64,000 bases of DNA. It comes from an uncultured Myxococcia bacterium. GTDB taxonomy: Bacteria > CAZTWC01. The notes beneath the pieces were generated by a model. It searched no databases. It had not been told where the DNA came from and saw nothing but the letters and a program-made list of their open reading frames with translations. The translations under genes were made by a program, and so were the position numbers. Position 1 is the stretch's first letter. Every line of letters begins with the position of its first letter. Shown one piece after another: positions 1 to 64,000 of the stretch. The stretch lies in NCBI GenBank assembly GCA_964617105.1, contig CAZTWC010000001.1, positions 1 to 64,000 on the forward strand, given 5' to 3'.

Positions 1-1
1 A

Positions 2-146
2 ATAACCAGGCAATGCGGTGGTCAAAATGGTTGGGATTCCTGCTCTGACCAAGATTATGGCCCCGATTTTCAGGCTCAAGAAACCAGTTGCGATGGGTTA
101 GACAATGACTGCGATGGTCTGGTGGATGAGATGATCCTGGAGGGAG
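2..146 (+). CDS. Partial Cys-rich protein with MopE-like putative metal-binding repeat, entering from the left edge and broken at about 146
   Basis: Frame +2 reads [43 protein letters not shown]; [14 protein letters not shown] is the typical myxobacterial Cys-rich repeat. Confidence 0.7.
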
Positions 147-421
147 ATCCTGATCAGGATTGCTCCTGTTTCGTTGAGAGCGCCGTCAACGGTCTGCAAC
201 AGGCTTATGCCATCATTGGCATTCCTTTTAGCCTGGCTGTAACTCCTGATCTGGGCCTTCAAATTTTCACTGATAGCCAAACCGGCAGCATCATCAGCCG
301 CCCGATTTATCCTGAAGCCGGAAGAAAGCCTTTGCAGAGAGACAGAAAAATCTCTCTGAGTTTGACTCAAGTATCTCTGGGAAGACAAAGAAGCTATGTT
401 GGTGTGTAAGGATAAGGCCAT
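147..421 (-). pseudogene. fliC: Truncated flagellin, N-terminal ~91 codons only; a third paralogue
   Basis: [12 protein letters not shown]...[29 protein letters not shown]...[11 protein letters not shown]...ILIR; homology stops where the other copies continue MRELSVQ. Confidence 0.85.
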
Positions 422-500
422 TTTTAAATATTAAATCTGATCCAATAAAATGCACATGAACGGTAACTGGTAGCCAATTAAAGCTATATCCTATTATTCT

Positions 501-527
501 ACATCGACAATTTCACTTTTAACTTGA
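501..527 (-). promoter_or_regulatory. Sigma28 (FliA)-like promoter of the truncated flagellin
   Basis: Minus strand TCAA-N15-GTCGATGT versus consensus TAAA-N15-GCCGATAA; same style as the promoters at 13615 and 16070. Confidence 0.6.
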
Positions 528-609
528 AACTAACGGTTTACTTCAACCCGACATTAAAAACCGGGAATTATTTTTGTCCCTAAAACAAAGGGATAATGCA
601 GTGACATTC

Positions 610-638
610 TTGACAAACATTAATCTGAGGGATATTAT
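610..638 (+). promoter_or_regulatory. Sigma70-type promoter
   Basis: TTGACA-N17-TATTAT upstream of ORF 689. Confidence 0.6.
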
Positions 639-688
639 TTTTTTAGGTACAGCAAAATTTAACGATCGATCCTAGAGAGGAATAATTT

Positions 689-1117
689 ATGTCGAAAAAG
701 ATAAGCGTAGGCGGGGAAATTGACTCCTATTGCACCAAGTGTAAAATGCTGTTGACTCATACAGTTAAAGCCATGGTAGGCAAGGATGTAAAGCGGGTTA
801 TTTGCAACACCTGCAATGGTGAGCATAATTACGTGTCCCCTACTGACGGTAAAAAAAGAGTAAAAGCCGCCAGCAAGAAAAAAGAGGTAACTCCAAAAGA
901 GAACCAGGGAGAAAAAATCTCTGCTGTTTGGGAAAAAACCATCAGCAATATGGACACTTCTAATGCTAAAATTTATAGTATGTCTGGAGATTTCGAGGAA
1001 AATGAATTGATCGACCACAAAAAATTCGGCCTGGGCATTATCAGTGAAGTAAAATTGGATAATAAAATAGATGTCCTGTTCCAAAAGGGAAATAAACTCC
1101 TGGTCCATAAACGTTAA
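689..1117 (+). CDS. Conserved hypothetical protein with N-terminal zinc ribbon
   Basis: CTKC...CNTC pairs, Lys-rich linker, C-terminal IDHKKFGLG motif; GAGG RBS. Confidence 0.75.
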   Translation: MSKKISVGGEIDSYCTKCKMLLTHTVKAMVGKDVKRVICNTCNGEHNYVSPTDGKKRVKAASKKKEVTPKENQGEKISAVWEKTISNMDTSNAKIYSMSGDFEENELIDHKKFGLGIISEVKLDNKIDVLFQKGNKLLVHKR

Positions 1118-1298
1118 GGGGAGTTGAATAGTTCCTCCTGCCTAGTGTCCGGACAGAAACTACCTGGTTGCCATTCGGGAATTAACTAAATTTTCTTGAC
1201 ATAAAAAAGGGAAATTGATAGTTGTTTTAAAGAATATATCCTGAAAATTTTATTTTCTTTGGATTTTTTTAGGATTTAAATTGACTTGGAGTAAATCA

Positions 1299-1610
1299 AT
1301 GTTTAAAGCCGCTATAACGCTAATAATTACTTTAATTTTCTTCAGCCTGACTGGTTGCGGACCAATCCAGTCCACTGCTCTGGTGATTGAAGCCGAAGTT
1401 AACCTGGAAAGCGCCAGAGCGGCTGGTGCAGAACGCTACTCTCCCTATGAATATTACAGCGCCTTTGAATATTTAAAAAAATCAAAAGAGAAGCAGGGAC
1501 AATCCAAATATGAACGTAGTATAGATTACGCCACCATAGCCAGGGACTATGCTAAAAAAGCGGAAAGAAAATCTGTTGACAAACAAAAAAAATTGAAAAG
1601 ACGCCACTGA
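1299..1610 (+). CDS. DUF4398-like lipoprotein
   Basis: Lipobox LTGC; ARAAGAERYSPYEY motif; GGAG RBS before ATG 1299; directly upstream of OmpA gene. Confidence 0.8.
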   Translation: MFKAAITLIITLIFFSLTGCGPIQSTALVIEAEVNLESARAAGAERYSPYEYYSAFEYLKKSKEKQGQSKYERSIDYATIARDYAKKAERKSVDKQKKLKRRH

Positions 1611-1679
1611 AAAAGTTAAATAGTCAACCTCAAAACAAATTTAGACCAGAATTATATTAAAAATATTGGAATTGGAACA

Positions 1680-2753
1680 ATGAAGATAAATCTTAGAAAA
1701 CTGACCATCTTGTTTTTTATCATCTCACTGGCGTTCTCTTGCAGCAAAGCTGATAAAATGCGTGCCAACTTGAAACAACTCAAAAGGGATCTAAATAAAG
1801 CCAAAAAAGCATCCTCCGAACGATGTGCAGGGCGGGAGGTGGCCCGTTCCGAGGCTAATCTCGTCTTTGCCCTGAATGAATTGGAAGACGGCGACTACCT
1901 ACGGGCAAATAGGCACTTTCTGGAGGCCAAAAGTGGCACTAAAATGGCATTAGCCCTGGCCAGGCAATGTAAACCGGAGGAGAAAGAGTTTCCCGATTCC
2001 GATAAAGATGGATTGCAGGATCATGTGGATGCTTGCCCCCAGGAACCGGAAGATTACGATGGCTTTCAGGATGAAGACGGATGCCCGGAGGATCAGGAAA
2101 AGGATACTGATCGGGATATGATACCAGATATTTTTGACCGTTGCCCCCTGGTTGCCGGTATTCCTGAGAAACAGGGCTGCCCGGCTGGTGACCGAGACAA
2201 AGACAAGGTGCCGGACAACAAAGATTTATGCCCGGATAATCCAGAAGACCTGGATGGCTTTATGGACGAAGACGGATGCCCGGATATAGACAATGATCAA
2301 GACGGCGTACTTGACGTAGATGACCATTGCCCCAACGTAGAAGGGGTTGCTGAGCACAATGGTTGCCCGCCGCCAAAATATAAGATGATCATCATCAATA
2401 AAAAATCGAAAAAGATTGAACTGAAACAAAAAGTTTTCTTCAACACCGGTAAAGCCACCATTAAGTCGATATCCCACGGCTTGCTTAACGAAGTGGGAGC
2501 CGCCCTCAAAGACAATAAAGGTATGAAAGTCCTCATCGAGGGTCATACCGACTCGGTAGGCAGTGATTCTTACAATATGATTCTCTCTGATAAACGGGCC
2601 AAAGCGGTACGGGCATATCTTATCGAGCAAGGTATTGCTCCAGACCGGGTGGAGGCCATTGGCTTTGGAGAGACCAAGCCTATATCTTCCAATAATACTG
2701 CCACTGGTAGGGAGAAGAATAGGCGGGTAGAATTCCGAATCATAGCCCAGTAA
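1680..2753 (+). CDS. OmpA-family peptidoglycan-binding lipoprotein with thrombospondin type-3-like Ca-binding repeats
   Basis: Lipobox FSC; DxDxDG..D.CP repeats; IEGHTDS, LSDKRAKAV, NRRVEF. Confidence 0.9.
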   Translation: MKINLRKLTILFFIISLAFSCSKADKMRANLKQLKRDLNKAKKASSERCAGREVARSEANLVFALNELEDGDYLRANRHFLEAKSGTKMALALARQCKPEEKEFPDSDKDGLQDHVDACPQEPEDYDGFQDEDGCPEDQEKDTDRDMIPDIFDRCPLVAGIPEKQGCPAGDRDKDKVPDNKDLCPDNPEDLDGFMDEDGCPDIDNDQDGVLDVDDHCPNVEGVAEHNGCPPPKYKMIIINKKSKKIELKQKVFFNTGKATIKSISHGLLNEVGAALKDNKGMKVLIEGHTDSVGSDSYNMILSDKRAKAVRAYLIEQGIAPDRVEAIGFGETKPISSNNTATGREKNRRVEFRIIAQ

Positions 2754-2815
2754 TTTTTATAAAGTATCCTCTCCTGGCACCAATCTTGCAATTTCTTAGT
2801 TGGTAGAATATTTTT

Positions 2816-3430
2816 ATGTTGCCTGCTAACCAAGAATTGGGGAGGATTCTAATGGATAAAAAAAACAACCCGGTAATTTGCTCATCTACACTCTTAGCAC
2901 TTCAGCCCGTAGAGGTGCTTCCTGACACCATATCCCTCGATGCTAAACGAATTACCTCGCCACATGATAATAAATTTCTATTTGCCGCTCGTTGTTTAGA
3001 GAGCACCAATATTACCCTGTCGCAAGTGCAGGATATGGAACAAAATATTGACCAGGCAGACATCATTTTGGCGCATCTGTTAGAGAATAGGGACCGGTCG
3101 GGAAAAGATTTGGGAAATCAGGGGTTGTTTCTGCAACTGTTGGAACTATTTAGCCGGGTAAAAAGTCAGGCAAAAAATATAGATCAAGATCTGGCGGTTA
3201 ATCTGGAAAAAAATATCTGCCTATCCGCAGAACAGGAACTCAATCTGAGCAGTTTTGAATCCTGGATTCAGGGGGCTAAAGGTGCTGTTACCCACATGAA
3301 GACAAATTTGATAGCGGTTTTGAAGCGTTTCAATCAGAAAATGAAAAATGCCCTGATTGCCCGCGCCGAGGATAACCCGGTGGGAGACAACTACGCCTGT
3401 TTACCTGAAATGTTACCGGACCTCCAATAG
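2816..3430 (+). CDS. Hypothetical protein (start may be 2852)
   Basis: 204-aa ORF filling the gap between genes; no motif recognised. Confidence 0.5.
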   Translation: MLPANQELGRILMDKKNNPVICSSTLLALQPVEVLPDTISLDAKRITSPHDNKFLFAARCLESTNITLSQVQDMEQNIDQADIILAHLLENRDRSGKDLGNQGLFLQLLELFSRVKSQAKNIDQDLAVNLEKNICLSAEQELNLSSFESWIQGAKGAVTHMKTNLIAVLKRFNQKMKNALIARAEDNPVGDNYACLPEMLPDLQ

Positions 3431-5472
3431 AAGCGTCTGGTTTTTGTCCTTAAAATATTCTAAAAATATTTGTCTAAACTCCCGGTAATCCCGGCCCGGT
3501 TGGACCCTGACTTTCTTAATAAAGATCTCCCGCTCCATTATTACTTCATTTTTTTCCTGTCGCCACCCGCTTTTAAAGGCGATACTATCATTTTCCTTTT
3601 CCACTTTTGGGGGCAAATAGGCAACCTTAAAATTTTCAGGCAAGGAAATTTTCATCTGAAATATCTCCCGGGCCGGCACTTTTATCTCCAGAGGCAAATC
3701 TATCTGGTTGTGAGAATAATCGATTCCTAACTGTTCTATTGACCATGGATGGATAGGCAACTGGACCTTATAGAAACCCCGGCTGATTTTATCCACCGCT
3801 CCTTTGGCCAACTGCAATTTGAGTTTTACCTGAGTGGGGTCAAAGTATTTAAAACTATAGCCAGTAACTTTAGCGCCACCTAATATCTTGTTACCTAGTT
3901 TATCCACGGTTTTCTGGCTAATCCCCTGATTACGCAACTGGTGATAAGGGTTAAAAAAACCTGTGGAGATAATCTCCATCTGGCCCTTTGTACTTAGGTC
4001 AGCTTTAATTTGCAATTTTCCGGTCACAGTACTCAGATTTGTCAGAGTAGTTTTGGCTGGCAAAGTGATTATAGAAATATCCCCTTTCTCTAGCAGTAGA
4101 GCCTTTTTTCCGCCGCACAAGTACCATTGGTCATCCTGAATGGGGCAGGCGGGATTTAATAAAATTTCCCGCTCTCCCGGCAATTGAACTAGCAGACGAA
4201 TCATGGAAAACTGGCCAGGAAAGAATATGTTATCATTTAACTGAGTTGTGTCACTCACTAACACCGGCCGGGATTTTATACCCGCCTGGTTCAGCAATCC
4301 GTTTAAAAGGGCCGCTTTTTCTTCCGGGGTTCCATACTTGGAGGCATAAACAGTGTCTGCTCTGGAAACAAACCACAAATAGGGTCGGGGCCATTGCCAA
4401 GTAGTGGAGGTGATCTCTTTGGCCACTTTGTTTTGCAAAGCCATCACCTTCATATAGGCGGTGGGGGCATCTTTTGACAATTTGGGCATAACCTTCTCAA
4501 TTGCAGGGGCTTTTTGGGCGGCAGACTCAAAAAGAGGAATAAAATCGGACAAGGCCTCCGGCCAATTTTCGGCCGTAGAAAAGAGCAGATAGGAGATTGT
4601 ATCCCAATCTTTTCTTTCTACTGCCCCTTCCATATCGGTTAAAGTTTTATGAAACCATGCCATATCAAGAAAAGAACGCCCAAATATATAAAATTATCTT
4701 ATTTACATTTCTACCAAACAAACTCANNNNNNNNNNGTTTGGCGGCTTTTCTTCCTTTTAAGTCCCAGGAGTAGGTCCGCCATTCCTGATCCTCCTTTAA
4801 CAAGGGCTTCAGGGTACAATTTTGACAGGCAAAATATAATTTTTTAGACCGGGGAATGGAGATAGAGATTTTTCCCGCCAACACCGGGGCGTGCAAATTA
4901 AGCGGTAAGCGACCGCCCAAAAAAGGATTAAGTTTCTTTTTATCCTCCAGACGGTAGTCTAATTCTATGATCCCCCCTTTTTCTACCCCCAGATGACTGA
5001 CCACCATCTCGGTCATATCGGTAAAACGGGGTGATTTCTCCAGAGCAAAGGGAGTGGATAGATTGAAACCGTTAGCAGTGGTGTCAACGATTTTACCATT
5101 TTTCATAAAGGATCTGGCCCGGATAATTTTTAGTTGCTGCTCCTTCTGGTTAAAGGAGATTATGGGGTCGCAATGGTGATCCACAGCATAAGGGGTAAAC
5201 AGTTTCTCCTGCTTGTGAACCCGGCGGACTATTTTTCCATCGGGCAGCAATTTTATCTCCAGGGAATAGTTTATGATTAGCGAATCATCCTCAGGATAGG
5301 CGGACGCCGGTGGAGCATTCTTGAGAAAGTCCAATCTTTCCCTGGTTCCCTGGTCCCCGCCCTTTGAGGCAGCGAAACCAGTGGGACAGACCAGCAGGGA
5401 AATAACTAAAAAGGACAATATTACCAATGTCATGTCAAGTGACTGATGTCGCATATCAATATTTATATTCAA
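3413..5472 (-). CDS. DUF3857/transglutaminase-like/DUF3858 protein, catalytically degenerate; split into ORFs 4711-5472 and 3413-4663 at an N-gap
   Basis: Signal peptide and DUF3857-like N-half in the first ORF; TGase-like and C-terminal halves in the second; paralogous to the upstream gene; gap at 4727-4736. Confidence 0.7.
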
Positions 5473-7553
5473 TATTTTTTCCTCCCATGACCACTGGTTA
5501 CAAACTCCAACCTCAAGTTCTGCAACTGCTTGATCTTATCTATTACCTGCTTGAACTGGGGATAATTTTCTGGCATTATACGGCGTCGTTTGATGGTTAT
5601 TTTTTCGGTTAGTTTCAGTTCTCTTCCGCGCTGATTAAGGGTAAAAGCCAAAGAAGAGGCGGGATTGTCCATTTCCACCGATGCCTGGGGTAATTTTTTC
5701 TCTTTCAAACGCCAACTATTAGGAAGTTTTAAGGTTTCCTGAAATTCCACGTACCAGGCTCCCCTTAACATCACCTGATATTTTCTTTTGGGGTTGTTGC
5801 CAGCGTGTAAATAATCACTCATCCGCTTATCATGGGCAAACAGATGCCTGGCCAGAGGCGGAACCAGAAAATATCTTTTTTCTCCCATTAAAGGATAATC
5901 AACCGCCTGAAATTGTATTTGCACCTTAAAGGGGCGAGAAAGATCTTCCACATCTCCGATCTTCAACTTTTCCAGGGTGGCCTGGGGAGCGATGTTGCTC
6001 AACCATTTCTCCACGGTTTTTCTATGTTTATGCTTAGGCCGAAAGGCAAAAGCGTAACGCAAACGAGATTCAGCATAACCACTGGCCTGAATAGTGATCT
6101 CACTTTTAAGGGTGCCCTTCCGGTTGATAACACTTTTTGCTTTAATCTTTAAGGTGTTGTCCTTTGGATCAAAAGCCGGGGTACACATCAATTTTTCTCC
6201 CTCAGGGGTGCCGATAACATAGTTTTGCTCCCCTTCGGCCCTGGACCAATCATCCCGGGAAAAAGGCGCCCAAGTGGGATCAAGCATCCAAAAGGAGCCG
6301 TCACTTTTTTTCAAAGCCACCACACAATGGTTGAACTGATCAGCAGGAATCTCTTCTACCCGGGATCCAGCCATGGTCATGGCGGCAAATACTTGGTACC
6401 CCGCCGCTTTGAGCATGGTGATCAGCATTCCGGCTATATCTTTGCACACCCCGCTTCGATCGTTAAAAGTCATCTCACCAGTGTGAATGGTATAACCTTC
6501 CCCCTTTCCCATGGAGATACCCGAATAGCGTATATTATGGGCCACCCACCTCAACAGGGCCATCACCTTATCACGATCGGTGGTGAAGCCGCGGGTAACT
6601 TCTCGAACCTTGTCCTGAATCTCCTGGTTATATTCAAACTGAGTTTTGTTAACATTGTAAAACCACCTGGATTTAGCCTGCCAATCAGGTACAGTGGTAA
6701 GCACCACCTTGGTAACGCTGTCGGAGTAAGCGGCAATTAAATCGCCTCCATAGGCAGCCATCTTTTTTTCCCGGCTTAAAGGGGCAATCTGAATTTTGCT
6801 GAAGGTGTAACGGAAATAATTCTCATCAAAGGTGGAGGAAGTGGATATCTGGCCATTGTAAACCGCAAACTTCAGCGGTTTGTTTTTAGGGGTTTCAAGC
6901 TGGTACCTCTTTTCAACCACCGGAAAATGGTCGGCAAAGTAGACCACGTCATGAAAATGACCCCGCATGGGAGGGATATATCTTTCATCGTTTCCCTGGG
7001 TAGTCAAATAGGCTATTTGAAACCCTTTTCGATAGGTTAAATATTCCAGGCAATCCCCCTCTTTCAGGCCAGGCACTTCCACCAGGTTCATGCGGGCTCC
7101 CCAAAAAATAGCCCTCTGCGGTTGAGGCAGATCCCTTATCTTAGTCAAATCTACAGGGATCACCTCTTTTTCCCCTCTGAGAATCCTTACTTTTTTAATC
7201 TCTATGTAGTTGGAGGCTGGGTCGTAATCGAAACGCAATGTGGCAAATTTGCTGATAGATTCCCTTTTTACAATTTTTACCAGGTGATGGTGAGTTACGT
7301 GGCTGAGACCGCTATCCTCCATTTTAACCTCTGTTCGGTCGAAAATAACTATTGCCTCAGCATCCGGGTATTTGTCTGTTTTACCACCATTTTTTATCAG
7401 AGACCAGATCTCCGGGTCGCTGATTTTATTGCTCTCCTGCGGTTTGGCAACAACGCCGGTTCCCCAGGAGAGATAGAATATAAATAGAAAAATGGTGCTA
7501 AAAGCCTTAACCATACTATGAGAGATTACTGGAGAGAGTATTGCGCGATACAT
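5469..7553 (-). CDS. Secreted DUF3857 plus transglutaminase-like cysteine protease domain protein
   Basis: Signal peptide; NIRY, GVCKD, FNHCV, LDPT Cys-His-Asp triad. Confidence 0.85.
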   Translation of the reverse strand: MYRAILSPVISHSMVKAFSTIFLFIFYLSWGTGVVAKPQESNKISDPEIWSLIKNGGKTDKYPDAEAIVIFDRTEVKMEDSGLSHVTHHHLVKIVKRESISKFATLRFDYDPASNYIEIKKVRILRGEKEVIPVDLTKIRDLPQPQRAIFWGARMNLVEVPGLKEGDCLEYLTYRKGFQIAYLTTQGNDERYIPPMRGHFHDVVYFADHFPVVEKRYQLETPKNKPLKFAVYNGQISTSSTFDENYFRYTFSKIQIAPLSREKKMAAYGGDLIAAYSDSVTKVVLTTVPDWQAKSRWFYNVNKTQFEYNQEIQDKVREVTRGFTTDRDKVMALLRWVAHNIRYSGISMGKGEGYTIHTGEMTFNDRSGVCKDIAGMLITMLKAAGYQVFAAMTMAGSRVEEIPADQFNHCVVALKKSDGSFWMLDPTWAPFSRDDWSRAEGEQNYVIGTPEGEKLMCTPAFDPKDNTLKIKAKSVINRKGTLKSEITIQASGYAESRLRYAFAFRPKHKHRKTVEKWLSNIAPQATLEKLKIGDVEDLSRPFKVQIQFQAVDYPLMGEKRYFLVPPLARHLFAHDKRMSDYLHAGNNPKRKYQVMLRGAWYVEFQETLKLPNSWRLKEKKLPQASVEMDNPASSLAFTLNQRGRELKLTEKITIKRRRIMPENYPQFKQVIDKIKQLQNLRLEFVTSGHGRKKY

Positions 7554-7561
7554 CGAGCCCC

Positions 7562-8668
7562 CTATAGATCCAACTTCTGGCAGGGCATATCCAGTGATTC
7601 ACCCACTGGCATGCAAGTCAGGATACCGTTGTAAGTATTGATACCTTTATATAAAGGTAATGATTCCTTGGCCGCAATTTCCAACCCTTGATCCGCAATT
7701 TTTACCGCATAACCGATGGTGGTATTGGTAAGGGCAAAAGTGGAAGTCTGGGAAACTGCACCGGGCATGTTGGCCACGCAATAATGGATGATTCCGTGTT
7801 TGATATAGGTAGGATCATCGTGAGTAGTGGGCTTACAGGTGGCAATGCATCCTCCCTGGTCTACCGCTACATCTACCACTACAGAGCCATCTTCCATGTC
7901 AACCAGCATATCTTCGGTTACCAAAGCGGGAGCCTTGGCGCCGGGGATCAACACTGCGCCAACTAACAGGTCGGCGTTATTGACCGAGTCTCTGATATTA
8001 TGGGAATTGGAGTATAAAGTGGTGATAGTAGAGCCAAAAATATCATCCAGGTAATTAAGCCGGGGTAAATTGACATCCAGGATGGTCACTTGAGCACCAA
8101 AACCAACCGCAATTTTGGCAGCGTTAGTGCCAACCACACCGCCGCCGATAATTACCACCCGACCACGCCGCACTCCTGGCACTCCACCCAAGAGCACCCC
8201 TTTGCCGCCGTGCTCTTTCTCCAGCCGGTAAGCGCCCTGCTGGATAGACATCCGGCCAGCCACTTCGCTCATGGGCTGCAGAGCCGGCAGAGAACCATCA
8301 TCAAGTTGAATAGTTTCGTAAGCCACTGCCTTTACTTTACGTTTTACCAGTTGCCGAACCAATTCGGGAACCGCCGCCAGATGCAAATAGGTGTAAAGTA
8401 TCTGTCCTTCCCGCATCAATTTGTATTCCGGCTCGATGGGTTCCTTGACTTTTACAATCATATCCGCACGCTCCCACACCTCCTCCTTGGTATCAATCAT
8501 GACAGCTCCAGCCTCGATAAAGGCTTCATTGGAGATACCGCTACCAATTCCGCCATCCTTTTGGACCAACACCTGATGACCATGCTCGGTTAAAGTTTTT
8601 ACTCCAGCGGGCACCAGCCCAATTCTAAACTCTTTTACTTTTATTTCTGTAGGTGCGCCAATAATCAA
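7562..8668 (-). CDS. ald: Alanine dehydrogenase
   Basis: [50 protein letters not shown] start with AGGAGG. Confidence 0.97.
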
Positions 8669-8815
8669 TTTAGACCTCCTTTTTTGGGTTTTAATAAGAT
8701 AGTTTTTAAAGTGGAAATAAATAACCCGAGATTAAATTCCCAGGAATTATTTTCGTTATTAAAGGCTAATAAGGCAATTTATAATAAACAAATTTTTTAA
8801 CATAGCAATTACCTT

Positions 8816-8844
8816 TTGACAATAGAAATAAGAGGAAATACAAT
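8816..8844 (+). promoter_or_regulatory. Sigma70-type promoter, probably giving a leaderless mRNA
   Basis: TTGACA-N17-TACAAT; ATG begins 7 nt after the -10 box. Confidence 0.6.
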
Positions 8845-8850
8845 GATTAA

Positions 8851-9249
8851 ATGTATAAGTTACCGGCCTATATTCTCTTTATATTGATTTTGACAATTAC
8901 CCATTCCTTTGCAAGCGCCCAGATTATTCCTGCAATTTTTTCCCCCCCTGGCCATAGCAAAAAATTGCCAACCAAAGATAAAACTCTGCAAAAAACCGCA
9001 GAAAAATTGTGTCACCGTCTTTCTGTAACCAGGGCGAACTGGGGCTATTTTGAATCGGCCAAAGTAAAAAATGCCTTACCCCAAAATTTACAAGACAAAG
9101 TCAACCTGTTGGCTTTATGGTATAAACCAGCGGCTGATTTTGGTTCAATTCACCTGCTTTGGCCAGTTGGCCGCTTTAATATTTACGGCCTGGCAAAAAC
9201 CTTAAAGGGGAATAACAAAATAAAAGAGCCTCTCTATCAGCAGAAATAA
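8851..9249 (+). CDS. Secreted hypothetical protein, possibly the frameshifted N-terminus of the next ORF
   Basis: Signal peptide ending ASA; the next ORF lacks its own signal peptide. Confidence 0.5.
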   Translation: MYKLPAYILFILILTITHSFASAQIIPAIFSPPGHSKKLPTKDKTLQKTAEKLCHRLSVTRANWGYFESAKVKNALPQNLQDKVNLLALWYKPAADFGSIHLLWPVGRFNIYGLAKTLKGNNKIKEPLYQQK

Positions 9250-9275
9250 ACTGTCTGGTATGGAGCGGCAACCTG

Positions 9276-10406
9276 GTGGAAGCCAAATGGGAAGTAAAGA
9301 ATTCCGCAAGCCACCATAAATTGCTAATAGTGGATGGAACCCGGCGTAAGGATTACTTGCGGATTATGGTGATGGTAAAAGTCGCCCATAGCGTAATAAA
9401 ACTACCGCTGACCTACAAAGGGGATAAATTTTTTACTTCTCTACCGCTGGATAAAGGGCAGGAAGAGTTAACCCTGGAGGTGATGGCCCAGGACTGGCAA
9501 GGCCCTTGGACCTCTTATCGGACCAGGATAACTAAAAAGGAAAACAATCGCCGCCCCAAATCTATCAAGTTGTTGCCCGATTTTGACGGATATCAAGATA
9601 GTAAAACGGCAGAGTTGAAACTGTTCTCTTTGACCAACAAGTTACGTATCCAAAGAGGCAAGATACCACTAACTCTTCATAAGGGCCTCTCCCATGCTGC
9701 CCGGGAACACAGTCGGGAATTGGCCGCTGGTCACATTTCTCATCACCTGCCCGAAAAAGGCAGCCTGACAGAGCGATTGAGAGCAGCCGGCCTTTACGCG
9801 CCAAATAACAGTGAAAATCTAGCCGTGTATCGATCGATTATCGGCGCTTTTGATAACCTGGTGTCCAGTCCTTCCCACTATTACAACCTAATCGACCCCA
9901 AAATGAGATCTACCGGTATTGGGGTATATTTAAAGAACGGGAACCAGGGTGATAAGTGGCTATATATTACTCAACTATTTGCCGATAATATCCAATCGCT
10001 CCCCCCCTTTCTGAGTCAATTGCACAATAAAATCCTTCAACAAAACCCCAGATTGACTCTCTCTTTTTTCTTGAATGACCTGGCCAATCTTCACCTGGGA
10101 GATATGGTCCGAAGCGGCCAGGTTGATTATTACACCAGATTTCATGGAAACATATACAAAATGGCGGGCGCTGCTTTGCACGAAAGGGGTTATAGCCCAG
10201 AAAAGATAAAAGTTGATCTTTATTTAAGCAAAGATATAAACCAGATGGCCAATTCGCCATATTTATCGGACAATTCCTTTACCCACTACGGTTTAGACGT
10301 CCAACTGGCTCCCCATCCTGATTATAAAGGTAACATTTACTGGGGGGTGATCATTTTTGCCAACCTGGCTAATACTAAAATTTATCAATATGAAACAAAA
10401 CCTTAG
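9276..10406 (+). CDS. CAP/SCP domain protein
   Basis: LTNKLR...AAREHS...ISH...ENLA...SPSHYYNL...TGIGV...YITQLF; second degenerate CAP domain at the C-terminus. Confidence 0.8.
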   Translation: MEAKWEVKNSASHHKLLIVDGTRRKDYLRIMVMVKVAHSVIKLPLTYKGDKFFTSLPLDKGQEELTLEVMAQDWQGPWTSYRTRITKKENNRRPKSIKLLPDFDGYQDSKTAELKLFSLTNKLRIQRGKIPLTLHKGLSHAAREHSRELAAGHISHHLPEKGSLTERLRAAGLYAPNNSENLAVYRSIIGAFDNLVSSPSHYYNLIDPKMRSTGIGVYLKNGNQGDKWLYITQLFADNIQSLPPFLSQLHNKILQQNPRLTLSFFLNDLANLHLGDMVRSGQVDYYTRFHGNIYKMAGAALHERGYSPEKIKVDLYLSKDINQMANSPYLSDNSFTHYGLDVQLAPHPDYKGNIYWGVIIFANLANTKIYQYETKP

Positions 10407-12027
10407 TTTTATATCCGGACTATGGGGCAAAAAATTGCTCAGGTTCTCTTTGACGATGGTGATGATTATTGCCACTCTTAAGTCAGAAAAAGGTTTTGCC
10501 CGCCCAAAGTCCTGTTATCCTAACCCGGATATCCTCCAAATTGTTCCCGCCAGTTGCCAGGCAGTTATTCTGTTTAAAGACCTATCCGCCTTTATTCGCC
10601 AGTTTCAGCGTTCATCTTTGGGAAGGTTATGGAGCGATAAAAGGTTAGTCTCTATTTTTCAGAATAAGGAGCCGGCAGATGGATACGGGACATCAAAAAA
10701 ATGGCTGAAAATTTTCCGCTTAAGTAAAGAAACAGTTTTTTGTTTCAATTTTAAGGCGGGCCAAACTCCCCAAATATTTTTTGTGAGCCGGTTTGCCAAA
10801 GGGAAAAAGTTAACCACTAAAGTGATTCATCGCCTGAGCACAGGAAAATTACAAACCAAAAAGTTCCATGGAGAAGATATATTTATTACTCAAAACAACC
10901 GGTTGGCCTTTTCGTTTCCAACTCCTGCTCAACCCTCTTGTGAACCCTTGATGGTAGGAGGAAACATCCCAACTTTGGTGGTGAAACTGGTGGAGCAACT
11001 AAAGGCCCCTATTTTTCCCGGTCTGGGCTCAAAAGTCGAGTTTATTACCGCCCTGGACAATTTATCCCATAAAGGAAAAATGACGGCAATAATCACCGGG
11101 ATGCCGGCTTTGCGCACCTGGCTGGCCCATAAATCCCCCCTGTTTTACCAATTTACCATGGCTACCGGACTTCACCAGATCCGCAGCCTGACTTTCAGCT
11201 GCCAGCCCGATTTAAAACAGGTTCGTTTTTGGCTAGTAATGGATTTGCGTATCTCGCCCCCAAAAAATATACCCAATAAACCTTTCGACCTTCAAGTAGT
11301 CCCTCCCCAACTTCCCTGGCAGGTGGCTTCATATAGTTGGCTAGGTGTTCATCCCGCCAAAATTTACCACTTTTTTGGCGATTTTACCTACAACCTTACT
11401 CCTTTGGCTCTACAGACTTTTTTCCCAGATAAAATTTTTTGGAAAAATCACCACATTAATCTTGAAAAACAATTGTGGCAATACCTGTCACCCGAGGTGG
11501 TAGTGGTCGAACTGAGCCAGACTAAAGAACCACTCTATTTTTTTAGCGGCTCCTGGAAAAAAATAGCGCCTTTTTTACAAGAAATAGCGGCTCAACACAA
11601 GTGGCTGGAACTTAAAAATGAAAAAAAGGACATTACCGGCATCTTTCTTGGTAAAAACCCACGGTTGGATACCGCTTTAAAACCATTTTTGCCCCAATGG
11701 GTAAAAGCAACAGAGAATTATATCGTTCTCAGTAAAGAGAAAAAAAATCTCCGTCTAATTCCCAAACTTAGCAAAACTCTATTGGCGAACAGGAAAATTG
11801 GAAACAAACAATTACTGACAAAGCCAAACCTGTTTTTCTTTCACTCCAATTATAAGAAAAAATGGTTGCCAAAGACAAAGAATTCCTCTGCCCCTCCAAA
11901 TGAATATGAAAAAGTAGTTTCCGGTAATCTTTTGCCGGTTAAAAACCTGGTTAAACTAATGAAGGGTGTCATGGTAGGCGGAAGTCTAGAGGGCAGCAAA
12001 CTGGTAGTTGAAACAGTGATCTATTAG
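10357..12027 (+). CDS. Hypothetical exported protein (start uncertain)
   Basis: 556-aa ORF with N-terminal hydrophobic stretch. Confidence 0.55.
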   Translation: MPTWLILKFINMKQNLSFISGLWGKKLLRFSLTMVMIIATLKSEKGFARPKSCYPNPDILQIVPASCQAVILFKDLSAFIRQFQRSSLGRLWSDKRLVSIFQNKEPADGYGTSKKWLKIFRLSKETVFCFNFKAGQTPQIFFVSRFAKGKKLTTKVIHRLSTGKLQTKKFHGEDIFITQNNRLAFSFPTPAQPSCEPLMVGGNIPTLVVKLVEQLKAPIFPGLGSKVEFITALDNLSHKGKMTAIITGMPALRTWLAHKSPLFYQFTMATGLHQIRSLTFSCQPDLKQVRFWLVMDLRISPPKNIPNKPFDLQVVPPQLPWQVASYSWLGVHPAKIYHFFGDFTYNLTPLALQTFFPDKIFWKNHHINLEKQLWQYLSPEVVVVELSQTKEPLYFFSGSWKKIAPFLQEIAAQHKWLELKNEKKDITGIFLGKNPRLDTALKPFLPQWVKATENYIVLSKEKKNLRLIPKLSKTLLANRKIGNKQLLTKPNLFFFHSNYKKKWLPKTKNSSAPPNEYEKVVSGNLLPVKNLVKLMKGVMVGGSLEGSKLVVETVIY

Positions 12028-12037
12028 TTCCTGTCCT

Positions 12038-13525
12038 TTATTCGTGGGGCATTTTACCCCTGGGAGCCCGAAAAAATTGCAAGGGAGAATAGAATTGAAA
12101 ATTGGCAAACCGGCTGGTATAAACACAGGCGTATGCTTCTACCTGCTTTCCCAACCAACTCTTTTCTGCTCCCTCTTTAAAAAGCATACCCCAATATGGA
12201 TTAAAATATTTTTCAAACTCCACCTCGGTCTGGTTAATTTTTTTAACCGTATCATGCAATTTTTTCCTTTGTTGACTTAATTCCTTGTGAAGTTCTTCAA
12301 TTGCCCTCAAACATCTCTTTTGATCCTCTTCTTGATCACAATTATCATATAGTTCAGTTAGAGATGAAGCCAGCATCTGGTTATAGACCAACTCCTGGTC
12401 CAGCCGAAACCGTTTTTCGTCCAAACGACAGAGGCGTTGAAAGGTTTCAACATTGTGGCTCATTATTCTAATTTCTCGCTCCAATTCCGGAATAATTTGG
12501 GCAGTCCGCCAGAGAGAAGACTTTTTAGACCTCAAGATATCACCATAAATATGATCCCCCATGTAGAGGATATTATCGCTACCGATTCCGGCCATCTCTT
12601 CAAATTCATTCAGGTTTCCGCCCTTTAAAAAACGAGTTTTGGGGGACGGCACCACTGGCAGTCCCTGATTTTCCCCATCTGCATCCAAATATTCAAAGGA
12701 ATTATCCTCGATAAAAAAATCGGGCTTTTGGGCGTTGACAACAATGTAGTTAAAATAGTTTTTCCAGTGGGGATATCCCCGCAAAACCCCCGAGAGCAGA
12801 TAGTCCATCACTTTATCGGTATAGGAAAAATTAGAGTTGGTTAATAAGAATAATTTTTTATTGGAAGATCTAAAGCGGTGAAGTATATTGGCCAGTTCAC
12901 TATCTCTGGCAATATAGCTGGGTAAATCACTGGTAATGATTTTTTTCATCGTTCCTTCACGATGCACGCAATCGATAGAAGCGCGGGTCTGCCTATAGAC
13001 ATCCTCATAGGAATATTTTTTAAATTTATTATCATCGATAAATTGAACCAGGTTGGCGTACAAAGATACCTCGGGTATTGCAAAAAGACAATCAATAGAA
13101 TGATAACTGTCATCGGGAAGAGATATTTTTTCATTTTTATAAATCTTTTTCCGGGTATGCTTGCGGATCATTTTGTGGCCGTGCATAACTTTGCCTATAA
13201 AGCCATGCTCATCCATTTTCAATAAATTGCCATTGGGTTTATCCACCACCAGCCCTCTGATAGCCATATTTCGCTGAAAAGGATAATCTTTCAACTGTGA
13301 AGGATAGCCATACTGTTCTATCATCATTTGAACGGTCATATCATAAGCTAACTTATCTATAGCGTCCAAATGGTAAACCGCCAGAGTGTGATCCATGTCA
13401 AAGCCTATCATGGTTATTTTATCCAAGCGCAGACTACGGTTGACATATATTTGCCGCTGGAGAGGAATCCTCTGCTGTTGATAAGTAGATTTGATAACGT
13501 TCAATAAAGACATTTTATTTTCCAT
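12038..13525 (-). CDS. HAD-IG family 5'-nucleotidase (cN-II-like)
   Basis: IYVNRSL, GFDMDHTL, FLLTNS, KPDFF, YMGDHIYGDI, YACVYTSR. Confidence 0.93.
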   Translation of the reverse strand: MENKMSLLNVIKSTYQQQRIPLQRQIYVNRSLRLDKITMIGFDMDHTLAVYHLDAIDKLAYDMTVQMMIEQYGYPSQLKDYPFQRNMAIRGLVVDKPNGNLLKMDEHGFIGKVMHGHKMIRKHTRKKIYKNEKISLPDDSYHSIDCLFAIPEVSLYANLVQFIDDNKFKKYSYEDVYRQTRASIDCVHREGTMKKIITSDLPSYIARDSELANILHRFRSSNKKLFLLTNSNFSYTDKVMDYLLSGVLRGYPHWKNYFNYIVVNAQKPDFFIEDNSFEYLDADGENQGLPVVPSPKTRFLKGGNLNEFEEMAGIGSDNILYMGDHIYGDILRSKKSSLWRTAQIIPELEREIRIMSHNVETFQRLCRLDEKRFRLDQELVYNQMLASSLTELYDNCDQEEDQKRCLRAIEELHKELSQQRKKLHDTVKKINQTEVEFEKYFNPYWGMLFKEGAEKSWLGKQVEAYACVYTSRFANFQFYSPLQFFRAPRGKMPHE

Positions 13526-13614
13526 ATATTACACTATAGAATAAATATTTTGGCTTGGCTAATTTTAGTTATGATTATTTGCTATATATTTTTTTTTCAA
13601 AATGATCTTTTTTT

Positions 13615-13641
13615 TTAAGCTTTTTGCTATGCATCCGATGT
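13615..13641 (+). promoter_or_regulatory. Sigma28-like promoter, flagellin pair copy 1
   Basis: TTAA-N15-TCCGATGT. Confidence 0.7.
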
Positions 13642-13755
13642 ATAGGTTGAAAGGTTAACGCAATATACATAAGGAGGTAAACAAAAGAAAAAAATTTCCC
13701 CGCTCAAACACCAGTGAAGAAAATTTGAAGTTGAAGTTGAAGTTGTTTTAAATAT

Positions 13756-13811
13756 CGGGCACGGACGCCCGCTACGGCAAGGAAGCCGTAGTAGTTTTCA
13801 AGGAGGAAAAC
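13756..13811 (+). promoter_or_regulatory. Three tandem ANGGAN-hexaloop hairpins (CsrA/RsmA-type sites), the last containing the RBS
   Basis: CGGGC-ACGGAC-GCCCG; CTACGGC-AAGGAA-GCCGTAG; GTTTTC-AAGGAG-GAAAAC. Confidence 0.8.
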
Positions 13812-13814
13812 GTC

Positions 13815-14663
13815 ATGGGAATCACCATCAGAAGTAATGTAGCTTCGCTTATCGCTCAACGAAATCTCTGGAGTACCCAGAGAGATCAAAACCTCTCTTT
13901 AGAACGTCTCTCGTCTGGATTTCGCATCAATCGCGCTGCCGATGATGCTGCCGGACTGGCAATCAGTGAAAATTTAAAAGCACAAATTAGAGGATTGAAC
14001 CAGGCTAAACGTAATGCCAACGATGGCATAAGTTTGATTCAAACCGCTGAAGGCGCCTTGAACGAGGTCTCCTCCATCCTGATACGGATGAGAGAACTTT
14101 CGGTGCAAAGTGCTAATGACACTCTGGTTACCAGGGACCGCTCATTTCTCAACGCCGAGTATAGCGCCCTTAAAAATGAGATCGACAGAATCTCGGAAGT
14201 TACCGAGTTCAACGGTCTGAAGTTAATCAACGGCGACATGTCCACCAGTGCGGTGGATTTCCAAATCGGTCTGGATAGCAGCACAACCGATCGACTGTCG
14301 GTAACCATTGGTAATATTGGTACTGAGATGATCGGCTCTGGCAGCACCCAGATCAATGCCACCTATATCAATACCAAAGCCTCTTCCCGTTCCTCTCTGG
14401 CAATTCTCGATAACGCCATCGATGATGTGGCTGAGGTGAGAGCCCGGATGGGTGCCTACCAAAACCGTCTTAACTCTACTGTGGTCAACCTGGCCAATAC
14501 CTCGGAAAACCTGACCGCCGCCAATTCTCGTATCCGGGATGCAGATGTGGCCAACGAAAGCGCCATTATGACCCGAAACCAGATCTTGATGCAGGCTGGA
14601 GTGTCCGTGTTAGCCCAGGCCAACTCGTCACCCCAGATAGCACTCCAACTGCTGCAGGGATAA
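13815..14663 (+). CDS. fliC: Flagellin A, copy 1 (282 aa, no large D2/D3 domains)
   Basis: [21 protein letters not shown] ... AANSRIRDADVANE...QAGVSVLAQAN. Confidence 0.98.
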   Translation: MGITIRSNVASLIAQRNLWSTQRDQNLSLERLSSGFRINRAADDAAGLAISENLKAQIRGLNQAKRNANDGISLIQTAEGALNEVSSILIRMRELSVQSANDTLVTRDRSFLNAEYSALKNEIDRISEVTEFNGLKLINGDMSTSAVDFQIGLDSSTTDRLSVTIGNIGTEMIGSGSTQINATYINTKASSRSSLAILDNAIDDVAEVRARMGAYQNRLNSTVVNLANTSENLTAANSRIRDADVANESAIMTRNQILMQAGVSVLAQANSSPQIALQLLQG

Positions 14664-15030
14664 GTTAACCTGGAGCCAGAAGCCGGCTAATCAAACCGAA
14701 GAAGTCGGCCCGATCTGACCGGGTATTTTTAGATTGTTAATATTTAGAAGTTTAAAAATCTGTATTCAAATTTTTAGAAAGGGGGTACTGCAATGCAAGA
14801 GATGAATGAATATGCTGGAGCACTGTTAGTTGCCAGCATGATGTATCTAAAGTTATATGTAAAAGCATTAAGCAATGGCAGTCGATCATCACCGGTTATT
14901 GTCCCGGTATTCAAGCCGGAGGTAAAGATAGACAGGCCGGTAAGGAGGTACTGAAGTTCGAGTAAGCACAGAAGTTGAATTTGCCCCAAGCATGGAGGCT
15001 ATTAATCAATAATCAAGGAGGAACGTTGTT

Positions 15031-15876
15031 ATGGGCATATCAATACGAAGTAATATTGCCTCTCTAAACGCTCAGAGAGGCTTGTACGTCAACCGTTTGG
15101 AAATGGATAAAACGCTGGAAAGACTAAGTTCAGGATTTCGAATAAACAAGGCCGCTGACGATGCGGCCGGTCTGGCTATCAGTGAAAATTTCCGGGCCCA
15201 GATCAGAAGTATGGACCAGGCCAAACGTAATGCCAATGATGGAGTCAGTTTGCTGCAGACCGCAGAAGGGGCTCTAAACGAAATCAGTGCAGTCCTGACC
15301 AGGATGCGGGAGTTATCGGTGCAGTCTGCTTCCGACACCCTGATCACCAGAGACCGCTCATTTCTTAATAGTGAATTTGATAACCTGAAAAGTGAAATTG
15401 ACCGGATCTCCGAAGTGACCAAGTTCAATGGCCGAAGCCTCATTGATGGCACCTATTCAGCAACTGATTTGGACTTTCAAATAGGTATAGACGATGGGAC
15501 TGACAACCGGCTGAGTGTAAATATTAAAAATGCCGGAACCGAAATGATCGGCTCTGACAGCACGCAGGTAAACGCTTCCTATATAAACAGCAAAGCCAAT
15601 GCCAGAACTGCTCTTCAGGTATTGGACGATGCTATAAACGATGTTGCCGAAGCTCGTTCCGATATTGGTGCATATCAGAACAGGCTCAACCATACTATTA
15701 TTAACCTGGCCAACAGTTCAGAGAACCTTACTGCTGCAAATTCCCGTATCAGGGATGTTGACGTGGCACTTGAATCTGCTGAGATGACCCGAAACCAGAT
15801 CTTAATGCAAGCTGGAGTTACCGTTCTTGCTCAGGCTAATTCTACTCCTCAAACTGCGCTACAGTTACTAGGATAG
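15031..15876 (+). CDS. fliC: Flagellin B, copy 1 (281 aa)
   Basis: Flagellin N- and C-terminal motifs; AAGGAGG RBS. Confidence 0.98.
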   Translation: MGISIRSNIASLNAQRGLYVNRLEMDKTLERLSSGFRINKAADDAAGLAISENFRAQIRSMDQAKRNANDGVSLLQTAEGALNEISAVLTRMRELSVQSASDTLITRDRSFLNSEFDNLKSEIDRISEVTKFNGRSLIDGTYSATDLDFQIGIDDGTDNRLSVNIKNAGTEMIGSDSTQVNASYINSKANARTALQVLDDAINDVAEARSDIGAYQNRLNHTIINLANSSENLTAANSRIRDVDVALESAEMTRNQILMQAGVTVLAQANSTPQTALQLLG

Positions 15877-15891
15877 TTATTTTTGATTTTA

Positions 15892-15919
15892 TAAGGGGCT
15901 TGATCGGCCAAGCTCCTTA
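15892..15919 (+). terminator. Hairpin after flagellin B copy 1
   Basis: TAAGGGGCTTG-ATCGGC-CAAGCTCCTTA stem with one G-U pair; weak U-tract. Confidence 0.5.
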
Positions 15920-16069
15920 AAAGAATTTTGGTTGAGTCTGACACCGGATAGATGTGTTTCTGTTGTAAAATTATTAGAATGAGTTAGCGATTACAATGGA
16001 AACATATTCTATTTACACTGCCAGATCAAAACACCGTGCTAAAAATAGGAGCGTAAACAATTTTTTTTT

Positions 16070-16096
16070 TAAAGCTTTTTGCTATGCATCCGATGT
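16070..16096 (+). promoter_or_regulatory. Sigma28-like promoter, flagellin pair copy 2
   Basis: TAAA-N15-TCCGATGT. Confidence 0.75.
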
Positions 16097-16210
16097 ATTG
16101 ATTGAAAGGTAAACACAATATACATAAGGAGGTAAACAAAAGAAAAAAATTTCCCCGCTCAAACACCAGTGAAGAAAATTTGAAGTTGAAGTTGAAGTTG
16201 TTTTAAATAT

Positions 16211-16266
16211 CGGGCACGGACGCCCGCTACGGCAAGGAAGCCGTAGTAGTTTTCAAGGAGGAAAAC
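16211..16266 (+). promoter_or_regulatory. CsrA-type triple GGA hairpin leader, copy 2
   Basis: Same sequence as 13756-13811. Confidence 0.8.
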
Positions 16267-16269
16267 GTC

Positions 16270-17118
16270 ATGGGAATCACCATCAGAAGTAATGTAGCTT
16301 CGCTTATCGCTCAACGAAATCTCTGGAGTACCCAGAGAGATCAAAACCTCTCTTTAGAACGTCTCTCGTCTGGATTTCGCATCAATCGCGCTGCCGATGA
16401 TGCTGCCGGACTGGCAATCAGTGAAAATTTAAAAGCACAAATTAGAGGATTGAACCAGGCTAAACGTAATGCCAACGATGGCATAAGTTTGATTCAAACC
16501 GCTGAAGGCGCCTTGAACGAGGTCTCCTCCATCCTGATACGGATGAGAGAACTTTCGGTGCAAAGTGCTAATGACACTCTGGTTACCAGGGACCGCTCAT
16601 TTCTCAACGCCGAGTATAGCGCCCTTAAAAATGAGATCGACAGAATCTCGGAAGTTACCGAGTTCAACGGTCTGAAGTTAATCAACGGCGACATGTCCAC
16701 CAGTGCGGTGGATTTCCAAATCGGTCTGGATAGCAGCACAACCGATCGACTGTCGGTAACCATTGGTAATATTGGTACTGAGATGATCGGCTCTGGCAGC
16801 ACCCAGATCAATGCCACCTATATCAATACCAAAGCCTCTTCCCGTTCCTCTCTGGCAATTCTCGATAACGCCATCGATGATGTGGCTGAGGTGAGAGCCC
16901 GGATGGGTGCCTACCAAAACCGTCTTAACTCTACTGTGGTCAACCTGGCCAATACCTCGGAAAACCTGACCGCCGCCAATTCTCGTATCCGGGATGCAGA
17001 TGTGGCCAACGAAAGCGCCATTATGACCCGAAACCAGATCTTGATGCAGGCTGGAGTGTCCGTGTTAGCCCAGGCCAACTCGTCACCCCAGATAGCACTC
17101 CAACTGCTGCAGGGATAA
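16270..17118 (+). CDS. fliC: Flagellin A, copy 2
   Basis: Protein identical to 13815-14663. Confidence 0.97.
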   Translation: MGITIRSNVASLIAQRNLWSTQRDQNLSLERLSSGFRINRAADDAAGLAISENLKAQIRGLNQAKRNANDGISLIQTAEGALNEVSSILIRMRELSVQSANDTLVTRDRSFLNAEYSALKNEIDRISEVTEFNGLKLINGDMSTSAVDFQIGLDSSTTDRLSVTIGNIGTEMIGSGSTQINATYINTKASSRSSLAILDNAIDDVAEVRARMGAYQNRLNSTVVNLANTSENLTAANSRIRDADVANESAIMTRNQILMQAGVSVLAQANSSPQIALQLLQG

Positions 17119-17485
17119 GTTAACCTGGAGCCAGAAGCCGGCTAATCAAACCGAAGAAGTCGGCCCGATCTGACCGGGTATTTTTAGATTGTTAATATTT
17201 AGAAGTTTAAAAATCTGTATTCAAATTTTTAGAAAGGGGGTACTGCAATGCAAGAGATGAATGAATATGCTGGAGCACTGTTAGTTGCCAGCATGATGTA
17301 TCTAAAGTTATATGTAAAAGCATTAAGCAATGGCAGTCGATCATCACCGGTTATTGTCCCGGTATTCAAGCCGGAGGTAAAGATAGACAGGCCGGTAAGG
17401 AGGTACTGAAGTTCGAGTAAGCACAGAAGTTGAATTTGCCCCAAGCATGGAGGCTATTAATCAATAATCAAGGAGGAACGTTGTT

Positions 17486-18331
17486 ATGGGCATATCAATA
17501 CGAAGTAATATTGCCTCTCTAAACGCTCAGAGAGGCTTGTACGTCAACCGTTTGGAAATGGATAAAACGCTGGAAAGACTAAGTTCAGGATTTCGAATAA
17601 ACAAGGCCGCTGACGATGCGGCCGGTCTGGCTATCAGTGAAAATTTCCGGGCCCAGATCAGAAGTATGGACCAGGCCAAACGTAATGCCAATGATGGAGT
17701 CAGTTTGCTGCAGACCGCAGAAGGGGCTCTAAACGAAATCAGTGCAGTCCTGACCAGGATGCGGGAGTTATCGGTGCAGTCTGCTTCCGACACCCTGATC
17801 ACCAGAGACCGCTCATTTCTTAATAGTGAATTTGATAACCTGAAAAGTGAAATTGACCGGATCTCCGAAGTGACCAAGTTCAATGGCCGAAGCCTCATTG
17901 ATGGCACCTATTCAGCAACTGATTTGGACTTTCAAATAGGTATAGACGATGGGACTGACAACCGGCTGAGTGTAAATATTAAAAATGCCGGAACCGAAAT
18001 GATCGGCTCTGACAGCACGCAGGTAAACGCTTCCTATATAAACAGCAAAGCCAATGCCAGAACTGCTCTTCAGGTATTGGACGATGCTATAAACGATGTT
18101 GCCGAAGCTCGTTCCGATATTGGTGCATATCAGAACAGGCTCAACCATACTATTATTAACCTGGCCAACAGTTCAGAGAACCTTACTGCTGCAAATTCCC
18201 GTATCAGGGATGTTGACGTGGCACTTGAATCTGCTGAGATGACCCGAAACCAGATCTTAATGCAAGCTGGAGTTACCGTTCTTGCTCAGGCTAATTCTAC
18301 TCCTCAAACTGCGCTACAATTGTTGGGCTAA
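17486..18331 (+). CDS. fliC: Flagellin B, copy 2
   Basis: Protein identical to 15031-15876. Confidence 0.97.
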   Translation: MGISIRSNIASLNAQRGLYVNRLEMDKTLERLSSGFRINKAADDAAGLAISENFRAQIRSMDQAKRNANDGVSLLQTAEGALNEISAVLTRMRELSVQSASDTLITRDRSFLNSEFDNLKSEIDRISEVTKFNGRSLIDGTYSATDLDFQIGIDDGTDNRLSVNIKNAGTEMIGSDSTQVNASYINSKANARTALQVLDDAINDVAEARSDIGAYQNRLNHTIINLANSSENLTAANSRIRDVDVALESAEMTRNQILMQAGVTVLAQANSTPQTALQLLG

Positions 18332-18340
18332 AGGTTATTT

Positions 18341-18375
18341 AATTTTCCGGGGGCAGTAAATGCTCTCGGGAAATT
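18341..18375 (+). terminator. Hairpin after flagellin B copy 2
   Basis: AATTTTCCGGGGGCA-GTAAA-TGCTCTCGGGAAATT stem with G-U pairs. Confidence 0.55.
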
Positions 18376-18536
18376 ATAATGACTTACCTTATCATCTTTT
18401 TTTACCTTCCATAACGCAGTAATTCTAATATATTATCCCGATTTTTCAGTTCAATACAAGAGATAATTTTCTGGCATTTTATTTTCGATTAGGGTAGGTT
18501 CATTTTTTCATATAACGCGACAATAGGAGCATAAAA

Positions 18537-18944
18537 ATGAAAAAACTTGATCATATCGGAATAGCGGTCAAAGACTTGCAAAAAAGTAAAGCCTTCTATG
18601 AGCAAGCCCTGGGGTTTACATTGACAGGAGAGGTACTGGTGGAATCACAGGGGATAAAAACCGCCTTTTTCCAACTACCTGGAGAAATTAACTTAGAATT
18701 GATGGAGCCAAACGGGGCAAACCAGGAAACTTCTGCAATTGCCAAATTTTTATCTAAAAAAGGGGAAGGGATCCACCATATCTGTTTTGAGGTGGATAGT
18801 CTTGAAACTACCTGTAATAAATTAAAGGAACAGGGGGCGCAATTGATTTTTAAAGCACCCATAAAAGGCGCTCACCATAGCCTGGTTAATTTTATCCATC
18901 CCAAAACCACCTCTGGAGTTTTGATAGAACTTGCACAAAAATAG
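18537..18944 (+). CDS. mce: Methylmalonyl-CoA epimerase (VOC family)
   Basis: LDHIGIAV, LELMEP, GEGIHHICFEV, FIHPKTTSGVLIEL. Confidence 0.93.
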   Translation: MKKLDHIGIAVKDLQKSKAFYEQALGFTLTGEVLVESQGIKTAFFQLPGEINLELMEPNGANQETSAIAKFLSKKGEGIHHICFEVDSLETTCNKLKEQGAQLIFKAPIKGAHHSLVNFIHPKTTSGVLIELAQK

Positions 18945-19006
18945 AACTTGTTGTTATAATATACTTTATTCGACTAAAAATTAACTAAGGAGTATTTTAG
19001 GAGTAT

Positions 19007-20140
19007 TTGATGAAAAGATACCGGATATTGTTTATTGCTCTTATAACCGCTGCCCTGTGGATAGGACTACTTTCCTGCCTGAATTACAAAAACGAATGCG
19101 CCTTAAACAGCGACTGCAAAGTGGGGTTTGTTTGTACTCTGGGCAATTGCACTCCAGAATGCCGGGAGGCCAGAGACTGCAAAGAGGACGAGGAATGCCG
19201 CAGTGGGCAATGTTTCAAAGTTCGCTCCTTTTGTGATGAAGACAGTGATTGCCGGCCAGAAGAGAGATGTTTAGGTGGAGTCTGCTCAAAAGGGCTGGTA
19301 ATAAATTCCGGCAACAATAATGACGGGAACACTAAGATAGAAGATAAACACAACTATGGTCAAGCCTGCAAAGAGGCCTCTGAGTGTCATACCAACATCT
19401 GTGCCTTTGAGGAAAAAGCCGAGTTGGGAGTTTGCAGTCAAGAATGCAACAGTGTTAATGATTGCCCCCATGAAGACCCCTGCATCACCGGCGCCGAAGG
19501 AAAAATGCTCTGCAATGCCTCACCCAGTGAGGAGGATAAAGGCATTGTGGGAGACCCTTGTCCCAAGGGAAATAAAACCTGTAAAAGTGAACTGTGCATA
19601 AATTCTCCGGGAGAGGGGCCGGTCTGTGTATCTATGTGCAATATAGATGCAGATTGTCTCACAGGCTTTTCTTGCCGGAAAGCCACCAATGCCAGTGGAA
19701 ATACCTTGTCCGTATGTTTGAAGGGCACTGGTCGGGGATTCAGCGACCCTTGCAGTAAATTTTCTGATTGCACTTCCAAGTTATGCCTGGGTATGGGGGG
19801 AACATCCAGCAATGCTTATTGCACTATGAAGTGCAGTGGACAAAATTGCCCCCGGGGATATACTTGTACCAAGGTCGATGACCCCGGCACGGGAGTATCT
19901 CACGAGGTCTGCGCCGTCAACACCCGGGGCAGCAGTATTATTTGCTCCTCCAATATAGACTGCTCCGGCATCGGCTTTTGCGACATGGCCACTCAGATGT
20001 GCGTTGGGCTTTGCACCGACAATTCGGACTGTCCCCACACTTATGCTATCTGTCATCCACAGGAATACCGGTGTGTTCAGTGCACTACCGACTTTGATTG
20101 TGGTGGTGCCAGTACCTGCCAAAAGAATTTCTGCTTATAG
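19007..20140 (+). CDS. Cys-rich repeat lipoprotein
   Basis: Lipobox LLSC; many CxxxxDC...C...C repeats. Confidence 0.8.
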   Translation: MMKRYRILFIALITAALWIGLLSCLNYKNECALNSDCKVGFVCTLGNCTPECREARDCKEDEECRSGQCFKVRSFCDEDSDCRPEERCLGGVCSKGLVINSGNNNDGNTKIEDKHNYGQACKEASECHTNICAFEEKAELGVCSQECNSVNDCPHEDPCITGAEGKMLCNASPSEEDKGIVGDPCPKGNKTCKSELCINSPGEGPVCVSMCNIDADCLTGFSCRKATNASGNTLSVCLKGTGRGFSDPCSKFSDCTSKLCLGMGGTSSNAYCTMKCSGQNCPRGYTCTKVDDPGTGVSHEVCAVNTRGSSIICSSNIDCSGIGFCDMATQMCVGLCTDNSDCPHTYAICHPQEYRCVQCTTDFDCGGASTCQKNFCL

Positions 20141-20167
20141 ACGGTTTAGGAGAGCGGCGCAACCACT

Positions 20168-21820
20168 CTAAAGACTACTGCAACTACAACCCTGGATAGC
20201 TGCGGGAATAGATGTGCCCTCTTTTTCTGAGGTTCCCGAATCCGATTCAGCGCCAGTAGAGATATCTTTCTTTTCCGATTCGTCATCTCCGTCACCGGCT
20301 GCACTACCATCACCGGCGTCAGGTTCCTGCCCGGAACAGGGCAAATCTTGCCCATCACAGTCCTGGTCTAGATTATCGCCGCAAATTTCAACCGCACCGG
20401 GATAAACAGTCGGATTCCCATCATCGCAGTCAACATCGGATAGATGGCCGTCTTGATCTAAATCCTCTTCCGCTTGCAAGCACTGCTCGTTGCTGGAAGG
20501 ATGTTTGATTATTTCAAAGGAATCAATCTCTTTTTGGTTTTTGGCATTGCAAGTGAAATTTTGACAGGCAGTACTCTTTACTTTGGCCTGTAACCGGTTT
20601 TTCTCCACATCAAAAAGCATATAATGGTGATAACCGCTACACTTCACGCTACCCTTGGCTCTGCCGCAGGCCAATTTTATCCCGGTTTCAGGATAAGTGT
20701 AAGCCCCGGCTCCTCCGGTGGTAACATAAAGAGTCCCCTGTTGATAGTCCTGTACCGGTATGCCATCCTTCAGATTGGAAAGATCGCCTTTCATGGGACG
20801 AAACCGTTCATACCAGTGGACATGGCTTTGAAGTACCAGGTCAACATGGTGCTTGTCGATTATTGGCAGCAGCCGCTGATTTTGTTCCTGCTCATTGGAC
20901 GGATGCCCCACATCCAAACCTAACACATTAAGGTAACTGGTATAAACCGGGTGGTGCATAAAAATAATTTTCCACTGTTTATCCTGGTGGGTGGTTAAAA
21001 CCCGGTCCAGCCATTCCGCCTGCTCTTTAAATCCATCTTCCTTAAAAGTCATGGTAGAGAAACTGATCAGCAGCAAGTTGTGATAGACCACATAATAGTA
21101 ATCTTCCACTTTGTGGGTGTTATGACGAGGATAGGTAACTACCTGATTGTAATGAGCGGTATCACCTTCTCCAGGGCCATCATCGTGATTGCCCATAGAT
21201 AGCAACTGAGGGATATAGGGCGCCGCCAACTCACAACTGATCAACCAGTTTTTCCACTCAATGGCATTATTGCCATCCCTTACCATATCACCATTGTTAA
21301 TAATAAACTCCGGCTTCTCATCCCAGGCTTCTTTCAGGATGGCCGGCCAATTTTTAGCCGGTCCCACTTTACTTTTTTGGGCCCGGGCATCACCCAAAGC
21401 CACAAAGCGGGTGGGCTTACAGGGATCCAGAGAAGCGGTTTTAAAGGTATAGATCTGGGAAAAATTACCGTCTTTTTCCCCCACCCGGTAATAGTAGAGT
21501 TGAGCAGGCATTAGATTTTCCAACTCTACGTGGTGAATATAGCCCAACTCCGGACCGCCATCTTGACTGCTGCCCTGAACCTGGGTAAAGGGTCCGCTCT
21601 GGTTGGTACTAAATTCAGCCATGGCGGTGGTTTTTTGGCCGGTGTTCCAGGTGATGGTCATGCTGGTGGTAGGATCGCCTACCCAACTTAACCGGACGCC
21701 AAAAGGGCTGGCCTGCACCGAGAGAGTAAACGCCAAATTAGACATCAGAATGATTATAATTGTGAATAATAAATTACCCTTGCAAAACAGGTATCTTCTT
21801 AACATAACCGTATACTCCAT
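20168..21820 (-). CDS. Secreted purple acid phosphatase-family metallophosphoesterase with MopE-like repeat and acidic tail
   Basis: FN3-like N-domain; LGD, GDMV, GNHD, HHP, SHVHWYER, TGGAG; DCDDGNPTVYPGAVEICGDNLDQDCDG. Confidence 0.88.
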   Translation of the reverse strand: MEYTVMLRRYLFCKGNLLFTIIIILMSNLAFTLSVQASPFGVRLSWVGDPTTSMTITWNTGQKTTAMAEFSTNQSGPFTQVQGSSQDGGPELGYIHHVELENLMPAQLYYYRVGEKDGNFSQIYTFKTASLDPCKPTRFVALGDARAQKSKVGPAKNWPAILKEAWDEKPEFIINNGDMVRDGNNAIEWKNWLISCELAAPYIPQLLSMGNHDDGPGEGDTAHYNQVVTYPRHNTHKVEDYYYVVYHNLLLISFSTMTFKEDGFKEQAEWLDRVLTTHQDKQWKIIFMHHPVYTSYLNVLGLDVGHPSNEQEQNQRLLPIIDKHHVDLVLQSHVHWYERFRPMKGDLSNLKDGIPVQDYQQGTLYVTTGGAGAYTYPETGIKLACGRAKGSVKCSGYHHYMLFDVEKNRLQAKVKSTACQNFTCNAKNQKEIDSFEIIKHPSSNEQCLQAEEDLDQDGHLSDVDCDDGNPTVYPGAVEICGDNLDQDCDGQDLPCSGQEPDAGDGSAAGDGDDESEKKDISTGAESDSGTSEKEGTSIPAAIQGCSCSSL

Positions 21821-21960
21821 TGTTAATCGGTTAGCATCATAGACAAATTGCGAAACATATTATATCATAACTTTTTGAAAAATTTAAGAATGAAAAAAAA
21901 TCCCGGGAGTTTAATGCCGGGTTGACAAAAGATGTAAGTATGAAGATTTGGAGGTGAACC

Positions 21961-23634
21961 ATAAAAAAACTGACCGGCAACCTGGGTGGTCTCAAAGCCA
22001 ACCAGTTAAAACAACTACAAAAACTATATAATCGTCGGGTTACATCCACGCAGATAATAAATTTGGAAATGGCGCGAGCCATGGTATCTATCTCCCTGGA
22101 TATAAACCGCCAGGTGGGGGTGTTAATCAACCGGCGGGGGAAAGTCCAATGGGTGATTGTTGGCGATTCAAACCAACTTTGGCTACCAGATATCGGTCGT
22201 GCCAGGGGGGGACAGGTAAGGTTAAGAGGTATCAGACTAGTCCATACCCACTTAAAAAATGAGCCTCTATGCCATGATGATCTGGCTGACCTGGCTCTTC
22301 TTCACCTGGATCTGGTGGCAGCCATAGGCACCCAAAGTAAAAGCGGCAAAGGAAGTCTGGGACCTATCTACTATTCTCACCTGATGCCTGATCAGCAGAA
22401 AGGATTAGTCAGTAACCTGGTGGGACCGCTCAACTTCTACGATTACCAACTACATTTTCTCAATTTTATCAAAGGGCTGGAAGAGGAAATAGCCCGAAAA
22501 GGGGGCGTACCCCAAGAAGTTGCTCTTCAAGAGCGGGCCATTTTGGTTAACCTGTATAGCAAAAACCGGCACACTGCCAAACAGGATATGGCTGAACTAG
22601 AAGAATTGGCCAGAAGCGCCGATGTGAAAGTAGTGACAACCATTTTACAGCATCGCCTTCATCCCGATTCCCGTTACCTGGTGGGTAAAGGAAAACTAGA
22701 GGAGTTGAGCCTTAAAAGCCTTCAACTGGGGGCCAGCCTGGTGATTTTTAACCAGGAATTATCCCCGATTCAATCCAGAGAAATATCCGCAAACCTGGAC
22801 ACTAAAGTTATCGACCGTACCCAACTAATTCTGGATATCTTTGCCCAACATGCCAAAAGCAAAGATGGAAAAATTCAGGTTGAACTGGCTCAGTTAAAAT
22901 ACAATTTGCCCCTGCTTTCTCAAAAAAATACCGGGCTAAGTAGGTTAACCGGCGAGATTGGTGGACGTGGACCTGGAGAAACCAAATTAGAAATAAACCG
23001 CCGGAGAGCCCGGCAACGCATCGCCATCCTAGAAAACAAAATCGCCCAGTTAAGCAAAAAACGGGGGATAATGAGAAGCCAGCGATTCAAAAACAAGTTG
23101 CCGGTGATAGCCATAGTGGGTTACACCAATGCGGGTAAATCAACCCTATTGAATACCTTAACCAACAGCCAGGTTGGAGTGAAGGACAAAATGTTCGCCA
23201 CCCTTGATCCCACCTCTCGCAGGTTGCGCTTCCCCAAACACGGAGAGGTTATTATAACTGACACGGTGGGATTTATTTCCGCTTTGCCGACCGATTTGAT
23301 AAATGCCTTTAAAGCAACTCTGGAAGAGTTAGAATATGCTGACCTGTTACTCCATGTAGTTGACAGGTCTGATCCGGTTTTCGAAAAAAAAATCACTACT
23401 GTAGAAAACTTACTACAGCAATTGAATCTAGCTCACATCCCTATTCTCCGCCTATTCAACAAAGTTGATCTATTACCAAACTTACAATACGGAGATGACA
23501 GCAATCAATTTGCCGCTATTCCCATTTCAGCCCGAAAACGGAAAGGATTAGAGCGCCTGGTGGAGCGGGTTATTCCTTATATCGAATGGCCGGATGGAAA
23601 AGAAGTGATAAAAGGATTTCGGATAAATCGGTGA
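21961..23634 (+). CDS. hflX: GTPase HflX, long form; predicted ATA start
   Basis: GPGETKLE, GYTNAGKST, FATLDPT, DTVGFI, NKVD; N-terminal extension IKKLTGNLGGLKANQ from 21961 after GGAGGT. Confidence 0.93.
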   Translation: MKKLTGNLGGLKANQLKQLQKLYNRRVTSTQIINLEMARAMVSISLDINRQVGVLINRRGKVQWVIVGDSNQLWLPDIGRARGGQVRLRGIRLVHTHLKNEPLCHDDLADLALLHLDLVAAIGTQSKSGKGSLGPIYYSHLMPDQQKGLVSNLVGPLNFYDYQLHFLNFIKGLEEEIARKGGVPQEVALQERAILVNLYSKNRHTAKQDMAELEELARSADVKVVTTILQHRLHPDSRYLVGKGKLEELSLKSLQLGASLVIFNQELSPIQSREISANLDTKVIDRTQLILDIFAQHAKSKDGKIQVELAQLKYNLPLLSQKNTGLSRLTGEIGGRGPGETKLEINRRRARQRIAILENKIAQLSKKRGIMRSQRFKNKLPVIAIVGYTNAGKSTLLNTLTNSQVGVKDKMFATLDPTSRRLRFPKHGEVIITDTVGFISALPTDLINAFKATLEELEYADLLLHVVDRSDPVFEKKITTVENLLQQLNLAHIPILRLFNKVDLLPNLQYGDDSNQFAAIPISARKRKGLERLVERVIPYIEWPDGKEVIKGFRINR

Positions 23635-23768
23635 AATTTTAACTCAATTATCAGAAACGATTGACTTTCAACCAATCTGTGGTAGTGTTCTAAAGTTAAG
23701 ATTTTTTTTGCAAAATTAATAGTCTTTGGATCAGCACCGCATCTAAACAATCACTTCGGAGCACTACC

Positions 23769-25766
23769 ATGCTTAAAATCATTATCACCACAATTATTTC
23801 CTCTGTTCTCCTATTTAGTCAGGTCTGTTGGGCTCAAAGCACCAGTATAAAATCGATAAATTTCAGCCCTCACAATTCGGTAAACCAGGAAGGACAATTG
23901 AGCGGCACGGTGACTCTTAGTTCTCAGGTAATTGGAAAATATTACCTGACCATAGACTCCAACAGCCAAGATGAGGACCAGGTAGCCTCAGGGAATTTTC
24001 AAGGCAATAGTTTTACTTTCAACCTGTCGGGCAGCACCATCGAAAGTTTTATCTCTTCTGGTGACACCCAGGGTGAATCCAATTCCATATCCCATAGATT
24101 AGGCGTTTATGTGGAGGTAACCACCGGCTTTTCCGGCAATACGGGAACAGATGCTCAGGGTCAGCCAGCCGGCGGCGGTTCCGGTTCTAACAATTCACCC
24201 ATCAGCCAGACTGTAGAATTTTATTTTGACAATACACCTCCGGGGATAGCAGAAAATTTGTCAACCGCTGGCGGAGATAAATTACTAACCCTCTCCTGGG
24301 AGCATTCCGGTCAGGATATGGCTGGTGATAATGAAACCAACAAAAATTATTTTAGCTATATTATCTGCTACCGGGAAAAAACCGCTGACGATGAGAAAAA
24401 CGATGCTGCGGCACCCACGGCTTTAAATCAAGACGGCAACACGGAGTATAAAAGCGCTGATCCAGAAGTTGAGTGTGAAGGGATGAGCAAGGTAAACAGC
24501 AGTAATGCCCGGGCGACTATATTTCCTCTCACTAACGACAAGTCCTACCGGCTGCTGGTATTGACCAAAGATGCTGCCGGCAATATCGGATATTCCTCAA
24601 AACCAATTTATGGCACCCCCATTCCCAGTGATGATTTTTTTGAACACTATAAAAATGCCGGCGGTGGAGAGGAGGGTGGATTCTGTTTTGTTGCCACCTC
24701 TATATATGGCAATTATGATCACCCCCAGGTCAAGATTTTACGCCAATTTCGCGATCAACTTTTAAAACCAACCTTTGCCGGCCAACTATTTATTAAAACC
24801 TATTATAAAATAGGTCCATTTTTGGCCTCCTGGCTGGACAGTTTTCCCCGTCTCAAAACAACAGCCAAACCGTTGATGGCTCCTGTAGTAGGCCTATCCT
24901 GGCTACTGGTAAAAACTGCACCTCTGCTTGACTATCTAGCCTGGACCATACTGTTATCTTTCCTGGCTTTTGTCCTTTTCTCTTCTAGAAATTGGCAAAA
25001 ATTATTCTCCCGCATAATGCTGGTTTTTCTGGCTCTTGGTGTGATGATGACAATAAATTCCAGGCCGGCAGAAGCCTACCTGATAAATTCTCCCAAAAAT
25101 TTTACCTTTGAGTTAAAATTTGGCTACTATCAGCCATCTATTGATAGTGATAGTTCTCTGGGGAAAAAAACGGGAAAAAAATCAACCTCCCCTTTTCAGG
25201 ATATTTTTGGCAACAAATCCAATCTCCTGATGCAGGTAGAATTAGATTGGGAGTTATTACAGGAATACGGAACTTTGGCTATTGGCGGCAGCGGCGGATT
25301 CGCCCAGGCAGTGGGTAAAGCTGTGCGCTACCAGAACCAGGTACAAGTGGCTGCCCCTGATACCACTGTTTTTAATATTGTTCCCACTTCCATGAATCTG
25401 GTTTACCGTTTTGATATCTTACAAAACTATTACAATTTCCCCTTGGTCCCCTATGGAAAAGTGGGATTTTCCTGTTATTTCTGGTGGATTACCAATGGTG
25501 TAGGTGAAATATCTGAGTTCAAAGATAACGATAAAACCTACAAGGCCTCTGGCAGCACTTACGGATTTCACTATTCGGCTGGCCTCCAATTTCTGCTGGA
25601 TGTGCTCGAGCCTTCGGCTGCCAAAGGGTTTGACGTAGATTTCGGCGTTAATCATACTTATATTTTCGCTGAATATCAAGTGGCCACTGTAGATGACTTT
25701 GGAGATGAAAATAGTTTTAATCTTTCTGATAAGACTTTTGCTTTTGGCATAATGTTTGAATTTTAA
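23769..25766 (+). CDS. FN3-like plus CFI-box-CTERM-like region fused to an outer-membrane beta-barrel (MXAN_2562-like)
   Basis: Signal peptide; DNTPP..DAAGN; DDFFEHYKNAGG.E.GGFCFVATSIYG...LRQFRD...YY; TM helices; barrel ending FAFGIMFEF. Confidence 0.7.
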   Translation: MLKIIITTIISSVLLFSQVCWAQSTSIKSINFSPHNSVNQEGQLSGTVTLSSQVIGKYYLTIDSNSQDEDQVASGNFQGNSFTFNLSGSTIESFISSGDTQGESNSISHRLGVYVEVTTGFSGNTGTDAQGQPAGGGSGSNNSPISQTVEFYFDNTPPGIAENLSTAGGDKLLTLSWEHSGQDMAGDNETNKNYFSYIICYREKTADDEKNDAAAPTALNQDGNTEYKSADPEVECEGMSKVNSSNARATIFPLTNDKSYRLLVLTKDAAGNIGYSSKPIYGTPIPSDDFFEHYKNAGGGEEGGFCFVATSIYGNYDHPQVKILRQFRDQLLKPTFAGQLFIKTYYKIGPFLASWLDSFPRLKTTAKPLMAPVVGLSWLLVKTAPLLDYLAWTILLSFLAFVLFSSRNWQKLFSRIMLVFLALGVMMTINSRPAEAYLINSPKNFTFELKFGYYQPSIDSDSSLGKKTGKKSTSPFQDIFGNKSNLLMQVELDWELLQEYGTLAIGGSGGFAQAVGKAVRYQNQVQVAAPDTTVFNIVPTSMNLVYRFDILQNYYNFPLVPYGKVGFSCYFWWITNGVGEISEFKDNDKTYKASGSTYGFHYSAGLQFLLDVLEPSAAKGFDVDFGVNHTYIFAEYQVATVDDFGDENSFNLSDKTFAFGIMFEF

Positions 25767-26506
25767 TGCGCAATATTTGTCTGACTATCGCTTACCGGGG
25801 AACCAATTTCTGCGGTTGGCAAATTCAGCCCCAGGTGCCGACCATTCAAGATGAGATGCAAACAGCACTTTCACGAATGACCAAAGATAAAATTCGGCTA
25901 CAGGGCGCCAGTCGTACCGACAGCGGAGTTCATGCCCGAGGTCAGGTGGCGAATTTTTTTACCCAAAAAGATTCGATCCCTATCAAAGCTTTTGTCAGAG
26001 GGCTAAATACTATGTTGCCTGACGATATAGTGGTTCGTAATGCAAAGTTAGTAGATTTTGAATTTCACAGTAAACGACACTCAAAAAAAAAGATCTACAC
26101 CTACCATCTATCTTGGGCCTCAACTCCTTCCCCCTTTAGCCATGATTACCACTGGAGGATACAGTCTCCTTTGAATGTCGAGGCCATGCAGGAGGCAACT
26201 CTTTGCCTGGTGGGGAAACATGATTTCAACGCTTTTAGAGCACTTAACTGTGGCGCCAAACACGCAGTCCGGCAAATATACTGGCTCTCCGTCAGAGAAC
26301 AAAAAGAGGATAGATTGGAGATTGAAATTTGCGGTAACGCCTTTGCCAAAAACATGGTTAGAATAATGGTAGGAACTCTGGTGGAATTGGGACAGGGGAA
26401 AATCGACAAAAAACAACTACAGGCTATATTGGCAAGTAGAGACAGAAAACTGGCCGGAATTACCGCCCCGGCAAAGGGATTATTTTTAGAAACGGTGTTC
26501 TATTAA
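25766..26506 (+). CDS. truA: tRNA pseudouridine(38-40) synthase
   Basis: GWQIQP, ASRTDSGVHARGQV, GKHDF, MVRIMVG, TAPAKGLFL. Confidence 0.96.
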   Translation: MRNICLTIAYRGTNFCGWQIQPQVPTIQDEMQTALSRMTKDKIRLQGASRTDSGVHARGQVANFFTQKDSIPIKAFVRGLNTMLPDDIVVRNAKLVDFEFHSKRHSKKKIYTYHLSWASTPSPFSHDYHWRIQSPLNVEAMQEATLCLVGKHDFNAFRALNCGAKHAVRQIYWLSVREQKEDRLEIEICGNAFAKNMVRIMVGTLVELGQGKIDKKQLQAILASRDRKLAGITAPAKGLFLETVFY

Positions 26507-26571
26507 TTGGTTGGCAAATTGTCTACCGACTTCTCAATAGATTATAATATATCGAAAATATTTTATTACCA

Positions 26572-27366
26572 ATGAAGCAAAAGATAGAGATAATCGAGTC
26601 ATTGTTTACTACAATAAAGGTAATTGTTGCCACCGGCGTTCTCTCTTCAGTAGCCATTTTTTCCATTTTGATACTACGCTCCCAGAAACGTTTTTTTAAA
26701 GTACAGCACTTTTGGGGAGAATTTTTGTGCCTTCTGGCCAAAATCAAAGTAGAAGTAGTGAATAGAGACCAGGTGGATTGGTCCAAACCCTATATTATTA
26801 TGAGCAACCACCAGAGCCTGATGGATATTCCCATACTTTACCAATCTTTTCCAGTATCCGTGACCTCTCTGACCAAGAAAAGACTAAAACACATTCCTAT
26901 TTTCGGTTGGTGCATGAATATGGGCGGCTATGTTTTTATCGATCGGAAAAAAAGAGAAAGCGCTATTGAATCTTTACGCCGAGCCGGTCAAAAAGTGTTG
27001 GCCGGACAAAATATACTTGTTTTTCCTGAAGGAACCAGAAATGCCACGCCTCCTGAAATACTGCCCTTTAAAAAGGGGGGATTTATCATGGCCATCACCT
27101 GTGGGATACCTATATTACCGGTGGTGATAAAGGGAATGGAAAAAATTCTTCCTAAAGGTTGTTATGGGATCCGTGCTGGTTTGGTAACCGTCCAATTCGG
27201 CCAGGAGATATCCACCGATAAATACAGTATTGAAGAGCGGGATCAATTGATGGACAGCCTGCAGAAAGAGATGTCCGCTTTGCTTGGTATAAAAAAAAAG
27301 TATAGAGAAAAGCATAGAGGAAACTTTATGCGAAAGGAAATAAATCTTGGACACTTACCTCTATAA
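26572..27366 (+). CDS. plsC: 1-acyl-sn-glycerol-3-phosphate acyltransferase
   Basis: NHQSLMD, FIDR, FPEGTR, PFKKG. Confidence 0.88.
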   Translation: MKQKIEIIESLFTTIKVIVATGVLSSVAIFSILILRSQKRFFKVQHFWGEFLCLLAKIKVEVVNRDQVDWSKPYIIMSNHQSLMDIPILYQSFPVSVTSLTKKRLKHIPIFGWCMNMGGYVFIDRKKRESAIESLRRAGQKVLAGQNILVFPEGTRNATPPEILPFKKGGFIMAITCGIPILPVVIKGMEKILPKGCYGIRAGLVTVQFGQEISTDKYSIEERDQLMDSLQKEMSALLGIKKKYREKHRGNFMRKEINLGHLPL

Positions 27367-27529
27367 TTATATTGTTGGGGCGCTGTTTTTTTGCTTTGGC
27401 CTTTTTATCGCTTTTAAACAAGGGGATATTGGTTTCAAACCAGGCCAGCAAAGAAATAATTTATTCATCCTGATAGCAGGGTTGCTCTTTTTCATGCTGC
27501 TACAGGGCTATTTTCAGTTTTTTTCTTAG
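27347..27529 (+). CDS. Small two-TM membrane protein upstream of the SSS symporter
   Basis: 60 aa, two hydrophobic helices, ends 3 bp before the symporter start. Confidence 0.65.
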   Translation: MDTYLYNYIVGALFFCFGLFIAFKQGDIGFKPGQQRNNLFILIAGLLFFMLLQGYFQFFS

Positions 27530-27532
27530 ATT

Positions 27533-29407
27533 ATGATCGGTACCAATTTAGATTACGCTATTATTATTGCTTATTTTATCACCATCTTGGGATTTGGTTC
27601 TCTTTTTGGCCGCTTTACCCGTTCCACCTCCGACTTTTTTTTCAGTGGTCAACGTTTCACCTGGTGGTTAATTGCCTTTTCAAACGTGGCCACGGTAGTG
27701 GGCTCTTATAGTTTTGTTAAGTATTCGGCAGCCGCCTATAGTTTTGGTTTTTCCTCCACTCAATCTTATCTTAACGACTGGTTTTGGATGCCACTTTTCA
27801 TTTTTGGCTGGTTACCAATAATCTATTATTCCAAAATCAAGTCGATTCCAGAATATTTCCAGCGGCGCTTTAACAAAAATTGCCGGATTATCGTCACTAT
27901 TTTATTATTATCCTACATGATCGGGTATATTGGCATAAATTTCTATACTTTAGGAGTGGCCCTCAATAAACTTTTAGGTTGGGACGTATTCACCGCATCG
28001 GTAATTATAGCCGCCATTTCAGCGGTTTATGTTACCGCCGGCGGGCAGACCTCGGTAATCATGACCGACCTTTTACAGGCTTTTTTGCTGTTGGTAGCCG
28101 GCTTTGTCCTCTTTGGGTTAGGAATCTACTATTTAGGCGGCTTTGATTACTTTTGGAGCGGCTTGCCCGCTGGACACAAGACTGCCTTCGCCCAGTTCAA
28201 CCAACCGACGCAGTTCAATTTTATCGGCGTCTTCTGGCAAGATACCGCCAATACCGTGGCTTTTTACTTTTTAAACCAGGGGATAATCATGCGCTTCCTG
28301 TCGGCCAGGAGCGTTAAAGACGGCAAAAAAGCGGCTATCGTTACCGTGTTAATCCTGATGCCTATCTCCGCTATTGCAGTAGCTAACGCCGGCTGGCTGG
28401 GAAAGGCCATGGAAACCCATAATCTGCTTCCCCCTGGAACCACTGCTCAGGATATTTTTGTGGTAGTAGCCAATATCCTCTGCAAACCGGGGGTTTTCGG
28501 TCTGGTGATGGCCGCCCTCACTGCGGCCTTGATGTCAACTGCTGACACCCTGATCAATGCGGTTGCCGCCATCACAGTTAACGATGTGGTCAAACCTTAT
28601 ATTAAAAAGGATGGCAGTGACAAATACTATCTGAGGCTGGCCAGGATTGCTTCAATTGTGACGGCTATCATCGGCATCGCTCTGGTACCGGTGTATATGA
28701 GTTTCGGCTCTATTTATGAGGCTCATGGCACTTTTACTGCTGCGGTAACGCCACCCATGGTAGTAGCCTTGCTCCTGGGGGCCTTCTGGCGTCGCTATAC
28801 CGCCCGGGCTGCCTTTTGGACCATGGCGGGAGGTATGATAGCTATAATAATATCGGTGATTTTTCCTCAAGTTATGACCCTGTTTGCCCATGGTACCGAT
28901 ATGGGAGGCGACAGTGGCGCCAATGCCTACAAATATATCCGGGCTTTTTGGGGACTTTTAGCCAGCGGCGCTATTGGGGTTGGAGTTACTTTACTGGCCC
29001 CTGGTCCCCAAAAGGGAACGAATAGTATGAGCGGCCTGGTTTGGGGAACGGTAAAAGAGAGTATGTTAGCCTATAAAGGCCGGGCCCCTAACCTTGTACC
29101 TGGCAAAAAACTTCTTTTACAAGTGGAATTTTATTCTGACCTTACTTCTGCAGAAGATGGGGCTAAAGAAGAAACCAAGATTGCTATCTACCTCTCACCT
29201 CAGGATATGGATGAAATGGCGGCCTCAGAAGGCGATCTGGGCTTTATCTCCAATAAAAACCTGATTTGGGGCGGGCTACGCTCTACTCATGTTGAATTGA
29301 AAATAAATGCTCAAAGCAAACCGGGTAATGTCCAAATACCATCAAAATTAGGCCCGGTTTTAAATGTTAAACCGGGAGATAAGGCTTGGACAGAAATGTT
29401 ATTTTAA
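27533..29407 (+). CDS. Sodium:solute symporter family protein
   Basis: Many TM helices; SIPEYFQRRF, YVTAGGQTSVIMTDLLQ, AALMST. Confidence 0.92.
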   Translation: MIGTNLDYAIIIAYFITILGFGSLFGRFTRSTSDFFFSGQRFTWWLIAFSNVATVVGSYSFVKYSAAAYSFGFSSTQSYLNDWFWMPLFIFGWLPIIYYSKIKSIPEYFQRRFNKNCRIIVTILLLSYMIGYIGINFYTLGVALNKLLGWDVFTASVIIAAISAVYVTAGGQTSVIMTDLLQAFLLLVAGFVLFGLGIYYLGGFDYFWSGLPAGHKTAFAQFNQPTQFNFIGVFWQDTANTVAFYFLNQGIIMRFLSARSVKDGKKAAIVTVLILMPISAIAVANAGWLGKAMETHNLLPPGTTAQDIFVVVANILCKPGVFGLVMAALTAALMSTADTLINAVAAITVNDVVKPYIKKDGSDKYYLRLARIASIVTAIIGIALVPVYMSFGSIYEAHGTFTAAVTPPMVVALLLGAFWRRYTARAAFWTMAGGMIAIIISVIFPQVMTLFAHGTDMGGDSGANAYKYIRAFWGLLASGAIGVGVTLLAPGPQKGTNSMSGLVWGTVKESMLAYKGRAPNLVPGKKLLLQVEFYSDLTSAEDGAKEETKIAIYLSPQDMDEMAASEGDLGFISNKNLIWGGLRSTHVELKINAQSKPGNVQIPSKLGPVLNVKPGDKAWTEMLF

Positions 29408-29416
29408 CTCTGTTTG

Positions 29417-29575
29417 TTACGGCAACATCTCCACAAAGGCCTCCAACCGGGTTTTCAATTGCCCCTCGGAAAAGTTGCGCTGATCTATACAGTCCACTTC
29501 CAAATTAAGTACCACAGATATCAGGGGCGTATATGAGCACAGATAGCCGATATAATTTGCCCGATTGTTGCTCAT
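29417..29575 (-). pseudogene. Internally deleted 2-hydroxyacyl-CoA dehydratase (HgdAB/BcrBC family) remnant, 52 aa
   Basis: Hand translation MSNNRANYIGYLCSYTP-LISV-VLNLEVDCIDQRNFSEGQLKTRLEAFVEMLP; GGAG RBS; family N-terminal and C-terminal signatures abut. Confidence 0.75.
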
Positions 29576-29705
29576 CAAAGTCTCCAGACGGTATTTTAAT
29601 AAAAGTTGATATTAATAAATTATCGCACACATCATTGCTTTTTTTCAAGAACTTGATAAAATAAATCTTCTAAGTAACAACAGGACGAGATAAGGAGTAG
29701 GTACC

Positions 29706-31190
29706 GTGCAAGATCAATCAACCATATCATCCACAGAGAAAAATTATCAACCGATAAGCCGTGCTGAAAAAACCGGTTTAGAGAAGACAATCGATTTCAA
29801 AGTCAAAGATCTTAAGCAGGCTGACTTTGGCCGCAAGGAGATCGAAATCGCTGAAAAAGAGATGCCCGGCCTGATGACTATCAGGGCAAAATATGCACCC
29901 CAAAAACCATTAAAAGGGGTTCGGATCTCCGGTTCTCTGCATATGACCATCCAGACCGCGGTGTTAATCGAAACTCTGATAGATCTGGGAGCCGAAGTGC
30001 GCTGGAGTTCGTGCAATATCTATTCTACCCAGGACCATGCCGCTGCGGCCATGGCTGAAGCCGGAGTGGCCGTTTTTGCCTGGAAGGGAGAAACTTTAGA
30101 TGAATACTGGTGGTGTTTAGAGCAGGCCCTGACTTTTCCCGGAGGACTGGGACCCAACCTAATAGTGGATGACGGCGGCGATGCCACCATCTTTGTGCAC
30201 AAGGGATTCCAGGCAGAAGATAACCCGGCAATGTTGGATGTAGACGCCTCCCATGAAGATGAACAGGCCATGTTGGCCCGGTTAAAAAATATCCTGGCTA
30301 AAGATAATCAAAAGTGGCACCGAATCTCCAAAGAGTTAAAAGGGGTATCAGAAGAAACCACCACCGGGGTAAGCCGCTTATACCGCATGGAAAAAGATGG
30401 AAGCCTGCTTTTTCCTGCCATCAATGTAAACGACAGTGTCACCAAGTCCAAATTCGATAACCTGTATGGATGCCGGGAATCGTTGGCTGATGGCATAAAA
30501 AGAGCCACCGACGTGATGGTGGCCGGCAAAAGAGTGATAATTTGCGGATACGGTGATGTGGGCAAAGGCTGTGCTGCAGCCATGGCTGCCTTTGGCGCCC
30601 GGGTGGTGGTTACAGAAATAGATCCCATCTGCGCTTTGCAGGCCTGCATGGCCGGTTTTACGGTGAAAACTATTGAGGATGAGGCTGAGCACGGCGATAT
30701 TTTCGTCACGGCCACCGGCAACTACAATGTGATTACTGCTCAGCACATGTCTAAGATGAAAGATAACACCATTATCTGCAATATCGGCCATTTTGACAAT
30801 GAAATAGATGTTGCCGGTCTTAAAAATTGGTCTGGGATGGAACGGATCGAAATAAAACCCCAGGTGGCTAAATACTGTTTCCCAGACGGCCATACCATCA
30901 TTCTGCTGGCTGAAGGACGCCTGGTGAATCTGGGATGTGCCACTGGCCACCCATCTTTTGTGATGTCCAACTCCTTTTCCAACCAGGTGTTGGCCCAAAT
31001 CGATCTGTGGAAAAACCAAAACACCTACAAATCCCAGGTCTATCTATTGCCTAAACTAGTGGATGAAGAGGTTGCCAGGCTCCATCTAGGCAAATTGGGA
31101 GTCCATCTTACTAAATTAACTCCTGAGCAGGCCACTTATCTGGGTATTGATGTCAATGGACCATTTAAAACCAATGAGTACAGATATTAA
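29706..31190 (+). CDS. ahcY: Adenosylhomocysteinase
   Basis: [54 protein letters not shown]. Confidence 0.98.
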
Positions 31191-31943
31191 ATGACCACCC
31201 TGGACTATACAGATATATTGCAGATAGACATCCATTCTCACTTGCTTCCCCATGTGGATCATGGGGCCGAGAGTGAGGATGAGGCTTTCTCTATGATCAG
31301 CCAAATGGCGGAGATGGGCTACCGCCATCTGGTGTTGACACCTCACTGCCGGCAATCTCTGTTTACTTATAATCCCAAATCCATTAAAACTGTTTTTCAG
31401 CAAGTAAAAAAAAGAGTTGCCACCGAGGGGCTTGATATCAATCTTTCTTTGGGAGCAGAGTATTTTTTTGGCCACTATTTGAACCAAATGCTGGCCGATA
31501 GAGATATGTTTTTCTTAGACCAGGAGCAACGCTGTTTTTTGTTGGAATTACCGGTTTTAATGTTTCCCCCAACTTTGCCTGACTGGATATTTAAAGCCAA
31601 AGTAAAAGGATTTAAACTGGTTATAGCCCATCCGGAAAGATATGAATTTGTAATTAAGAATCCTCTACGAGTTACCCAGTTGTTAGATCTGGGCGTCTAT
31701 CTACAAATGAATTTAGGTAGTTGCCTGGGACTTTATGGCCGTAAAGTAAAAAAAACCGCTCTTACGCTGCTGGGAAATGGTCTGGTACAGTTGATGGGCT
31801 CTGATTTGCACTCCCCCTCTGAATTGAAGACCATTAGAAAAGGGATTAAAAAAATAGTGAAAAAATTTGGCCGGGAATATATCTCCACCCTCTGCAGTTT
31901 GAATCCTGGTCGTTTGCTGGCGGGCGAAGAACTTATAATGTAG
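31191..31943 (+). CDS. PHP-family protein-tyrosine phosphatase (CpsB/CapC-like)
   Basis: IDIHSHLLP.VD.G, TPH, AHPERY, GSDLH. Confidence 0.9.
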   Translation: MTTLDYTDILQIDIHSHLLPHVDHGAESEDEAFSMISQMAEMGYRHLVLTPHCRQSLFTYNPKSIKTVFQQVKKRVATEGLDINLSLGAEYFFGHYLNQMLADRDMFFLDQEQRCFLLELPVLMFPPTLPDWIFKAKVKGFKLVIAHPERYEFVIKNPLRVTQLLDLGVYLQMNLGSCLGLYGRKVKKTALTLLGNGLVQLMGSDLHSPSELKTIRKGIKKIVKKFGREYISTLCSLNPGRLLAGEELIM

Positions 31944-31968
31944 TGTGCCTCCCTATTATTATTTTGTT

Positions 31969-32976
31969 ATGCAAAAAAACCTGGTTAAAATTATACTCAG
32001 TCTGTCTATTGGTCTATTTTTTTTCTGGGTCGCCTTTAGAGGCGTGAATACAGATGCCTTACTCCGACAACTCAAGGAAGTTAGACTGCTCCCTTTTTTA
32101 ATCTCCACCATTTTGTTTGCCCTGCATCACTTTATTAAATTCTGGCGCTGGGCCATTATGATCAGATCTCAGGCAGATATTTCCACCCACCGCATTATTA
32201 ATGTCTGTGCCGTGGGTTTTATGGCGGTGGTGCTTATGCCCCTGAGGCTGGGTGAATTTGTCCGCCCTTACCTGATTGCCGAAAAAGACAAAATCCGCAT
32301 CTCCACCGCCATGGGCACCGTAGTGGTGGAGAGAGTGGTGGATGGTTTATTGGTTACCCTGTCCCTGTTTGCCTTTCTCTTCTCTTTGGATGACAGACAG
32401 GTGCCTAAATCTATCTATTATTCAGCCTTCATGGCTTTGACGGTTTTTATCTCCGCCATGGGGGTGCTTATTCTCTTCCTACTTAGGCCCACCTGGGCAA
32501 ATCGCCTTTTTTACCGGATTTTATCTCCTCTCTCGCTAAAATTGGCTGATAAAATCACCGGCCTGATAAACTCATTTATCCATGGATTAAAATCGTTCAA
32601 AGGTAAAAAAGACCTGGCCGCTTATCTGGGGTTGACTCTGTTGCTGTGGACTTTTAACGGCTTGAACCTCTATGCCCTGTTCTTTGCCTTAAATATCGAC
32701 TTGCCGCTAATAGCCGGTTTTATTTGCCTGTGTTTTATCGTGGTATTAATTATGATTCCGGCTGGTCCCGGCTTTGCCGGCAATTTTGAACTGGCTATAA
32801 TCAGTGCTCTGACCATTTTTGCCGTGAATAAGAGTTCCGCTATGGCGTTTGCCCTGCTGGCTCACGCCCAGCAATTGGCCATCGTCATCATCATGGGTTG
32901 TGTCCCCTTTTTAATGGGCCGAATAACCTGGGGTGATGTGGTCAAACCAAAGTCTGGTAAAACACAAAGACGCTAA
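31969..32976 (+). CDS. Lysylphosphatidylglycerol synthase TM-domain (flippase-like) protein
   Basis: RW, PLRLGEFVRP, VERVVDG, IPAGPGFAGNFE; multiple TM helices. Confidence 0.85.
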   Translation: MQKNLVKIILSLSIGLFFFWVAFRGVNTDALLRQLKEVRLLPFLISTILFALHHFIKFWRWAIMIRSQADISTHRIINVCAVGFMAVVLMPLRLGEFVRPYLIAEKDKIRISTAMGTVVVERVVDGLLVTLSLFAFLFSLDDRQVPKSIYYSAFMALTVFISAMGVLILFLLRPTWANRLFYRILSPLSLKLADKITGLINSFIHGLKSFKGKKDLAAYLGLTLLLWTFNGLNLYALFFALNIDLPLIAGFICLCFIVVLIMIPAGPGFAGNFELAIISALTIFAVNKSSAMAFALLAHAQQLAIVIIMGCVPFLMGRITWGDVVKPKSGKTQRR

Positions 32977-32985
32977 AAGCCGTTC

Positions 32986-34749
32986 TCAGAGACCATCTAT
33001 TTGCACCAGAAAAAATTTATTGCTACTCTTATCTACAATTTTGGCCTTCTGCCTGTAATCGGTTCCCAACCGGTCCAGCATCTTTTTATAACGCCGTTGC
33101 TCCACAATAACAAACTCCCGCCCCTTACGAGAGAGAAACTCTTTTAGTTTGTTTACCTTTTTTATCTGCACTACAGTGTTGCAAGAATAGAAGGTTTCTC
33201 CCCGCCAGTTCATCAAGTAGGCGGCAATGGGCTCCCGGTTTTCCCGCAACTGATAATAGGTATTGAATATTTGACGCTGGCTCCAGTTAGGGCTCATTAC
33301 TCTGAAATGGTAGTGGCTCAAAAAGAGGGAAAAAATAAGGGCGGAAACTATAGTACCCATAAGCAGGATTCTATGCCATTTAAACAAATAACTGACGGCA
33401 ATAACAGCGCCTGCCGCAGTGAAAAGGGTGGAGAAAAAAAACCTGGCATCAAGATGATAGGGATATGGTCTTTGGTAATTGTATACAAACAAATCGAGCA
33501 AATGCTTGGGCTTCATGGAGATATCCCGGGCCACAAAAATAAACAGCAGCAGGCAGAGCAACATCACTAACAAATTGCGATTTTCCCGGGACAGCCAAGA
33601 TGATTGCCAAAATTGGGATAAATAATAGGAGGTCAACACCGCCAGAGGAGGAAGAGCAGGCAGAATATAGTGATGAAATTTGGTAATAGACAGAGTAAAC
33701 AGAGTAAAACAAAGGATAAACCAAAGTAAAAAGAAAAGCAACGCCCTCGGTGGACCGGTTTGGGAGGATAGATTAACTCCTTTAAACCGGTTTAGAATCT
33801 TGTGCAAAGTTGCCGGTAAAAACGCCGACCAGGGAAAAGCGGCAAACGCCAACTGGTCCAGGTAAAAACTAAAAGTGCCCCGGCTGCCATGCACCCCCCG
33901 GCTTAGACGGTTTAAATGATCGTGGATAAAAAATCGCTTAACAAAATTTTTCCCCTCGTCATCTTTGCCGGGAAAAAAACTCATTAGCAGATACCAGGGT
34001 GCTGCCATCAATAAAAACAGTAGTCCACCTTTGATGATTCGCAGTTTTTTCAGCATCCACCACTCTCCGGAAATTAAAAGGTAGAGAAGAATAACCGCGC
34101 CAGGCAAGGCGAACCCCAAAAGTCCCTTGGCCAGGGTGGCCAAAGCACAGAAAATGTAGAAAGCCAGCAGAAATCCTCTCCGGGGCTGAAAATGCTCCTT
34201 CTCACCCGCTTCCGGGACAAAAACTGCACTCATAAAACAAGCCAGAGCTGAAGTGGTCAACGCCACAAAGGGCATATCGGTCATGGCCTGTTTGGCGATA
34301 AAAAGAAACTGTGGTGAAGTGGCCATCACCAAAGAGGCGATTACAGCAATTATTCTACTCTTAAAACAACGGGCCACCGCCAGATAAAGTAAAACCATGG
34401 TCATAATGGCCAACATGGCAAAGGGCAGTCGCACTGCCAATTCCACCCATTGAGATACTCCCTGCTCAGGGCTGTTGACCCCCACAATCGCCATGGGTAA
34501 AGCCATGAGCCAAAAGGACAAAATAGGCTTGGAAAAAAAGTACGCAGACTCCCAAAAAGGGTGGAGAAAGTCACCCCGGGCCAGCATCTCCCTGGCTACC
34601 TCAGCATAGTGGGTTTCCCAGGGATCCCAAAGCCCCACTGAGCCCATGCCCGGCAGATATAGTATAACTCCCAGAACAACCAATAACAGCATATCCCCCC
34701 TGGCTCCCCATCTCTCCACTCTCTGTTCAAACCAACTTAATTTAGACAT
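32986..34749 (-). CDS. ArnT/PMT-like GT-C glycosyltransferase
   Basis: WDPWETHYAEVAREM, SKP, RLP, TDMP, LAKG, APWY, TKFHHYILP. Confidence 0.88.
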   Translation of the reverse strand: MSKLSWFEQRVERWGARGDMLLLVVLGVILYLPGMGSVGLWDPWETHYAEVAREMLARGDFLHPFWESAYFFSKPILSFWLMALPMAIVGVNSPEQGVSQWVELAVRLPFAMLAIMTMVLLYLAVARCFKSRIIAVIASLVMATSPQFLFIAKQAMTDMPFVALTTSALACFMSAVFVPEAGEKEHFQPRRGFLLAFYIFCALATLAKGLLGFALPGAVILLYLLISGEWWMLKKLRIIKGGLLFLLMAAPWYLLMSFFPGKDDEGKNFVKRFFIHDHLNRLSRGVHGSRGTFSFYLDQLAFAAFPWSAFLPATLHKILNRFKGVNLSSQTGPPRALLFFLLWFILCFTLFTLSITKFHHYILPALPPLAVLTSYYLSQFWQSSWLSRENRNLLVMLLCLLLFIFVARDISMKPKHLLDLFVYNYQRPYPYHLDARFFFSTLFTAAGAVIAVSYLFKWHRILLMGTIVSALIFSLFLSHYHFRVMSPNWSQRQIFNTYYQLRENREPIAAYLMNWRGETFYSCNTVVQIKKVNKLKEFLSRKGREFVIVEQRRYKKMLDRLGTDYRQKAKIVDKSSNKFFLVQIDGL

Positions 34750-34925
34750 CTATAAACCATTTAAGAAGATAATTAATTTACCCAAATATGGCATGTTTTA
34801 TATCTATATGCAAGTCAAGGGTCTTTTGATGCTTGACAGGACACTCATTCATGGTTTCCATTGACATCTTACCTTGCAAATGATATGAATATGTCAATCT
34901 TTTTCCCTTTTTACGCGAGGTTATC

Positions 34926-35885
34926 ATGGAATTAGAAAACCAGATCAAAGAGCAATTAGAAAGCACCCTCCAACAAACCGATTTCCCCTCTTTAGGCAAG
35001 TTGCAACGGGGAAAAGTTCGGGATGTTTACCATCAACAAGATCAATTGGTAATCATCACCACCGATCGGGTCAGCGCCTTTGACCATGTGTTGGGCACTA
35101 TACCTTTTAAAGGTGAACTACTGACCGCTCTTACTCACTTTTGGTTCAAAAAAACCGCAAACATTGTAACAAACCATATTATCGATATGCCCGACCCCAA
35201 TGTGCTGATAGTTAAAAAATGCCGGACCTTGCCGGTGGAAGTTATTATCAGGGGCTATATCACCGGCAGCCTCTGGAGGGATTATCAAAAAGATGGCGCC
35301 CCTGCTTACGGAATCACTTTTCCCGGAGACTTGAAAAAAGACCAAAAATTTACCTCCCCGATTATCACCCCAACCACCAAGGCTCAAATAGGAGAACACG
35401 ATCTGCCCATCAGCCGGGAGGAAATAATCGACAGCGGCCTGGTGAACCCGGAGATATACACTCAGGTTGAAAACATCGCTTTACAACTCTTCAAGTGCGG
35501 TTCTGAATGGGCCGATTCTCAGGGATTGATCCTGGTGGATACCAAATATGAATTTGGTCTGGACCAGCAAGGAGAAGTGATGCTTATAGATGAAATTCAT
35601 ACCCCTGACTCCAGCCGCTATTGGCAAAAGGAATATTACCAGGAGAAATTCCAGGCTGAAAAAAACCAGGTGATGCTGGACAAAGAAAATATCCGCCAGT
35701 GGTTGCGGGAGAGGGGATTTTCCGGCCATGGCACTCCCCCTGCCCTGTCCGATGATATCCGTATCCATTTGAGTAAAAAATATCTGCAACTCTATCAGAC
35801 TATGACCGGGGAAACTTACACCCCTCATGGTTCAGATCCATTACCCCGCCTGCAGGAAAATTTAAAAATCGGCAAAACCGCGTAA
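34926..35885 (+). CDS. purC: SAICAR synthetase
   Basis: GKVRDVY, TDRVSAFD, PVEVIIRGY, LVDTKYEFG, DEIHTPDSSRYW. Confidence 0.97.
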   Translation: MELENQIKEQLESTLQQTDFPSLGKLQRGKVRDVYHQQDQLVIITTDRVSAFDHVLGTIPFKGELLTALTHFWFKKTANIVTNHIIDMPDPNVLIVKKCRTLPVEVIIRGYITGSLWRDYQKDGAPAYGITFPGDLKKDQKFTSPIITPTTKAQIGEHDLPISREEIIDSGLVNPEIYTQVENIALQLFKCGSEWADSQGLILVDTKYEFGLDQQGEVMLIDEIHTPDSSRYWQKEYYQEKFQAEKNQVMLDKENIRQWLRERGFSGHGTPPALSDDIRIHLSKKYLQLYQTMTGETYTPHGSDPLPRLQENLKIGKTA

Positions 35886-35985
35886 ATTTTACGAAGTCTT
35901 GCAATGTCACCATAAAATATGTTAAAATTATAGTTTATCTTATCTGGGTGGTTCTATATTATCCTGGCATGGGGGAGGCCCATTT

Positions 35986-38313
35986 ATGCTGTCTAGTTTT
36001 TTAAAATACTCATCAAGCCGAAGATGGTTTTCTTTTCTCTTCGCCTTATCTATCTTTTCTCTTTTAATCAGCAACTGTGGCGGGGGAGACGGCTGCTCTA
36101 GCAAAAAACTCTCTTATAAAGTACATAAAAACAAAAAAGCGGCCCGAATAGGTTTTACCCAAAAGGGGATTGAGTTAATCGCTGAAAACCTGGAGGTATT
36201 GATCAAAGGAGCCCTTAAAACTGAGGAAAACAGTGATGGCTATATAGAAGTGCCAATATCCCCACCAGCCAACGTTACCCAATCGATTCCAGGCGGCCTG
36301 GGCAATTTCAACATGTCTCTGCATCAAAATATCCTTCTACTCAAGTGGAAAGATTTAGATATCAATGTGCAAAAAAGTTGTAAGGACGCAAAGTGTGATG
36401 GTGCCCAAGTAATTGTGCTTATAAAAGAGGGACGTCTTGGTTTCAAACCTGGAGAGAAGCTGGCGGGCAGTGTTAACATCGATTTTTGCAAAAGACTTGG
36501 CCTCGGGTCTTGTGCAACCACTAGCGATGTGGCCTGCCCTCTTAAAAACGGTGTAGATAGCAATACCACTGCGATAGCAGACATGGGTATAATTATGGAT
36601 CTAACTATCGACAACTCGATTGATTCGAGCACTGGTGAACCCAAAGGGATATTAAATATCGCTATCGCTCCTAATGAAACTAAAATCAAACAGATCAAGA
36701 CCAAAATAGACAATGATACTAACAGTATGTGTTCGGCCCAAGAGTGTCAGGATATTGCCAACGATTTTGAAAAATTGGTCGATTCCACATTCAAATATCC
36801 CTCTGGCTGTTCCGAATGCGCCATTGTCTGCAGCATCAGCGAATTTGGTACCTGGCTAAGTAATGCTATAGTAAAGGGATTAACACCAGCCATAAATAGA
36901 ATTATTGAGCCGGCGCTAAAAAGTGTTTTTGAAGAGATGCTCAAAGATATAAATGGCCAACCATTAATTATACAAGATGAACAGAATATCTCCAGCCTGG
37001 CCGGCAATAATTTACCCTTAAAGTTTACCGGCAACCCCTTAGCCTACAGTATTGCAGCAGAAGATATCGACGTAAACTGCGATATCAAAAAAGATGCCGA
37101 GTGCTTTGCAGACAGCACCATCAAGACCCTGGAGGTCACTTTTAACGGTGGCTCCGATTCGCGTCCCATGCATCGCTGTACACCAAAACCAAAAGATTTT
37201 GATCCGCAAAAATCTGCCGAATATTTTGAGCAAATTTTTCCTGCCGGATCACCGCCCCAACTGGATGGAAAAGACAGTAAGGGTAATCCCTATCACCTAT
37301 CGGCAACTATCTCCCAATCTTTTTTACAACGGGCGCTTTTTGCCATGTATTTAGGAGGCAATCTATGTATCGATTTTTCCTCCCAGGATATGGGCTCCTC
37401 TCTGCCAATCCAGTTAAATGGCCAAACCTTGTTTGGATTACCCGGACTTTCCGAACTGGGCAAAGTGGTCTCCAAAGATTCACCACTGATTTTTTCCATG
37501 TCCCCCAGCCAAAAACCGGAATTGATCTTTTCCGACCTGGTCAAAAAAGGCGCAGATGGCAACGAAATTAAAGTGCCTATGATGAATTTAAAAATGAAAG
37601 ATATGGCTATCGCGGTTTATGCCTATCTGGAAGAGAGATATGCCCGTATTTTTCAGATAACCACAGATATAACCCTGGATGCTTCTTTTCACCTTCTGCC
37701 AAATCACTCGCTGGAAATAAATATAGACAAAGTTATGGTAGATAATTACCAGGATGTTTACCAGGAATTGGTAGATGATGTAAAGATCGGCAAATCCTTA
37801 AAAATGATAGTTGACATGGCTCTGGGCTTGCTGCTCAAAGGCACGGTCAAAATACCCCTGGATGTGACCAACATGCTCAGTACCTATGCTGGCATCCCCT
37901 TGAATATAGAGATAAACGAATTTGTTCGGCGGGGACAAAAACAAGATTTTCTATCACTCCTGTTATCTTTGAAAAAATGTCCGGGAGGTAACTGCCTGCC
38001 CATGATCATGGCGGCAGATACCACCGCATACCTGGATCACGCCTATCCTCTTTATAATTATGATGGCCAGGGTAATCCCCAACCCCGCGGGGCGGTAAGA
38101 ATATTTGCCGGTTTAGAACAAGATAAAGAGGTCCAATACCGGGTGGACAACACCTACTGGTCAACCTTCAAACCAGCGGGTATGGTGGAAATTAAGTCAG
38201 ATCTGCTAAAATTAAAAGGCCAGCACCGAATAGAGGTTAGGGCCCGGTATATCGAACAATACAAAACCTTGGATCCACATCCAGCGGTAGTGGAAGTTGA
38301 AATAGAATATTAA
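35986..38313 (+). CDS. Large exported lipoprotein, tentatively BPI/LBP (TULIP)-like, with C-terminal Ig-like domain
   Basis: Lipoprotein-like signal ISNC; ARIGFTQKGIELIA and ATISQSFLQRALFAMY resemble BPI lobe starts. Confidence 0.5.
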   Translation: MLSSFLKYSSSRRWFSFLFALSIFSLLISNCGGGDGCSSKKLSYKVHKNKKAARIGFTQKGIELIAENLEVLIKGALKTEENSDGYIEVPISPPANVTQSIPGGLGNFNMSLHQNILLLKWKDLDINVQKSCKDAKCDGAQVIVLIKEGRLGFKPGEKLAGSVNIDFCKRLGLGSCATTSDVACPLKNGVDSNTTAIADMGIIMDLTIDNSIDSSTGEPKGILNIAIAPNETKIKQIKTKIDNDTNSMCSAQECQDIANDFEKLVDSTFKYPSGCSECAIVCSISEFGTWLSNAIVKGLTPAINRIIEPALKSVFEEMLKDINGQPLIIQDEQNISSLAGNNLPLKFTGNPLAYSIAAEDIDVNCDIKKDAECFADSTIKTLEVTFNGGSDSRPMHRCTPKPKDFDPQKSAEYFEQIFPAGSPPQLDGKDSKGNPYHLSATISQSFLQRALFAMYLGGNLCIDFSSQDMGSSLPIQLNGQTLFGLPGLSELGKVVSKDSPLIFSMSPSQKPELIFSDLVKKGADGNEIKVPMMNLKMKDMAIAVYAYLEERYARIFQITTDITLDASFHLLPNHSLEINIDKVMVDNYQDVYQELVDDVKIGKSLKMIVDMALGLLLKGTVKIPLDVTNMLSTYAGIPLNIEINEFVRRGQKQDFLSLLLSLKKCPGGNCLPMIMAADTTAYLDHAYPLYNYDGQGNPQPRGAVRIFAGLEQDKEVQYRVDNTYWSTFKPAGMVEIKSDLLKLKGQHRIEVRARYIEQYKTLDPHPAVVEVEIEY

Positions 38314-38346
38314 ACCAGTCCGAGCCCTAAAGTCGGAGAGGAATAA

Positions 38347-40416
38347 ATGAGAAAATTCATATTTTTTGGTCTGTTATTGAGCCTGGTGTTTTCCGGCTGT
38401 GACTGCGGTGATACTGCAATTCGAGGTAATTTAGAGGATGCTGGCATTGAGGATGGTGGTGACGGAGGAATTTTAGAGGAATGTCCCCAGGGAATGATAC
38501 AGATCAGAGGCAAATGCCATGCCGACCCATGTGACATTAATGACCGCAACGGCTGTTGTCCGGGGTGGATATGCGATAAATCCAGCGGTAACTGTCGTCC
38601 CGATTTAATCACCTGTTCAGAAGAGAAAAAATGTGAATATGAAAGCCAAGAATGTCGGGAGGAATTTGACGGCTCTTTCTGTCTGTTAAAAAGTTGCCAA
38701 AACCTTCAAGATTGCCAAAACCAAGAGGGTGAGGTGCAACTTCAGGATGGCTATTGTTTCAACCAGCGCTGCCTGAATAAAATTCCCTGTGGGGGAAAAT
38801 GTGAAGCCGGCCAGGTCTGTATCCCGGACGCTGATAAATGTGTGGAAACATCCGGCGAAGGCTGCGACCAATCCTGCCTGGCTGGCAAAATATTGGTATT
38901 AAAAAATCCTCAGACCATGACCGGTGTACAGTGCAGCGAAATAGTCTGTGAATGTCAAAATCTGCCGCCGGTAGCCGCCGGTCTGGTTGGCAGTCATTCC
39001 GCTATCACCGCTATTGAAAACAAAATTTTTGTCTCCGCCTATGACAAATTCTATGGTGACTTAGTACTATTGGAATACGATCGTAATGGTGAATTGAAAA
39101 GCGCCGAGTATATTGATGGGGTGCCGGAAGATAAGCCCGAAGGTCATACCGATGGCCGGAGAGGCGGTATAACCGGTATGGGTTCTCAAGTTGGTCAGTT
39201 TACCTCCATTACCACCGACAGCCAGGGCAATCCGATTATTGCTTACTACGACCCCCAAAACTACAGCCTTAAATTCGCCTTTATGAAAGATAATAAATGG
39301 CAAAAAGAAACCATTGATAAGCCCCAGGATCCCAAAGGCGGCCGGGGTAAATATACGGCCATGGCCTATGACTCTAAAAATGATACTCTGTATATCGTTT
39401 ACTACCTGGATCGAGGCCTGAACATAGAGGGTAAAGTGATAACCGGCTTGCTGCTGGCGGAAAAAAAAGGCACTGAATCCTGGAAGATTACCGTAGTGGA
39501 CTCCATGCCTAAACCAGGCCTATCCATGCCGCCCTGTGATGATGAATGCCAAGGAGATGAGATTTGCACAATGGATGATACCGGGCTGGGGAAATGCTCC
39601 CTGGAGATCAAAGGCTGCCTGGATCAAGACCAAAAATCGATTTGTCAATCAGAAGAGGTGTGTATAAAAGATGATAAAACCGAAGTCTGCAAGCCCAAGA
39701 GAAAAGCCAACACACTTAAAGGCCTACCTCTGGGTCTAGGGCTTTTTGCCTCAATAACCCTGCACCCGCATAATAATCAGCCGCTAATCGCTTATTACGA
39801 CAGTGTAAACGGCAACTTGAAGTTAGCCTACCGCACCGCAACTGGTTTTCAAACCCTGGTGGTGGATGGGGCTAAATGGAAACAGGATAGCCAGGGGAAT
39901 GTGATTAAAGATAAGAAAGATCAGCCGGTCTGGCAGGATACCGGAGATTACGGTTTTCACAACTCTATCGCGGTCAACAGCCAGGGACGTATTGCGGTAG
40001 CAACTTTTGATTTTAGCCGCCGCTACCTGGTATTGATTTATGCCGACCAGGTGACCAAAATGGATATCAATATGGCTCAAAGTAAAAGATTGGTGGTGGA
40101 TAATGGCCTGGACAAGGTTTTCCCTATCTCCTGGGTAGGACCTGACGTAACCCTTCGCTTTGACAGCGATGACAAACCTTACCTGTTGTACCAAGACGCC
40201 ACCTACAACAATTTAAAACTGGCCAATCCGGCTGGCACCGATTTCTGGAAAGGGGATTGGAAAATAGAAACCATAGCCGACCAGGGAGCCAACGGTTTTT
40301 GGGCTGACATGGTGATTGACAAAAAGATAATCTTTATTAATAATTACCTGATAAAGAAAAAAAGCAAAGGGCCCCGGATCGACAAACATCAGGTTATAGT
40401 TCATCGACTACCATAA
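38347..40416 (+). CDS. Cys-rich lipoprotein with beta-propeller-like repeats
   Basis: Lipobox FSGC; Cys-rich N-domain; repeats G.(F/Y)TSI...P.IAYYD....LK(F/L)A. Confidence 0.75.
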   Translation: MRKFIFFGLLLSLVFSGCDCGDTAIRGNLEDAGIEDGGDGGILEECPQGMIQIRGKCHADPCDINDRNGCCPGWICDKSSGNCRPDLITCSEEKKCEYESQECREEFDGSFCLLKSCQNLQDCQNQEGEVQLQDGYCFNQRCLNKIPCGGKCEAGQVCIPDADKCVETSGEGCDQSCLAGKILVLKNPQTMTGVQCSEIVCECQNLPPVAAGLVGSHSAITAIENKIFVSAYDKFYGDLVLLEYDRNGELKSAEYIDGVPEDKPEGHTDGRRGGITGMGSQVGQFTSITTDSQGNPIIAYYDPQNYSLKFAFMKDNKWQKETIDKPQDPKGGRGKYTAMAYDSKNDTLYIVYYLDRGLNIEGKVITGLLLAEKKGTESWKITVVDSMPKPGLSMPPCDDECQGDEICTMDDTGLGKCSLEIKGCLDQDQKSICQSEEVCIKDDKTEVCKPKRKANTLKGLPLGLGLFASITLHPHNNQPLIAYYDSVNGNLKLAYRTATGFQTLVVDGAKWKQDSQGNVIKDKKDQPVWQDTGDYGFHNSIAVNSQGRIAVATFDFSRRYLVLIYADQVTKMDINMAQSKRLVVDNGLDKVFPISWVGPDVTLRFDSDDKPYLLYQDATYNNLKLANPAGTDFWKGDWKIETIADQGANGFWADMVIDKKIIFINNYLIKKKSKGPRIDKHQVIVHRLP

Positions 40417-40438
40417 TTAGGTAACTTTAGGAAAAAGA

Positions 40439-41368
40439 ATGGAAAAACCAGCACTTTTTATCGGTTTAATCACTTTGGATATGGTCAACCTGGTTGACCA
40501 TATTCCCAGTGACAACCAAAAAGTTATAGCCGAGCAACATACTGTTTGCGCCGGCGGTCCAGCAACAAACGCAGCAGTTACTTTTTCCTGGCTAGGCGGC
40601 CATCCGATCCTCATGGGTATGGCTGGAACTCATCCGGTAACAGCACTAATCCACAGCGACCTGGAGGAACGTGGAGTAAAACTGGTTAATCTGGACACCA
40701 CCACAAACCACCCGCCGCCCATTGCATCTATAATGGTTAACCGGAATACCGGCCGGCGGGCGATTATCTCCCACCAGACCAAAAATTTTACCAATGGCAA
40801 CTCACCGTTGGTAAAAGACCTGGTTTCCTCGGTGGATTTGGTGCTTATTGATGGACACCAGATGGAATTGGGCTTGAAAATCGCCGGTTATGCCCGGAAA
40901 AGTGGCACTCCGGTAGTGGTGGATGGGGGTAGTTGGAAACCAGGATTTGAAAAAGTGCTGACTCTGGCTGATTATGTAGTTTGCTCTGCCGACTTTATCC
41001 CCCCGAGTTGCTCCATATCTACAGGAAATCCTTCGCAAATTTTTCAGTATATCGGCCAATTAGGTGTTCCTAATATTGCCATAACCGATGGCGAAAAACC
41101 GATTCAGTATATTAGCAGAGAAACAGGGAAAGAGAAAAAGGGCGAGATTAAAGTTAAACAGATCAAGGCAATAGATACCCTGGGAGCCGGCGATATATTT
41201 CACGGCGCCTTTTGTCACTATATACTTAGAGAAGATTTCATCAGCGCTCTTAAGCATTCCGCCGCCATTGCGACTTTTTCATGTAATTATTTTGGAACCC
41301 GCCAATGGATGGAACAAGAGAATAATCAACTAGAGGCTAGTTGTGGTAAGGTTCCCCCCTTATTATAG
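40439..41368 (+). CDS. PfkB family sugar kinase (ketohexokinase-like)
   Basis: GGPATNAA, DGGSWK, DTLGAGDIFHG. Confidence 0.92.
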   Translation: MEKPALFIGLITLDMVNLVDHIPSDNQKVIAEQHTVCAGGPATNAAVTFSWLGGHPILMGMAGTHPVTALIHSDLEERGVKLVNLDTTTNHPPPIASIMVNRNTGRRAIISHQTKNFTNGNSPLVKDLVSSVDLVLIDGHQMELGLKIAGYARKSGTPVVVDGGSWKPGFEKVLTLADYVVCSADFIPPSCSISTGNPSQIFQYIGQLGVPNIAITDGEKPIQYISRETGKEKKGEIKVKQIKAIDTLGAGDIFHGAFCHYILREDFISALKHSAAIATFSCNYFGTRQWMEQENNQLEASCGKVPPLL

Positions 41369-41801
41369 TAAATCCCCGATAAATTTGCTCTAGCAGGACA
41401 AGGCGTGCGATTGGATGGTTGAACGTCAGAGATGATAGTGATAGTTGATAGGCGGCTTTGGTTTTGATTTTCTGGTCAAATCCATAGGGCCCGCCCAGGG
41501 CAAAAACTATTTCTTTATTACCTCCCTGCTGAAGTAGATGGTCTAAAAAGGTGGCGAACTGTTTCGATGTGTAGGTTTTCCCCTTTTCATCGCATAGAAT
41601 TAGTATGCTATGGGGACTGGCTTTGGTTAAAATAGATTCAGATTCGCCTCGCTTAATTGCCTGAATTTGTTTGAAATTAGATTTAGATACTTCCCTTATT
41701 TGGATTGGAGTATAACGGTTTATTCTCTGCTCGTAGAGGTGGCATATTTGGCGATAATATTGCTCTTTCAATTTTCCCACCGCCACTATTTTAATTCTCA
41801 C
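41337..41801 (-). CDS. rlmH: 23S rRNA (pseudouridine1915-N3)-methyltransferase
   Basis: IVAVGKLK, GGPYG, LSLSSLTFNH..RLVLLEQIYR, GEPYH; downstream of rsfS. Confidence 0.95.
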   Translation of the reverse strand: MRIKIVAVGKLKEQYYRQICHLYEQRINRYTPIQIREVSKSNFKQIQAIKRGESESILTKASPHSILILCDEKGKTYTSKQFATFLDHLLQQGGNKEIVFALGGPYGFDQKIKTKAAYQLSLSSLTFNHPIARLVLLEQIYRGFTIIRGEPYHN

Positions 41802-42156
41802 CCGCCTCACCTTCCTCAACTACAGTAGCATCAAGCCAGAGTTTTTCTAAATTGTAATACTCCCGTATCGGCTGGTGGAAAACATGGATAATTGTGTTGA
41901 AAAAATCCAATAGCACCCACTCGCAGCGCTCCATCCCCTCGATACTCAGGATAGATTCTCCCGCTTTTTTCATGGCTGCCTGAAGTTCCTGGGCCAGGGC
42001 CCTTACATGTCGCGGATTGGCGCCACTGACTATTAATACGTAGTCAGTATATGAAGCCACCTCTCCCACATGCAGCAAGACGGGTTCTGTGCCCAGTTTT
42101 TCCCGGACAATTTTTAGGGCCAGCAAAGCAGTTTCTTTTGACTCATTATTACTCAT
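41791..42156 (-). CDS. rsfS: Ribosome silencing factor
   Basis: DYVLIVSG..RHV, EG...WVLLD...IHVF..REYYNLEKLW. Confidence 0.95.
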   Translation of the reverse strand: MSNNESKETALLALKIVREKLGTEPVLLHVGEVASYTDYVLIVSGANPRHVRALAQELQAAMKKAGESILSIEGMERCEWVLLDFFNTIIHVFHQPIREYYNLEKLWLDATVVEEGEAGEN

Positions 42157-43193
42157 TTCTCTTTTCCTCTTAAGGAAGCATTTTTATTAGGCAGGGACAA
42201 CTGAAATCCATTGCTCTTCTTTAAAAACTCCTTACGATAATCTCCGGGCATAGTTGGATTAATAAAATCGGTTATAGGCCAAAACACTTGAGGTGTTTCT
42301 ATTTTTACTGATTTAGGACTAATCTTTTTATTCGAGGAGAAATAAATCTCAACCATTTTTTCAGGAGAGATGGTGAATAGGAGAGTAAATTGTAGATGGT
42401 CAGAGATAATAATTTTATTATCTATAGCCAATTTTATAGTCCCCCGCACATTTTTTATCTTTACAGATACACTTTTTTCCTCTTCAGCATCATCCTTTCC
42501 TGAATCCTTATATTTTTGGTTTAAGGGAAATTTCACAGGGGCATTTTGGTCTCCCATCAATTTTTGCCACTCTTTTAAAGAAAAATCAACCCCGGGGTTA
42601 GGACCGGGTTTGTAAAGATAGGTAATTATATTCTTGTTCCTGATTTTCTTGGGGTTCGCTTTAATTATGATCACCGAATCGGCCAACATCTCCAATAGAT
42701 GACGGTTGAGGAACCAGTGGTTAAGCATAATTGAGGTTTTATTTTCGCTAATTTCTCTAAATTTGGCATATTTTTCTCTGGTAAAGGCCCGGTTTTCATA
42801 CTGAATAACTTCCAGGGCTAAATCGCGCTGATTGCTTACTATAAAATGGAAATTACCCTGGCTATCCATTTGCAAAATCATCTCTTCCTTTAAAGAGATC
42901 TCCTTTTTTCCCTTTTTTACCTGATAAGTTGTCTGGCCGGTGCAAAGGAATCCGCCCAGTTTGCCAGTCACCTCCTGAGGCGATTGTTGATATAGCAGTT
43001 TAGTAGTCTTTAAATCACGGCCAAAAGAGATGATATCCACTTTTTTGGTTATTTTGTTAAATTCTCCCGCTTTTTGTAAAGATTTCCAAAAATTGGCATC
43101 AGCCTTTTCCTGGTTGTTGCAGGCAACCAAAAAGATAGCCAGGGAAATTATCATAGATAACCAAATAACTCTTAAGCAATTCGTTGTTTTCAT
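42153..43193 (-). CDS. Hypothetical lipoprotein
   Basis: Lipobox LVAC; overlaps the rsfS start. Confidence 0.65.
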   Translation of the reverse strand: MKTTNCLRVIWLSMIISLAIFLVACNNQEKADANFWKSLQKAGEFNKITKKVDIISFGRDLKTTKLLYQQSPQEVTGKLGGFLCTGQTTYQVKKGKKEISLKEEMILQMDSQGNFHFIVSNQRDLALEVIQYENRAFTREKYAKFREISENKTSIMLNHWFLNRHLLEMLADSVIIIKANPKKIRNKNIITYLYKPGPNPGVDFSLKEWQKLMGDQNAPVKFPLNQKYKDSGKDDAEEEKSVSVKIKNVRGTIKLAIDNKIIISDHLQFTLLFTISPEKMVEIYFSSNKKISPKSVKIETPQVFWPITDFINPTMPGDYRKEFLKKSNGFQLSLPNKNASLRGKEK

Positions 43194-43316
43194 GCTAACT
43201 TATTGTTTTGACATTCTCATGGATAAATTGTAACATTATTATTTTCTAACTAATTTTTGTAAGAGTCAAGTCAGGATAATTTATCATATCTAATCGGTAA
43301 AATCGAGAATAATATT

Positions 43317-43679
43317 ATGGAAGACGATAGTAATAAAAGGAATTTTTCCCGCAAAGAGATCCAGGTAGAGGTTACGGTAAAAGATGTGGCCGGAATAGAT
43401 GGTGAAAGAAAAGAGTTGACCGACTTCTATTTCGTTACCAACAACATCAGTGCCGGAGGCATATATCTATCCACAGAAATGCCTTTAATCAAAGGTGATA
43501 TAATTGAACTGGAATTCGCCCTTCCAGGAGATGAAAATGTACTAACCCTGCAAGGCAAAGTGATGTGGATAAACCAGGATGAGACAGCCTACCTCTTTAT
43601 GCCCAAGGGAGTAGGAATAAAATTTGTCAACCTCACTCAAGAGGTAAAAAAACACCTCGGCAGCTATTTAAATAAATAG
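43317..43679 (+). CDS. PilZ domain protein (c-di-GMP binding)
   Basis: RNFSR (RxxxR) and NISAGG (D/NxSxxG) motifs. Confidence 0.9.
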   Translation: MEDDSNKRNFSRKEIQVEVTVKDVAGIDGERKELTDFYFVTNNISAGGIYLSTEMPLIKGDIIELEFALPGDENVLTLQGKVMWINQDETAYLFMPKGVGIKFVNLTQEVKKHLGSYLNK

Positions 43680-43734
43680 GTGTATTCCTCAGCATAGCAA
43701 TAGGCCAATTTGCTCACATATAACCATCTATCTT

Positions 43735-44775
43735 TTAAGGACTAAGCCATAGATCCGAAACCATAGGCCGGTGATCGGAAGCATTGGAAGTAACTACATA
43801 AGACTGGCTTATCTTAAACTCTTTGGTTAAATAAATATAATCTATTCTCAAAGGGATAATTCCCATAAGCCAAAAACTAGCGCCAAAACCGGAACCTTTC
43901 AAATAAAAACTATCATTAAATTTTTTCCGTATCATAGAATGGATAGAGGTATCGGGGGTAGAATTAAAATCCCCCAGCATTATGGTGGGGTCTTTGAACT
44001 TGTAAATTGTATTTTGAAGGGCAGAGGCCTGTTTGTGGTGGAGTTCTATCACCTTAATCTGATCCCATAGGGTCCGTTTATATAAATTGATCTGAAACGG
44101 GTAAAGGTGCACCACCACCAGGTTGAATATTTTATTTTCCCTTTTTACTTCACAAAAAAGATAATGCCATTTTTGCGGCACCCGGCTGGTATATAGCCTC
44201 TGCCTCACTGTAATTATCCGAAAAGGCTTTCTAACACACAAAGCCAGTCCCTGGCTCTTATCTTTAAAATAGGGTACCCCCTTACATTTATAACCGGCAT
44301 CCCCTTGAAGTCGATTAAAAATTAAATTTTTATTTTTACCTCTCACCCTTATTTCCTGTAAAGCCAATATGTCGGGTGAAACTTCCTCTATAGTGTTCAG
44401 AACTGCCTCTGGTCCCCGAATGCCATTATTGAGGATATTATAGGTCATCACCTTAAATTGGTTGTCCAATAGTGGTGGCTTAGCAGGAGAGGGGATCAGG
44501 ATATGCCCATAGGAACTCAGGTATATAATAAACAGGATAAGATAAAAAGTTATCGCTGATATCCAAAACCGTTTAAGGTAGAGTTTGCGCCAAAAAAAAA
44601 GATAAAATATCGGCGGTAAACACAGCCAAAGAGAAGAAAATAGATGTACCTTGAAGATACTTAAAGCATCTAGAACCGAAAAGTATTTATTGAACTCCAT
44701 TAATGAGAGCGCAAATACCAATATAATCAGGTAACCGATGATTATTTTTGGGAGGAGACTATTTTTGCCCTTCAA
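43735..44775 (-). CDS. Membrane-anchored endonuclease/exonuclease/phosphatase family protein (start next to an N-gap)
   Basis: Three N-terminal TM helices; MTYNI, LQE, GDFN, RIDY, SDH. Confidence 0.88.
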   Translation of the reverse strand: MKGKNSLLPKIIIGYLIILVFALSLMEFNKYFSVLDALSIFKVHLFSSLWLCLPPIFYLFFWRKLYLKRFWISAITFYLILFIIYLSSYGHILIPSPAKPPLLDNQFKVMTYNILNNGIRGPEAVLNTIEEVSPDILALQEIRVRGKNKNLIFNRLQGDAGYKCKGVPYFKDKSQGLALCVRKPFRIITVRQRLYTSRVPQKWHYLFCEVKRENKIFNLVVVHLYPFQINLYKRTLWDQIKVIELHHKQASALQNTIYKFKDPTIMLGDFNSTPDTSIHSMIRKKFNDSFYLKGSGFGASFWLMGIIPLRIDYIYLTKEFKISQSYVVTSNASDHRPMVSDLWLSP

Positions 44776-44797
44776 TTTGCCAANNNNNNNNNNGGGT

Positions 44798-47700
44798 TCA
44801 AGCGCTAGTTCCTACAGATAGCCCCAGATCTTGCCGCAAGTGAGCATATTTGGAACTGAGATAAAATTGCACCATTTCCATCAACTCCTGGCATGGAGAT
44901 AATTTTTCTGCGATTTCAGCAAAATCATCAGTCTGCTCCAGAGATATTTTATGTAATTCGATCATCATGTCTAAAGAAACAGCGATATCATCGCAAAAAA
45001 TCATGGCAATTCGATTGGCGGTGTTGATAGCAGCCCGGTAGTAATCAATAGCCGTAACCTGATTTAACTCTTTCTGGTTCCTAAAAAGAACCCCTGAAAG
45101 CAATTTACGGTTTTTGCTCGACAGAACTTTATCGATTTTTTGAGCCATCTCCTGGATAAAAGCCGGCGATTCGGCAATTTCCAATCCCGCTGCCCCGGTA
45201 ATTTTTAAAGCCTCTATAAAATCGGCCAGGTGTCCGCTTTTCAAAGAACTCAGCACCTGGTTTTGGGCCAACACAAAATAGAGTTGACGGGCCAATAAAA
45301 ATTTTTGCTTGGCTAAAGGATATTTTAAAAAAGTCTGACGGGCCAAAATCGCCGGCGGACTGGTATTTAAAAGTCTTATCAGCACTGGTGATCGGCTGGC
45401 AACGTATATATCCACCTTTTTATCAATGCCCATTACCCGGATAAAATTATCACAGGTTTCCCGTAAGGGATGGTCGGAGGAAGATATTTTTTCATTGCGG
45501 CTCAAGTTGTATGATTTTAAACTTACGGTAAAGAGTTTTGCTAATTCATCTCCCACCGCCAAAAAAGTTTCCCGCAACCAATTCTGCTCCCCTGAATGTA
45601 CTACTATATGGTTCATAGATGATTTGCCAATAAAGGTATTGGAGGATTGGCCCACTTTATTAGGGTATTGGTCTAAAAATTCCGCTTCAGATGGTGTAGT
45701 CTGGTTGAAAAAATCAATCAGGCGGCCAAAAAGAAAACTTCGGTCTAAATCACCGGCATCCCGATAGATTTGAAAAGCGCCATGATAGGCATTTATATCT
45801 AAAAAATTTTGGGCAAATATTTTTTTCAGTTCCGCCTCCGCTTTATCTCTCTGATCCGTATAGTCAGATAAAATTTGCGCTCTTTTTATCCGGATCTGAT
45901 TCTGCCGGGCCATATCTTCTCCAACTGCTTCCATCTCTTTATCCACCAATTTCAGAGCCTTTTCCGGCTGACCGGTATCCAGGAAAAACTGACCTATTTT
46001 ATCCAAAGCTGTTTGGTGGACCGGATCATCATCCAGGATTCGCTGGTAGTAATGGCTGGCTTTTTGGGAGTCTGAAAAGATATTCTGGTAAATGGCGGCC
46101 AGTTGAAGATTATATTGAATCCGAAACTCTGCTTCCTGGCAAATTTCAACCATTTGCTCAAATACCTGGATGGCGGCGTTCCATTCTTGTTCCTGGCATA
46201 ACAGCCGGGCTTTCTCTTCCAGGGCCGGTAGATGGTGTTGGTCCAACTCAAGAACCAGATCGAACTGCTCCAAAGCCTTTTGCTGCTGGTTATATCCCTG
46301 GAGGTAAATAATCCCTAGTTGATAATTAGCCAGAGAATGGATCTCTTTATCCATCTCTGGCTCTTTGTCAATAAGTAGCACCTTTTCCCATACCTGCTGC
46401 GCCTTTTCCCATGCCTCTTTTTGCAAGTATAGATGAGAGAGCATTTTTAGAGTGGGTATATGTTCTTCATCGATTTGAAGAATTTCCTGAAAAGTTTTCT
46501 CTGCCTGTTCCACATCGGCCAATTGATTGTGCAGCAACTCACCCATTCTAAGCATCAACCCGATTTTCTTTCCTTTGGCCTCAGTTGCTTCCAACTGCTC
46601 CTGATAGAGTTTCAACAGCACCTCCCACTGGCCCTGGTTGTATAGTAACTCTTCCAAGTCGTTTAAGGCTTCACCGTCACCAGGCTCCACCTCCAGAATC
46701 TCACGGTAAATTCTTATTGCTACCTCGGTTTGCCCCATTTTACTGTAAAGTTTGGCTCTCTCTTTCATTAAAATCATCTTAGATTTTGAATTTTTAAGCA
46801 GCAAAGATTCCTCTGCCGCCACCTCCAGGTAGTTTTCTATATTCCCCTCCCTAAAATGAACCCGGCGTAGGGTGTCCAGGGCGGCCAAAGCCGGCTCACC
46901 GGCACATAAAGATTCTCTAAGTCCATGGATAGCCTGGTCTATATCTGTGCCATAGGCGGCGCTAAGTTGTCCGGCTAAAAAATTGACCTGCCAAAACTCA
47001 TCTTCCGATCTGCATAAAAAACCAATCTCTTGCAACACCGCCAGAACACCTGGATGATTAGGCTGATTTTGAAAATAGCGCAGCAACGACTCCAGAGTAA
47101 AATGCTTTTGACTTTCCCAATTTTGAAAATAATCGATATATAAATTGGCTGCTTCGAAATAATCTTCTTGCCACCACTCTTTCAAAAAAGCACGCATCAA
47201 AGTATATAACTCCATTTCATCTTGATTGGCGGCATTTTCATGTAACTTCTGGAGTTGAACCACAACTCCCGACCAATCCTGCTGTCCGGCCTGCAATCTG
47301 GCTATAAAATCTTGCACCAGGTAGTTCTCCGGCAACTCCAGGGAGAGTTGATCCAGCAATTTCATCCCTTTTTCTTTATCAGCACCATCCCTTTTAATCA
47401 GCAGTAAGGCTAAGGCGAAAAGAATTCTACTCCGCCTTGGTTTAGAGATATTTTTTACCTTCAGCATCTTCTGGTAGGTTTCTTCCAGACTGGATATGTC
47501 CTTCTTCTGGCAGCATATTCTGGCTATAGCCTGTAGGCAAGGAAAGGTGAGACCTGCCTGGGGCAGCGCTCTTTGATACAGGGTGAAGGCGGATTTTTGA
47601 TCCTTGAGTTTGAATTCGAAAATAAGGGCCATGCGAAAAAAGATAACGGCCTGCTGTTGAGTATCTTTGAGGATTTCAGTTTCCTGATCCAAAGTTTGCA

Positions 47701-49912
47701 AAAGTCCGCTAATATCTTCAGTTTGGCGAAAAATCTTTTCCATTGCCCTTAAGGCAGTGATATCGTTGTGGTTCAATTTCAATATCTCTTCGTAATGGCC
47801 AATGGCGGCAGCGTGATCCCCCAATTTTTCTTCGGCAATTTGGGCCATTTTATGAATCATTGATTGGATTTGCAGTGGATCTTTCAGAGTGGCCACCTGT
47901 TTTTGCAGACTCTCTATGATCCGGGGCCAATCGTTGTTGATGGAATAAATTCTGCCCAGGGCTTGCAGGGCCGGTAGATAGGAAGGATTATTTTCCAACA
48001 CTTTTTCGTACCAATAAATCGCCGAATCCTGATTGTGCAGTTTCTCCTCATAAATTTCGCCATTTTTATACAAAAGGGAGATTATCTGATTTTTGTCGTT
48101 GATAGCCACTATCTCCCTGGTATTAACCGTTATCAAATCCTCCCAATGGCCAAGTTTGGCATAGAGTCTTCCCAACGTCCTGATGGAGGGCAAATCGTCC
48201 TGGTCTTTTTTTAAAAGTCGTTCATAGATTTCAACCGCCCTAACCAGGTCTTTCATTTGGTCTTCGTAAAGAACCCCTATTTTTTCCAACAAAAACTTTT
48301 GGTGACCCAGGTCTTGGGATGATTCAATTTCAGCCTCAAAAAGATCTATTAGATCCTGCCATCTCCCCTGTTGTTGATACAACTTGGCAATAGATTTTAA
48401 GGATGGTAGATAACTGGGATCTATTTTCATGGCCTTTTCATAAAATTCGATGGCCTGATAGGGATTATTCAATTTGTCTTCGTAAATTTCGCCGATTTTA
48501 TAGTAGATCACCAGTTTATGGCTATCATCTGCAACTTGTTCGGCCTCTTTTAGATAGAGTTGAACCAACTTTTCCCATTCTCGGTGTTTGGCTAGCAGCC
48601 GGCCTAGAGAATAGCGGGCCGGAAGATTATTAAAGTTTATTCGGATAACTTGCTGATAATAATGAACCGCCCCCTCTTCATCCGCCAGTTGTTCTTTTAT
48701 TTCCGCTAATTTCAAGTAAACCAGGGCCAGAGATTCGTCCCGATTCATCAATCCTGCCAATTGCTCCAGGTTTTTTACCAAACTGTCTAAATCACCAATC
48801 TCTTCATAGATCAAAGACAGTTCGTAAAGTGCCAAAAACCTGGTGGACTCAAGAGCGGTCGCCTTTTCCAACAACTCTTTTCCCTTTGGTTGGTCAGATA
48901 AAAATTCCTGGCATATCAAAGCGGCAAAATAGTATTCTGCGCCCAACTGGTCTGAAGATATCTCCCCCTCCTGTAGATAAAGATCTACCATACCCTGCCA
49001 CTCCAGATTTGCAAACTTGCCCTCCTGGAGTTTTTGCAACAACAACTCTCCATCTGGCAGGGCGGAATAGCACTGCTGAAACAGATTAAAACTAGTGGTG
49101 TTTTCTTCTCCTTGCCACAAAAAACCCTGAGCCAGCAAAATCGAGCCTTTCTCCCGCTGCTCCAAATCTTGCTCCTGGGTTAATAACCCCTGATAAAATT
49201 TGTTCAGTTCAGTCTTCTGTCCAATCCAGTAGAGAAGATATTGATACAAAAGCCGCAGCATCCGACTAGTCGGTGAAAGTTCAAGGGCTCCCTGCAGGGT
49301 GGCTATAGCCTCCTTTGGTTGGGATAATTTAAAGGTTTGCAAAAGGGTTTTCAGTAATAGCAGCCGCATTTTATAGGATATATCTGGAGATTTTTTTTCC
49401 AAATTTATCAGAAAATCTAGAGTTTCCAGGGCTTTTTTCCACTTTTTCCTTTGCAGGTATAGGTTCAGGCAAACTTTTAGATTTACTTTATCGCCCTGGT
49501 GTTTAGAGATGGCCTCAACAAAGTCATCCTGCGCTCCCGCTCCATCGTCCAGGCACAACTGTTTAAGCAGTCCCCTTTGCCGGAGTAAATAACTCTCTCT
49601 TTGCTCATCTTTCTCCGGTTCGATCTCTCCGGACAGGATAGTCAACACATCCTGAAAGTCTTCAGTGCTTAAAAGAGAATTTTCCTCGGCGGTCTCCCCC
49701 TCCACTGGAGTTAACAACTCTTTGGAAAGGGGTGGAAAAAGCGATCTCCGCCTGGCTGACGTTTCTACCTCTATCGCTTCCGGGACCGCTTCTTCGAAGG
49801 CTGGTTGAGTAGATTCCTCTTCCTGCAAACCAGAATCAAACCACTCTTTTTCAAAATCGCTAAACTCTTCCTGTTCTTGCTGCTCTTTTTTATCGTCCTG
49901 GGTGGAGGCCAT
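44798..49912 (-). CDS. Giant tetratricopeptide-repeat protein of myxobacterial type
   Basis: 1704 aa; acidic N-terminus; repeats such as IGEIYEDKL...AIEFYEKAMKIDPSYLPSL..LY...W.DL. Confidence 0.88.
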   Translation of the reverse strand: MASTQDDKKEQQEQEEFSDFEKEWFDSGLQEEESTQPAFEEAVPEAIEVETSARRRSLFPPLSKELLTPVEGETAEENSLLSTEDFQDVLTILSGEIEPEKDEQRESYLLRQRGLLKQLCLDDGAGAQDDFVEAISKHQGDKVNLKVCLNLYLQRKKWKKALETLDFLINLEKKSPDISYKMRLLLLKTLLQTFKLSQPKEAIATLQGALELSPTSRMLRLLYQYLLYWIGQKTELNKFYQGLLTQEQDLEQREKGSILLAQGFLWQGEENTTSFNLFQQCYSALPDGELLLQKLQEGKFANLEWQGMVDLYLQEGEISSDQLGAEYYFAALICQEFLSDQPKGKELLEKATALESTRFLALYELSLIYEEIGDLDSLVKNLEQLAGLMNRDESLALVYLKLAEIKEQLADEEGAVHYYQQVIRINFNNLPARYSLGRLLAKHREWEKLVQLYLKEAEQVADDSHKLVIYYKIGEIYEDKLNNPYQAIEFYEKAMKIDPSYLPSLKSIAKLYQQQGRWQDLIDLFEAEIESSQDLGHQKFLLEKIGVLYEDQMKDLVRAVEIYERLLKKDQDDLPSIRTLGRLYAKLGHWEDLITVNTREIVAINDKNQIISLLYKNGEIYEEKLHNQDSAIYWYEKVLENNPSYLPALQALGRIYSINNDWPRIIESLQKQVATLKDPLQIQSMIHKMAQIAEEKLGDHAAAIGHYEEILKLNHNDITALRAMEKIFRQTEDISGLLQTLDQETEILKDTQQQAVIFFRMALIFEFKLKDQKSAFTLYQRALPQAGLTFPCLQAIARICCQKKDISSLEETYQKMLKVKNISKPRRSRILFALALLLIKRDGADKEKGMKLLDQLSLELPENYLVQDFIARLQAGQQDWSGVVVQLQKLHENAANQDEMELYTLMRAFLKEWWQEDYFEAANLYIDYFQNWESQKHFTLESLLRYFQNQPNHPGVLAVLQEIGFLCRSEDEFWQVNFLAGQLSAAYGTDIDQAIHGLRESLCAGEPALAALDTLRRVHFREGNIENYLEVAAEESLLLKNSKSKMILMKERAKLYSKMGQTEVAIRIYREILEVEPGDGEALNDLEELLYNQGQWEVLLKLYQEQLEATEAKGKKIGLMLRMGELLHNQLADVEQAEKTFQEILQIDEEHIPTLKMLSHLYLQKEAWEKAQQVWEKVLLIDKEPEMDKEIHSLANYQLGIIYLQGYNQQQKALEQFDLVLELDQHHLPALEEKARLLCQEQEWNAAIQVFEQMVEICQEAEFRIQYNLQLAAIYQNIFSDSQKASHYYQRILDDDPVHQTALDKIGQFFLDTGQPEKALKLVDKEMEAVGEDMARQNQIRIKRAQILSDYTDQRDKAEAELKKIFAQNFLDINAYHGAFQIYRDAGDLDRSFLFGRLIDFFNQTTPSEAEFLDQYPNKVGQSSNTFIGKSSMNHIVVHSGEQNWLRETFLAVGDELAKLFTVSLKSYNLSRNEKISSSDHPLRETCDNFIRVMGIDKKVDIYVASRSPVLIRLLNTSPPAILARQTFLKYPLAKQKFLLARQLYFVLAQNQVLSSLKSGHLADFIEALKITGAAGLEIAESPAFIQEMAQKIDKVLSSKNRKLLSGVLFRNQKELNQVTAIDYYRAAINTANRIAMIFCDDIAVSLDMMIELHKISLEQTDDFAEIAEKLSPCQELMEMVQFYLSSKYAHLRQDLGLSVGTSA

Positions 49913-50028
49913 AAGTTATTCCTTTAGTTAAAGTGACCGACTATTGAATTGCTAATTTCAATTATTACTTGCTTTTTATCTTTTCCTGTTGACACCATGG
50001 AACTGAAAGAATTATAACAAATTAGATT

Positions 50029-50808
50029 ATGGGTTACAATAAGAGTATCAATTTTATTCTGGTTAAGCCGATTCACCCCGGTAATGTGGGTTCTTCCCTG
50101 CGAGCCATCTTAAACATGGGCTTTGAAAACCTTACCATAGTTGGAGGCAGGGATATCCATAAACAAAGCGATGCCTACAAGATGGCCGCCTGTGCCCGCT
50201 CTCGCCTGGACTCTATCCATTACTGCGATACTCTCCAGGAGGCGGTGGATGACGCCAGCCTGGTGGTGGGCACCACCGCCCGAATTGGATTCAAACGATC
50301 CAGAGTAACTCTGGGTCCAATTGATTTACAAAAAACTCTCCATTCTTTTCCGGAAGCCAAATGGGCCTTTCTATTCGGTCCCGAGGATGCAGGACTGGAT
50401 AACAGTCATTTGGAATGTTGCCACTATTTGCTTCATATCCCCACCAATCCCGATTTCAGCAGCCTCAATTTGGCTCAAGCGGTGCTGATTACCGCTTTTC
50501 AGGTACGCAATGCCTTAGATACCGGCATGTATAGATCCGAAAATACTAATAAGGTCAGGCGGGTGGCGCAGGAGAGGTTGCCTGCGCTTCAGGCCGAACA
50601 ACAACGAACCATGGAACAGGTGCAACAGTTGCTGCAAAAGGCTGATTTTTTCGGCGGCCGTAATCCAGTGCACGTTATTAACCAGGTTCACAATTTTCTG
50701 GGCCGCTGCCAGGTGAGCAGCCGCGAATTAAAAATTCTCCGGGGGATGGTTCACAGGTTGGATATTTTTGTCCGGGCCGGCCGTGAAAAAATCAAGGGGG
50801 GAAATTAA
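50029..50808 (+). CDS. trmJ: TrmJ/LasT family SPOUT RNA methyltransferase
   Basis: HPGNVGSSLRA..NMG, GTTAR, FGPEDAGL, SSLNLAQAV, ILRG. Confidence 0.88.
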   Translation: MGYNKSINFILVKPIHPGNVGSSLRAILNMGFENLTIVGGRDIHKQSDAYKMAACARSRLDSIHYCDTLQEAVDDASLVVGTTARIGFKRSRVTLGPIDLQKTLHSFPEAKWAFLFGPEDAGLDNSHLECCHYLLHIPTNPDFSSLNLAQAVLITAFQVRNALDTGMYRSENTNKVRRVAQERLPALQAEQQRTMEQVQQLLQKADFFGGRNPVHVINQVHNFLGRCQVSSRELKILRGMVHRLDIFVRAGREKIKGGN

Positions 50809-51865
50809 AATCCTTCCTCTTTTTCCAGTCCTTACAGTATTTATCACAAATTTTAGTTAATTCCTGCTCTCTCCTTTTGAGTAACTGCTCTCTCTCCTGG
50901 GGATTGGTAGGGAAATTATTTTTCCGTCCTCTTCTTAAGGATGATTTTTTCTCTTTTTGCCTGGCTGTTTTTTGGGGAAAAATTCGATCTGATTTTCCCG
51001 GCTTGAAATCACTCTTCGAACTGACCTTACGCTGTTTTTGTATCCGTTCCAAATATACCTTTTGCGCTTTTGGACAAATACCCAGTTTTTCCAATCCTCT
51101 GGTAAGAATCAGTAAAATCTCCTTTTTCTGCGCTTCCGGCTGCAGATAATATGCACTCTCTGCCAACAAAAGCGCCTCTGAAGGCTGATGGTTAGAGATC
51201 ATCCTTTCGGCTTCAGCCAACAGATCTAATCCGCTTAAAGTTGAATCTCCCTGAAGGGTGGATGTTTTCGATATATTCTCGGATGGAGATGTTTTTTTTA
51301 ATCGTCTGTTTGAGTTGGTGGCGCCTGAACCCCGGACGGGTAAATTGGTTCCTCTGGCCATAAATTGAGATCCATCTTCACCCGGGGATTCTTTGAGGAG
51401 GAAACCGGGATAAGCACGGGGAGTTCGCCATTGCTCCTGCTTAGATGAGACGGGCCACTCTTCTAGTTGATAAGATAGATTATTCAGTGTACGGCTGACC
51501 GTGTACTCATCTATTAGATACAGGAGATAGAGCAAGCAAAGGCAATAGAAAATCGACCACAACACCCCCCAGCGGATCACCAATTTCTCCTCTTCACTCT
51601 CTTCCTCTCCTGGTTCCTCCCGGCCAATTGCCCCGCCGCTTCCTATACTCCCTCCTCCTATGACGCCCCCTTTTATTTTTCTGTCATCTTCCTGTTTAGC
51701 ATGGTAGTTTGCTCTTTTCCTTTTTTTGCTGTCTCTGTTACCGACAAATGGTCGGGGCTGCTCCTTTTTTACAATATCTCTTACCGGATAGGGTTTATCC
51801 TCTTTATCCGGATCCAATTTTTCTTGTAAAATTTTATCCAAATCCTGGTGGGTAATCTTGCTCAT
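50792..51865 (-). CDS. Hypothetical single-pass membrane protein
   Basis: 357 aa; one TM helix; charged low-complexity segments. Confidence 0.55.
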   Translation of the reverse strand: MSKITHQDLDKILQEKLDPDKEDKPYPVRDIVKKEQPRPFVGNRDSKKRKRANYHAKQEDDRKIKGGVIGGGSIGSGGAIGREEPGEEESEEEKLVIRWGVLWSIFYCLCLLYLLYLIDEYTVSRTLNNLSYQLEEWPVSSKQEQWRTPRAYPGFLLKESPGEDGSQFMARGTNLPVRGSGATNSNRRLKKTSPSENISKTSTLQGDSTLSGLDLLAEAERMISNHQPSEALLLAESAYYLQPEAQKKEILLILTRGLEKLGICPKAQKVYLERIQKQRKVSSKSDFKPGKSDRIFPQKTARQKEKKSSLRRGRKNNFPTNPQEREQLLKRREQELTKICDKYCKDWKKRKDFNFPP

Positions 51866-52086
51866 AATCTAATTTTTACACTATTTTTTCAGCATCACAA
51901 GTTTAAAATAGTTGGGGGACGAAAACTTTTAACCACCTATACTTCGACAAAGTGAAATCTCGGACAACAACTACAATCAAAATGCCTTTTTGGAGATGCG
52001 GTTTTCTATTTTTTTTGCTATAGTCAAAAAAATTGTTATACGAACCAATACTATAAAGATTTTATCGATTTATTAAAGGAGATACA

Positions 52087-53502
52087 ATGGCAACCACGGC
52101 GCAGAAAAGTAAATTCTTAACGATGATTATCACCTATTTCAGAGACTTCAAAGTGCTCAAAGAGACCAAATCGGAGTATTGGGGAGTCCAGATAATCAAT
52201 TTTCTAGACTGCACCGCCTATTTTGCCCTGTTAAATGTGGTCACCCTTTTTCTCTCCGAAGATATCGGTTTTAACGATAAAAACGCTGGGTACGTTATCA
52301 CTATTTTTACCTCTGCCACCACCCTATGCCTGTTTGTTTCCGGGCTGACCTCTGATTGGCTGGGGATAAAAAAATCCCTCTATGTGGCCATGGGTGGCAA
52401 CCTGCTGTTGCGATTCGGGGTGGCTTTTTTGGGATTAGCCGGGGATTTTCCTCACCGGGGCCTACTGGTGGCAGCCTGTTTTTTTCTAATGGCTCCCTTT
52501 ATGGCTATGGTGCAGACCGTTTTTCAGGCATCTAACAAACGTTTTACCACCAAGCGTTCACGAGGCGCTGGTTTTAATCTCTGGTATCTGTTTATGAACC
52601 TTGGCGCAATGTCTGGCGGCTTTCTGGTTGATATTATTCGCAAAAGCATGGGGTTGTCCAACTCATACATAATATTGGTGGGTGGAATTACCGGCATACT
52701 CTGTACCCTGACCATCATTTTTATGGTGCGGCGTGAGGAGCAATTGAAAGGCCCGGAGGATGAGGCGGCTGAACCTGAGGTGGAAGCCGAAATAAAAGTG
52801 CGCAAATCACCCATACAGATCGCCAAAGAGGTTTTATCGGAACCCACTTTTTACCGTTTTTTGGTACTCATCGCTTTAACTCTGGGAGTGAGGGCTGTTT
52901 TTACTTACATCTACCTGCTGATGCCAAAATTCTGGATACGGGTAATAGGACCTGATGCCGCCATTGGCTCCTTAAATGCCATCAACCCCTTTCTTATCGT
53001 AATCGGGCTGATACTGTTTATCCCCCTGGCCAATAAATTCAATATCTTCAAGATGCTCACCTATGGTTCGGTAATTTCGGGTCTATCCATCTTTGCTCTG
53101 GTTATTCCATGGCAGTGGATCAGCAACGATATTGTCTACTCCACCTATTTCCTCTCTATTGTTTTAATGGTAATTCTCAGTATCGGCGAGGTGATCTGGT
53201 CGCCAAAACTATCGGAGTACACTGCGGCCATTGCTCCGCGAGGACAGGAGGGAACTTATCTGGGGCTCTCTATGATCCCCTGGTTTTTGGCCAAAACAAT
53301 AGTCAGCGCCGTCTCCGGTCACATGCTGGCTCGCTGGGCGCCTAAAGGGATCGGTGCACAACTGCAGGCCGGGACGGTCTCGTTCTGGGATTCTCCCAGC
53401 GCCATGTGGCTCTATTTGGGCATCGTGGCCGTGGCCGGCCCCTTACTGGCTATCGCCTTTTCCGACTGGCTGACCAAAGGCGCACGCTGGAAAACCGAGT
53501 AG
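52087..53502 (+). CDS. MFS transporter, peptide/POT-like
   Basis: About 12 TM helices; GFNLWYLFMNLG, INP, GEVIWSP..EY...AP.GQEGTY. Confidence 0.88.
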   Translation: MATTAQKSKFLTMIITYFRDFKVLKETKSEYWGVQIINFLDCTAYFALLNVVTLFLSEDIGFNDKNAGYVITIFTSATTLCLFVSGLTSDWLGIKKSLYVAMGGNLLLRFGVAFLGLAGDFPHRGLLVAACFFLMAPFMAMVQTVFQASNKRFTTKRSRGAGFNLWYLFMNLGAMSGGFLVDIIRKSMGLSNSYIILVGGITGILCTLTIIFMVRREEQLKGPEDEAAEPEVEAEIKVRKSPIQIAKEVLSEPTFYRFLVLIALTLGVRAVFTYIYLLMPKFWIRVIGPDAAIGSLNAINPFLIVIGLILFIPLANKFNIFKMLTYGSVISGLSIFALVIPWQWISNDIVYSTYFLSIVLMVILSIGEVIWSPKLSEYTAAIAPRGQEGTYLGLSMIPWFLAKTIVSAVSGHMLARWAPKGIGAQLQAGTVSFWDSPSAMWLYLGIVAVAGPLLAIAFSDWLTKGARWKTE

Positions 53503-53509
53503 GTAGTTT

Positions 53510-55843
53510 CTAGTGCTTTGTACCCGGTTTAAGCAAAGATAGCATAACCGGAGTAAATAAAAGATCCGCCATTAGCGCTACTAAAATAATAATACTGCCT
53601 AAAAGGCCAAAGGTGTTATTGGCGGGAAAACTGGAAAAGATAAAGATTGAAAATCCCGCCACCAACACTATGGAGGTGTTGAGCACTGAGGTTATGGTGT
53701 GAGCAGTAGCCCGTTCGATTGCCTCATAGCAGGCATAGCCCCGGTTTAACTCCTCCAGATAACGAGAGATCAAGTGAATGGTATCGTCAACTGCTATCCC
53801 CAAAGCAATGGTAAAAATCACCGCCGGCGCCGGATCCAGATAGATATTAAACAGGCCAAAACCTCCCAGGCATAAGATTAACGGGAGAATATTGGCAAGA
53901 ATACTAACCAGAGCAATTCTGTAACTCTTAAACACCACCCCAATAGTGACGGTAATTACCAATAGAGCCACAAAAAGGCCCAAAATCAATTCATTGGCTA
54001 AAGTGGCTAAACTGCTGGCCACCACCACCGGTGAACCGGTTACCCCGGCCAGGATATTGGTTGGGGCAAAAATACTATCCAAATCACCTAAAAACGCCCT
54101 TTTAATCTCCAATAATTTTTTGCCCCCCACATCCTGGCAAGTGGCAAGGATTCGGGCCTGGGAAAAATCGTGGCTAACAAAACGGCTCAGCATAGACCCG
54201 CCGCCGCTCTCAAAAAACAGTAAGAGTTGAGCAATAGCATTTTTAGCCTCCGGTATTTTATGATAACCGGCAAATTGATGGTTAAGTTCAGCCACGATTC
54301 CCGCCAGGCTGACGCTGCTTTTCATCCCATATTTGTTGAGCAATAACTCTTCTGCCCGGGCTATTTTGGCCAATATGTCGGGGTCTTGAAAATCCCCCTC
54401 TTTTCCAGCCAAATTGACCTCAAATGAAACCAAACCGGCCAATTTTTCCTCCACCAGGTCATTCCCAAGGGAAACCGGATTTTGGGCTGATAAAAGTTTG
54501 GTGGTATAGTTATTAATCTCTACTTGCTGACAAAAATATAGGCCTATTAGGCTGCTTATCACGCCTAAAATCAATATGAGTTTAGCAGTAGATGGCTTGA
54601 TAATAGCCCGGACAAATAGAAGGATGTATCTATTAATCTTTATTGGCGCTTTGGCGGCGCCTGATTTACTAAAATAGAGACCTACCGGCAAAATGGTGCA
54701 AATCATCAAAAACGAGATGAGCACTCCAATGGCTACAATGGTGCCAAATTGGTGTAAAACATCCATTTTGGCAAATAATAAAGAGGAAAAGCCGATGGCT
54801 GTGGTAAAACTGGTGAGCAAACAGGCGGGAATAATTTTCTTGCCAGACTTAATCACTGCTAATCGATAATCTCTTCCATGCCGGCGCTCCTGGTGATACC
54901 GGCCTAAAAAATGGACAGCATCAGCCACGCCGATTACCATCAATAATATAGGAAAGATACTGGTCAAAGGATTTAAGGTGGCGCCCAACAACCCGATTAT
55001 GCCCAGAGTAGCCGATATGCTAAACAAAATCGCTGTCAAAGGCAAAAACAGAGCCTGCTTTTTTCTAAATTGTCCAAACAGAAAAAAAGCAATCATCACC
55101 AGAGCAATTGGAGTAAGATTTCTCAAATCGTATTTGATGCTCTTTAAGGCTGCCACCCTGATAAAAGGGATTCCAGCAAAATATCTTTTTACCTCCAGAG
55201 GTGACCCTTGTTGGAACGCCAAGATCTGTTGATCTACCAATTTTTCAATCTTTTTGGCTATTGGTTCCAATAATTTTACCTGCCGGTATTTAGGCGGCAT
55301 CCGGCCGGCAATAACCAGTAGTTTGCCATCTTTGGAGATCAAATGCCGGGTAAGCAAAGATCTCTTGACCATGGCCAGGCGGGAGGTAAAATCTCCCCTA
55401 TATTTGGATTTGGAGCCAAAGAGTGTAGACACCAATAGATCGTCGTATTGTTTTAGCATCACCGCTGTATGGGTAATGGAGTCAATACCCGAAATCTCCT
55501 TTTGCCGGTTGAGTAGTTGGCTAAGCGACTGAATAAGTGGAATAATTTGCAGGTTATTTTCTGATAATGGTTTTGTCGTCTCCAGTAGAATAAAAAATCG
55601 GGTTTCATCAGAATCGAATAACTCCTGGTGCTTCTCTAAAAATAGGACTTGTGCACTACCGGAAGGAAAAAAATTGCGGATATCACTGTCAAATTTTACA
55701 TCTTTGGCAAAATAGGTCAAAATCAAAGTAAACGCGATAACCAAAACTGAAATCAAAATCGGGCGCTGGATTATTAAAATGGTGTAATCTTTAAAAACTT
55801 CATTAAAAAAACGGGTTATGGCAGTGCCTCTTGTTTTAGACAT
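53510..55843 (-). CDS. MMPL/RND family transporter
   Basis: Two repeats with IGVADAVHFL and LGIAVDDTIHL; start overlaps the megasynthase stop. Confidence 0.9.
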   Translation of the reverse strand: MSKTRGTAITRFFNEVFKDYTILIIQRPILISVLVIAFTLILTYFAKDVKFDSDIRNFFPSGSAQVLFLEKHQELFDSDETRFFILLETTKPLSENNLQIIPLIQSLSQLLNRQKEISGIDSITHTAVMLKQYDDLLVSTLFGSKSKYRGDFTSRLAMVKRSLLTRHLISKDGKLLVIAGRMPPKYRQVKLLEPIAKKIEKLVDQQILAFQQGSPLEVKRYFAGIPFIRVAALKSIKYDLRNLTPIALVMIAFFLFGQFRKKQALFLPLTAILFSISATLGIIGLLGATLNPLTSIFPILLMVIGVADAVHFLGRYHQERRHGRDYRLAVIKSGKKIIPACLLTSFTTAIGFSSLLFAKMDVLHQFGTIVAIGVLISFLMICTILPVGLYFSKSGAAKAPIKINRYILLFVRAIIKPSTAKLILILGVISSLIGLYFCQQVEINNYTTKLLSAQNPVSLGNDLVEEKLAGLVSFEVNLAGKEGDFQDPDILAKIARAEELLLNKYGMKSSVSLAGIVAELNHQFAGYHKIPEAKNAIAQLLLFFESGGGSMLSRFVSHDFSQARILATCQDVGGKKLLEIKRAFLGDLDSIFAPTNILAGVTGSPVVVASSLATLANELILGLFVALLVITVTIGVVFKSYRIALVSILANILPLILCLGGFGLFNIYLDPAPAVIFTIALGIAVDDTIHLISRYLEELNRGYACYEAIERATAHTITSVLNTSIVLVAGFSIFIFSSFPANNTFGLLGSIIILVALMADLLFTPVMLSLLKPGTKH

Positions 55844-58800
55844 ATGTAACTCCATGGTTTACTGTCTCTTTAACTCTCTCCACAGTTTCGGATGAGATCT
55901 GATAATCGCCAATATGGAGTGGTGACGCCTCAATACCCAGGATGGAGATTTTTTTCCAGTAGTTAAGAGCCACCTGGCCGTCAACCAGACCGTGGATACA
56001 GGAGAGTTCCATATCATCGGCAATAAGCAGCGATTCCATGCGGCAGCCGGCCACTCCCTTTAGATAAGGGGCCAGATTGCTATCCAGAATTTTCTCCAGG
56101 TTAGATTTGCCTGGCAGGTTGCCCATAAAAAATTCCCGTTTGAAATCGCCAACATCCAGCATGCCTCCGCCGCTAATAATCAAATCCTGCTGTTTGGCCA
56201 CCCGATTTTTGGCCATATCCAAGTTGACAATAGAGGGAAATGAGTCATCTACCAGCAACATGCTGGGTTTTAATTGGTCCACCGCTAAAATCTGTCCGCT
56301 AGAAGAGGCTCCAATTAGCAAATCGCACTGATTAACCCTATCGGGGAGGCGATCTTGCACTGGAATTATCTCAATGGGACCGGAATAGAGCGATTTAAAA
56401 GTTCCCAAACCCTTTTCAATATATTTTACCTGCTGCTCCCGCTCAAAAATAGTAATGCTGGCAGGATTGAGGGAAAGATTCAGTAAAAGTTCCATGGTGG
56501 ATCGGCCAATGGAGCCAAATCCAATTACACCAATCTGAAGATTGGAAGGAGACAACTCCAACCGGTCCAACAGGCCTAAAATGGTTTTGGCCATGGCTAC
56601 CACTGTAGAGCCGTGGCCAGTGGTGAGCAGTGGTGCAGACTCTCTGTCCAGTTTATCCTGTCTGGACATATCCAGTGGCATGGAAAGTTGCTCCAACACC
56701 GAAAAACCGTAACCAGTATAAGAGGGCAAAAGTCCGGCCAGAGAAACCACCCGGGCCCCCAGATCCTTAGCTAAGGAGATCCCTTTAACTATATGCCGGA
56801 CTAGAGTCTTTTGCCCCAGTTTAGACAGATGATCGGCAAAAAAGGGCAAAAATATAGAACCTGATACTCCCAGCCGGGTATCAATAGACTCCACCAATTG
56901 CGGCATCTGATCTGAAAAAAACATATCCACCATTTTGGAAGCAGGCAGATGGGACAAGCCCATTTTGGCCAAAATCTGCTGCATCGATTTTTCAGGGGGC
57001 AAATAGCAAATCAGGGCGGCATCAATAGCGGTTTTAAGCCCTTTTTTTGATTTGAGTGGCGTTGATTTCTTCTGCTCCTCCAGTTTCTCAGCCGGCTCAA
57101 CCTCCACAAGGTGATAAACTGCCTGTTTACTCTCCTCCATTATGAGGCGGTGCAGATCCTCCGGCAAACTGGAATGGAGGTTGAATCTAAGTTGATCTCC
57201 AGCCATCACATTGAGAGACAATTGAGTATCTGTAGCGCCCGCGGAATAGTGAAAAACACACTGGTTCCATTCTATTTGGAGTGTCTCACTAACCATGGCT
57301 GGCAAAGAGGTAAAATCCATAAAGGACATGAAGAAATCGGAGCCTGGCGGATAAGGTGAGCCTGGATGCCGCTTGATCTTTTGCGCCATTTGCTCAGAGG
57401 ATAGATCTCCATGCTCCATGGCGCCGGTAAAAGCCTCGGCCACGGCAGCCAAATCCTGGTTAAAATCTTCCCCTTTGATTAAACACCTTATGGGCAAACC
57501 CGCGGTAAAACAGCCAAAAATTCTATTGATATCATCAATGGGCAAATCGCGGCCGCTGGTGGCAATACCCACAATTTGATCGGCAATATCGGCGCGTTTT
57601 TGCAAAATTCTAAACAATAAAGTCAGCATACAGATAAACAGGCTCTGTCTATGGGCTATAGCTAACTGACGCAAAGCCCTGGTCTCGGCCTTCGAAAAAA
57701 TATGAGCAGAGGAGAAACTCCTGGTTCGGGCATCAGGGCCATCTGGGAGGTTATCCTGAAAGTCTGGCGGATATAGAGTTACTTTGGGCCAGGGCTGGGC
57801 ATAGCGCTCCTGCCAATATTGGCTGCTTTCCTTGGAGGCCTGCTGCCGATTTTGCTGATAATAGGAGACCACATCTCTATAGGATGACACCAGTGGAGTA
57901 AGTTGTCCCGAGACCTCTTTTTCTCTCTCTTTATTTAATTTATCATAGAGTTGCAGAAGCTCAGAACCCAAAAGGTGCAGACTCCAGCCATCACCGATTA
58001 TATGGTGCACAGCAATCAGCCAATAGTATTGGTCGTCTTGGGCGCAGATCATCTGCATCTTGAAAAGCGGCCAGGTTTCCGGATCAAATATCTTCTTTTT
58101 CAAGTTAATAAAATACTGTTCAATTATTTCCATTTGTTGTTCAGAAGAATTTCCAGCCATCTGGGGCCGTAAATCAATAAACGGCAAAATCTGGTCTGAA
58201 TCAATACTCTCCATAGCGATAATTTTTTGTTTGGTTTTTACCCCTTCTTTAACAAATATTGCCCTCAGCATGGAATGGCGATCAAGCAACCTGGATAGAA
58301 CCTGCATAAAGAGTGGCCTATCAATTTTGCCTTTAACCGGTATAATGGCACACCATTTAGGGCAACTATCGGGCTTTAGCCTTTGGGAGAGGAGGAATCC
58401 CGCCTGGGAAGGGGTCAAATCAAAACTCTCCTCGGGGTGATGTGCCGGGGGCTCGATTTGAGCCTGATTCTCTATAGATGATTCTTCTCCACTCTCTTTC
58501 TGCCGAGCCAAAAACTCCAGATGTTCTGCCAAAGCAGCAATAGTTCTCTTATTATATAATGTTATGGGACGCGGCAGTACAGGAACCTGCCCCCGCAAAC
58601 GCTGCAACATATCCAGGGCTAAAATGGAATCACCACCCAGGGAGAAAAAATCTTCCTGATCATCTATCTGGGCCAACCCCAGAAGGTCCTGCCAAATAGC
58701 CATCAGTTTCTCTCTAAATGATCGATTTACCCCAGAACTTTTCTGAATTACCGAGGCTATAAATTGCTTGACTAAAGAGTGCCGGTCAATTTTTTGGGCT

Positions 58801-61800
58801 CCGGTCAAAGGAATTTCCGAGACCACCTGGAGGCGGTGGGGGATCATAAAGTCGGGCAGCTGTTTTTGCAAAAAATTCAACAGGTTTTCCGCCAAATCCA
58901 GGCCGGAGTCCGGGGAAACCGGCTCTACAAAAGCCACCAGCCATTGCCGCTTTCCATCCCGATATTCAAGCACCGCTGCTGACCTCACCTGGGCATTAGA
59001 GAGCAAGGTGGCCTCTATTTCGCTCAACTCAACCCGGTTGCCACGAATCTTTACCTGATCATCATTGCGCCCTAAAAAAATCAGGTCGCCTTTGGGGTTC
59101 GCTTTGGCCAGATCACCGGTTTTGTATAACCTGCCCTCAATTCCCGGCACTGAAACAAAAGCGGTTTTGGTCAATTGTTCGTCGGCCAAATAACCGCTGG
59201 CCAGACTCTCTCCCCCCACATAGATCTCCCCAATCTCTCCCGGCGAGCAGAGAACTCCATCTGGATTGATTAAATAGATTTTCGAACCCAGCCTGGCCTT
59301 GCCAATAGGAACCTGGGTCTCATTATCCCGGGGAGGTCCTTTTACCTCGTACCAAATGGCATTGACCACGGTTTCAGTTGAACCGTACAAATTGGCAATC
59401 CGGTGACTGAAACCAAAGCGATCGAGCCAGCGCCGTATTTGTTCTGCCAGTACCTGTTCTCCGCCGATAAGGACCCAACGCAAATGATCCAGGTTTACTT
59501 TCCTCTGCTGGCTATTCAAAATATCAACATAGTCAAGCAGGCTCATCAACAAAGTAGGCACTGAATTCCAGATGGTGATCCGGTTTTGTTCTAAAAAGTT
59601 GACCAACCGGTCAGGATCTCGAGTAATATCTTTACCCACCGGGTAAACTGTGGCTCCGGCTAACAGAGGTGAAAATATCTGCCGGATGGAACCGCCGAAA
59701 CTGATGGAAGAGGTCTGGATAAACCTGTCCTGGGCGGTGATAGAAAAAGCCTGCTGCACCCAATCGTGAAAAATTGAGGCAGCCCGGTGGCTGACCAGGA
59801 CACATTTGGGCTTGCCCGTGGTGCCAGAGGTGTACATGCCATAGGCAATATCTTCCGGAGATACCCGGGGTAAATCGCTCAAATCTTCTGTGGGATAAAT
59901 ATCCAACACCTGGGACCAGGTTAGCAGGGGCTGGTCAATACTGTCGGGTTGTTCCAGACCGTCATTATCCAGCAGTATTATCTGAGTTATCTGGGTATCC
60001 TGGTACAGAGAGGCCATCCGGGTCAATTGACGACCCTGGGTCAAAACCACTTTGACCTCAGAATGGGAGACCATATTGACTATCCTTTGGTCTGGATATT
60101 CCGGGTCTATGGGAGTATAGGTGGCGCCGCTGGCCAAGATAGCCAAAATCCCCACAATAGCCTCCACCCCGGGACTGGCCAGAATCCCTACCATATCTTT
60201 GGGTTTGACACCCTGATCTATCAAAGCCTGAGCCAGGCTTTTGGCCCGTTTTCCCAACTCCTCATAACTAATAGTTTCCTGGGCAGTTACAACGGCCGTA
60301 TCTTCTGGAATCTGCCCGATTTTATCAAAAATACGTTGGTGAATCACCTCTCCGGAAGAGAGTTGCTCGGGTTGAGTCTCCAGAGAAGGTTGAAGGGTGG
60401 ACTGGGATGATAAAAACCGGCCATAGTCACCGATAGAACCCTGGCCCCTGGACTGGATAATCTTTTTCAAAAGATCCTGGTGCTGCCTGGCCAACTGCTG
60501 AATAGTCGTTTTTTTAAACAGCGATTCGGTATAATTCCAGGAGAAGTGTAAACATCCGGAGAACTCCCAGCCGATAAGACCCAATTGGGTAAACCCGGAG
60601 GCAGAACCTCCGCGCATAGATTCCACCTTCAGAGAACCGAAATTGGAAGCAGAAGGAAAATCTGGCCAACTAAGACCGGCAGGAGTAACACCGCGCGGGC
60701 CTTGAGATTTACGATCTCCATAAATACCGGCGATCTCCAGAGAGGAAGTAAGAGGAAAACGCTGGGCCCTGGTAATCTCCTGCTTAACCAACTGAAACAG
60801 ATCTGGCAGGGTTATATCTTTTTCCAGTTTGATCCGCACCGGAAGAGAATCGGCAAAAGATCCCACCACCCTGGTAATATCGGTCACTCTGGCTTCGCGG
60901 CGAGCATTGGCCACCCTGATCACAATATCCTTTTCCCCAGACAATTTGTTTAGCAACAGGAGATAACTGGCAAAAATCAGATGCAAAGAGGAGATACCCA
61001 TCTGGCTAGTCAAAAGAGCCAGGGCGGCTGAAGTCTCTTTATCCAAAATTTGCAGATGGATACTACAGGGACCGGTAGGCTCGGCTAAGGGATCAGAATC
61101 AAAAGGAAGCGCCAGAGCTCCCGGCGGATTCTGCAAAACCTCTTTCCAGTACTGGCGGCTCCTTTCACCATCCTGACTGCGGGCCGAATTCTCGATAGCC
61201 GCCGCACAACTGGTAAAATTGCTCTGCAAAGCCGGTAAAAGATGGTTGCGCCCCTGCTCAAAGCGGCGGTGGATCTCCAAAAGTTCACTCACCATTATTT
61301 GGGCGCTCCAGGCATCGGCGACAATATGGTGAATATTGAACATCAGGCAATATTGGTTGGGGGCCAGGCGGCATAAAATAATCCGGTAAAGAGGCCCCTT
61401 TTCCAGGTCAAATACTCTATTTAAAACCTGCGTCTCCAGGTTATCTAAAAATTGATTTTGCTCTGCACTATCTTTAGTGCACAGATCCAGACTCTCTATT
61501 TCTGGAACGGAAAAACCGCCCTTTCGCTGAATTAACTCTCCCTGTTCCCACAAAAATATATTCTGCAAAACCTGGTGACGTTGAAAGAGTTGTTCATTGG
61601 CCTGCTCCAAATTTTCCAGAGATATGGCGCCGGTTATTTGGATCCGCATAAAGACATAGCAGGGCATATGGGGATAAAAAGATTGGTTGGCAAAAAAAGT
61701 TTTCTGCGCGGGCAACAGGGGCAAGGGGATCTCTTTAACCGGAGATTCCTGGGCCAATTCATTTAAATAGGCTGTCAGTTTTGATACCGTGTCATACTCG

Positions 61801-64000
61801 AAAAGCAAGGTATTATCCAAAGTTACCCCAAGTTCTTTTTCCAACTCTTTCACCATATCAACCGCGGTAAGCGAATTTATTCCCAGGTTGAACAGGGGGA
61901 CATCAGCATCGATTTGATCTGGCGTCAGGTCTAAAGCATCGGCCAGCATCTGGCGCACCAGATCCTCTATGCTGCCTGAGGAGATCAATTTATCCTTTTG
62001 GACCGCCAACTCACCGGAACTGGTATCTACAACCAGCTCTGAAGTTTTTTTAACCAATGGCGGTGAGAGAGCCGGAGAGGAAAAGGTGGAGCCCTCAGTG
62101 GATACTGCAGGAGATGAGGGTGGACCAACAGTGGAAATGATATCATCCTGCAGGAAAGATGAAGCAGGATCTTCCTTAAGGTCTCGGGGATCCAGGGCCA
62201 GGCTCAGCCAATGACCGCTGGCCAAAGCCAGAGGCAAACACTGAACTGCATCCTGGGGCAATAAAGGATGAATATTAAAAATCTCTTTCACTTTACTCTC
62301 ATCCATGGTGGCGATCATGCCTACCTTTTGCCACAGAGACCAGGCCAGGGAGAACCAGGGTTTTCCCTGGCTTTTTTTCCGGCCGGCAAAGATGTTCAAA
62401 AAAGCATTGGCTGCCCCATAGTCGGCCATCCCCTTTGAAAACCTGGCAGATAATTGAGTAAAGGCGCCTGAAATGGAAGATATCAAGAGCACGAAACCAT
62501 AATCTCTATTGGTAAGGGCTGCCTCCAGGTTCAAAGTTCCCAACACTTTTGGCTTAATAACCTTCTCTATTTCTGAAAGATCTTTTTTCAGCAAAGATCC
62601 GGCAGAGATAAGGCCTGCGCCCTGAAAAACACCCTGAATTTTGCCATACTTTTGAAAAAGTTTAGCTATCAGTCCCTGTAAAGCCTGAAAATCGAGAATA
62701 TCTACTTGAAAATACTCTGGCTGGGCACCCAGTTTCTGCAACTCTTCTAAATTGGCTCCCATCTCTTCTGCTGATCGCCGTCCAGTGAGGATAAGCACCG
62801 GATTATCAACCTGGCGGGCCAGATATTTGGCCAGGTAAAAACCGACTCCGCCGCTGCCGCCGAGAATCAGATATACTGACTTGGGAGAGGTTTGAAAAAA
62901 GTCACTCTGCCCAGTTCCAATTGGTAAAGATGTAACAACCGGTGTCAGATTACCGCTGTCCCTAATTGCTGCCGGTGCAAAAGAACGATTTTTTAGGCCT
63001 TCCTTTATCTGAACAGCCGCTTTTTCCAGTTGCAACTCTTCCCAGTTCACCTCCAGGTCGATCACCTGGCCGGTNNNNNNNNNNNNNNNNNNNNNNNNNN
63101 NNNNNNNNNNNNNNNNNNNNNNNNNNNNNNNNNNNNNNNNNNNNNNNNNNNNNNNNNNNNNNNNNNNNNNNNNNCCTGGCCGGTGATACAACTATTGGCA
63201 GTGACAATATGCAGCGGCGCCTTTAGTTGGGCTGATATAACCCCTTTTAAAAATGAGCGCAGCCGGGAAATATCCTCCGTCAACTGGGAATAATCCTGAT
63301 CTGAAGAGGAAAATTTCATGGGCCCAAAATTGCCCAGATAAATAACTCCCGCAATTTTCAATGGGCCCAGAGAGCTTATTAACCATCTGAAATGATCACT
63401 GTTTTTCGGATCCAGAATAAAAGTATACTCTGAATCACGAATAAAGGCATCGCCCTGAAACAGGGCAAAAACCTCTCTATGAGGATGGCCATCCCCTTTT
63501 ATCTGATGGGCCAATACCTGGGCGAGACCCTGCTGATCTGCCATAATTAGCCAGGCCCCCTCTGAAAAAGAGCCTGAAGATGATTCTGGTGCTGCTTGCC
63601 ACTCTATCTGGTGCAGTAAACTCTGGATCCGCTCCTCTCCTGATGGAGATTTCTGAGTACTCAAAAATTCCTGGCCGCCAATCTGGATGCCCTCCCCTTG
63701 AGCCTCTTCTGCCAACATTAAGTCCTCATCCTGTAAAAATTCGGTTTTATACTGACGACCCAAAAAAGGGATTGAAGGGATTGAAAAAGAGTTTATGGGT
63801 TGGGAAGGTAAAATCGGGGTCCAGTTCAGGTTGAAGCCCTGGGTCCACAAACTGCCCAGCACGCTTAAAAATTGCTTAAGTTGCTCCGCCTGAACCTTTG
63901 CCTCCCTGACCGCTGGCTCCTCTTGAGCAGAGGACCCGGGTGCCCGGCTTAGAAAAAAACTTCTATTTCTATCTTTGCCTGATAACAGGGATCTGCACAG
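55836..64000 (-). CDS. Hybrid PKS-NRPS megasynthase, 5'-partial: post-AT linker, structural KR, KR, ACP, C, A, PCP, C, reductase-like terminal domain; interrupted by a 100-N gap
   Basis: Frame open from 64000 (LGSLWTQG..W..IPSIPF); KR GGSGGVG/DYGAAN; ACP LGINSL; C HHIVADA and HHIIGDG; A YTSGTTGKPK, YGSTE, YKTGD, QVKIRGNRVEL; PCP LGGDSI. Confidence 0.92.

Follow-up and report, generated by a model that had tools for sequence, protein, structure and literature searches.

Terminal amidation domains (TADs) form a family with a two-lobed fold like that of acyl-ACP reductase, an NAD(H) site and an invariant Cys. They have been described in three pathways, represented by CarI (carmabin), VatR (vatiamide E/F) and HcaD (hectoramide B), all of which lead to amide-ended products (Rankin et al., bioRxiv 10.1101/2024.10.28.620694). 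The TAD of CarI was crystallised with NAD(H) (PDB 9E4S, 9E4U, 9E4X, 9E50 and 9E56) and consists of a macro-like N lobe and a Rossmann C lobe. Asp2102 selects NAD over NADP, an Asp of the DDSGP loop stacks on the nicotinamide, and the Cys lies beside the latter. Crosslinks and a disulfide with dephospho-CoA showed that the arm of the peptidyl carrier protein (PCP) reaches this Cys. Amide formation was proposed by the same authors, who also allowed for a reduce-then-reoxidise route; activity in vitro was never obtained, whether ammonia, any of the 20 amino acids or NAD(H) was supplied (bioRxiv 10.1101/2024.10.28.620694).

Three related systems off-load or reduce acyl chains. The acyl-ACP reductase AAR (6JZQ, 6JZU, 6JZY; TIGR04058) forms an acyl-Cys294 thioester, which then receives a hydride from NADPH (PMC7089970). 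Its catalytic Cys is located at the place equivalent to the TAD Cys, but the strand and helix with which TADs begin are missing from AAR, which does not form a dimer either (bioRxiv 10.1101/2024.10.28.620694). TamH carries out a reductive, NADH-dependent off-loading from the carrier TamA, and in PigE a thioester intermediate is reduced.

Domain organization of the synthase

The window, i.e. the whole stretch of 64,000 nucleotides that was analysed, contains a synthase ORF in which Pfam models detected KR, ACP, C, A, PCP and a second C domain (Table 1). As only a run of N separates this frame from the FAAL-KS-AT frame upstream, the two most likely constitute one gene with the order FAAL-KS-AT-KR-ACP-C-A-PCP-C-TAD; the whole order occurs in single proteins among homologues of 3.8-4.3 thousand residues. 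No Pfam match to a thioesterase or to the NAD_binding_4/R-type family was obtained in the synthase ORF at E <= 0.1, and no GxSxG was present after residue 1560, i.e. from residue 1561 to the C terminus. A thioesterase (TE) or SDR-type R domain at this end was rejected on these grounds, as the earlier sequence-only reading of this DNA had already concluded; such domains share the terminal off-loading position, but are unrelated in fold and catalytic residues. An aminotransferase domain was likewise not matched by Pfam in the synthase ORF.

The specificity positions of the last A domain were taken from an hmmalign alignment. The A4 motif reads FGGS (59688-59699, minus strand) and has Gly at the Asp235 equivalent, so that this domain is without the Asp that binds the alpha-amino group. 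Judged by its pocket, the substrate is probably unusual, amino-bearing and acidic.

Table 1. Positions of genes, domains and motifs at the synthase locus (numbered from the first nucleotide of the window)
Feature	Position	Strand	Basis or remark
MFS transporter gene	52087..53502	+	Pfam MFS_1, E 7.3e-26; cluster membership uncertain
MMPL/HAE3-type RND transporter gene	53510..55855	-	Pfam MMPL, E 4.6e-39; TIGR00921, E 5.4e-66
Synthase ORF	55836..63191	-	2451 residues as translated
TAD-family (AAR-fold) C-terminal domain	55839..57026	-	Residues 2056-2451 of ORF
GCRMESLL motif	56025-56048	-	Present in domain; includes Cys2383
Glu at Cys+3	56034..56036	-	Specific to C-fused clade
Active-site Cys, codon TGC, residue 2383	56043..56045	-	Aligned with CarI Cys2238
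GGG motif	within 56160-56174	-	Present in domain
LLVDDSFP loop (CarI DDSGP)	56235..56258	-	Alignment; TAD-specific second Asp (CarI Asp2170)
Glu at CarI Asp2102 position	56442..56444	-	Homologue alignment
IGVIGFGSIG with GFGSIG (GxGxxG dinucleotide-binding loop)	56505..56534	-	Matches CarI 2076-2081 motif
LTTGHGST, TTG motif followed by TAD-specific His	56604..56627	-	Homologue alignment
LGARVVSLAG motif	56733-56762	-	Present in domain
Terminal condensation domain	57168..58424	-	Pfam PF00668
HH of HHIIGDGWS, terminal C domain	58002-58007	-	Catalytic motif
PCP	58515..58712	-	Pfam PP-binding and own HMM; Ser codon 58626-58628
Adenylation domain	58791..60314	-	Pfam AMP-binding; unusual pocket
First condensation domain (chain from ACP to NRPS module)	60453..61724	-	Pfam
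ACP of PKS module	61764..61961	-	Pfam PP-binding
Ketoreductase (KR)	62328..62876	-	Pfam KR, E 1.4e-36
FAAL-KS-AT frame, part within window	63062..64000	-	Continues to contig position 68416

Family assignment of the C-terminal domain

The C-terminal domain is almost certainly a divergent member of the TAD family. Chains 9e4x and 9e4s of the CarI TAD were matched by phmmer at E 7.7e-32 (query residues 100-443), and a profile built from 19 homologues matched the same chains at E 1.8e-123. In a Foldseek search with an AF2 model of the domain (pLDDT 88.5), ten CarI TAD chains ranked highest with TM 0.77-0.81, followed by AAR at TM 0.62 and generic dehydrogenases at about 0.3. At the sequence level, the match to the family lies far beyond chance; homologues comprised 673 cluster representatives at E <= 1e-3 and 110 at E <= 1e-30.

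[quoted passage not shown] Both relationships were confirmed, the former by the Foldseek match to 6JZU (E 8e-18, TM 0.62/0.74) and the latter by the NCBIfam PigE model, which covers part of the domain (E 1.3e-12), and by a profile match to PigE 4PPM (E 6.6e-21) spanning the whole domain with the Cys aligned. The six motifs it had quoted were all found in the order given, as was the Cys codon. Of the domain bounds it had set (55836..57040), the start was about right, but the end includes the stop codon. Its claim of an undescribed system could not be upheld in that form, the best match in both sequence and structure being the crystallised CarI TAD. Since the TAD family has been in the literature from 2024-25 on, with a link to products that end in an amide, the domain is already of a described kind, and to a large extent it has been characterised in a known cluster, that of carmabin.

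Assignment to the AAR family proper was rejected because the domain forms part of an NRPS and TIGR04058 gave 0 matches at E <= 0.001 in the whole genome, while the Synechococcus elongatus genome used as a control scored above the cut-off. AAR shares with the domain the TTG motif and the two-lobed fold with a Rossmann domain, but it is a stand-alone enzyme that uses NADPH and works with ADO, whereas the NRPS-fused domain has an acidic residue at the site of the 2'-phosphate. AAR matched the TAD family profile at E 1.4e-08 in an alignment that ended before the Cys. The PigE equivalog NF053554 was also rejected; it reached 46.9 bits (cut-off 850), covered the reductase part alone, and the fusion to a class III transaminase was absent. 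[quoted passage not shown]

Active-site and cofactor residues

Of the residues that Rankin et al. single out as hallmarks, TTG, GxGxxG, DDS.P with its second Asp, and the Cys were all found in the domain; at the position of the acidic residue that selects NAD, it has Glu instead of Asp. The Cys that the sequence-only reading had taken to be catalytic lies at the start of helix 351-361 in the AF2 model and is indeed conserved, being kept in 132/134 near-full-length homologous domains. The T, G and H of the TTGH motif and the positions of the DDS.P loop each occurred in 133-134 of the 134 homologues. The His is replaced by Asn in AAR (after TTG) and in PigE and TamH (after TSG), and the second Asp of the loop by Gly in AAR and by Val in PigE and TamH. 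At the position of CarI Asp2102, Asp was observed in 127/134 homologues; the Glu found here is still acidic.

Two positions differed according to the domain that precedes the TAD. At Cys+3, Glu was present in 66/67 TADs fused to a C domain versus Ser in 53/55 fused to a PCP; PigE also has Glu at this position (GCMAE, compared with GCRMES in the window). The variable residue of DDS.P was Phe in 64/67 members of the C-fused clade and Ala, Gly or Ser in the PCP-fused clade.

A clade of TADs fused to a condensation domain

Among 152 parsed TAD proteins, a C domain directly preceded the TAD in 70 and a carrier protein in 58, while 24 were too short for the preceding domain to be assigned. A FastTree phylogeny of 134 domains contained one clade with 67/67 of the C-fused and 0/55 of the PCP-fused domains (support 1.0), and the domain of the window very probably belongs to this separate clade. 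All 26 genomic loci encoded C-TAD; the order KS-AT-ACP-C-A-PCP-C-TAD was found at 16 of them, seven ended at a contig edge and three had no KS-AT match. The clade is associated with one conserved synthase, (FAAL-ACP-)KS-AT-KR-ACP-C-A-PCP-C-TAD, which is distributed over many phyla. Its terminal C domains retained the second, catalytic His in 56/57 cases and the Asp in 57/57, and formed a clade of their own that comprised 57/57 of them plus one other (support 0.91). The last A domains of the C-fused clade fell into two related signature groups (53/53), whereas those of the PCP-fused clade showed diverse codes.

The domain and the CarI TAD thus share the same whole-domain fold (TM about 0.8, 24-26% identity), the residues listed above and a location at the extreme end of an NRPS. 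They differ in that the CarI TAD directly follows the last PCP, while a complete C domain intervenes here, and in their clades, the residue at Cys+3 (Glu, not Ser), the variable residue of the DDS.P loop (Phe, not Gly or Ala) and the NAD-selecting residue (Glu for Asp). Also, the host of the C-fused clade is one conserved synthase with a single PKS and a single NRPS module, found outside cyanobacteria. What is new is the C-fused clade itself, with its C-TAD position, its conserved synthase, the Glu at Cys+3 and the fixed, unusual A-domain pocket. In the literature searched, neither a paper on a C-TAD synthase nor a product of one was found.

Possible routes of chain release

The explanation that we consider best overall, at about an even chance, is that a domain of the C-fused TAD clade performs an amide-leaning off-loading in a lipo-amino-acid synthase. 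Going by the domain content, the FAAL/PKS part would build a 3-hydroxyacyl chain, and the first C domain would couple it to the unusual, probably acidic, amino-bearing substrate loaded by the A domain with Gly in place of the alpha-amino-binding Asp. By analogy with CarI and AAR, off-loading by the C-TAD pair could then proceed via a thioester that Cys2383 forms next to the nicotinamide, and a nitrogen nucleophile might attack with the terminal C domain as catalyst or guide. The result would be a nitrogen-capped (amide) chain end, like those of the three TAD pathways with linked products. Such an end is plausible by analogy, though with a somewhat less than even chance. As no TAD activity was obtained in vitro, the evidence for an amide comes entirely from the product structures of the PCP-fused clade, and the Glu at Cys+3 of the C-fused clade points away from an amide and toward reductase-like or hydrolytic chemistry. 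A gene for a nitrogen donor was not found near the synthase. The CarI model gives no reason for a conserved, active C domain between PCP and TAD.

Alternatively, as the sequence-only reading had mainly envisaged, the PCP might hand the chain to the Cys, where NAD(P)H would reduce it to an aldehyde in the manner of AAR, TamH and PigE; an N-(3-hydroxyacyl)-amino aldehyde would then be released. We regard this as possible but rather doubtful. Every superfamily member with demonstrated chemistry is reductive, the Glu at Cys+3 is common to PigE and the C-fused clade, and the route of reduction and reoxidation allowed by Rankin et al. is compatible with it; the domain is, however, of the TAD type at two other active-site positions, as TTG is followed by His and DDS.P has its second Asp next to the nicotinamide. 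The lack of any TIGR04058 match in the genome and of a transaminase partner or an aldehyde-using gene nearby also argues against a simple reductase, for which the conserved, active C domain before the TAD would be superfluous. A function for this C domain is offered by an improbable third course, in which release is catalysed by the C domain itself with an acceptor nucleophile that the TAD generates or keeps bound, and the chain never resides on the TAD Cys. Chain release onto free amines is a known activity of terminal C domains, e.g. in VibH and in the rhabdopeptide and xenortide synthetases. The TAD sits where an A domain normally follows a C domain, both active sites are conserved together, and separate clades are formed by the terminal C domains and by the C-fused TADs, as would be expected of a co-evolving didomain; the fixed pocket of the last A domain is likewise confined to the C-fused clade. 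That the C domain might condense a partner acted on by the TAD had been the second option of the sequence-only reading, and it fits the invariable presence of an active C domain before the TADs of this clade. The Cys, however, is kept in 65/67 domains of this clade and is more easily explained as a chain carrier, PCP access having been shown in CarI, and no precedent for an acceptor-making domain was found in the literature searched.

Decay of the domain to a remnant or a purely structural part, with spontaneous or trans-acting hydrolysis releasing the chain, would agree with the absence of a TE in cis and with the failure to reconstitute TAD activity. It is very improbable, given that all catalytic and cofactor motifs are intact here, that they are conserved in a set of 134 homologues spanning many phyla and that the AF2 model is confident.

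Neighbouring genes and implications

The start of the MMPL gene overlaps the stop of the synthase gene by 20 nt, and from this overlap the transporter may be expected to export the lipid. The PP-loop gene just upstream of the synthase was identified as TtcA. Genes neighbouring the synthase were not conserved in relatives.

A further, tentative reading is that the C-TAD didomain is its own kind of off-loading machine, with a co-evolved pair of active sites and a chemistry unlike that of the CarI-type TADs. The first site would be the His of the C domain and the second an NAD site formed by Cys, Glu, His and Asp, in which residues of the reductase type and of the TAD type are mixed. The host would be a single-gene lipo-amino-acid synthase that is conserved in Myxococcota, Bacteroidota, Chloroflexia, Streptomyces and relatives of cyanobacteria. 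If this is true, these organisms would produce an undescribed family of exported lipids or signals derived from N-(3-hydroxyacyl) amino acids, and the end-group chemistry would be new to assembly lines, e.g. condensation by the C domain of an acceptor that the TAD generates or carries.

The synthase and its terminal domain

The domain under study forms the last ~400 residues of a 2451-residue ORF in which Pfam recognized, in order, KR, ACP, C, A, PCP and C domains. Past the last C domain no Pfam family scored above threshold and only weak NAD-binding matches were obtained. A sequence-only reading had described six motifs there and an end without a thioesterase or SDR-type reductase domain. All six motifs were present in the order given, with TGC as the Cys codon; neither a thioesterase nor NAD_binding_4 was matched by Pfam in the synthase ORF at E <= 0.1, and no GxSxG occurred past residue 1560. 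The positions of the features are listed in the table.

Features of the synthase region, of related loci and of other parts of the window (L001 is the contig stretch across the right edge of the window; L085, L090 and L093 are related loci)
Feature	Position	Strand	Remark
Synthase ORF, 2451 residues	55836..63191	-	domain under study at its 3' end
Cys2383 codon	56043-56045	-	TGC
A4 motif FGGS (conserved alpha-amino-binding Asp replaced by Gly)	59688-59699	-	pocket shared by 20 other clade synthases from different bacteria (among the best 150 of 673)
1784-residue frame with fatty-acyl-AMP-ligase-type AMP-binding domain, KS and AT	contig 63062-68416 = L001:3062-8416	-	beyond the N run
TtcA gene	L001:8433-9254	-	16 nt upstream of the synthase, same strand
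ExbB, ExbD, TonB and TonB-dependent receptor set	L001:9576-14158	+	divergent, upstream of the synthase
FabG-like SDR gene (Bacteroidota)	L085:11151-11951		directly after C-TAD synthase, same strand
FabG-like SDR gene (Bacteroidota)	L093:11094-11888		directly after C-TAD synthase, same strand
FabG-like SDR gene (Bacteroidota)	L090:11223-12032		directly after C-TAD synthase, same strand
Tandem repeat of a 2455-nt unit	13815-18724		two flagellin genes in each unit
1704-residue protein, mostly TPR repeats	44798-49912	-	between transporter region and housekeeping genes
Adjoining paralogous DUF3857/DUF3858 transglutaminase-like genes	3413-7553	-	one broken by a 10-N run

[quoted passage not shown] The two frames are probably one gene, as they are in homologues 3.8-4.3 thousand residues long. 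A loading ACP between ligase and KS was not detected in the window genome (best carrier-protein HMM match, E 0.59), so the whole synthase is most likely FAAL-KS-AT-KR-ACP-C-A-PCP-C-X, with about 4200 residues. The gap between the ligase domain and KS measured only ~45 residues (about 575-620 of the frame), and most homologues read FAAL-ACP-KS. Two more runs of 10 N were found elsewhere in the window.

When searched with phmmer against PDB sequences, the terminal domain matched 9E4X, 9E4S, 9E50, 9E56 and 9E4U ('amino acid adenylation domain protein') at E 7.7e-32; PigE (4PPM) came next after these CarI-type chains, at E 0.009. An AlphaFold2 model built from 19 homologues was confident (pLDDT 88.5, pTM 0.89). 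Foldseek placed it closest to ten chains of the 'TAD from carmabin biosynthetic pathway' (TAD, terminal amidation domain; E about 1e-34 to 2e-35, TM 0.77-0.81, 24-26% identity), followed by four acyl-ACP reductase (AAR) chains (E 8e-18 to 3e-16; TM 0.61-0.62 by query and 0.74-0.75 by target) and by generic 2-hydroxyacid, formate and amino-acid dehydrogenases (TM about 0.3). The N-terminal, non-transaminase part of the NCBIfam PigE model also matched the domain (E 1.3e-12). [quoted passage not shown] The alignment to AAR ended before the AAR Cys, for which the accessible text of the AAR paper names no neighbouring residue, and a query of the last 140 residues matched CarI only. The AAR family model TIGR04058 had no match anywhere in the window genome.

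Residue conservation was read from 134 aligned homologous domains of near-full length, drawn from the best 150 of 673 cluster representatives. The window domain keeps TTG followed by His (second Thr, Gly and His at 133-134 of 134), GxGSIG, DDS.P (133-134 of 134), an Arg and an Asp beyond DDS.P that are further hallmarks, and the Cys (132 of 134). The sole hallmark residue changed is the NAD-selecting Asp, which is Glu in the window versus Asp in 127 of the 134. PigE and AAR differ from the TAD type at two sites: the His that follows T(T/S)G is Asn in both, and the second Asp of DDS.P is Val or Gly. At both sites the window domain is of the TAD type. Judged by sequence and predicted fold, the terminal domain is a member of the described TAD family.

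According to the main text of Rankin et al. (bioRxiv 10.1101/2024.10.28.620694), CarI, VatR and HcaD each have a 400-residue domain at the C-terminus, and the terminal group of their products is a primary amide. The dimeric CarI TAD combines a macro-like N lobe with a Rossmann C lobe, and of the two cofactors it binds NAD(H), not NADP(H). Its Cys2238 is invariant; its other features are a TTG motif, GxGxxG, Asp2102, which selects NAD, and a DDSGP loop, in which Asp2170 is stacked against the nicotinamide. That the PCP arm can reach Cys2238 was evident from crosslinks and from a dephospho-CoA disulfide. Structures were solved and no reaction was reconstituted: neither NAD(H) nor metals, ammonia or any one of the 20 amino acids brought about substrate release. 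Several amide-forming schemes are proposed, one of them reduce-then-reoxidise, and 757 homologues are reported from many phyla, mostly at NRPS C-termini and with no consistently co-occurring gene (10.1101/2024.10.28.620694). The term 'C domain' does not occur in that main text and 'condensation' occurs twice, both times in other contexts; no statement on a TAD behind a C domain was therefore found there. Literature searches yielded neither a follow-up on the chemistry of TADs nor a paper dealing with a C-TAD synthase.

A clade of TADs behind a terminal C domain

An exhaustive search of a 50%-identity cluster library gave 673 representatives at E <= 1e-3, the best 150 of which were parsed with purpose-built HMMs for C, carrier-protein, A and TAD domains. 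With these 150 (the homologue P0004 included, and one being the window's own 382-residue library entry), the homologue P0003 and the window's own protein, 152 proteins were parsed. The domain directly ahead of the TAD was a C domain in 70 (C-fused) and a carrier protein in 58 (PCP-fused, the CarI type), while 24 were too short to tell. Within this set of the best 150 of 673, the nearest homologues were almost all C-fused, and 13 proteins showed a CarI-like motif (12 PCP-fused and one short).

In a midpoint-rooted FastTree phylogeny of the 134 domains, one clade with support 1.0 held all 67 C-fused and none of the 55 PCP-fused domains from the best 150 of 673. Two sites close to the active site tell the clades apart: the position three residues after the Cys was Glu in 66 of these 67, versus Ser in 53 of the 55 PCP-fused domains, and the loop DDS-F-P carried Phe in 64 of the 67, versus Ala, Gly or Ser in the PCP-fused domains. 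The terminal C domains of the same set retained the second His of HHxxxDG (56/57) and its Asp (57/57) and formed a clade of their own, comprising all 57 plus one other (support 0.91). Every C-fused protein of sufficient length among the best 150 of 673 read KS-AT, carrier, C, A, carrier, C, TAD, with the exception of P0072, a homologue without a KS-AT match; forms of 3.4-4.3 thousand residues had an A/FAAL-carrier unit fused in front.

A genome scan with a 6-sequence alignment as query yielded 26 loci; a single protein as query gave 120 pattern matches, with no relative encoded at any of them. By the names on their records, the loci belong to Bradymonadales, Polyangiaceae, Archangiaceae and other Myxococcota, Saprospiraceae, Polaribacter, Chloroflexia, Sericytochromatia, two Streptomyces, and MAGs labelled Rickettsiales, Enterobacterales and Pseudomonadota. 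A C domain stood directly ahead of the TAD in all 26; in the available DNA, KS-AT lay upstream in 16, a contig end cut seven, and three gave no KS-AT match. The architecture of this clade, a C-TAD ending on a conserved FAAL-PKS-NRPS, was not found described in the parts of the literature consulted. A search over 60 'relative' genomes gave the TAD in the window's own genome and in no other; all 60 are related at domain level only, so absence there says little.

The window genome itself measures 4.07 Mb (96.5% complete, 489 contigs) and had no relative closer than 'same domain' among the 60 compared. Its S-adenosylhomocysteine hydrolase reached at most about 71% identity, to Bacteroidota and other FCB-group MAGs. 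Sampling of this lineage appears to be sparse.

The adenylation-domain pocket

Ten specificity-pocket positions were taken, by a method of our own, from an hmmalign alignment anchored on core motifs. Some PCP-fused proteins gave Asp-like and Pro-like signatures in this reading, which we take to agree with the known codes, so the register looks right. All 53 last A domains of the C-fused clade (best 150 of 673) fell into two related signature groups. In a group of 22, the alpha-amino-binding Asp235 was Gly; 21 of these, the window included, were identical at all ten positions, with Arg at 239 and Asn at 278 and 331. The other 31 retained Asp235, again mostly with Arg at 239. PCP-fused A domains of the same set had diverse signatures, with Asp235 in 45 of 46. 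As leads and not results, Arg at 239 presumably suggests an acidic group on the substrate, and the loss of Asp235 presumably an activated carboxyl without a neighbouring amino group.

Neighbouring genes

The start of an MMPL/HAE3 RND transporter gene lies 20 nt ahead of the synthase stop, and next comes an MFS gene on the opposite strand. A PP-loop gene upstream, considered as a nitrogen-donor partner, was rejected, as NCBIfam identified it as TtcA, a tRNA 2-thiocytidine synthetase (271.4 bits, cut-off 272). No TtcA homologue adjoined the 26 related loci in the available DNA, whose flanks rarely extend upstream of the synthase. With phmmer, the window's MMPL, MFS, ExbB, ExbD, TonB and TonB-dependent receptor proteins and four other neighbours had no homologue in the 26 loci. 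Genes downstream of the synthase varied between loci: Pfam analysis of 31 ORFs located behind the synthase at 16 of the 26 loci found no shared family except SDR in three Bacteroidota loci. The SDR gene was followed by a GH3-family amido synthetase in L093 and by an asparagine synthase on the opposite strand in L090. The ExbB-ExbD-TonB-receptor set near the synthase, unconserved in relatives, might hint that a secreted metabolite is taken up.

Farther from the synthase, the flagellin genes of each repeat unit encode proteins of 282 and 281 residues with 72% mutual identity, and the two unit copies are letter-identical over their first 2049 nt. Either a duplication of very recent date or an artefact of assembly might account for the tandem.

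Release of the chain

Read from the domains, the FAAL would activate a fatty acid, one PKS extension and reduction would give a 3-hydroxyacyl chain, and the first C domain would couple this chain to the A-domain substrate on the PCP. The C-TAD pair would then release the chain, presumably via a thioester on Cys2383 beside NAD, on the model of CarI and AAR, and the lipid may be exported by the MMPL pump.

By analogy with the family, the chain may leave with a nitrogen-capped (amide) end; we favour this outcome tentatively, at somewhat under an even chance, because the family's only product evidence points there and the window domain has the two TAD-specific residues. The main caution is that the CarI model does not account for the conserved active C domain or for the Glu after the Cys. 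PigE also has Glu at Cys+3, as in the C-fused clade, and PigE (PMC8341465) and TamH are described as thioester reductases (PMC9594044, 10.1101/2025.08.11.669332). Reductive release to an aldehyde, which the sequence-only reading had put forward, is taken as somewhat less likely than an amide end; the TAD-specific residues set the window domain apart from PigE and AAR. A scheme along the lines of its other proposal, in which the TAD supplies the acceptor site of the terminal C domain, would give the conserved C domain a part, and we consider it improbable.

The C-fused clade offers a simpler test bed for TADs than the large cyanobacterial pathways, with one gene, one PKS and one NRPS module and no conserved helper genes, and its architecture recurs across many phyla. 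A small lipo-amino-acid product is expected from one C-TAD gene, and its end group would reveal the chemistry. Points for comparing mutants are the residue after the Cys (Glu versus Ser), the nicotinamide loop (Phe versus Gly/Ala) and the C domain, which is obligatory in this clade. If the product proved to be a new exported lipid or signal common to many uncultured lineages, it would be of ecological interest.
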